The notes below the pieces were generated by a model. It did no database searches. It was not told where the DNA came from and worked only from the letters and a program-made list of their open reading frames with translations. A stretch of DNA of 32,000 nt from Synechococcus elongatus PCC 6301 (GTDB lineage Bacteria; Cyanobacteriota; Cyanobacteriia; Synechococcales; Synechococcaceae), in the NCBI RefSeq assembly GCF_000010065.1, contig NC_006576.1:150001-182000 (forward strand), written 5' to 3'. This document shows, piece after piece, positions 1 to 32,000 of this stretch; position 1 is the stretch's first letter; every line of letters starts with the position of its first letter. Both the position numbers and the translations under genes were made by a program.

Positions 1-2456
1 TTGACCTTGCCATGTTTGAGGTAAAGACCGTAGGGACCCTCAAAAATTTGAATGGGGGCTTGGTCATCAGGATGGAGGCCAACCTCCCGAATCGGTTCCT
101 TGCCGCGACCCCGACTCTTCTTGGGTTGTGCCAGGAGTTCGAGGGCACGATCGAGATCGATGGTCAGCACATCATCATCGGCTTTGAGCGATCGGTAATC
201 CTTCTCACCACCCCCCAGATCGCAGACCACGTAGGGTCCAAATCGCCCTAGACCTGCTTGGATCCGTCGTCCTGTTTCGGGATGCTCGCCCAAGGTACGT
301 GGTAGCGACAACAGCCCTACGGCTTGCTCCAACGAGATCGTTTCTAAGCTCATACCCTTGGGCAAAGAAGCCCGCTTCGGCTTGGGTTTTTCCTCGGTGG
401 CTGCCCCAAGTTGGACGTAGGGACCGTAGGCACCCGTAAGCAGGTAAATCGGCTCGTCGGTTTCAGGATGTGTTCCCAGTTGGTCCGGCCCTTCGGTTTT
501 TTGCCGCAGTAGTGTTTCCACTCGCTGGACATCCAAATCAGCAGGCGTTAGCTCCTTGGGCAGGTTTGCTTTGATCGGTTCTCCATCGGCCTCGGCCTCG
601 AGGTAAGCGCCAAAACGACCAATACGGACTTTGGCGGGCAGTCCCTCCAGCGCGACTGTGCGAGCGGCAGCCGGATCAATTTCACTTTCGCGAAGTTTGA
701 CCTGTTCTTCCAAGCCACGATCGCCCCGATAAAACTGACTGAGATAGGGTAGCCAGTCGACTTCACCATTGGAAATGTCGTCGAGGGACTGCTCCATCCG
801 CGCACTGAAGCTGGTGTCCACCAAATCGGGGAAATGTTGCTCCAGCAATGCTGTCACTGCAAAAGCCGTGAAGGTCGGCGTTAGAGTGTTGCTCACCAAT
901 TGGGCATAGCCGCGATCGACGATCGTGCCGATGATGCTGGCGTAGGTACTGGGACGACCAATGCCCTCGTTCTCCAGCATTTTGACCAGTGAGGCTTCGG
1001 TGTAGCGGGCTGGCGGCTGGGTTTCATGACCGATCGCGGCCAGTTCCTGACAGGTGGGGCGATCGCCCACCTTCAACGCCGGCAGCAGAATTTCGCGATC
1101 TTCTAGGGCTGCATCAGGATCGTCTGAGCCTTCAACGTAAGCGCGGAAGAAGCCCGGGAAATCGATCCGCTTGCCACTGGCGCGGAACTCAGCATTATCA
1201 ACCTCCAACAACACACTCAGCATGGTTTGTCGGGCCTCAGCCATCTGAGAGGCGATCGTGCGCTTCCAGATCAGGTCGTAGAGCGCAAACTCGGCGCCCG
1301 ACAGTCCCGTTTCTTGGGGCAGCCTAAACGTGTTCCCCGCTGGCCGAATTGCTTCGTGGGCTTCCTGGGCGTTTTTGCTCTTGGTGGTGAACTGGCGAGG
1401 CTGGGGGCTGAGATAGTTTTTGCCATACATCTGCTCAACGCAGCTGCGAGCTGCCTCGATCGCCTGTTGCGACAGATGGACCGAATCCGTCCGCATGTAG
1501 GTGATAAAGCCTCGCTCGTAGAGGCTCTGGGCGACTCGCATCGTTTCCCGGGCTGAGAGCCGTAGCTTCCGGTTCGACTCCTGCTGCAAGGTCGAAGTGG
1601 TGAAGGGTGGGGCTGGTTTGCGAGTGGTGGGTTTTTCTTCCAGCGACTTTACTTGCCAGGGCTGGGTCTGGAGGCGATCGCGCAGGGCTTCCGCTTCTTG
1701 CTGATCGAGCAGACAGACCTGACGGCCGGCAATGATTTGGCCGGTGCTTTCGTCAAAGTCATTGCCTGTGGCTAGCCGTTGGCCTGCCAATGTCCAGAGT
1801 TTGGCTTCAAACTGGCCAGCCTCCACCGTCAGCTGAGCTTTGAGATCCCAGTAGCTGCCTTGGCGGAAGGCCCGCCGCGCCCGTTCCCGCTGGACGAGTA
1901 GGCGTACTGCCACCGACTGCACCCGCCCGGCGGATAGGCCCCAGGCAATTTTTTTCCAGAGCAGGGGGGACAGGGTGTAGCCCACCAAGCGATCGAGAAT
2001 CCGGCGGGTTTCTTGGGCATGGACCAAGCGCTGATCGACATCCCGACAATTTTTCAGGGCTGCTTGAATCGCCTCTTGGGTGATTTCGTGAAAGACCATG
2101 CGCTTCGTGGGCACCCGAGGTTGCAAAAGCTGCAACAAGTGCCAGCTAATACTTTCGCCTTCGCGGTCTTCGTCCGTTGCCAGGATCAGTTCATCGGCAT
2201 CTTTCAGTGCATCTTTCAATGTTTTGACAATCTTTTTTTTATCCTTGGGGACGATATAAAGCGGCGCGAAGTTATTTTCAACATCGACCCCAAGATTGCT
2301 CCATTTCTCACCTTTCAGTTCGGTGGGAATGTCGCTTGCCGACTGTGGAAGATCGCGGACATGTCCCATCGATGCTTCGACGCGGTAATCCTTCGGCAGG
2401 TAGTTGCGGATGGTGCGCGCCTTGGTGGGCGACTCGACGATGACGAGTTTGGGCAT
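1..2456 (-). CDS. topA: DNA topoisomerase I, partial. The N-terminus and most of the gene are present; the C-terminal end lies beyond the window start.
   Basis: The reverse frame is open from the window edge to the ATG at 2456-2454. It is absent from the ORF track because it has no in-window stop. Hand translation starts [19 protein letters not shown], a type IA TOPRIM N-terminus. At the window edge it reads [19 protein letters not shown], matching the G-x-(F/Y)-G-P-Y repeats of topo I C-terminal domains. Confidence 0.92.
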
Positions 2457-2704
2457 GGAGTCACGATTCTGCCCGATTGGCAGCTAGGGAAGTCAAAAAA
2501 AGCGATCGCAGGCGATCGAGAGGGCCCAACCCAAAGGGCTGATCAATGGGTAACCTCCTCTTCCACTTATAGCCAAAGATGTGAAGTCTCCTGCAACTGC
2601 GATCGCGGAAGGATCAGGCTGAGAGGAAGGTAGAATCAGTGGCTGATGCCTCAGGTTACTCAATCAACCTGCTGGCGTTCCCCAGTTCTGAGTCGCACCG
2701 ACCT

Positions 2705-4270
2705 ATGGACTTTTTAACCCTCGCCGGTCAACTCAATGCCGGTGTGATTCTGCCAGAAGGCATCGTAATCGTCACACTGTTGACGGTTCTGGTCACGGAT
2801 TTGATTTTGGGACGGCAATCGCTGCGCCTAACTCCAGCCCTCGCCATCACGGGGCTTAGTGCTGCGATCGCAGTGCTCACACTCCAATGGAATACGAGTC
2901 AAAATCTGGCTTTTCTTGGTGGCTTCAACGGCGATAATCTCAGTATTGTTTTCCGAGGCATTGTGCTGCTGTCTGCAGCGGTCACCATCCTGCTCTCGAT
3001 TCGCTACGTTGAGCAGTCGGGAACGTCTCTTGGAGAATTCATTACGATTCTGCTCACGGCATCACTGGGGGGGATGTTTCTCTCCGGTGCGAATGAGCTC
3101 GTAACTATTTTTGTGTCACTGGAAACGCTCAGTATTTCGTCTTATCTCTTGACGGGATATATGAAGCGCGACCCCCGTTCCAATGAAGCAGCACTGAAGT
3201 ATTTGCTGATTGGCGCTGCCAGCTCGGCTATCTTCCTCTACGGTGTTTCACTGCTCTACGGCTTAGCTGGGGGGGAGACCCAGTTGCCTGCGATCGCGGA
3301 AAAACTGGGCGAAGCTCAGCCGCTGGCACTGCTGATTTCATTGATTTTTGTAATCGCTGGCATTGCTTTCAAAATTTCTGCGGTTCCTTTCCACCAATGG
3401 ACTCCGGACGTTTACGAAGGCTCGCCCACCCCGATCGTGGCGTTTCTCTCGGTCGGTTCCAAAGCAGCGGGTTTTGCTTTGGCGATTCGCTTGCTGGTCA
3501 CCGCCTATCCGGCTTTGACCGAGCAATGGCACTTTGTCTTCACGGCCCTGGCCATCCTCAGCTTGGTGCTCGGTAACGTCGTGGCGCTCGCGCAAACCAG
3601 CATGAAGCGCCTGCTAGCCTACTCCTCGATCGCCCAAGCTGGTTTTGTGATGATTGGCCTGATCGCTGGCACCGAAGCAGGCTATTCCAGCATGGTTTAT
3701 TACCTGCTGATTTACCTGTTTATGAATCTGGGTGGCTTTGCCTGTGTCATCCTCTTCTCGCTACGGACAGGAACGGACCAAATCAGCGAATACGCTGGCC
3801 TCTACCAAAAAGATCCGCTGGTCACCCTCGGTCTGAGCCTCTGCCTGCTCTCGCTGGGCGGCATTCCGCCGCTGGCTGGATTCTTTGGCAAGCTCTACCT
3901 GTTCTGGGCAGGTTGGCAGGCCGGGCTGTATGGGTTGGTGTTGCTAGCGCTGATCACCAGTGTCATCTCGATCTACTACTACATCCGTGTGATCAAGATG
4001 ATGGTGGTCAAAGAGCCACAGGAGATGTCGGAGTCAGTGCGCAACTACCCCGAAACCAACTGGAATCTGCCGGGCATGCAGCCGTTGCGTGCTGGTTTGG
4101 TGGTTTGCGTGATTGCCACGGCCGTAGCAGGTATCCTCTCCAACCCACTGTTTAACCTTGCTAGTGCTTCGGTGAGCGGCAGTTCCTTCCTGGGTTTAGC
4201 TCCTGCTGCAGAAGTGGTGACCACGACGGCAACCCCCGTCGCTCTGTCAGAACCGCCAGCTGCCAGTTAG
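2705..4270 (+). CDS. ndhB: NAD(P)H-quinone oxidoreductase (NDH-1) subunit 2
   Basis: This is a 521-aa polytopic membrane protein starting [21 protein letters not shown], which resembles the cyanobacterial NdhB N-terminus. It carries the proton-pumping antiporter-like motif [22 protein letters not shown]. The ORF-track start (GTG at 2639) adds 22 non-conserved residues, so I prefer the ATG at 2705. Confidence 0.93.
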
Positions 4271-4313
4271 CTAAACCGACCGCGATCGCGGCTCACTCAC
4301 CCCATCCTTTCCC

Positions 4314-4347
4314 AAGACAGCGCTAGCATGGCGCTGTCTTTCTTTTT
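4314..4347 (+). terminator. Rho-independent terminator downstream of ndhB
   Basis: There is a perfect 10-bp stem: AAGACAGCGC (4314-4323) pairs with GCGCTGTCTT (4331-4340). The loop is 7 nt and the stem is followed by TCTTTTT. Confidence 0.6.
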
Positions 4348-4365
4348 GCAACCCCTTGTCTCTGC

Positions 4366-5091
4366 ATGGCAGAATCCGCGCCTCCCGTCATTCAGTTCGA
4401 GCATGTCAGCAAGATCTACGGCGAAGGGGAAACTACGGTCCGTGCCTTGGATCATGTCGACTTTCAAGTTCGGGCGGGTGAGTATTGCGCGATTATGGGC
4501 GCTTCGGGTTCGGGAAAGTCGACGGCAATGAACCTGATTGGTTGCCTTGATCGCCCCACAGCTGGCCGCTATTACCTCGACGGCACCGATGTCGCCGATT
4601 TGGATGACGACGCCCTCGCTGCCGTGCGCAATCGCAAGATTGGATTTGTTTTTCAGCAATTTCACCTGTTGCCCCAGCTCAGCGCGGTCGAGAATGTGAT
4701 GCTGCCGATGATCTACGCCGGCATTTCTCAGCAGGAGCGGCGCGATCGCGCTGTCGCTGCTTTAACCCAAGTGGGCCTCGCTCAACGACTGGACAATAAA
4801 CCCAATCAGCTGTCTGGGGGACAACAACAACGGGTGGCGATCGCCCGAGCGATCGTGAATCAACCAGTGCTATTGCTGGCAGATGAACCGACTGGAGCAT
4901 TGGATTCCCAGACGACCGAAGAAGTGCTGAATATCTTCGACCAGTTGCACCAGCGGGGCATCACGATCGTGATCGTCACCCACGAAGCCGAGGTCGCCGA
5001 TCGTGCCGAGCGGGTGATCTGGTTCCGCGATGGCCAAATCCAGCGGGAAACCCAAAATCCGCCTCGGCCAGTCCTTGCAGCTACCTTTTGA
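4366..5091 (+). CDS. ABC transporter ATP-binding protein of the MacB/LolD/DevA type
   Basis: Walker A is GASGSGKST, the signature is [14 protein letters not shown], and Walker B is LLLADEPTGALD. The start IQFEHVSKIYGEG and the FQQFHLLP motif are typical of the MacB/LolD ATPase clade. Confidence 0.85.
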   Translation: MAESAPPVIQFEHVSKIYGEGETTVRALDHVDFQVRAGEYCAIMGASGSGKSTAMNLIGCLDRPTAGRYYLDGTDVADLDDDALAAVRNRKIGFVFQQFHLLPQLSAVENVMLPMIYAGISQQERRDRAVAALTQVGLAQRLDNKPNQLSGGQQQRVAIARAIVNQPVLLLADEPTGALDSQTTEEVLNIFDQLHQRGITIVIVTHEAEVADRAERVIWFRDGQIQRETQNPPRPVLAATF

Positions 5092-5103
5092 GCAGCGCGA
5101 TCG

Positions 5104-5859
5104 CTAGGGATTTTGAGCCTTCCAGATGAAATAGATCCCAAAACTAAGTAGCAACAGCTGAAAGCAGCGTTGAACCAGCACTGCAGGTAACTTGGGCAAG
5201 AGCCGCGTGGTCACCTGCACGCCCAGTAAGCCGCCCAAACCCAGCCAAAACCCTTGGACCCAGAGTACGTCGCCAGCGACTGCATAACCACTCAACGCTG
5301 AGCAGGCAGTGACGATAATCACGCCGAGGCTGGTTTGCACTGCTGTTTTGATCGGTACCCTCATCAACAGCACCTGCAGCGGCACCATCAGCGTGCCCCC
5401 CCCAATCCCAAACAGTCCTGCTAGGACGCCCCCTAAAGCGCCCGTAATCAGTACGGACATCAGGCTAGGCTGAGTGGGCTTATCCTTGTCGGGCGAGGCG
5501 TTACGGTTCAACCACTGCCGCAGTTCAACCAAAAAGATATTAAGAAAGTAAAGGCCGGCAATTCCCAGCAGCAGAACATTGCCCGGTAGCCGTTGGGCCA
5601 GAAAGACCCCCAGTTGGGCTGTCGCGATCGCCGGTAGACCCAGTTGCCAGATACTCGCTGCCTGTAAATTGCCCGATCGCCAGTTTTGCCAGGTGCCAGA
5701 GATTGAGGTGATCAGAATGGCGAGATTACTGGTGCCAAAGGCTTGCACCGGGCTGACGCCTAAACCGATCAAGACCGGCACCATCAACACGCCGCCGCCC
5801 ACTCCCAGCAGTCCTGCCAAGAGGCCAGCTCCAATCCCAATTACAAACAACGTCACCAT
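5104..5859 (-). CDS. TauE/SafE (TSUP, DUF81) family anion-export membrane protein
   Basis: This 251-aa protein has about 8 TM segments. The glycine-rich motif is repeated (GLLGVGGGVLMVP and GLFGIGGGTLMVP), which is characteristic of the two-halves TSUP fold. Confidence 0.8.
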   Translation of the reverse strand: MVTLFVIGIGAGLLAGLLGVGGGVLMVPVLIGLGVSPVQAFGTSNLAILITSISGTWQNWRSGNLQAASIWQLGLPAIATAQLGVFLAQRLPGNVLLLGIAGLYFLNIFLVELRQWLNRNASPDKDKPTQPSLMSVLITGALGGVLAGLFGIGGGTLMVPLQVLLMRVPIKTAVQTSLGVIIVTACSALSGYAVAGDVLWVQGFWLGLGGLLGVQVTTRLLPKLPAVLVQRCFQLLLLSFGIYFIWKAQNP

Positions 5860-5982
5860 TGTGTTTCTCGTCTGGTTGATGACCGATGAGGAGTAGCGAT
5901 ACCGTCGCAGAGGTTGAGCAGTGCTAGAAAGAAAACAGCGCCGCCCCTACCTGCGAACGCTCAACCGACTCTGGAGATTGGC

Positions 5983-6432
5983 ATGGCTGTGTCTTCCGAA
6001 ACGACTCTTGACTCCTCGGCCTTGTCTGCGACTGCGCCGCTAGATTACATCGATATCATCGAGACCGTCATCAGTAGCCTTGCCGATGCTGACAGTGCCC
6101 AGGTCAGCCACACGGGCAGCGGCACGATCTGGAAGTTTCGCTATGGCCAACTCGAAGTTTTTGTACAACTGACGGGCTCTAGCGAGGACGACCTGTTCAC
6201 GGTTTGGGCCAAAGTTTTTCCGCTCAGCGAATCCACCGACGCCACACTTCTGCAACGGCTGCTTACCCTCAACTGGGCCGACACCCTCGAGGCGCGGTTT
6301 GCCCTTTATGACGATCACATCACGATGGTGGCTAGCCGCACCGTAGCTGATCTCTCGGCGGGCGAAATCTCGCGAGCCATTACCTTGGTGGCGAGTATTG
6401 CTGCCACTTATGCTGAAGGGCTCCCAAGCTAG
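5983..6432 (+). CDS. YbjN-like (type III secretion chaperone-like fold) hypothetical protein
   Basis: The segment WKFRYGQLEVFVQL...LFTVWAKVFPL...LLQRLLTLNWADTLEARFALYDDHITMVASRTVADLSAGEI resembles the YbjN/sensory-transduction-regulator family pattern. I prefer the ATG at 5983 over the TTG at 5914. The family call is from memory only. Confidence 0.5.
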   Translation: MAVSSETTLDSSALSATAPLDYIDIIETVISSLADADSAQVSHTGSGTIWKFRYGQLEVFVQLTGSSEDDLFTVWAKVFPLSESTDATLLQRLLTLNWADTLEARFALYDDHITMVASRTVADLSAGEISRAITLVASIAATYAEGLPS

Positions 6433-6441
6433 GGTACAGCG

Positions 6442-7149
6442 GTGCCCTTCTCGACTCTTACTTGGCAGATCCTACCTTGGCTGGTTGCGCCGGGTGACTG
6501 GCAGATGGCCTTGGATGACTGGCTGCTCGATGAAGTGCGCCGCGATCGCTGTCCCCCTACTTTTCGCTTATTCACTTGGCAAGACCCTGGCTTGTCCCTC
6601 GGCTGGCATCAGGATCCACTGCTCGTGGATCTGGACTTACCCATCGTTCGCCGACCCACGGGAGGACGGGCTGTGCTTCACGGAGGCGATCTTTGCTATT
6701 CCCTAGTGACGCCTGCCCCAGTAACAGGCGATCGCCGACAGACCTATTGTCTGCTCACTCAATTCCTGCGATCGGCCTTTCAGTCCCTCGGGTATCCACT
6801 CAGTACCGGTTGTGATCGCCCCGATCGCACTGCGATCGACTGTTTTGCCCACAGTACCGTTGCTGATTTACAGCTCATTGATGGCCGCAAGTGCATTGGC
6901 AGCGCCCAACTTTGGCGCGATCGCACCATCCTCCAGCAAGGGTCGATTCAGCTCCAGCCGCCCGATTGCTGGACTCAAGTCTTGGGAACGCCATCGCCAC
7001 CAGCCCTGTCGCTCGCGATCGCGACCCTAGCGACGAGTCTGATCAATGCCCTGAGAGACAGCTACGGCCTCAGCCTGAACCCTGGAGGTTTGAGCTCTGC
7101 GGATTGGGAGGCAATTGACGACCGGCGATCGCGCTTTCAGGTTGACTGA
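6442..7149 (+). CDS. Lipoate-protein ligase family protein (BPL/LplA/LipB catalytic domain only)
   Basis: The start is GTG. The motif RRPTGGRAVLHGGDLCYS resembles the LplA RRxSGGGAVYHDxGNLxFS lipoyl-AMP binding loop. At 235 aa there is no C-terminal accessory domain. Confidence 0.7.
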   Translation: MPFSTLTWQILPWLVAPGDWQMALDDWLLDEVRRDRCPPTFRLFTWQDPGLSLGWHQDPLLVDLDLPIVRRPTGGRAVLHGGDLCYSLVTPAPVTGDRRQTYCLLTQFLRSAFQSLGYPLSTGCDRPDRTAIDCFAHSTVADLQLIDGRKCIGSAQLWRDRTILQQGSIQLQPPDCWTQVLGTPSPPALSLAIATLATSLINALRDSYGLSLNPGGLSSADWEAIDDRRSRFQVD

Positions 7150-7228
7150 ACACCTCAGCGCCACTAAAAACACCGCAAGCGGGAAGTTCGCCACCTAGAA
7201 TGAAAACAGTTTTTCTGGCAACCGTCCG

Positions 7229-8851
7229 ATGGCCAGCGCAAGCTCGAACGACCGGATTCTCATTTTCGATACCACGCTCCGGGATGGCGAACAGTCACCT
7301 GGTGCAAGCCTAAACCTAGAAGAGAAACTGGTGATCGCGCGTCAACTGGCTCGACTGAATGTCGACATTATTGAGGCCGGTTTTGCCTTTGCTAGTCCCG
7401 GTGATTTTGGAGCGGTGCAGCGCATTGCCGCTGAAGTCGGCACACCGGATGGCCCCACGATTTGTAGTTTGGCGCGGGCAACTCGTCAGGATATCAAAGC
7501 AGCGGCTGAAGCCTTGGCACCGGCAGCCAAAGGCCGCATTCACACCTTTATCGCCACTTCCGACATCCACCTCGAGTACAAGCTCAAGAAAACTCGGGCT
7601 GAGGTTTTGGCGGTCATCCCCGAGATGGTTGGCTATGCCGCTTCCTTGGTCGATGACGTCGAATTTTCGCCGGAAGATGCGGGGCGATCGGATCCTGAAT
7701 TCCTCTATGAGTGTTTGGAAGCGGCGATCGCGGCAGGGGCCAAAACGATCAATATTCCCGACACCGTCGGCTACACGACTCCTAGCGAGTTTGGAGCCTT
7801 GATTGGCGGCATTAAACAGAATGTCTGCAACATTGATCAGGCAATCATTTCCGTCCATGGTCACAACGACTTAGGCCTTGCTGTCGCCAACTTCCTAGAA
7901 GCGGTCAAAAACGGCGCGCGCCAGCTGGAATGTACGATCAACGGCATTGGCGAACGAGCTGGTAATGCGGCTCTAGAAGAGCTGGTGATGGCCCTGCATG
8001 TGCGTCGCCAATACTTCAATCCGTTCTTGGGACGCGCTGCAGATTCAGAAGCACCCCTAACCCAAGTCAACACTCGCGAAATCTACAAAACCTCGCGCTT
8101 GGTCTCGAATCTGACTGGGATGTTGGTGCAGCCGAATAAAGCGATCGTGGGGGCCAATGCCTTTGCACATGAATCGGGTATTCACCAAGACGGCGTCCTC
8201 AAAAATAAGCTGACCTACGAAATCGTCGACGCCGAAACGATTGGCCTAAGTACCAATCGCATTACCCTCGGTAAGCTGTCGGGGCGCAATGCCTTCCGTA
8301 CCCGTTTGCAGGAGTTGGGCTACGACCTTGGCGAGGACGACTTGAACCGAGCTTTCCTGCGCTTCAAGGAACTAGCCGATAAAAAGCGGGAAGTCACCGA
8401 TCGCGACTTGGAAGCGATCGTCAATGACGAAACCCAGCAAGCACCCGAGCTGTTCAAGCTGGAATTGGTGCAGGTTTCAGCGGGCGATCATGCGCGTCCC
8501 ACCGCCACCGTCACCCTACGCACTCCCGAAGGGGAAGAACTGACTGACGCAGCGATCGGTACGGGGCCGGTTGATGCGATTTATCGAGCCATCAATCGTG
8601 TGGTGAACATCCCGAATGAGCTGATCGAGTTTTCGGTCAAGTCTGTCACAGCAGGGATTGATGCGATCGGCGAGGTCACGATTCGTCTGCGTCATGAAGA
8701 CCGGATTTTCTCTGGACATTCGGCTAATACCGACATCCTCGTAGCCTCGGCCCAAGCCTATATTCACGCTCTCAACCGGCTTGCCGAAGCGTTGCAGAAG
8801 GATAAGCCCTTGCATCCGCAAGAACCGATTGTCGCTGGTATGGGTCGTTAG
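7229..8851 (+). CDS. leuA: 2-isopropylmalate synthase
   Basis: The N-terminus [19 protein letters not shown] and the motif [12 protein letters not shown] mark the HMGL-like TIM barrel. A C-terminal LeuA dimerisation/regulatory domain is present. Length is 540 aa. Confidence 0.95.
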
Positions 8852-8877
8852 GCGATCGTCCATTCTCTCAACAGAGC

Positions 8878-8914
8878 AGCCACCCGATCCTTGAATCGGG
8901 TGGCTATTGTTTTT
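8878..8914 (+). terminator. Rho-independent terminator between convergent leuA and futA
   Basis: There is a perfect 11-bp stem: AGCCACCCGAT (8878-8888) pairs with ATCGGGTGGCT (8895-8905). It is followed by ATTGTTTTT. Confidence 0.65.
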
Positions 8915-8930
8915 AGATTGCGCTAGATGA

Positions 8931-9953
8931 TTAACGCCAGCCTGCACGGTCCATAATCTTCACCGCTTCAGCATTGTTGGCCCCGTAGACATCGACATTG
9001 ACGGGAGCGGCCTCAAAGGGGCCAAAGCTTTGGACCACTGCATCCTCAGCCGTATTGGCTTTGGCTGGATACTCGTAGGTGCCTTGGGTGAAGTAGCGCT
9101 GTCCGTCGGGGCTCGCCAAGAACTCGAGAAATGCAACTGCATTTTCCTTGTGTGGAGCATTGGTCGCAACGCCGGCACCACTGACATTGACGTGGGTGGG
9201 GCGCGGGAAAAAGACCCCGACTTTTGAGGCAATTTCGCGATCGCTCGCCTCTTTGGATTCCAACAACCGTGCGACGTAGTAGTGATTGACGACCGCGACA
9301 TCACAGACGCCTTCCGCAACCGCCTTGATCTGAGCGGTGTCGTTGCCCTGGGGCGGTCGCGCAAAGTTTGCCGTCAAACCTTTGATCCACTCTTCCGTAG
9401 CTGCTTCCCCTTGCGTTGCGATCGTTGCCGCAACTAAGGACTGGTTGTAGATGTTGTCAGAGCTGCGCATGCATAGCTTGCCACGCCACTCGGGGTTGGC
9501 GAGGGCTTGATAGGTGGAAAGCTGACTGGGCTGAACCTTGGCTTTGTTGTAGATGATGACGCGGGCCCGACGGGCAAATCCAAACCAGCGGCCGTCCGGA
9601 TCGCGCAGGTCATCAGGCAGGCCAGCGGTGAGCACGGATGATTGCACGGGCTGGAAGAGTCCCTTTGACTCCGCCTGCCACAGGCGACCCGCATCCACCG
9701 TAATCAGGACATCGGCAGGGCTGTTGGCTCCTTCACTTTGGATGCGCTCAATCAGCTCAGCATCTTTGCCTTCAATCACATTGACCTGAATGCCGGTCTT
9801 GTCTGTGAAAGCTTTGTAGAGTTCATCGTCTTGGTTGTAATGCCGGGACGAGTAGATGTTGACGACCTTATCGCTACCCCCTGAGCAGGCTGCAAGGCCT
9901 GTGCTGAGGAGCAGAGCAGCAAGGCCCGTTGACCAGATACGTAGACAAGACAA
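8931..9953 (-). CDS. futA: Fe(3+) ABC transporter periplasmic substrate-binding lipoprotein (FutA/IdiA/FbpA family)
   Basis: The start is TTG. The lipobox is LSTGLAAC-SGG. Mature-protein motifs include VNIYSSRHYNQDDELYKAF and ANSPADVLITVDAGRLWQAE, and the protein resembles Synechocystis FutA along its length. The symbol is by analogy. Confidence 0.85.
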   Translation of the reverse strand: MSCLRIWSTGLAALLLSTGLAACSGGSDKVVNIYSSRHYNQDDELYKAFTDKTGIQVNVIEGKDAELIERIQSEGANSPADVLITVDAGRLWQAESKGLFQPVQSSVLTAGLPDDLRDPDGRWFGFARRARVIIYNKAKVQPSQLSTYQALANPEWRGKLCMRSSDNIYNQSLVAATIATQGEAATEEWIKGLTANFARPPQGNDTAQIKAVAEGVCDVAVVNHYYVARLLESKEASDREIASKVGVFFPRPTHVNVSGAGVATNAPHKENAVAFLEFLASPDGQRYFTQGTYEYPAKANTAEDAVVQSFGPFEAAPVNVDVYGANNAEAVKIMDRAGWR

Positions 9954-10244
9954 AAGCTTGATCCTTATTGCAAGTAGTTCTAAATAAGAGCGTATAAGCC
10001 TGACGCCCCTTTCGACAACTCAGGACCTTTGAAACCTGGTGTTAGCCTCTTCTAAGCACTAATTCTGCTAGGACTCATTTGCAAATAACCTAGGGTGTAG
10101 TGATCTCCTCTACCGAGCTATTGCCATCCCATGAGGAGGCGGCAGCAAAACCTGAGGCGCTAGAGCCAGCGACTCATTGCCAAAGTTACCGACAACCAGC
10201 GTCAGATCAGGTTGGAGTTGTAGCGCTTTCTTCCATACCCTGTT

Positions 10245-10880
10245 TTAGGCTGCTATATCACCTCTAGCTGCCTGTATTGTCATCAATCCCCAAAACCAAT
10301 TGATCCGATATTGGTCAATTGATAGCAGTTTAAAGTTGCTTTCGATTAATATCTTTTGCAAATCATCTATTGAGTAAGCTCTAACATGAGCCTTGTCAAC
10401 CCAATGCAACCATCGATCTAGGAGGTTAATCATCAAGTAATTTCGGCACCAGTCCGTTAAAATCAAGCAACCCTGGGGCTTTAAAACTCTCGTGATCTCT
10501 TGAAGAACTTTTTCAGGGTTTTGAAAATAATGGAAAACACTCGTTGAGATCACGAGGTCGAAATGGTGTTCCGGAAAGGGGAGTTCATTAGCTTCTCCAG
10601 TCTGCAGCTTGACTGAATCCGGTAGTTTCTGCCGAGCGATCGCTAGCATTGCAGCTGATATATCTAAACCTGAAAGCTTGACTGTAGGATATTGTGCTGC
10701 AAGTTGTTGAAGGAGTGATCCAGTTCCACAACCAAGGTCTAAGACTGATGCTTGAGAGCTGATAGTAATTCGCTTAAGGGTTTCTTGAATAGTGGCATGA
10801 ATATAAAAATCCCAGCGGCGATCGTAGGATGATGCAAGGATTGTATATTCTTCTTGAACTGGGGTGGAATGATTTTCCAT
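10245..10880 (-). CDS. Class I SAM-dependent methyltransferase (Methyltransf_11/25 type)
   Basis: Motif I is VLDLGCGTGSL. The post-I acidic residue is in GLDIS and motif II is FDLVISTSVFHY. I prefer the ATG at 10880 (MENHSTP) to the TTG at 10886. The gene is markedly AT-rich (about 42% GC in a 60-nt spot count). Confidence 0.8.
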   Translation of the reverse strand: MENHSTPVQEEYTILASSYDRRWDFYIHATIQETLKRITISSQASVLDLGCGTGSLLQQLAAQYPTVKLSGLDISAAMLAIARQKLPDSVKLQTGEANELPFPEHHFDLVISTSVFHYFQNPEKVLQEITRVLKPQGCLILTDWCRNYLMINLLDRWLHWVDKAHVRAYSIDDLQKILIESNFKLLSIDQYRINWFWGLMTIQAARGDIAA

Positions 10881-11111
10881 CGTCAAAATTTGCTGACTAG
10901 AAGCTGTTGGTAATATTTGCTGGATTCTAGTGCTGTGAAACTGGGGCAGTCGAGTCTTTCTTGGTGTCTATGGTGAGGTGATCAATGCTCTTTGAGACTG
11001 TTGTCACGCTCTCGGGTTGGAGTGCATCAATGCCGACTCAGAGGCGATCGCCAGAAAAACTCAGCAATCGCCCAGCAGGCGTCGGTGGATTCCCTGCAAT
11101 AGTCGCAAAAA

Positions 11112-12803
11112 TCAGGCCCGTTTGGTTGCCGACTGAGTGACTTGGCGGCTAATTAGAATCACAGGCAGCAGACCCGCTACCAAAATCATCAGCGCCGGGA
11201 GCGCAGCTTCTGCCAGACGTTCATCCGAGGCATATTGATAGACCCGCACAGCCAAAGTGTCGAAGTTAAAGGGGCGCATCACCAAAGTGGCAGGCAGCTC
11301 CTTCATTACATCGACAAACACCAGCATGCTGACGCTGAGGAGTCCACCGCTGAGGAGAGGCAAGTGAATGCGGCGTAGCACCCCACTGCTGCTTTCCCCG
11401 AGGCTGCGAGCCGCTTCGTCAAAGCTAGGGCGGATTTTGGTCAAGCTGGATTCGATACCCGAAAAAGCGATCGCCAGAAACCGCACGAGATAGGCAAACA
11501 CAAGGCCAACCAAAGTTCCGGTCAAAAGAATTGGTTCTGTGCCACCAAAGCGATCGCTGAGGCCTGTCAAGCCCTGATCTAGCCCCCCTAGCGCCAAAAG
11601 AATACCCACAGCCAATACTGACCCGGGAATGGCATAGCCGAGAGAAGCCGTACGCACCGCTAGCTGAATTGGCCAAGACTTTTGTAATCGCTGACCATAG
11701 CTGACGATCAAGCCCAGCAGCGTCGCCAGAACAGCTGTGATTCCAGCCAACATCAAACTGTTGCGGGTCAAGTCCCAGAAGTTATTGTTACTGGCCTCTT
11801 CGCTGTAGTTAAGGACGAGTTCTAACAAAATGCCGACGGGCAGCACGAGACCAAGCAACACTGGCAGGAGACAAGCGATCGCTGCAATCAGCGCCCGCCA
11901 ACCCCGTAATTGGTAAACCGGCGCTTCCGCGTAGCGACTCCCAGACTCGTAGAAACGGGCTTGCCGGCGTGAGGCCCATTCCAGTAGCAGCAGCACGGCA
12001 ATAAACAACAGCAAAACGGCTGATAACTGGGTTGCTGCAGGGCGATCGCCCAATCCCAGCCAGGTGCGATAGATGCCAGTCGTAAAAGTATTGACGCCCA
12101 GGTATTGCACTGCCCCGAAGTCATTGAGGGTTTCCATCAACGCCAAGGCCATCCCCGCTGCGATCGCAGGCCGAGCCAAGGGCAGGGCCACTCGCCAGAA
12201 ACTTTTCCAAGGACTACAGCCCAGACTGCGAGCGGCTTCGATCGTGCAGTGAGACTGCTCAAGGAAGCTGCTGCGGGCTAGCAGGTAGACGTAGGGATAG
12301 AGGGTCAGACTAAAAAGAGCGATCGCCCCTGGCAACGAGCGAATCTCGGGGAACCAATAGTCCTGACTATTGCTCCAGCCAAACGTCTGCCGCAACAAGC
12401 CTTGGACGGGACCGTAATAGTCCAAGAACTCTGAGAGCGTGTAGGCCAACAAATACGTCGGGGTCGCCAGTGGCAAGAGTAAGCCCCATTGCAGCCAGCG
12501 ACTGCCTGGAAATCGGCAGGCCGTCACCAACCAAGCCGTTGCCGTACCAATGACAGCGACGCCAAAGCCCACTCCAAACAACAACGCAAGGGAATGACGC
12601 ACGTATTCCGGCAGGACTGTGGATGCCAGATGCGCCCAAATTTCACTTTTCTGGGTAAACAGGCTAGCCAGAATGACCAAGATCGGAGCGGCCACCAGCA
12701 GCGCCAAGCCGAGGGTCAGGGCAGCCCAGCTCCGACGAGCCATCAGGGTTGGCCAGTGCAGTGCTGGCTGGCTGGCTGAAGTGGGGGGCGAAGCGGCACT
12801 CAC
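11112..12803 (-). CDS. futB: Fe(3+) ABC transporter permease, fused two-domain type (FutB/FbpB)
   Basis: The start is GTG. This 563-aa protein has about 12 TM segments and two BPD-transporter EAA-type loops (IEAARSLGCSPWKSFWRVALP and DEAARSLGESSSGVLRRIHLP). Confidence 0.85.
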   Translation of the reverse strand: MSAASPPTSASQPALHWPTLMARRSWAALTLGLALLVAAPILVILASLFTQKSEIWAHLASTVLPEYVRHSLALLFGVGFGVAVIGTATAWLVTACRFPGSRWLQWGLLLPLATPTYLLAYTLSEFLDYYGPVQGLLRQTFGWSNSQDYWFPEIRSLPGAIALFSLTLYPYVYLLARSSFLEQSHCTIEAARSLGCSPWKSFWRVALPLARPAIAAGMALALMETLNDFGAVQYLGVNTFTTGIYRTWLGLGDRPAATQLSAVLLLFIAVLLLLEWASRRQARFYESGSRYAEAPVYQLRGWRALIAAIACLLPVLLGLVLPVGILLELVLNYSEEASNNNFWDLTRNSLMLAGITAVLATLLGLIVSYGQRLQKSWPIQLAVRTASLGYAIPGSVLAVGILLALGGLDQGLTGLSDRFGGTEPILLTGTLVGLVFAYLVRFLAIAFSGIESSLTKIRPSFDEAARSLGESSSGVLRRIHLPLLSGGLLSVSMLVFVDVMKELPATLVMRPFNFDTLAVRVYQYASDERLAEAALPALMILVAGLLPVILISRQVTQSATKRA

Positions 12804-12890
12804 GGGGCAATTGAGAATAAATCGCAGAAGATCACTCTACACTGGAAAAGCTCTCTCTATCACCGCTGTCGCGGTTCTTCGCAGTTGCCC

Positions 12891-13997
12891 ATGTCTCAAT
12901 CCGAGGTTCTTTGCCTAGACCGTGTCTGTAAGCAGTTCTCAGGAAGTTCTCTGGCAGCGGTTGATCAAGTCAGCTTTGGATTAGAAGCTGGAGAAATTCT
13001 GGGACTGGTTGGTCCCTCAGGTTGCGGCAAGACGACCTTATTGCGAATGATTGCTGGTTTTGAGAGCCTGCAGTCTGGCAGCATCCAGCTCGCAGGAGAA
13101 ACCGTAGCCACCGCCCAGCGATCGCTCCCGCCCGAAACTCGGTCAGTGGGCATGGTCTTTCAGGACTATGCACTGTTTCCGCATCTAACGGTTTTGGACA
13201 ATGTCTGCTTTGGGCTGCGCGATCGCAAGGGGTCTGCCGCTGTCGCTCGACAAGCGCTGGCTTTGGTAGGCCTCGAAGGACTAGAACGCCGCTATCCCCA
13301 TGAACTCTCTGGCGGCCAACAACAACGAGTAGCTCTTGCTCGGGCTTTGGCACCGCAGCCCCCGCTGATCTTGCTGGATGAGCCGCTCAGTAATCTTGAT
13401 GTTCAAGTCCGGCTGCGATTGCGGCAGGAACTGCGTGACATCCTGCGCCAAGCTCAGGCAACGGCAATTCTAGTCACCCACGACCAAGAAGAAGCTCTTT
13501 CCATTTGCGATCGCGTGGCGGTAATGCGTTTGGGCCGTTTTGAGCAGATTGGTCAGCCCGAGGAGCTATTTCAACACCCGGCCAGCCGCTTTGTCGCTGA
13601 GTTTTTATCCCAAGCCAACTTCTTGGCCACAGAGTATCAAGGTGATGCGTGGCGCACGGTGCTGGGCGACTTTGAAGCACCGGGGGGATTGGAGGGCAGC
13701 CGTACGGGTGGCGAGCCGCCAGTGGTGATGGTGCGGCAAGAGGATGTTTTGCTACATCCCCATCCTGAGGGCACCGGCCTGGTCCGCGATCGCCAGTTTC
13801 TGGGTCGCGATTACCGCTATTTTGTCCAGCTTCCCGCCGGACTGGAAATCCAAGTCCTTGGGCCAGTCAGCGAGGCGATCGCCGTGGGGACGGCCGTGCA
13901 GGTTCAATTGCGGACAGGGCAAGCCCGCCTCTATCCCTACGACCTGCCCTTGGTTTTACGGGGCACTTCCACGCGTAATGCTGCCGCCCGAGCTTGA
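12891..13997 (+). CDS. futC: Fe(3+)/spermidine-type ABC importer ATP-binding protein (FutC/FbpC)
   Basis: Walker A is GPSGCGKTT, the signature is [14 protein letters not shown], and Walker B is [13 protein letters not shown]-terminal TOBE-like extension is present. I prefer the ATG at 12891 to the TTG at 12885. The gene is divergent from futB. Confidence 0.85.
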
Positions 13998-14012
13998 GCA
14001 TTGTCCTAGTAG

Positions 14013-14540
14013 TTATGGTTCCTGAGAGGTGGGCACTGTTTGGCCGACAGGCTGCAGAAATTGCACATTGAGGCGATCGCCCCTATTCAAGCCAAGCTCC
14101 TGACTCCGTCCAGCCCGCAGTTCAATGACCGCATCAATCGGTACCAAGGCCGGACCATAGCTGGGACAGGGCATGGCCAGACAGGGCGGCACCTCACGCA
14201 CAATCGCTCGCACTTCCCCTTGGTAGAGAAAGATCATGTCCAGCGGCTCCGGTGTGTTGAACATCCAGAAGCTGACGGGACGGGCTTGGGAGAACGGAAA
14301 AATCATGCCGCGGTTGTCGGCAAGACGTGGTCGAAACATCAGCCCACGCGCCTGCTGAGCAGGGGTTGCTGCCACTTCCACTTCCAAACGCTGGCCGCCA
14401 ATCTTGACCTCAGCGCCGATCGGTAAATACTGGGCGCGATCGCTCTCCGCTTGGCCTCGGCAGCTCAGGCCCAAAATCGAGAGGGGGATGACTGCGATCG
14501 CTAGCCGTTGCAACCAGCGCTGCTCCAAGAACACAAGCAT
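14013..14540 (-). CDS. DUF192 domain protein with an N-terminal signal or anchor
   Basis: The segment VEVAATPAQQARGLMFR...GMIFPF...FWMFNTPEPLDMIF...VIELRAG matches the DUF192 (COG1430) pattern. I prefer the ATG at 14540, which precedes the hydrophobic leader, to the TTG at 14594. Confidence 0.7.
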   Translation of the reverse strand: MLVFLEQRWLQRLAIAVIPLSILGLSCRGQAESDRAQYLPIGAEVKIGGQRLEVEVAATPAQQARGLMFRPRLADNRGMIFPFSQARPVSFWMFNTPEPLDMIFLYQGEVRAIVREVPPCLAMPCPSYGPALVPIDAVIELRAGRSQELGLNRGDRLNVQFLQPVGQTVPTSQEP

Positions 14541-14715
14541 GGTGAATCCTGAAAATAGGACAGTCAGGTCGAGAGGGCAGTCCTCTGCTTTCAACAGGAC
14601 GATTGATGACGGTGATCAGTTGCCGAGCTGACTGTAGATCCGCAGCTTCCCCAGCGATCGCCACGGATCCCAGCAAGAGGCAATGATAGAGCTTGCTACG
14701 CCTGCTGATTGAATC

Positions 14716-15405
14716 ATGCGAATTCTGCTCGTTGACGACGAAGAAGCCCTGACTGCGCCACCCCATCGCATGTTGCGCCGCGAAGGCTACGACGTGGATG
14801 TGGCGAGTGATGGTCAGACGGGAGAACAGCTGGCAACCCACCAGCCCTACGACTTGCTGATTCTTGATTGGATGCTGCCCGAGCGATCGGGGTTGGATCT
14901 CTGTCGCTCCGTTCGACAGCGCGATCGCCAAGTACCAGTTCTGTTTCTGACTGCTCGCGATACAGTCGATGACCGAGTTCAGGGCTTAGATGCCGGAGCT
15001 GACGACTACTTGGTTAAACCCTTCGAACTGAAGGAACTCCTAGCCCGCGTCCGAGCCTTGCTCCGGCGATCGCCCCGACAGGAAACCTCGGAGGCTCCGC
15101 GCCTTGCGGGTGGCGATCTGGAACTGGATACGCCCAACCAACTGGCCTATCGTCAGGCCCGTCGCATTGAGCTGTCCGAAAAAGAGACGCAGTTGCTGGC
15201 AGTACTCATGCAGCATCCGGGCCAACTGGTCAGCCACCAAGAGCTGCAAGCGCAAGTGTGGGGTTCTGCCAATCCCCCCAGTAGCAATGTTCTGGCCGCA
15301 CAAATTCGCCTCCTGCGCCGCAAGCTGGAAGCCCCGGGCGAAACGCCGCTGATCTTTAGCGTCTATGGCAAAGGTTACCGCTTCCAATTCGGAGATTTGG
15401 CCTAA
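14716..15405 (+). CDS. OmpR/PhoB-family response regulator (receiver plus winged helix)
   Basis: Receiver residues are present: MRILLVDDEE, the phospho-acceptor Asp in LLILDWMLP, then LFLTARD and YLVKPF. The C-terminal trans_reg_C region includes VYGKGYRF. No histidine kinase is present in the window. Confidence 0.9.
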   Translation: MRILLVDDEEALTAPPHRMLRREGYDVDVASDGQTGEQLATHQPYDLLILDWMLPERSGLDLCRSVRQRDRQVPVLFLTARDTVDDRVQGLDAGADDYLVKPFELKELLARVRALLRRSPRQETSEAPRLAGGDLELDTPNQLAYRQARRIELSEKETQLLAVLMQHPGQLVSHQELQAQVWGSANPPSSNVLAAQIRLLRRKLEAPGETPLIFSVYGKGYRFQFGDLA

Positions 15406-15430
15406 ATTTACCCTTCGGAGACTCGTCACC

Positions 15431-16206
15431 ATGCGGATTGACTGCCTGCCAGCACTTCAGGACAATACATCTTTCTGCTAGTTGATGTAGAGCAGCGACA
15501 GGCCGCGGTAGTTGACCCAGCGGAAGCAGAGCCAGTGCTCGCTGCTTTGCAAGCGGAAGGGCTCACCCTAACAGCCATCCTGAATACCCACCATCACGGC
15601 GATCATGTCGGCGGTAACCGGCGGTTGCTACGGCAATTTCCCGAGGCAGCTGTCTCCGCCAGCGCCGTCGATCGCGATCGCATTCCAGGTCAAACGGTCT
15701 TGCTCGAAGCGGGCGATCGCCTACAGATTTGTGGTCAAACCGCCGAAGTCTTATTTGTGCCCGGACATACCCGTGGCCACATCGCCTATTACTTCCCTGA
15801 GGTAGCTGAGGGCAACCCTAGGGGCGCTTTGTTCTGCGGCGACACCCTGTTTGCCGGTGGCTGCGGTCGTCTGTTTGAAGGGACGCCGGCGCAAATGCTG
15901 GACTCCTTGCAACAGCTGCGATCGCTCCCTGACGACACCGCAATCTACTGCGCCCACGAGTACACCTTGAACAACCTCCGCTTCGCGCTAACAGTAGAGC
16001 CAGACAATTTTGACCTGCAACAGCGCTATCAAGCCGTCGCGATCGCTCGTCAGCAAGGACAGGCGACTATTCCTAGCCGTTTAGACATTGAAAAAGCTAC
16101 CAATCCCTTTCTGCGCTGGGATCAAGCAGCCCTGCAAGCGGCCGTTTCCAGTCAAGATCCGGTTCAAACCTTGGCTCGGCTGCGGAGCCGGAAGGATCAG
16201 TTTTAG
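15431..16206 (+). pseudogene. gloB: Hydroxyacylglutathione hydrolase (glyoxalase II) with an apparent 1-nt deletion frameshift near codon 13
   Basis: The ATG at 15431 gives [12 protein letters not shown] and then hits TAG at 15479. The next frame reads [29 protein letters not shown]... and continues through [16 protein letters not shown] and CAHEYT to 16206. The two frames share the T at 15466: AATAC is found where AATTAC is needed. The ORF track only detects the GTG-15535 remnant. Confidence 0.75.
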
Positions 16207-16222
16207 AGAGCAGAGATTGAGG

Positions 16223-17482
16223 TCACGACTGCGGCGATCGCAAATTCTCGCCACACGCCCGACAGTAGGGCAGATATTGATAGGTCAGGTGGTGGCAATG
16301 ATGGCACTCGATGTATTGATAATGGCCACAGTGGGGGCAGTGCGCTTCTTGAGCAGGGAGCCGTTTGGCGCACTTGATACAGCGGGACTTCTGGACTCGA
16401 TTAGCGGCTTGAATGCGTGGGTTAAAAATCCAAGCTTGGGCGAGTTTGATGATGCCAAAACCCAAGGCAGGAATCAGGAAGATATAGAGATAACTGACGA
16501 GGAAGAGGAGCTGGCCAAATAGAGCTTGAACTAGCTGTGAGAGAGCATTAAAAATAATGTTGATTCGCAGTAGCTCAAAGGCTTTAAACAGTAATGGCAG
16601 AGAGAAGATAACTAGTAAGTGCCAGCTCAACAAAGCCAGCAATCCATAGTCACGTCGTTCAGCATAGCGATGGATAACTGTCGCGATCGCTAGGAGTGGA
16701 GCAAGGAATATAATCTGTAGCAAGAGTTGCAGGGCTGGATACCAAAACAGCGATCGCTGATAGCCCTGTGCAACCTGTTCAAATTGACTACGATCGGCCA
16801 GCAGCGCCAAAAAGGAGCGACTTGCAGGCTGAGTGATCAGCGTTTGTTCTAAACCAGCGATCGCCTGCCGATTGGTCTGAATCGTTGCTTGATTAGCCTC
16901 AAGTTTTTGGCGAGCTTGATCTGCCCCAACATCGGTGATTGCCTGATCTCGAGACTGCCCTGCGATTTGCTCCAGCAGGGAAGAGTCGTACTGCTCACGA
17001 ATTTTTTGATTTTCAGCTTCTAGCTGGTTGATCGTGGCTTGTTTTTGATTAATCGAGACAAGAATATTAGAATAATTTGCCTTAGTGATTTGGTCATAGC
17101 GCTCTGCATATTGTAGACAGAGTGGAGAGGCTGAGCCGAGGCGATCGCGCTGCGACTGTTGATATTGACTAGTCAGCGAAAGAAAGGAACTAGGGGTTTC
17201 CATCCCGATTCTTACAGCTTGAGAGACTAGCTTAAAAGCCTGATTCTCTGCCTTGCGAAGTTGTGGGTCTTGATAAATTTGCCAGTCTTGATAGCAAGGA
17301 TAAGACTCGCTAGCCATGAGTGGCCAACGACCAATTTCTGAGAGTCCTGAAAAGACATTAACGAGGATGAAAATATCAATAACAATAATGACAACAAGAC
17401 TAACTTTGTTCAGGGGCTCATTGTTAATCGTTCTCGACCTGCGAAATGCCGATCCAAACCATCGTTTCAAGCGTGACCACAT
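16223..17482 (-). CDS. Hypothetical membrane protein: N-terminal TM, Q-rich coiled coil, about 4 TM segments, and a C-terminal double zinc ribbon
   Basis: This is a 419-aa ORF. The first TM is VSLVVIIVIDIFILVNVFSGL. A roughly 200-aa stretch rich in Q, A and E has heptad character. A hydrophobic block follows. The tail is CIKCAKRLPAQEAHCPHCGHYQYIECHHCHHLTYQYLPYCRACG, which gives four CxxC pairs. The gene is AT-rich (32-38% GC in spot counts) but contains HIP1 sites. Confidence 0.6.
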   Translation of the reverse strand: MWSRLKRWFGSAFRRSRTINNEPLNKVSLVVIIVIDIFILVNVFSGLSEIGRWPLMASESYPCYQDWQIYQDPQLRKAENQAFKLVSQAVRIGMETPSSFLSLTSQYQQSQRDRLGSASPLCLQYAERYDQITKANYSNILVSINQKQATINQLEAENQKIREQYDSSLLEQIAGQSRDQAITDVGADQARQKLEANQATIQTNRQAIAGLEQTLITQPASRSFLALLADRSQFEQVAQGYQRSLFWYPALQLLLQIIFLAPLLAIATVIHRYAERRDYGLLALLSWHLLVIFSLPLLFKAFELLRINIIFNALSQLVQALFGQLLFLVSYLYIFLIPALGFGIIKLAQAWIFNPRIQAANRVQKSRCIKCAKRLPAQEAHCPHCGHYQYIECHHCHHLTYQYLPYCRACGENLRSPQS

Positions 17483-17694
17483 GGTTACGACTCCTCCCAG
17501 TGTTTCCTGAGCAGCTCACTCCGGCTTTTAAGATGTCACCCTGAACTCGACCAACGGATGATTCGTCGAAATTTCTTATCATTGGTGAATCCCTCCCCAG
17601 ATCCGTTGAGCGTCAATCCGTGGCTCTGAGGGCCTCAATCCAGTCCATTGGAAATCTCGCGGCAGAATAAAGGAGTACTGCTGTTTGAACTCGC

Positions 17695-18072
17695 ATGGAT
17701 CTCAAACGCCTCGGCCACGTTGCCATTTGCGTGAAAGATATTGAAGCTGCCGCTGCGTTCTATCAGGGCTTGGGTCTCGAGCTAGTTTGGCAGGATGCAG
17801 ACTGGGCATACCTTAAGGCGGGTGAGGACGGCCTGGCGCTACTCGGCCCCAGCTACAAGCAAGCAGGTCCACACTTTGGCTTTATTTTTCACGATCGCGC
17901 CGAAGTTGACACGGCTTATGAGCAGCTGAAAACCCAGGGTGTTGAACTAACGCGCATCCATGAGCACCGTGATGGTACGGCCTCCTTCTACGGCAAAGAC
18001 CTTGACGGCAACTGGTTTGAATACCTCTATGAACCCATCAAGGCAACCGTAGAAACTACAGTTTCGGCTTGA
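17695..18072 (+). CDS. VOC (glyoxalase/bleomycin-resistance/dioxygenase fold) family protein
   Basis: This 125-aa protein starts LGHVAICVKDIEAAAAFYQGLGLEL, a typical first beta-alpha-beta-beta-beta module. Candidate metal ligands are H in GHVAI, H in PHFGF and E in FEYLYEP. Confidence 0.8.
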   Translation: MDLKRLGHVAICVKDIEAAAAFYQGLGLELVWQDADWAYLKAGEDGLALLGPSYKQAGPHFGFIFHDRAEVDTAYEQLKTQGVELTRIHEHRDGTASFYGKDLDGNWFEYLYEPIKATVETTVSA

Positions 18073-18133
18073 TCGAGGCTTAACTACCTTGGTTAATCTT
18101 AATTCCGATTAGCAAGGTTAGTTGTCATGAGTT

Positions 18134-18158
18134 AGCCTCTCTTATTCCAAGAGAGGCT
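18134..18158 (+). terminator. Hairpin downstream of the VOC gene, a possible terminator
   Basis: There is a perfect 10-bp stem: AGCCTCTCTT (18134-18143) pairs with AAGAGAGGCT (18149-18158). The loop is 5 nt. Only a weak T-run follows (TTAGTTAAT), so terminator function is uncertain. Confidence 0.4.
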
Positions 18159-18422
18159 TAGTTAATCTAGACAGATTACCAAAGAATCTAAGATGTTTAC
18201 TGCAAAAATAATTTGTCTAAATTAATTCAGAACACCCTAACTCACGAGTGCTGGCAATGGTTTGAACGTTGAAAGATCAACCCAAATCAAACCTCCAGTC
18301 AAACTTTTAAAAAATAAATTTACAACATTAAGAGACGTTTAAAAGCATTAGCCTTGTTGCCGGCAAGATTAGGATCACTCTTGGGAATCCTCTGATCCAG
18401 AGGTTAGGAGTGTTGCTTCATC

Positions 18423-19544
18423 TTGATTGGTCATACGCTGAGGAGACGCCAGTTTTTGCAGGGACTTTGTGGTGCGTCTGCAGTTCTACTCGCCCAGCAA
18501 GTCCAAGCTGCACCGGCAAGATTGCGATCGCTGGCAGAGTTAGCACAACAGCGATCGCTCCTGCGGGGATCTGCCATTACGACTGACATGTTGGCCATTC
18601 CAGACTTAGCAGCACTCTATCGTCAGCAAACGAGTCTCTTGGTGCCGGAATGGGAAATGAAGTGGGAGGTGTTGCAACCGAGCCCCGATCGCTTTGACTT
18701 TAGCCGCTCGGATCGCTTACTCGCTTTTGCGCAGTCCTATCAAGCCCAGTTGCGCGGTCACACGTTGCTCTGGCATCAGCAATTGCCGCAGTGGCTAGCA
18801 TCCTTGACAGCGGCTGAGACAGCAACAGCCCTGCAACGCTATATCACCACCGTTGTTGGTCACTATCGCGGTCACCTGCAATCTTGGGATGTGATTAACG
18901 AACCGATCGCCGAAAATGGACAAGGACTCCGTCCCAATCTTTGGTTACGGCAGCTAGGGCCTAGTTATTTAGAGAAGAGCCTGCGCTGGGCAAGAGCGGT
19001 CGACCCGACAGTTCCCTTGGTCATTAATGACTTCGGTCTGGAACCTGATAGCCCCCTCGCGACTCGTAAACGTCTGCAGCTACTGCGTCTCGTTCAGGAA
19101 TTGCGCGATCGCGATACTCCCCTTCAGGCGATCGGGTTCCAAGCTCACTTGGTCGCTAACCCCCAAGCACCTCCCAGCTTCACTGGTTTTGCTGAGTTTT
19201 TAGCGGACTTGAGTCGCTTTGATCTCGACTTCTACATTACAGAATTAGACGTCAATGATCAGGCTTTACCGGCCAATAATGCTGAGCGCGATCGCGAAGT
19301 TGCCCAGACCTATCAGCGTTTCTTGAGTGCAGTTCTACCGCTTCCTCGCCTCAAGTTAGTGACCACTTGGGGGCTCAGCGATCGCTTCACTTGGCTTAAT
19401 CAGTTTGCACCTCGGGCAGATGGACTACCTCAGCGTCCACTCCCGTTTGATTCCGTTTTTCAACCCACTGAGACCTATGGCAACCTCATCACCCTCCTCC
19501 AATCAGTTTCAAACGGACCCAACAGCAGCACCTCAACGCAGTAG
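18423..19544 (+). CDS. Glycoside hydrolase family 10 (endo-beta-1,4-xylanase/glucanase type) with a Tat signal peptide
   Basis: The start is TTG, with AGGAG 13 nt upstream. The twin-arginine leader is LRRRQFLQGLCGASAVLLAQQVQA. The GH10 acid/base Glu lies in SWDVINEP and the nucleophile Glu in FYITELDV. Confidence 0.85.
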   Translation: MIGHTLRRRQFLQGLCGASAVLLAQQVQAAPARLRSLAELAQQRSLLRGSAITTDMLAIPDLAALYRQQTSLLVPEWEMKWEVLQPSPDRFDFSRSDRLLAFAQSYQAQLRGHTLLWHQQLPQWLASLTAAETATALQRYITTVVGHYRGHLQSWDVINEPIAENGQGLRPNLWLRQLGPSYLEKSLRWARAVDPTVPLVINDFGLEPDSPLATRKRLQLLRLVQELRDRDTPLQAIGFQAHLVANPQAPPSFTGFAEFLADLSRFDLDFYITELDVNDQALPANNAERDREVAQTYQRFLSAVLPLPRLKLVTTWGLSDRFTWLNQFAPRADGLPQRPLPFDSVFQPTETYGNLITLLQSVSNGPNSSTSTQ

Positions 19545-20712
19545 CGCTGCTAATTTTGTGGTGATCAGCCTAGGCATCTTGATTCTGCTCAGTGGTGTTG
19601 GCTTACTGTTTTACACCTTGGCAACCACTCGTGGTCGAGATGCAATTGTCAACGCCAAAGTTATCACTTTGCAAGCCCCTGATGATGGGATTGTGACCGA
19701 TTTTCAGATACGACCGGGCGAAGAAATTCCTGCTAATCAACCCCTTCTAAGGATTGAGAATCCTCGCACAAGTACATTTGAGCAAGCACGCTTACAGACT
19801 CAGCTCGATACTGAGCAGCAAAAACTAAAATTACAGCAAGATCAGTTGAGCAATATCTCACAACTTCGCCAACAGGTCGAGCGTGATAACCGCAATCAAC
19901 GGCAACTCGAAATCAATAAGTTCACAGCGCAACGCCGCAAGTTGCAGGCTGATATTAATGCAGCTCGTGGGCAATTGGCATTAGCGAAACGAATTTATGA
20001 ACGCCGCCGCGACCTAGCTACCACAGGAGCTATCGCGATCGAAGTGGCTGATCAAGCAGAGACAGACTATTTACGGCAACAGGATGCTCTCACAGCCCTA
20101 ACGAAAGAGCTGACCAGTCGGGAACAAGATTTAAAAGCAGCCCAATTGGGGCTAACTTTAATTAATTCCCGCACCAACTATGATCCGAGTGTTCGTCTAC
20201 AGGAATTAAAGATTCAAGAAACGCAGCTACGATCGCAGGTCGCAGCACAGACAGCCCAAGTCAATGGTCTAAAAAATCAGTTACAGGAAATTACGCGTAA
20301 CACGCGATCGCGCCAGAATATTCCGCTTTCAAGTCCTGTTCCTACTGTTTTATGGCAGTCCTCAGTCAGTAATGGAGACGTTGTCACACGAGGACAACCA
20401 CTCGCAAAAACCATTGACTGTCGCGACCGTTGGATCGATGTCTACATCGGTGAAACGGCTTTACGCCAAGTCCGAATTGGTGAGTCTGCTCGCATTGATT
20501 TGATTGGCAAAGATCAATCAATAACAGGCAAGGTTGCATTTATTCGTTCTGGGGTTGGTCGTCTACGTATTGGTGAAGATGTGCTGCCACTTGTACCGAT
20601 TAATTTAGCGCGGGAAAGCCAGGTGAGAATTCAGTTAGATCCTGATAACGTTCAAGCTGCTGAATTTTGCTATGTGGGATTTACAGGTCGTGTTACTTTC
20701 CAAAATTTTTAA
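19477..20712 (+). CDS. HlyD-family periplasmic adaptor (membrane fusion protein)
   Basis: It has a single N-terminal TM (FVVISLGILILLSGVGLLFYTL), a lipoyl-like segment (VTDFQIRPGEEIPANQPLLRIEN), a long coiled coil of about 200 aa, and a beta-barrel tail. The ATG at 19477 overlaps the GH10 gene by 68 nt. An in-frame GTG at 19558 is an alternative start. Confidence 0.8.
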   Translation: MATSSPSSNQFQTDPTAAPQRSSAANFVVISLGILILLSGVGLLFYTLATTRGRDAIVNAKVITLQAPDDGIVTDFQIRPGEEIPANQPLLRIENPRTSTFEQARLQTQLDTEQQKLKLQQDQLSNISQLRQQVERDNRNQRQLEINKFTAQRRKLQADINAARGQLALAKRIYERRRDLATTGAIAIEVADQAETDYLRQQDALTALTKELTSREQDLKAAQLGLTLINSRTNYDPSVRLQELKIQETQLRSQVAAQTAQVNGLKNQLQEITRNTRSRQNIPLSSPVPTVLWQSSVSNGDVVTRGQPLAKTIDCRDRWIDVYIGETALRQVRIGESARIDLIGKDQSITGKVAFIRSGVGRLRIGEDVLPLVPINLARESQVRIQLDPDNVQAAEFCYVGFTGRVTFQNF

Positions 20713-20729
20713 GAGTTGTTAATTGCTTC

Positions 20730-22952
20730 ATGCGTTTCCCCAACTTTCTACAGCGATCGCCCCAGTCCAACCTAGCTCCGAGTCAGGTTTCACCTGGAGC
20801 ATGGCTATTTTTAGCTATCAGCATCGCTGTTTTAGTTTTTGCCTTACTGAGTCTGAATTTAAGTTGGCTGCAAAATCTGCCAGGCTATCTGAATCCTCAA
20901 AACGTACGGGATCTACCAGAATCTCTGAGCTTCCCAGAGGATCCACGGCAGCTGTTTCAGCCCCTATTACTAGTAGCCGGTCTACTGCTGTCATTAAGGA
21001 TATTGCCTCACCATCCTATTAGTCATCTGCTAGTATTGTTAACCCTCTTGCTCTATGGGATTCGCTACTTCACGTGGCGTTTATTCGCTCTGAATAATGG
21101 ACATATTTTTAGTTTAACCTTAAGCATTATTTTTCTTTTGACGGAAAGCCTTTATGTCTTAAGCTTCTTGATGCAATTCTATCCAACTCTAGTGTTTGAT
21201 CCCAAGCGGCGATCGCGGCAGGCTGACCAGCAAGAAGCTTTACTCAGCAAGTTTTCGCCCAGTGTCGCCATTTGGATTCCGATTTACAACGAGCATCCAA
21301 GAATCATTCGGCGTACAATTCTTGCTTGCCAACTGATCGATTATGAGAATAAAGAAATTTATGTTCTCGATGATGGTCATCGATCTGAAATTCGAGCGAT
21401 CGCTACAGAATTAGGTGTCCATTACCTCAGTCGTCCAGATAATACCCATCGCAAGGCAGGCAATCTGAACTATGCTCTTAATCATACAAATAGTGACTTA
21501 ATTGCTGTATTTGATTGCGACTTCTTGCCATTCAATAATTTTCTAAAGCGGACCGTTGGTTTCTTTGCCAACGAAGAGATTGCACTTGTCCAAACTCCGC
21601 AGCACTACTACAACAGTGACTTCCATACTCGTAATTTAGGTCTAGATTATGTGTTGCCCAATGATATGGATTATTTCTTTCACTATATCCAGCCAATACG
21701 AGATCAATTTAACTCCGTCATCTGTTGTGGAACTTCATACGTCGCTCGTCGCTCAGCTCTGGAGGATGTGGGTGGCTACTACACTGATTGCATTGTTGAA
21801 GATTTCCAAACGGGCACTAAATTACTCCTTAATCATTGGCGAGTTGTTTACCTCAATGAAGTGCTCAGTATTGGTGAAGTCCCGCGTCACTTATCTGAAT
21901 ATTTGCAGCAGCGTCTTCGCTGGATGCAGGGAAATATTCAACTTTACTGCAGTCATAAACAGTTGCCCATTTGGTCTGGTCGACTCACCACTTGGCAACG
22001 TCTTTTCTATCTAAGTATATTGATCTACTGCCTCACACCATTCATGCGTGCAATTTATATCCTCTTGCCACTGCTGAGTTTTCTTTTTGGCTTCACATTG
22101 ATTGCTGCACCCCCAATTGAATATTTCTATTATGGATTGCCTTTTATATTATTGATTTATGGCGCTACAAGCTGGTTGACCTACAATCACTATTTTCTTT
22201 ACTGGACTGAGATTTATGAGTCAATTATGTGTTGGCCTAGCCTTCAACGAATCATACAAGTCTTATTTAACCCTTTTGGAAACTTTGGCTCCTTGGTAAC
22301 TGCCAAAGGAGAATTAGATGATCGCAAACGCTTTAACTTAAAAATTTCTTGGCCTTTCATTGCTTATTTAAGCTTATTTGGCTTAGGTTTCTGTCTGCGC
22401 TATGTAGCTCCGTTGCTCTCTCCTTATTTTGTGCGACCCTCCTTTGAAGGAGAAGCCTTAATGATGATCTGGAATTTCTATAATGCAATGCTAATGTCAA
22501 TTTGCTTATTTGCTTGTGTTGATCAACCTATCCGTCGTCGTTTTGAACGCTATCCTTACCAAGCTGTCGCTTGTCTTGAAGTCAACGGTCATAAGTTCTG
22601 GGGCATGACTCAAGATCTCTCTGAAGGAGGAGCTAGTTTTATCCTGCGTAATGAGCAAGAGCTCCAACTGATTGACGAGCAAGCTGAACTAGTTTTACTT
22701 CAAGAAGACTTGCGTATTCCTGTCAATGTCCTTCGTATGAGCCGTGAAGCGTTCAACGGTCATAGCCAAGTAGGCTTGGAATTTCAGCTCTCTGATACGG
22801 CTGCTGAAAAAACACTGATTCGCCTCCTATATGTGGACTCAAGCCTGTGGTGGCAGCAGATTCGCCGCTCCAGTGCGATCGATGCTTTTCTAGTGCTGAT
22901 TCGGTCCGCCCTCAATCCACGAGCGCTTTTAACGCGCTACAACAATGGTTAA
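20730..22952 (+). CDS. Cellulose-synthase-like family-2 glycosyltransferase with a C-terminal PilZ domain (BcsA/XcsA-like)
   Basis: BcsA-type motifs are present: IPIYNE, VLDDG, HRKAGNLN, FDCDF, QTPQHYYN, IVEDFQTG and QQRLRWMQG (QxxRW). There are multiple TM helices on both sides of the catalytic domain. The PilZ motifs are RRRFER (22533-22550) and DLSEGG (22614-22631). I prefer the ATG at 20730, 17 nt after the HlyD stop. Confidence 0.88.
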   Translation: MRFPNFLQRSPQSNLAPSQVSPGAWLFLAISIAVLVFALLSLNLSWLQNLPGYLNPQNVRDLPESLSFPEDPRQLFQPLLLVAGLLLSLRILPHHPISHLLVLLTLLLYGIRYFTWRLFALNNGHIFSLTLSIIFLLTESLYVLSFLMQFYPTLVFDPKRRSRQADQQEALLSKFSPSVAIWIPIYNEHPRIIRRTILACQLIDYENKEIYVLDDGHRSEIRAIATELGVHYLSRPDNTHRKAGNLNYALNHTNSDLIAVFDCDFLPFNNFLKRTVGFFANEEIALVQTPQHYYNSDFHTRNLGLDYVLPNDMDYFFHYIQPIRDQFNSVICCGTSYVARRSALEDVGGYYTDCIVEDFQTGTKLLLNHWRVVYLNEVLSIGEVPRHLSEYLQQRLRWMQGNIQLYCSHKQLPIWSGRLTTWQRLFYLSILIYCLTPFMRAIYILLPLLSFLFGFTLIAAPPIEYFYYGLPFILLIYGATSWLTYNHYFLYWTEIYESIMCWPSLQRIIQVLFNPFGNFGSLVTAKGELDDRKRFNLKISWPFIAYLSLFGLGFCLRYVAPLLSPYFVRPSFEGEALMMIWNFYNAMLMSICLFACVDQPIRRRFERYPYQAVACLEVNGHKFWGMTQDLSEGGASFILRNEQELQLIDEQAELVLLQEDLRIPVNVLRMSREAFNGHSQVGLEFQLSDTAAEKTLIRLLYVDSSLWWQQIRRSSAIDAFLVLIRSALNPRALLTRYNNG

Positions 22953-23220
22953 GGCTGTAGCTTTCCCTACCGTTGCGATCGTAGCTGAGCCCCTAGTTCA
23001 AAAGGCAGTGCATCCAATTGCAGCAGTTACGTGCGTTCTATGGAGCCATCACAGTGACCCCTCTGATACCTAAGTTGGCAACCAGTATCAATGTTTGCTC
23101 CATTGAGTTGGCTGTATGCGAGGGATTGACTGGAAGTAGTCTTCGCTACAGGGATTTGCGATCTCCCTTGCTAAGGTAATGACCATCAAAACTTTATAAA
23201 AACCCCCTAGAGGCAGCAAT

Positions 23221-23254
23221 GCCCTGGTAGAGCTCTACCAGGGCGCTATTTTTT
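23221..23254. terminator. Bidirectional rho-independent terminator between the convergent synthase and repeat-protein genes
   Basis: There is a perfect 12-bp palindromic stem: GCCCTGGTAGAG pairs with CTCTACCAGGGC (23221-23244). TATTTTTT follows on the + strand and an A-run (AAAAACCCCC) lies upstream for the - strand. Confidence 0.7.
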
Positions 23255-23279
23255 CGCTAACTCAGACTTAAACTCAGCC

Positions 23280-24608
23280 TTAGCCAAAGAGCTTGCGGAA
23301 AAATCCCTTAATTTTGCGAAGCAACCGCCCAAAGAAACTGGGGCTAGGGGACTCACTGGCCAGCTGTAACGAACTTTGGCTTTGAACCTCTGCCGGCTTC
23401 AGCTTCTCAGCAACAGACTGCGAGGCAACGACTGCGGCTTCGAGCTTCTCTTGTGCCCCTTTGAGGCTGTCAGCTGCAGTTGAAACCGCCTCGGGCGCCT
23501 GCTCAAGCTGTTCACTGACCGTATTAGCAGTATCCTGGACGTCGCTCTGAGCGCTCTTTGTCAGATTGCCGAGTTCTTCTTGCCGAGCGTTGGTAAAAGT
23601 TGACAGCTTTTCCTGGGCACTAGCAGCAAACTCAGACGCATCTTCCTGGAGATTGCTGAGTTTTTCTGCCGCTGATTCGCCAAGTTCTCCGAAGCGATCG
23701 CTAACGGCTTCACCGAAACTGGCAGCTTTACCCTGAGTCGTTTCCACAATCTCGCTCAGTTTTTCCTGACTTGCCTCTGCAAAGTCACCAAACTTCTCCT
23801 TCGCTCCGGCTGCAAGCTCAGACGCACCTTCCTGGAGATTGCCGAGTTTTTCTGCCGCTGAGCCACGCAGCCCTTCGACGCGATCGCTCACAGCTTCACC
23901 GAAACTGGCAGCTTTACCCTGAGTCGTTTCCACAATCTCGCTCAGTTTTTCCTGACTTGCCTCTGCAAAGTCACCAAACTTCTCCTTCGCTCCGGCTGCA
24001 AGCTCAGACGCACCTTCCTGGAGATTGCCGAGTTTTTCTGCCGCTGAGCCACGCAGCCCTTCGACGCGATCGCTCACAGCTTCACCGAAACTGGCGGCTT
24101 TATCCTGAGTCGTTTCCGCAATCTCACTCAGTTTTTCCTGACTTGCTTCTGCAAAGTCACCAAATTTCTCCTTCGCTCCGGCTGCAAATCCTGCAGCGCC
24201 CTCTTGCAAGTTGCCGAAGCTTTCAGTTGCTGATTCGCCGAGTTCTCCGAAGCGATCGCTAACGGCTTCACCAAAACTGGCAGCCTTCCCCTGAGCGCTG
24301 GTCAATAACTGACCTAAGTCATCTTTATGCGCTTCGGCAAAGTTGCCAAACTTTTCCTTAGTCTCAGCCGCTAGTTCTGTAGCACTTTCCTGCAAGTTGC
24401 TCAGACCCTCGGTAGCGGCAGATCCAAGCTCAGTAGCCTTGTCGGTTACGGACTTAAAAATAGTGGTGAAGGGGTTGCCAGAATCATCAGCAGGATTAGG
24501 CTCAGCTGAAGCTTCCGGAGAAAGTTCAGCTAAAAGTCCATCCAACACCTCATCTGCTGGAGTTGAAGGCGTACTCTCTGGACTGTTGGGCGTTTTGTCG
24601 TTACTCAT
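23280..24608 (-). CDS. Repeat protein: acidic disordered N-terminus, about five 62-aa helical repeats, and a basic amphipathic C-terminal helix
   Basis: I prefer the ATG at 24608 (MSNDKTPNS), which has GAGGGA about 7 nt upstream. The repeat unit is KAASFGEAVSDRxxxLxxSAxExxGNLQEGAxxxAAGAKEKFGDFAEASQEKLSEIxETTQ. The C-terminus is FFGRLLRKIKGFFRKLFG. I recognise no enzymatic motif. Confidence 0.75.
   Translation of the reverse strand: MSNDKTPNSPESTPSTPADEVLDGLLAELSPEASAEPNPADDSGNPFTTIFKSVTDKATELGSAATEGLSNLQESATELAAETKEKFGNFAEAHKDDLGQLLTSAQGKAASFGEAVSDRFGELGESATESFGNLQEGAAGFAAGAKEKFGDFAEASQEKLSEIAETTQDKAASFGEAVSDRVEGLRGSAAEKLGNLQEGASELAAGAKEKFGDFAEASQEKLSEIVETTQGKAASFGEAVSDRVEGLRGSAAEKLGNLQEGASELAAGAKEKFGDFAEASQEKLSEIVETTQGKAASFGEAVSDRFGELGESAAEKLSNLQEDASEFAASAQEKLSTFTNARQEELGNLTKSAQSDVQDTANTVSEQLEQAPEAVSTAADSLKGAQEKLEAAVVASQSVAEKLKPAEVQSQSSLQLASESPSPSFFGRLLRKIKGFFRKLFG
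23521..24450 (-). repeat. In-frame tandem repeat array with a 186-bp period, about 5 copies
   Basis: The anchor GCTTCACC recurs at 23707, 23893, 24079 and 24265. Copies 23707-23892 and 23893-24078 are identical by eye over all 186 nt. The flanking copies are progressively diverged. The outer boundaries are approximate. Confidence 0.85.
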
Positions 24609-24798
24609 GTAGCTTCCCTCTACAGAACACCGCGGCCCAGCGACAGGCATTGCTCAAATTTTGGCGATATTTCGCTGATCTGGCCACAATTGCAAAGTTT
24701 CATTGACGATCGCGGACCCATCGCAGTTCTGAAAGTGCGCTGGTCACAACCTCAGGGGTTAGCTAGCGTAGAGAGAACACGTCGGCGATCGCAACTGC

Positions 24799-25056
24799 AT
24801 GGAAGCCCTCTTTGTCGCCATTGCGATGATTCTGAGCTGGGTCTTAATTCTGATGACAGTTTGGAGTCTGCTTAGCGCAGCTCGCGATGCGATCCGTCAA
24901 GCACGACGCATGTACGCGATTCCCTGTCCACGCTGCCGGTTTTTCAGTAACAACACCCACCTCAAATGCTGTGTGCATCCTCACATTGCCATGACGGAGG
25001 CGGCGACTGACTGTCGCGATTTTGAGCCACTCACTAAGCCGATGCGCCTGTCTTAA
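24799..25056 (+). CDS. Small hypothetical protein with one TM helix and a Cys-rich tail
   Basis: This is an 85-aa ORF. The TM is EALFVAIAMILSWVLILMTVWSLLSAA. It is followed by CPRCRFF...LKCCVHPH...TDC. Coding status is inferred from ORF length and the TM and Cys pattern only. Confidence 0.45.
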   Translation: MEALFVAIAMILSWVLILMTVWSLLSAARDAIRQARRMYAIPCPRCRFFSNNTHLKCCVHPHIAMTEAATDCRDFEPLTKPMRLS

Positions 25057-25073
25057 TTCAGCGTGAACTCTTG

Positions 25074-25493
25074 CTAGGGAAGGGCTTCAGCAGGGCAATA
25101 GCGGCGCATGAGATCACTGACCCAAACAGGACGTTGTTGATCGGCCAAACTGATGGCCGTTCCCAAACCTGCTCGCGGCGTGCGTTGCTGCAGGAGATCA
25201 TCCACCTCATTGACACGTTCAAGCCCCAGAAAAGATTGGCGGGGATTCTGGCGATCGCACTCACCATAGATATCCACTAATAGATAACGACTACTGGTTT
25301 TCGGATCATCAATCCGAACCTGGCCCCGAATCAGGGTTTTGGTGGCGGTGGCAGCATCTAAGGTTGGTTCCGCCAGCAGAGCAACTCGGCGATCGGCATA
25401 GACCCCTAGTTCTAAATTGTTCGGAGCCGAAGTTTGGCGATTACAGGCGACCAGTACAACCGCTAACAACCCCACAGCGATCGCCTTAATCAC
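25074..25493 (-). CDS. Hypothetical lipoprotein
   Basis: The start is GTG. The signal and lipobox are MIKAIAVGLLAVVLVAC-N. The start overlaps the stop of the upstream M61 gene in a GTGA arrangement (25490-25493), which implies translational coupling. Confidence 0.55.
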   Translation of the reverse strand: MIKAIAVGLLAVVLVACNRQTSAPNNLELGVYADRRVALLAEPTLDAATATKTLIRGQVRIDDPKTSSRYLLVDIYGECDRQNPRQSFLGLERVNEVDDLLQQRTPRAGLGTAISLADQQRPVWVSDLMRRYCPAEALP

Positions 25494-27253
25494 AGCTGAG
25501 GCTCCAGACCCAACCAGCGCTGGAAGCGATCGCGTTGTTCGGACGTGACTGTTGCAGCCGGTCGCAGGTTGTAGCTTTGCGGTTGCGGTTCCGCTAAGGT
25601 CAGTGAAAACGATTGGAGTTGATCGTCGTGGAAAATCGTCAGCTCTAACACCTGACCGGCTTGGTAAGTTGCCAGCCGCCGCGAGAAGTTATCGGCACTG
25701 ACCCGCAAACCGTTGAGCGCAACAATTTCATCGCCGATCATCAAGCCTGCTTGCTCAGCCGGACTATCACTCGCCACAAATTTGATTTGGCAGCGGCCCT
25801 GCTCATCAGCTAAGCGCAGCCCATGACTGGGGCGATCGCAGCCCTGGGGTAAAAGCTGCAGCCCTAGCGAATCCACTGCCGCTGCGATTGGTAATTCTTC
25901 CAGGCCATCCACATAGCGCTCGAAGAAGTCAGTCAGATCAACCCCAGCGACTTCACTAAAAATTTGCCGTAGTTCCGCTTCCTCGAACCCAATTTCTGGC
26001 CCTTGCCCGTGGCGCTGCCAGAGCAGACGCAACACATCATCAAAACTGCGATCGGGCTGGTGGTTACGAATCTCGAGATCGAGGAGCCAGCAGACCAGTT
26101 GCCCTTTCAAGTAGTAGGACATTTGCTGGTTATCGCTGTAGGCATCGCGGCGGTAGAGTTTCACCCAAGCATCAAAGCTCGACTCAGCCAACGGTTGCAC
26201 CTTGCGGCCAGGCGTCGTCAGATAGCGGCTCAGATCCTTACCCAGCGCTTCCAGAAAGCTATCCACCCCATAGAGACCGGCCCGCAGCGGCAGCAGCAGA
26301 TCGTAGTAGCTGGTTGCCCCTTCACTAAACCAGAGCGAGGGCGTGTAGTTTTCGGCTTCGTAGTCAAACTGTTCCAGCGCCTTGGGCCGTATCCGTTTGA
26401 CATTCCAGAGATGGAAAAACTCGTGAGCAACTAATTGCAGGAAGCGACGATAGCCCTCGGGTTCTGTGATTGCTTGGCGATCAAACGCCAGAACCGTGCT
26501 GTCGCGGTGCTCTAGGCCGCCGTAGCCACCACTGCTGAGATGGAGGATGAACCAATAGTGGTCGTAGGGCAGTCCGCCGAAGATGGCTGCTTCAGTTTCA
26601 ATGAGGCGTGCGGTATCCGCCAAGAGGCGATCGCTGTCGAGGTTGCCGCCCCAAGTCCGCCAGTAGTGTTTCTTGCCAAGAACCGTAAATTCCTGGGTTC
26701 CTTCTGGCCCAATTTCAAAGGGGCTATCCACCAAAGTGTCGAAGTCGGCCGCTCGGAAACAGTTGTGAGCGATTGCGGGTAGGGCTGTGGCGACGTTCCA
26801 GCCTTCCGGTGCCTTGATTTCGACTTGACAGGGGCGATCGCGCCAAGCGTCGATGTAGAGGCAGAGCGCTGCTGGCGTGAAGAAACCATGACTGCGATCG
26901 AGATGGTTCGTCCGAACAGTCAGCTCTGTGGCGAGAACCTGATAGCTGATGTAAATCTCAGAGTGTTCTTGCGTCTCAATCTGCCAAGCATTTTTGCGGA
27001 GTTTGCGCCACAGTAGTGGTTGTCCTGTTGCAGTTTGTGCCCGAAAGTTCTGGAGATGACGGGCGTATTCTCGCAGGAGATAGGAACCCGGCGTCCAAGC
27101 TGGCATCTGCACCGTCACTATCTCAGATTGCCAATCCGAGATTTGCAGCGTTACCTCAAATAAGTGATTGCTGGGATTTGGTAGCGCCACACGGTAGGTG
27201 AGGCCTGAAGCAGCGATCGCCAAGGAATCGGCAGCAGCGGGCGCGAGGGTCAT
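25490..27253 (-). CDS. M61 family glycyl aminopeptidase with a C-terminal PDZ domain
   Basis: The zinc motif is HEFFHLWNVKRIRP (HExxH). The N-terminal beta domain includes YRVALPNPSNHLFEVTL. The PDZ-like segment is GLMIGDEIVALNG. I prefer the ATG at 27253 to the upstream TTG at 27322. Confidence 0.88.
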   Translation of the reverse strand: MTLAPAAADSLAIAASGLTYRVALPNPSNHLFEVTLQISDWQSEIVTVQMPAWTPGSYLLREYARHLQNFRAQTATGQPLLWRKLRKNAWQIETQEHSEIYISYQVLATELTVRTNHLDRSHGFFTPAALCLYIDAWRDRPCQVEIKAPEGWNVATALPAIAHNCFRAADFDTLVDSPFEIGPEGTQEFTVLGKKHYWRTWGGNLDSDRLLADTARLIETEAAIFGGLPYDHYWFILHLSSGGYGGLEHRDSTVLAFDRQAITEPEGYRRFLQLVAHEFFHLWNVKRIRPKALEQFDYEAENYTPSLWFSEGATSYYDLLLPLRAGLYGVDSFLEALGKDLSRYLTTPGRKVQPLAESSFDAWVKLYRRDAYSDNQQMSYYLKGQLVCWLLDLEIRNHQPDRSFDDVLRLLWQRHGQGPEIGFEEAELRQIFSEVAGVDLTDFFERYVDGLEELPIAAAVDSLGLQLLPQGCDRPSHGLRLADEQGRCQIKFVASDSPAEQAGLMIGDEIVALNGLRVSADNFSRRLATYQAGQVLELTIFHDDQLQSFSLTLAEPQPQSYNLRPAATVTSEQRDRFQRWLGLEPQL

Positions 27254-27380
27254 CAGCCAAGGGGGAGGGAACTGCTTCCCATTGTGCAGCTGCAACCGCC
27301 AAGCCCGTCTGTCCTCTGGCAACGAGGTTCCTCCCAGCCGCGTTGCAGAAGTGCGATCGCCGCCTTAAATGCCAGTGATT

Positions 27381-28295
27381 TCACAACCATGTTCGATAGA
27401 CATCGCTAGCGGCGCGTTGGCAAAGGGAATGACGGTAGACCAAAGCGTTGAAGTCTTCGCAATAGCCGCCACCTAGCACAGCAGCAACGGGATACCCTTG
27501 ACGCACACAGGTTTCCAGCACCTGCATTTCTCGGCGGAAGAGTCCAGTATCAGTCAGGGCAAGCTTGCCAAGGCGATCGCCCCCATGGGGATCAACACCA
27601 GCGTTGTAAATCACCAAGTTAGGGCGGACTTGACTGAGCAGATCCGGCAGGTACTGGGCGAGTTGTTGCAGATAGGCATCATCCTCCATGCCCTCAGGCA
27701 AGGGAACGTCACAGTCACTGTGCTGGTTGCGGGCCGGGAAGTTCGCCTCACAGTGCATTGAGAAGGTAAAGACTCTCGGGTCATCCTGGAAAATCCAGGC
27801 TGTGCCATCTCCTTGGTGAACGTCCAAATCGACGATCAAAATCCGTTCAACGAGCCGTTCTTGTAGCAATAGTCTGGCCGCGATCGCACAGTCGTTGAAG
27901 ATGCAGAAGCCCGATCCGTAGTCAGGGAAGGCGTGGTGGGTGCCACCGGCCAAATTACAGGCCAATCCCTGTTGCAAAGCTAGACGTGCCGTCAGAATCG
28001 TGCCGCCAACCGCAATCCAAGTTCGTTCAACTAGGGCAGGACTCCAGGGCAGGCCAATTCGGCGTAGCGATCGCTCGTCGAGCGTTCCTTGGCTATAAGC
28101 CTGAATGTAATCAAGGCTATGAACCGAGGTCAGCCATTCCAGTGGTGGGCGATCGGGCTGGTGAAACTGTTGAGGATAGACTACCCGTTCACGCAGTAGG
28201 CGATCGTGAAGAAGCCGAAACTTAGCCATCGGAAAGCGATGGGTCGATGGCAGTGGCGCAGAATAGCCTGGGTGATAGACCAACGGCAGGTCCAC
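27381..28295 (-). CDS. Histone deacetylase-like amidohydrolase (HDAC/AcuC/APAH superfamily)
   Basis: The start is GTG. Motifs include GGTHHAFPDYGSGFCIFND, the metal-binding DLDVHQGDGT, and FSMH...GGGY. Length is 304 aa. Confidence 0.88.
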   Translation of the reverse strand: MDLPLVYHPGYSAPLPSTHRFPMAKFRLLHDRLLRERVVYPQQFHQPDRPPLEWLTSVHSLDYIQAYSQGTLDERSLRRIGLPWSPALVERTWIAVGGTILTARLALQQGLACNLAGGTHHAFPDYGSGFCIFNDCAIAARLLLQERLVERILIVDLDVHQGDGTAWIFQDDPRVFTFSMHCEANFPARNQHSDCDVPLPEGMEDDAYLQQLAQYLPDLLSQVRPNLVIYNAGVDPHGGDRLGKLALTDTGLFRREMQVLETCVRQGYPVAAVLGGGYCEDFNALVYRHSLCQRAASDVYRTWL

Positions 28296-28481
28296 AGCAA
28301 CCCTTTGAGAACAATGCTTTCTGAAGCTAGCAGGACTCCGAGTCGCGATCGTGGAACAGCCTCAGCCCCCATTGCCTTTGAGGATGACCAAAAAGCCTAA
28401 GAGATACCTAAGAATTCAGCAGAATTCCGATGAGACAGATAATCAACATCCCATAACCAGAACAGAATTAATAGGCAGTAT

Positions 28482-28511
28482 TTTAACCAGAATCTACTTT
28501 TGACTTAATAA
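28482..28511 (+). promoter_or_regulatory. Candidate Pho box: three 8-bp units at 11-bp phasing, upstream of phoA
   Basis: The units are TTTAACCA (28482-28489), TCTACTTT (28493-28500) and CTTAATAA (28504-28511). They match the cyanobacterial PyTTAAPyPy(T/A) unit as I recall it at 8/8, 6/8 and 7/8. Related units are CTTAACAA at 28561 and TTTAACTA at 28584. This rests on motif matching by eye only. Confidence 0.3.
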
Positions 28512-28816
28512 TTCAGCTCAATTATTCATCAGCATGAATCAGCGATTGAGCATTTTTGCTCTTAACAAGAAATCCTACGGAGTTTTAACTATTTCATAAT
28601 CTATTCTCAATCTCCTGTAAACCCAAGCCGCCTACCTTGGTTTAGGTGACTCAGTAGTCAAACACTGGTTTAGTCGACTCACTCATGTTTGCGTTAGTGG
28701 TTTGACCAGCCTTCACTGCTGATTTTTGACAATGATGCCTGATGCAAACTTAGCCTTGTCTAAGTAGTCTTCATCTTGCCAGAAGTGCCGATTGATATTC
28801 TTCAGTAATCAAGACG

Positions 28817-31800
28817 ATGGCTCAATTTACCCTTCAGCTTCTGCACTTTTCAGATCAAGAAGCAGGTATTCCTGCTTTAAAAGATGCTCCCAATCTATCA
28901 GCAGTCCTGAAGGCTCTGAAAGACCAAGACGGGGATGATGTAGATACTGATCCTGACTATCTGAACACATTAATTCTTTCATCAGGTGATGCCTACATTC
29001 CAGGCACCTTTTTGGATGCTAGCGTCCAGGCTTACGGTGGCCAAGGACGAGCTGATATCCTCATCCAGAATGAGCTTGGCGTACAGGCCATTTCTTTTGG
29101 CAACCATGAGTTTGACTTGGGAACTGGCTTGATTGCCAATCTGTTGAAGCCCTCAGCAGATGGACTCTATGCCGGGGCTGCCTTCCCTTACCTCAGTGGC
29201 AACCTCAACTTTGCACCAGATGCAAACCTCGCACCCTTAGTCACTGCTGATGGTCAGGAAGCCAGCACGATCGCGGGTAAAATCGCGGCGAGCAGCATCA
29301 TTACTGTCAATGGGGAAAAGATTGGCGTTGTTGGCGCAACAACGCCGATTCTGCGCAGCATTTCTAGCCCAGGTGCTGTTCAAATCGAGCCTAGTCCCTT
29401 TGGCAGTGTTCCTAGCGCCCAAGAACTCGATGCCCTAGCTGCCATCATTCAGGCCGACGTTGATGCGCTGCTGGCAAATAACCCTGATCTCAATAAAGTG
29501 ATTTTGCTGTCTCACATGCAGCAAATCTCGATTGAGCAAGAAATTGCAAAACGACTGAGAAACGTTGACATCATCGTTGCTGGCGGTTCTAATACTCGTC
29601 TACTTGATAGCAACGATGTACTAAGAGCTGGTGACACCAAGCAGGGTGAATATCCCTTCTTTACAAATGATGCAGATGGCAAGCCGATCGCTGTTGTCAA
29701 CACAGATGGAAATTATAAGTATGTTGGTCGGCTAGTTATTGATTTTGATGAAAACGGTAATGTTATTGCCGAGAGCTATGACCCCAATGTAAGCGGGGTC
29801 TATGCCACTGACGATACTGGTGTTGCTGCCCTAAACGCTCAGAATTTAGTTGATCCTGAAATCCAACAAATTGTTGACAACTTGAGCTCTGTTATTTCCA
29901 GCTTAGATGGCGCAATTTTTGGTAGTACAGACGTCTTTCTCAACGGCGCGAGAAGTGATATCCGCATCCAAGAAACCAACTTAGGTAACTTAACTGCGGA
30001 TGCGAACCTTGCCTACGCCAAGACTATTGATTCGACTGTAACCCTCTCACTGAAGAATGGTGGCGGTGTTCGTAACAACATCGGTTTCGTCACCTTCCCG
30101 GAGGGCTCTACCGATCCAGATGATGTATTGAAACTCCCGCCAGCAGCTAACCCTCTTGCAGGCAAAGAGGAAGGGGATATTTCTCAGCTGGATATTACGA
30201 ACTCGCTGAGTTTTAACAATGGCTTAGCGCTGATCACATTGACTGCGGAAGAACTTCTAGAAATCGTCGAGTATGGCTTTGCAGCCAGTAGTCTTAACGA
30301 TGGTAATACCCAAGGTCGCTTCCCTCAGATTGGTGGCTTCTCCGTTGCAGTTGATTTGACTCGTGCCCCAGGCGATCGCGTCCTCTCGCTAGCGATTAAA
30401 GACGAAGAGGGCCGCGACATTGATGTCGTTGTCCGTAATGGCGAGATCGTTGGCAACCCCGCTCGCACCTTCCGGATGGTAACGCTCAGCTTTTTGGCCG
30501 ACGGGGGCGATGGATATCCATTCCCGACCGGTGAGGCGACTAATCGCATTGATCTTGCTCAACCTGCCGAGGCTGAACGGACTGGTTTAGCGCAATTTGC
30601 ACCAGATGGCACTGAGCAAGATGTTCTAGCGGAGTATCTAGCTACTCGCTTCACTGAGAATTCTTTTGACAAACTGGATTCTGCGCGTGATTTCGATACT
30701 CGCATTCAGAACGTCAGCTTCCGCGATGATACGGTCATTAACTCTCAAATCCAGCTGAGTGTTCTAGGAACCTTTGCAACAGGCAGCTTTGACCAGGGCG
30801 CCGCAGAAATCCCGGCCTATGACCCGATTAGCCAACGTCTCTTTGTTGTCAATGCCCAAAACAGCCGCGTAGATGTCCTAGACATCAGCGACCCTACTCG
30901 ACCTACCCTCATTGGATTTATCGATACTTCGAGCTTTGGCTCTCCTAACAGTGTCGCCATCCAAAATGGTCTGGTTGCGATCGCTGTTCAAAATGCGAAT
31001 CCGCAGGAGAACGGCCAAGTCTTCTTCTATCAGTCCACCGCTAGTTCCTTCAATGCTCCGCTTCGGGCAATTGAAGTGGGCGCCCTACCCGACATGCTGA
31101 TCTTTACGCCTGACGGCTCCAAGGTTTTGGTAGCTAATGAAGGTGAACCTAATGAAGATTACACCGTTGATCCCGAAGGTTCAGTCAGCATCATTGACCT
31201 TAGTCTGGGTGTAGCCAACGCTCAGGTTAGAACAGCAACTTTTACTGCCTTCAATGACCGAAAGGCAGAGCTGCAAGAAGCTGGCGTCCGCATTTTGAAA
31301 GATGATGCGACTGTTGCCGAGGATATTGAGCCGGAGTACATCGCTATCTCTCCCGATGGCAACACTGCAGTGGTGACTCTCCAGGAAGCCAATGCACTGG
31401 CTTTCATTGATTTGGCGACCGCAACGGTTACGGATATCAAGCCGCTGGGTCTAAAGGACTTTAGTCTTCCGGGTAATGCGCTGGATCCGAGCGATCGCGA
31501 TGGAGGTATTAATCTCCGTAACGTCCCAGTGTTTGGGCTCTACCAACCAGATGCCATTGCCTCCTTCGTTGGTGCTGATGGGAAGACCTACTACATCACT
31601 GCCAATGAAGGCGATAGCCGAGTCCGGCCGACGGGAGATGACATCATCCCCGAGGTTGGTGAAGGGGACATCTTCAATGAAGAGGTTCGAGTCAGCAGCA
31701 ACCGTTACATTCTCGACCCAACGATCTTCCCAAATGCAGCTGAGCTGAAGCAGAACTCGAATCTGGGTCGCCTGACCGTTACCAACGAATCAGGTGATCT

Positions 31801-32000
31801 AGATGGGGATGGTGACTTTGACCAAATCGTCACTTTTGGAGCTCGCTCTTTCTCGATCCTCAATTCCGAGGGTGAGCTTGTTTTTGATAGTGGCGATCAG
31901 CTAGAGCGAATCACTGCTAGCTTCTTCCCTGAAAACTTCAACGCCAGCAATGACAATAACGATCTAGATAACCGCAGTGACAACAAAGGTCCTGAGCCTG
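28817..32000 (+). CDS. phoA: Atypical alkaline phosphatase: an N-terminal UshA/5'-nucleotidase-like metallophosphoesterase fused to a beta-propeller domain. Partial; it continues past the window end.
   Basis: The frame is open from the ATG at 28817 to the window end. It is not in the ORF track because it has no in-window stop. Metallophosphoesterase motifs are LLHFSDQE, SSGDAYIPG and GNHEFD. A 5'-nucleotidase C-domain follows (QETNLGNLTADA, GGGVRN). From about 30740 there are repeated propeller-like blades (FVVNAQNSRVDVLDISDP, FTPDGSKVLVANEGEP, ISPDGNTAVVTLQEAN). This matches my memory of the 145-kDa PhoA of Synechococcus PCC 7942. Confidence 0.8.
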   Translation, partial: MAQFTLQLLHFSDQEAGIPALKDAPNLSAVLKALKDQDGDDVDTDPDYLNTLILSSGDAYIPGTFLDASVQAYGGQGRADILIQNELGVQAISFGNHEFDLGTGLIANLLKPSADGLYAGAAFPYLSGNLNFAPDANLAPLVTADGQEASTIAGKIAASSIITVNGEKIGVVGATTPILRSISSPGAVQIEPSPFGSVPSAQELDALAAIIQADVDALLANNPDLNKVILLSHMQQISIEQEIAKRLRNVDIIVAGGSNTRLLDSNDVLRAGDTKQGEYPFFTNDADGKPIAVVNTDGNYKYVGRLVIDFDENGNVIAESYDPNVSGVYATDDTGVAALNAQNLVDPEIQQIVDNLSSVISSLDGAIFGSTDVFLNGARSDIRIQETNLGNLTADANLAYAKTIDSTVTLSLKNGGGVRNNIGFVTFPEGSTDPDDVLKLPPAANPLAGKEEGDISQLDITNSLSFNNGLALITLTAEELLEIVEYGFAASSLNDGNTQGRFPQIGGFSVAVDLTRAPGDRVLSLAIKDEEGRDIDVVVRNGEIVGNPARTFRMVTLSFLADGGDGYPFPTGEATNRIDLAQPAEAERTGLAQFAPDGTEQDVLAEYLATRFTENSFDKLDSARDFDTRIQNVSFRDDTVINSQIQLSVLGTFATGSFDQGAAEIPAYDPISQRLFVVNAQNSRVDVLDISDPTRPTLIGFIDTSSFGSPNSVAIQNGLVAIAVQNANPQENGQVFFYQSTASSFNAPLRAIEVGALPDMLIFTPDGSKVLVANEGEPNEDYTVDPEGSVSIIDLSLGVANAQVRTATFTAFNDRKAELQEAGVRILKDDATVAEDIEPEYIAISPDGNTAVVTLQEANALAFIDLATATVTDIKPLGLKDFSLPGNALDPSDRDGGINLRNVPVFGLYQPDAIASFVGADGKTYYITANEGDSRVRPTGDDIIPEVGEGDIFNEEVRVSSNRYILDPTIFPNAAELKQNSNLGRLTVTNESGDLDGDGDFDQIVTFGARSFSILNSEGELVFDSGDQLERITASFFPENFNASNDNNDLDNRSDNKGPEP

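What the first reader, a model, noticed from the sequence alone, without database searches (positions are those of the whole stretch)
18423..22952. GH10, HlyD-adaptor and PilZ cellulose-synthase-like operon: a compact candidate c-di-GMP-gated exopolysaccharide synthesis and export system
Three same-strand genes are tightly packed. The first junction is a 68-nt overlap, or a 13-nt gap if the GTG at 19558 is the start. The second junction is 17 nt.

1. The first gene encodes a Tat-exported GH10 with both catalytic Glu motifs intact (WDVINEP, ITELD).
2. The second encodes a single-TM HlyD membrane-fusion protein with a long coiled coil.
3. The third encodes a multi-TM GT2 carrying every BcsA-type motif I can check by eye (DDG, HRKAGNLN, DCD, VED, QxxRW) plus a C-terminal PilZ domain.

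The classical bcs partners (BcsB, BcsC, GH8 BcsZ) are absent. An MFP and a GH10 take their places. This resembles the tripartite Xcs model proposed for Thermosynechococcus (synthase, HlyD-like protein, endoglucanase-like protein and TolC; Maeda et al. 2018, cited from memory), where the genes are dispersed rather than in one operon.

S. elongatus-type strains are generally treated as non-cellulose producers. The polymer, the inducing signal and the outer-membrane exit are therefore open questions. The xylanase-family hydrolase also leaves room for a product that is not plain beta-1,4-glucan.
Basis: partly seen in the sequence, partly recalled or inferred. Interest (0 to 1): 0.7.

Follow-up and report, generated by a model that had tools for sequence, protein, structure and literature searches.

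The report
Known cyanobacterial cellulose-synthase (Xcs) operon

Summary
The window is S. elongatus PCC 6301/7942. Three + strand genes lie at 18423-19544, 19477-20712 and 20730-22952.

- The first encodes a GH10 with a twin-arginine signal.
- The second encodes a HlyD-type adaptor.
- The third encodes a BcsA-like GT2 with a PilZ domain.

The GT2 is 43% identical end to end to the Thermosynechococcus XcsA-type protein. Its AlphaFold model matches solved BcsA structures best (TM-score 0.77).

The same gene order recurs in Cyanobium-type picocyanobacteria and in a divergent S. elongatus lineage. There all three proteins stay 79-83% identical although synonymous sites are very divergent or saturated.

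The novelty does not hold. A 2025 review, citing Maeda et al. 2018, names SynPCC7942_1398/1399/1400 as the XcsA/XcsB/XcsC homologue operon and contrasts it with the dispersed Thermosynechococcus genes.

Still untested in S. elongatus are the polymer, c-di-GMP activation, the TolC exit, and what the xylanase-family hydrolase cuts. I could not confirm directly that Tlr1902 is a GH10.

Verdict: real, correctly read, already known, low interest.

The parts
18073..18422 (+). 350-nt AT-rich intergenic region upstream of the operon; presumed promoter and 5' leader
   Evidence: GC is 0.371 against 0.528 for the window. No sigma-70 consensus match was found here at the tool's threshold. No Rfam family matches, so there is no c-di-GMP riboswitch. 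The promoter role is inferred, not shown.
18423..19544 (+). xcsC-like gene (syc0155_d / Synpcc7942_1400): periplasmic GH10 glycoside hydrolase, 373 aa
   Evidence: Exact match to BAD78345.1. Pfam PF00331 E 2.5e-78. The catalytic residues E160 (WDVINE) and E274 (TELD) are invariant across 15 cyanobacterial homologues. The best solved relatives are GH10 xylanases and the C. fimi Cex beta-1,4-glycanase, E 3e-51 to 7e-50.
18423..18518 (+). Twin-arginine (Tat-type) signal peptide of the GH10, about residues 1-29/32
   Evidence: The sequence reads MIGHTLRRRQFLQG, then a hydrophobic stretch, then VQA/APA. The arginine at position 9 is nearly invariant in homologues. The cleavage site was read by eye, not predicted with a dedicated tool.
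19477..20712 (+). xcsB-like gene (syc0156_d / Synpcc7942_1399): HlyD/EmrA-type membrane-fusion (periplasmic adaptor) protein, 411 aa
   Evidence: Pfam HlyD_3 and HlyD_D23. The nearest solved protein is EmrA 4tko, E 1.7e-6. One membrane helix at residues 27-45. The single-sequence AlphaFold model has confident helices at 96-182, 188-224 and 237-280, forming a long hairpin; its beta domains are not resolved. The ATG 19477 start is supported by conserved N-terminal residues and by BAD78346.1. It overlaps the GH10 gene by 68 nt.
20730..22952 (+). [quoted passage not shown]
   Evidence: Exact match to ABB57428.1. NCBIfam TIGR03030 CelA scores 397 bits, the best family but below the 699-bit cut-off. 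PDB BcsA 7lby E 2.6e-77 and 4hg6 E 3.9e-50. AlphaFold pLDDT 82.9, pTM 0.80. Foldseek top hits are BcsA 9b8v, 9fnn and 4p00 at TM-score 0.77. It is 43% identical to Thermosynechococcus XcsA.
21258..21932 (+). GT-A catalytic domain of XcsA (residues 177-401) with DDG, HRKAGNLN, DCD, VED and QRLRW
   Evidence: Pfam Glyco_tranf_2_3 covers 177-401. D214, D215, K242-N247, D262, D264, E357, D358 and Q394-W398 are invariant in 16 XcsA-clade sequences.
22533..22832 (+). PilZ domain of XcsA (residues 602-701), the presumed c-di-GMP receptor
   Evidence: Pfam PF07238 E 1.4e-13. It carries RRFER 603 and DLSEGG 629. R602, R603, R607, E632 and G634 are invariant and S631 nearly invariant in the clade. The model shows a beta-barrel at 613-685. 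Binding was not tested here. It is reported for T. vulcanus XcsA (PMC10124867).
23220..23245 (+). Terminator-like hairpin (11-bp stem, 7 G-C pairs) followed by a T-run, 268 nt after the xcsA stop
   Evidence: This is the strongest terminator-like site in 17400-23500. Inside the three genes only short hairpins (5-6 pairs on the + strand) were found, the one nearest a junction (19538-19550) having 5 pairs. This fits one transcription unit, but co-transcription is inferred.

Best explanation
This is the S. elongatus copy of the cyanobacterial Xcs-type, BcsB- and BcsC-independent cellulose synthesis and export system, encoded as one xcsC-xcsB-xcsA unit.

Proposed mechanism:
1. XcsA sits in the inner membrane. 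When c-di-GMP binds its PilZ domain, the GT2 domain polymerises UDP-glucose into a beta-1,4-glucan and threads it through the enzyme's own transmembrane channel.
2. XcsB is anchored by one N-terminal helix. It assembles around the periplasmic exit and reaches, through its long alpha-helical hairpin, a TolC-like outer-membrane channel encoded elsewhere. This gives the polymer a continuous conduit.
3. The GH10 (XcsC-like) is exported folded through the Tat pathway. It trims or releases the nascent chain in the periplasm, the role that the GH8 enzyme BcsZ plays in classical bcs operons.

Shown here: the gene structure, domains and motifs; a BcsA-like fold; homology to the Thermosynechococcus XcsA-type protein; recurrent synteny; and long-term conservation.

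Inferred from homologues and the literature: the substrate and product, c-di-GMP activation, the XcsB-TolC bridge, the role of the hydrolase, and co-transcription.
For: **Published identification**
- PMC12430437 lists SynPCC7942_1398/1399/1400 as XcsA/XcsB/XcsC homologues in an operon.
- The exact protein matches are to ABB57428 and to BAD78345/BAD78346.

**XcsA**
- Full BcsA motif set and PilZ motifs.
- BcsA is the best family, the best solved sequence and the best fold, TM-score 0.77 against about 0.5 for plant CesA.
- 43% identity over 739 aligned positions to the Thermosynechococcus protein.

**XcsB**
- An XcsB homologue sits directly upstream of xcsA in L083, L084, L086 and a cyanophage, and close by in L085, L089 and L090 (E 1e-46 to 1e-57).
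- No ABC, MFS or RND pump gene stands between it and the synthase in the window or in these pairs.

**GH10**
- GH10 is linked to xcsBA in 8 further loci, in three arrangements.

**Conservation**
- Against S. elongatus IITB4 the three proteins are 79-83% identical with dN 0.11-0.15.
- dS is 2.5 (GH10) or saturated (xcsB, xcsA), comparable to flanking housekeeping genes.

**Function in relatives, from the literature**
- In T. vulcanus, xcsA, xcsB, xcsC and a tolC-like gene are each needed for extracellular cellulose, and XcsA binds c-di-GMP (PMC7582838, PMC8892547, PMC10124867).
- In Sinorhizobium, TolC is needed for the GT2+HlyD glucan system BgsBA (PMC13438883).
Against: - I found no experiment on this operon in S. 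elongatus. The review itself says the XcsAB-TolC model 'lacks experimental validation'.
- XcsA scores below NCBI's equivalog cut-off for cellulose synthase (397 against 699 bits).
- The hydrolase is a canonical GH10 whose closest solved relatives are xylanases, not a GH8 or GH5 endoglucanase.
- I could not retrieve Tlr1902 to confirm it belongs to the same family.
- Most members of this GH10 clade (74 of 80 sampled loci) are not next to xcsBA.
- S. elongatus has a second xcsA/xcsB-like pair (Synpcc7942_2151/2152). Which pair, if either, makes the small amount of native cellulose is unknown.
- The TolC partner and the diguanylate cyclase lie outside the window.
Confidence: 0.75

Rival explanations
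1. The machinery is the same, but the product is not plain cellulose. It could be a mixed-linkage beta-glucan, as made by the rhizobial GT2+HlyD+TolC system BgsBA, or a glucan or xylan-like polymer matched to a xylanase-family hydrolase.
For:
- XcsA is below the CelA equivalog cut-off.
- The hydrolase is a canonical GH10. By eye, the GHTLLWHQQLP and WGLSDRFTW stretches line up with the matching stretches of the xylanases aligned.
- S. elongatus carries two xcsAB-like pairs that could have diverged in product.
Against: - XcsA is 43% identical along its full length to the Thermosynechococcus protein. The literature reports that protein's product as cellulose.
- It carries a true PilZ domain. In the description quoted, BgsA's C-terminal c-di-GMP-binding region is only likened to a PilZ domain.
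- All acceptor and donor motifs are BcsA-like, and BcsA structures are the top fold matches.
- C. fimi Cex, among the closest solved relatives (E 6.7e-50), is deposited under names such as 'beta-1,4-D-glycanase' and 'exo-beta-1,4-glucanase'.
Confidence: 0.12
2. The operon is intact but effectively silent in laboratory S. elongatus. It would be a horizontally acquired accessory module with no role under standard conditions.
For: - Synpcc7942_1398 and 2151 were classed as horizontally transferred (PMC3025956).
- Third-position GC of xcsB and xcsA is 0.39 and 0.41, against 0.57-0.65 in most neighbours.
- A cyanophage carries an xcsB-xcsA pair.
- Native cellulose is very low.
- In the one transcriptomic and phenomic biofilm study of PCC 7942 that I checked, these genes are not mentioned in the main text.
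Against: - The whole locus, with the same flanks, is present in the divergent S. elongatus IITB4.
- Protein identity there is 79-83% with synonymous sites very divergent or saturated, so selection has maintained all three genes for a long time.
- The low GC3 is also kept in IITB4 (0.42-0.44), so it is not a sign of recent arrival.
- Silence in the laboratory would not contradict the main explanation. It concerns regulation, not mechanism.
Confidence: 0.1
3. The three genes are unrelated neighbours: a secreted xylanase for scavenging, an efflux-pump adaptor, and a glycosyltransferase.
For: - 74 of 80 sampled loci with this GH10 clade lack xcsBA nearby. These include acidobacterial and alphaproteobacterial loci.
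- The HlyD protein is annotated 'multidrug resistance efflux pump' in databases.
Against: - The same order with short gaps or an overlap recurs in six genomes, and the trio occurs in two other arrangements.
- The adaptor has no pump gene beside it. It always sits next to the synthase, even on a phage.
- The published T. vulcanus genetics tie all three functions to one phenotype.
Confidence: 0.03

Closest known systems
Xcs tripartite cellulose system of Thermosynechococcus vulcanus (XcsA Tll0007, XcsB Tlr0903, XcsC Tlr1902, TolC-like Tlr1605; Maeda et al. 2018, as reported in PMC12430437, PMC8892547 and PMC7582838)
   Same: - A BcsA-like synthase with a PilZ domain, 43% identical along its full length to a Thermosynechococcus homologue.
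- A HlyD-like adaptor in place of BcsB and BcsC.
- A periplasmic hydrolase as third component.
- The literature already lists this window's genes as the homologues.
   Different: - Here the three genes are contiguous, in the order C-B-A. In Thermosynechococcus xcsA is solitary. In Parathermosynechococcus, xcsB lies 3.5 kb away on the other strand.
- No function has been tested in S. elongatus.
- S. elongatus has a second xcsAB-like pair.
- I could not verify the GH family of Tlr1902.
Classical bacterial cellulose synthase operons (BcsA-BcsB-BcsZ-BcsC of Rhodobacter, Komagataeibacter, E. coli)
   Same: - Catalytic subunit fold and motifs, a PilZ-based c-di-GMP switch, and coupled synthesis and translocation.
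- A periplasmic glycoside hydrolase encoded in the operon.
   Different: - No BcsB and no BcsC was found in the window.
- An EmrA/HlyD-type adaptor is present instead.
- The hydrolase is a GH10 with a Tat signal rather than the GH8 BcsZ.
- XcsA is below the NCBIfam CelA cut-off.
- The gating-loop region reads FGSLVTAK, with two extra residues relative to the E. coli sequence.
BgsBA-TolC mixed-linkage beta-glucan system of Sinorhizobium meliloti (PMC13438883)
   Same: A c-di-GMP-activated membrane GT2 encoded next to a HlyD-type adaptor, with genetic evidence that TolC is required. This is the same three-tier export logic.
   Different: - In the description quoted, BgsA's c-di-GMP-binding C-terminus is only compared with a PilZ domain.
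- The product is (1-3)(1-4)-glucan.
- bgsBA is described there as a two-gene operon, so no hydrolase gene is part of it.
xcsB-xcsA pair of Synechococcus phage S-CBWM1 (gp157-gp158, MG450654.1)
   Same: gp158 is 39% identical over 97% of XcsA. gp157 is 32% identical over 361 residues of XcsB. The two overlap by 4 nt.
   Different: - It is phage-borne, next to psbA.
- There is no GH10 gene within 5 kb.
- Its role in infection is unknown.

Membership tests
Xcs-type cyanobacterial cellulose system (Maeda et al. 2018) | XcsA: a BcsA-like GT2 with a C-terminal PilZ domain, homologous along its full length to Tll0007 | tested here: met
   43% identity over 739 aligned positions to Thermosynechococcus sp. 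QKsg1 P0330. Same Pfam architecture.
Xcs-type cyanobacterial cellulose system (Maeda et al. 2018) | XcsB: a HlyD-like membrane-fusion protein associated with the synthase | tested here: met
   HlyD_3 and HlyD_D23 domains. Homologues lie next to or near xcsA in L001-L004, L010, L057, L083-L086, L088-L091. Direct comparison with Tlr0903 was not possible.
Xcs-type cyanobacterial cellulose system (Maeda et al. 2018) | XcsC: an endoglucanase-like protein homologous to Tlr1902 | tested here: inconclusive
   The review PMC12430437 equates SynPCC7942_1400 with XcsC. The Tlr1902 sequence and the original paper were not retrievable.
Xcs-type cyanobacterial cellulose system (Maeda et al. 2018) | A TolC-like outer-membrane factor is required | not testable with these tools
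   No OEP/TolC domain was found in the window ORFs scanned.
Xcs-type cyanobacterial cellulose system (Maeda et al. 2018) | The product is extracellular cellulose and synthesis is activated by c-di-GMP | not testable with these tools
   Only sequence motifs are available: RRFER and DLSEGG. I found no experiments on this operon.
BcsA (bacterial cellulose synthase catalytic subunit) | GT2 catalytic signature D, DxD, (T/V)ED, QxxRW, plus an FFCGS-like motif and HxKAGN | tested here: met
   DDG 214, HRKAGNLN 240, DCD 262, ICCGT 331, VED 356 and QRLRW 394. The catalytic residues are invariant in the clade.
BcsA (bacterial cellulose synthase catalytic subunit) | BcsA-like membrane channel architecture and overall fold | tested here: met
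   AlphaFold pTM 0.80, with four N-terminal and four to five C-terminal long helices. Foldseek TM-score is 0.75-0.78 to 4p00, 4hg6, 9b8v and 9fnn. The gating-loop region VTAK 523 is present, with a two-residue insertion.
BcsA (bacterial cellulose synthase catalytic subunit) | C-terminal PilZ domain with RxxxR and D/NxSxxG | tested here: met
   PF07238 E 1.4e-13. RRFER 603 and DLSEGG 629. Conserved in the clade.
BcsA (bacterial cellulose synthase catalytic subunit) | Reaches NCBIfam's equivalog score for UDP-forming cellulose synthase (TIGR03030 / NF008558) | tested here: not met
   397 bits against a cut-off of 699, and 311 bits against 992. It is the best-matching family, but not an equivalog by NCBI's threshold.
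BcsA (bacterial cellulose synthase catalytic subunit) | An obligate BcsB partner encoded alongside | tested here: not met
   No BcsB-type domain was found in the larger ORFs of the window. An MFP occupies the adjacent position.
Glycoside hydrolase family 10 | Family profile match and both catalytic glutamates (acid/base in WDVxNE, nucleophile in TELD) | tested here: met
   PF00331 264 bits against a cut-off of 22. E160 and E274 are invariant. 139 solved GH10 relatives at E below 1e-10.
Glycoside hydrolase family 10 | Substrate: xylan or beta-1,4-glucan | not testable with these tools
   The closest solved relatives are xylanases and the enzyme Cex, deposited as a beta-1,4-glycanase/exoglucanase. 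Sequence alone does not settle the substrate.
HlyD/EmrA-type membrane fusion proteins | N-terminal membrane anchor, long alpha-helical hairpin, lipoyl and beta-barrel domains | tested here: met
   Membrane helix at 27-45. Confident helices at 96-280. HlyD_3, HlyD_D23 and weak Biotin_lipoyl matches. EmrA 4tko E 1.7e-6. The beta domains are poorly modelled, with pLDDT below 50.
HlyD/EmrA-type membrane fusion proteins | A cognate ABC, MFS or RND inner-membrane transporter encoded beside it | tested here: not met
   The immediate neighbours are the GH10 and the GT2 synthase, here and in the syntenic loci. The synthase takes the place of the pump.

The most novel reading that the evidence does not exclude
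The GH10-linked xcsCBA operon of S. elongatus and Cyanobium-type picocyanobacteria may make a polymer other than plain cellulose. A mixed-linkage or otherwise modified beta-glucan is one possibility, matched to a xylanase-family hydrolase. The second pair (Synpcc7942_2151/2152) would then be the true cellulose system. In that case two HlyD-coupled synthase systems with different products would coexist in one small genome, and the module would be exchangeable through cyanophages.
Probability: 0.1. Interest if true: 0.6.

Novelty: already known. Interest (0 to 1): 0.2.

Why it matters
As a discovery it adds little. The locus tags, the gene order and the Xcs interpretation are already in print.

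It still matters as a practical lead. S. elongatus PCC 7942 is the most tractable cyanobacterial chassis. It carries the whole synthase-adaptor-hydrolase set as one 4.5-kb unit, whereas the genes are scattered in Thermosynechococcus. That makes it a convenient place to test three open points:
- the still unvalidated XcsAB-TolC export model;
- what a GH10 does in a cellulose system;
- which of the two xcsAB pairs makes the small native cellulose signal.

The analyses here add some detail to what the literature consulted here states:
- The adaptor-synthase pair is the conserved core, and the GH10 is a variable third gene.
- The operon is old and under purifying selection in S. elongatus despite its odd base composition.
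- A cyanophage carries the xcsB-xcsA pair.

Tried and rejected
**Confirming that T. vulcanus XcsC (Tlr1902) is a GH10**
- Maeda et al. 2018 is not in the held library.
- Papers citing it call the protein only 'endoglucanase-like'.
- Full-text searches for GH10 or xylanase together with cyanobacterial cellulose synthase found nothing.
- Two protein searches, with the window GH10 and with an Acaryochloris GH10, returned no hit named as Thermosynechococcus among the 120 listed each. This is left open.

**Looking for a c-di-GMP riboswitch or other known RNA upstream**
- No Rfam family reaches its threshold in the whole window.
- The leader gives only one chance-level hit, to a fungal snoRNA model. 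Rejected.

**Looking for a consensus promoter in the 350-nt upstream region**
- None was found at the tool's threshold. This is uninformative for cyanobacterial promoters.

**Recent horizontal transfer as the reason for the low GC3 of xcsB and xcsA**
- This is weakened. The same locus, flanks and low GC3 are present in the divergent strain IITB4, with synonymous sites saturated.
- In Cyanobium the three genes have the host's high GC3.

**GTG 19558 as the xcsB start (the PCC 7942 annotation, 384 aa)**
- Rejected in favour of ATG 19477, because conserved residues lie upstream of the GTG.

**The longer ORF starts, TTG 19405 and TTG 20667**
- There is no support from database entries or homologues, apart from one MetaClust entry for the 761-aa form.

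**Other limits**
- The single-sequence AlphaFold model of XcsB gave usable helices only. Its beta domains are unreliable, so no fold search was run on it.
- The second S. elongatus pair (2151/2152) and the TolC gene lie outside the window and could not be compared.

Full report
**1. What is there**

The window is the Synechococcus elongatus PCC 6301/7942 chromosome. The GH10 protein is an exact match to BAD78345.1 of PCC 6301. The 740-aa GT2 is an exact match to ABB57428.1 (SynPCC7942_1398). The 411-aa adaptor is BAD78346.1, syc0156_d.

Three + strand ORFs occupy 18423-22952. Reading the junctions base by base gives the following:
- The GH10 starts at TTG 18423, 12 nt after an AGGAG, and stops at 19544.
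- The adaptor starts at ATG 19477 (68-nt overlap) or GTG 19558 (13-nt gap), and stops at 20712.
- The synthase starts at ATG 20730, a 17-nt gap, and stops at 22952.

An alignment of the adaptor with nine homologues shows a conserved 'RSxxAN' stretch just before the membrane helix. It lies upstream of GTG 19558, and several homologues start with a Met that aligns with ATG 19477. The 68-nt overlap is therefore the likelier arrangement.

A strong hairpin followed by a T-run at 23220-23245 is the best terminator candidate. Inside the three genes the scan found only short hairpins, of 5-6 pairs on the + strand. A 350-nt AT-rich spacer (37% GC) lies upstream. One transcription unit is likely but not shown.

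**2. Domains and motifs**

Pfam gives:
- Glyco_hydro_10, E 2.5e-78.
- HlyD_3 and HlyD_D23, E 1.3e-18 and 2.5e-14.
- Glycos_transf_2, Glyco_tranf_2_3, Cellulose_synt and PilZ for the third protein.

- GH10: RRQFL (twin-arginine signal), WDVINE, TELD.
- Synthase: DDG, HRKAGNLN, DCD, VED, QRLRW.
- PilZ: RRFER and DLSEGG.

Both catalytic glutamates of the GH10 are invariant in 15 cyanobacterial homologues. The catalytic and PilZ residues of the synthase are invariant in 16 members of its clade.

The adaptor has one membrane helix at residues 27-45. In a single-sequence AlphaFold model, confident helices span 96-280 and form a long hairpin. Its beta domains are not resolved. Its closest solved relative is EmrA.

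**3. Is the synthase a BcsA-type beta-glucan synthase?**

Yes, by every test available.
- NCBIfam's cellulose synthase model is by far the best family, at 397 bits against 70 for PgaC. It is below the 699-bit equivalog cut-off.
- E. coli and Rhodobacter BcsA are the best solved sequences, at E 2.6e-77 and 3.9e-50.
- An AlphaFold model built on 16 homologues (pLDDT 82.9, pTM 0.80) matches BcsA structures at TM-score 0.75-0.78. Plant CesA reaches about 0.5, and hyaluronan and chitin synthases score lower.

I built no phylogeny, so this rests on sequence and fold ranking only.

**4. Relation to the Xcs system**

The synthase is 43% identical over 739 aligned positions to the Thermosynechococcus sp. 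QKsg1 protein. That gene is solitary in its genome and is followed by an IS630 transposase.

In Parathermosynechococcus lividus and a related genome, an XcsB homologue (E 5e-56) lies 3.5 kb downstream of xcsA on the other strand. The dispersal seen in Thermosynechococcus therefore looks like a derived rearrangement.

**5. Synteny**

A scan of one genome per species with a GH10 alignment returned 80 loci.
- Six carry HlyD and GT2-PilZ homologues beside the GH10. Five have the window's order (Cyanobium, Synechococcus sp. CCY 9618, picocyanobacterial MAGs) and one has a different arrangement.
- The other 74 are standalone. They include Nostocales, Acaryochloris, Acidobacteria and Alphaproteobacteria.

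Looking from the synthase side:
- The adaptor sits directly upstream in Halomicronema, in two metagenomic contigs and in a cyanophage. It sits nearby in Candidatus Synechococcus calcipolaris.
- One of those contigs has a convergent GH10 right after the synthase.

The adaptor-synthase pair is thus the conserved core. The GH10 is a recurrent but facultative third gene.

**6. Age and selection**

S. elongatus IITB4 has the same locus with the same flanks.
- The three proteins are 79-83% identical, with dN 0.11-0.15.
- dS is 2.5 for the GH10 and saturated for xcsB and xcsA.
- These values resemble those of the flanking housekeeping genes.

Third-position GC is low for xcsB and xcsA in both strains (0.39-0.44), against about 0.6 for most neighbours. 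In Cyanobium the same genes have the host's high GC3.

A 2011 study listed Synpcc7942_1398 and 2151 as horizontally acquired (PMC3025956). If so, the transfer predates the split of these S. elongatus lineages. The operon is not decaying.

**7. What is already known**

The review PMC12430437 (2025), citing Maeda et al. [quoted passage not shown] It contrasts this with the scattered tll0007, tlr0903 and tlr1902. It also notes a second pair, Synpcc7942_2151/2152.

PMC8892547 and PMC7582838 summarise the T. vulcanus genetics. Each of xcsA, xcsB, xcsC and a tolC-like gene is needed for extracellular cellulose. PMC10124867 reports that XcsA binds c-di-GMP through its PilZ domain.

A 2026 paper shows that TolC is required for the analogous GT2+HlyD system BgsBA, which makes a mixed-linkage glucan (PMC13438883).

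I found no experiment on the S. elongatus operon itself. The review says the export model still lacks validation and asks whether it applies to operon-organised clusters.

**8. Mechanism and its status**

The most likely mechanism is as follows:
1. c-di-GMP binds the PilZ domain of XcsA and releases the active site.
2. UDP-glucose is polymerised and the chain is pushed through XcsA's own channel.
3. XcsB bridges to a TolC-like channel.
4. The Tat-exported GH10 trims the chain in the periplasm.

Shown here are the parts list, the folds, the homology, the linkage and the conservation. Everything about substrate, product, activation, contacts and co-transcription is inferred from homologues.

The main rival is that the product is not plain cellulose. 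Support for it: the hydrolase is a canonical GH10 whose nearest solved relatives are xylanases, the one comparable GT2+HlyD+TolC system makes mixed-linkage glucan, and XcsA is below the CelA cut-off. Against it stand the full-length similarity to a Thermosynechococcus XcsA homologue, the true PilZ domain, and the fact that Cex, a close solved relative, is deposited as a beta-1,4-glycanase/exoglucanase.

**9. What I could not settle**

- Whether Tlr1902 is a GH10. Neither the paper nor the sequence could be retrieved.
- The TolC partner, the diguanylate cyclases and the paralogous pair. All lie outside the window.
- No riboswitch or other Rfam family lies upstream.

**10. Verdict**

The feature is an already described member of a known system. 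Interest is low (0.2). The residual value is as a compact, tractable test bed for the unvalidated XcsAB-TolC model and for the role of a GH10 in glucan export.

Noticed in passing
L088 (Synechococcus phage S-CBWM1, MG450654.1) 3814-7166: A cyanomyovirus carries an xcsB-like gene (gp157, annotated as an efflux pump membrane protein). It is 32% identical over 361 residues to the window's XcsB and overlaps by 4 nt an xcsA-like 'putative cellulose synthase' (gp158, 39% identity, 97% coverage). The pair sits just after psbA, with no GH10 nearby. It could be a vehicle for moving the adaptor-synthase pair between picocyanobacteria.
   Followed up: partly
window 19477-22952 compared with L091 4748-8223: xcsB and xcsA have third-position GC of 0.39-0.44 in two S. 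elongatus lineages whose synonymous sites are saturated. Most neighbours are near 0.6 and the GH10 is at 0.54-0.59. The same genes are GC3-rich in Cyanobium. A stable low GC3 in old genes is not explained by recent transfer.
   Followed up: partly
L089 12697-14031 and L090 15578-16927; L081 10405-10966: In Parathermosynechococcus lividus and a related genome, an XcsB homologue lies 3.5 kb from xcsA on the opposite strand, beyond ddl and atpB/atpE. In Thermosynechococcus sp. QKsg1 an IS630-type transposase follows xcsA and no xcsB is within 8 kb. This suggests the dispersed arrangement arose by rearrangement.
   Followed up: partly
loci L005-L080: The GH10 clade to which this protein belongs (39-45% identity) is widespread as a standalone gene in Acidobacteria, Alphaproteobacteria and filamentous cyanobacteria. 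Some cyanobacterial members carry C-terminal SLH domains (for example P0081, PF00395). What these enzymes act on in photoautotrophs is unclear.
   Followed up: no
window 16223-17482 (- strand): A 419-aa protein has membrane segments, a glutamine-rich coiled-coil stretch and a C-terminal double zinc ribbon (weak Pfam DZR, below the cut-off). Its GC is low (0.47). It is wedged between a glyoxalase II gene (15535-16206) and a glyoxalase I-like gene (17695-18072). It is conserved in IITB4 (75% identity). Its function is unknown.
   Followed up: no
window 23280-24650 (- strand); repeats 23626-24295: The convergent downstream gene encodes a 456-aa acidic protein made of 62-aa (186-bp) tandem repeats: 3.6 copies, 89-94% matching. 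It has apolipoprotein/YtxH-like helical matches below the Pfam cut-offs. The gene at the same position in IITB4 encodes 649 aa, so the repeat number probably varies between strains.
   Followed up: partly
window 10245-10886 (- strand): A SAM-dependent methyltransferase gene has markedly low GC (0.417, GC3 0.38) and sits among iron/solute ABC-transporter genes of normal composition. It may be another compositional island.
   Followed up: no
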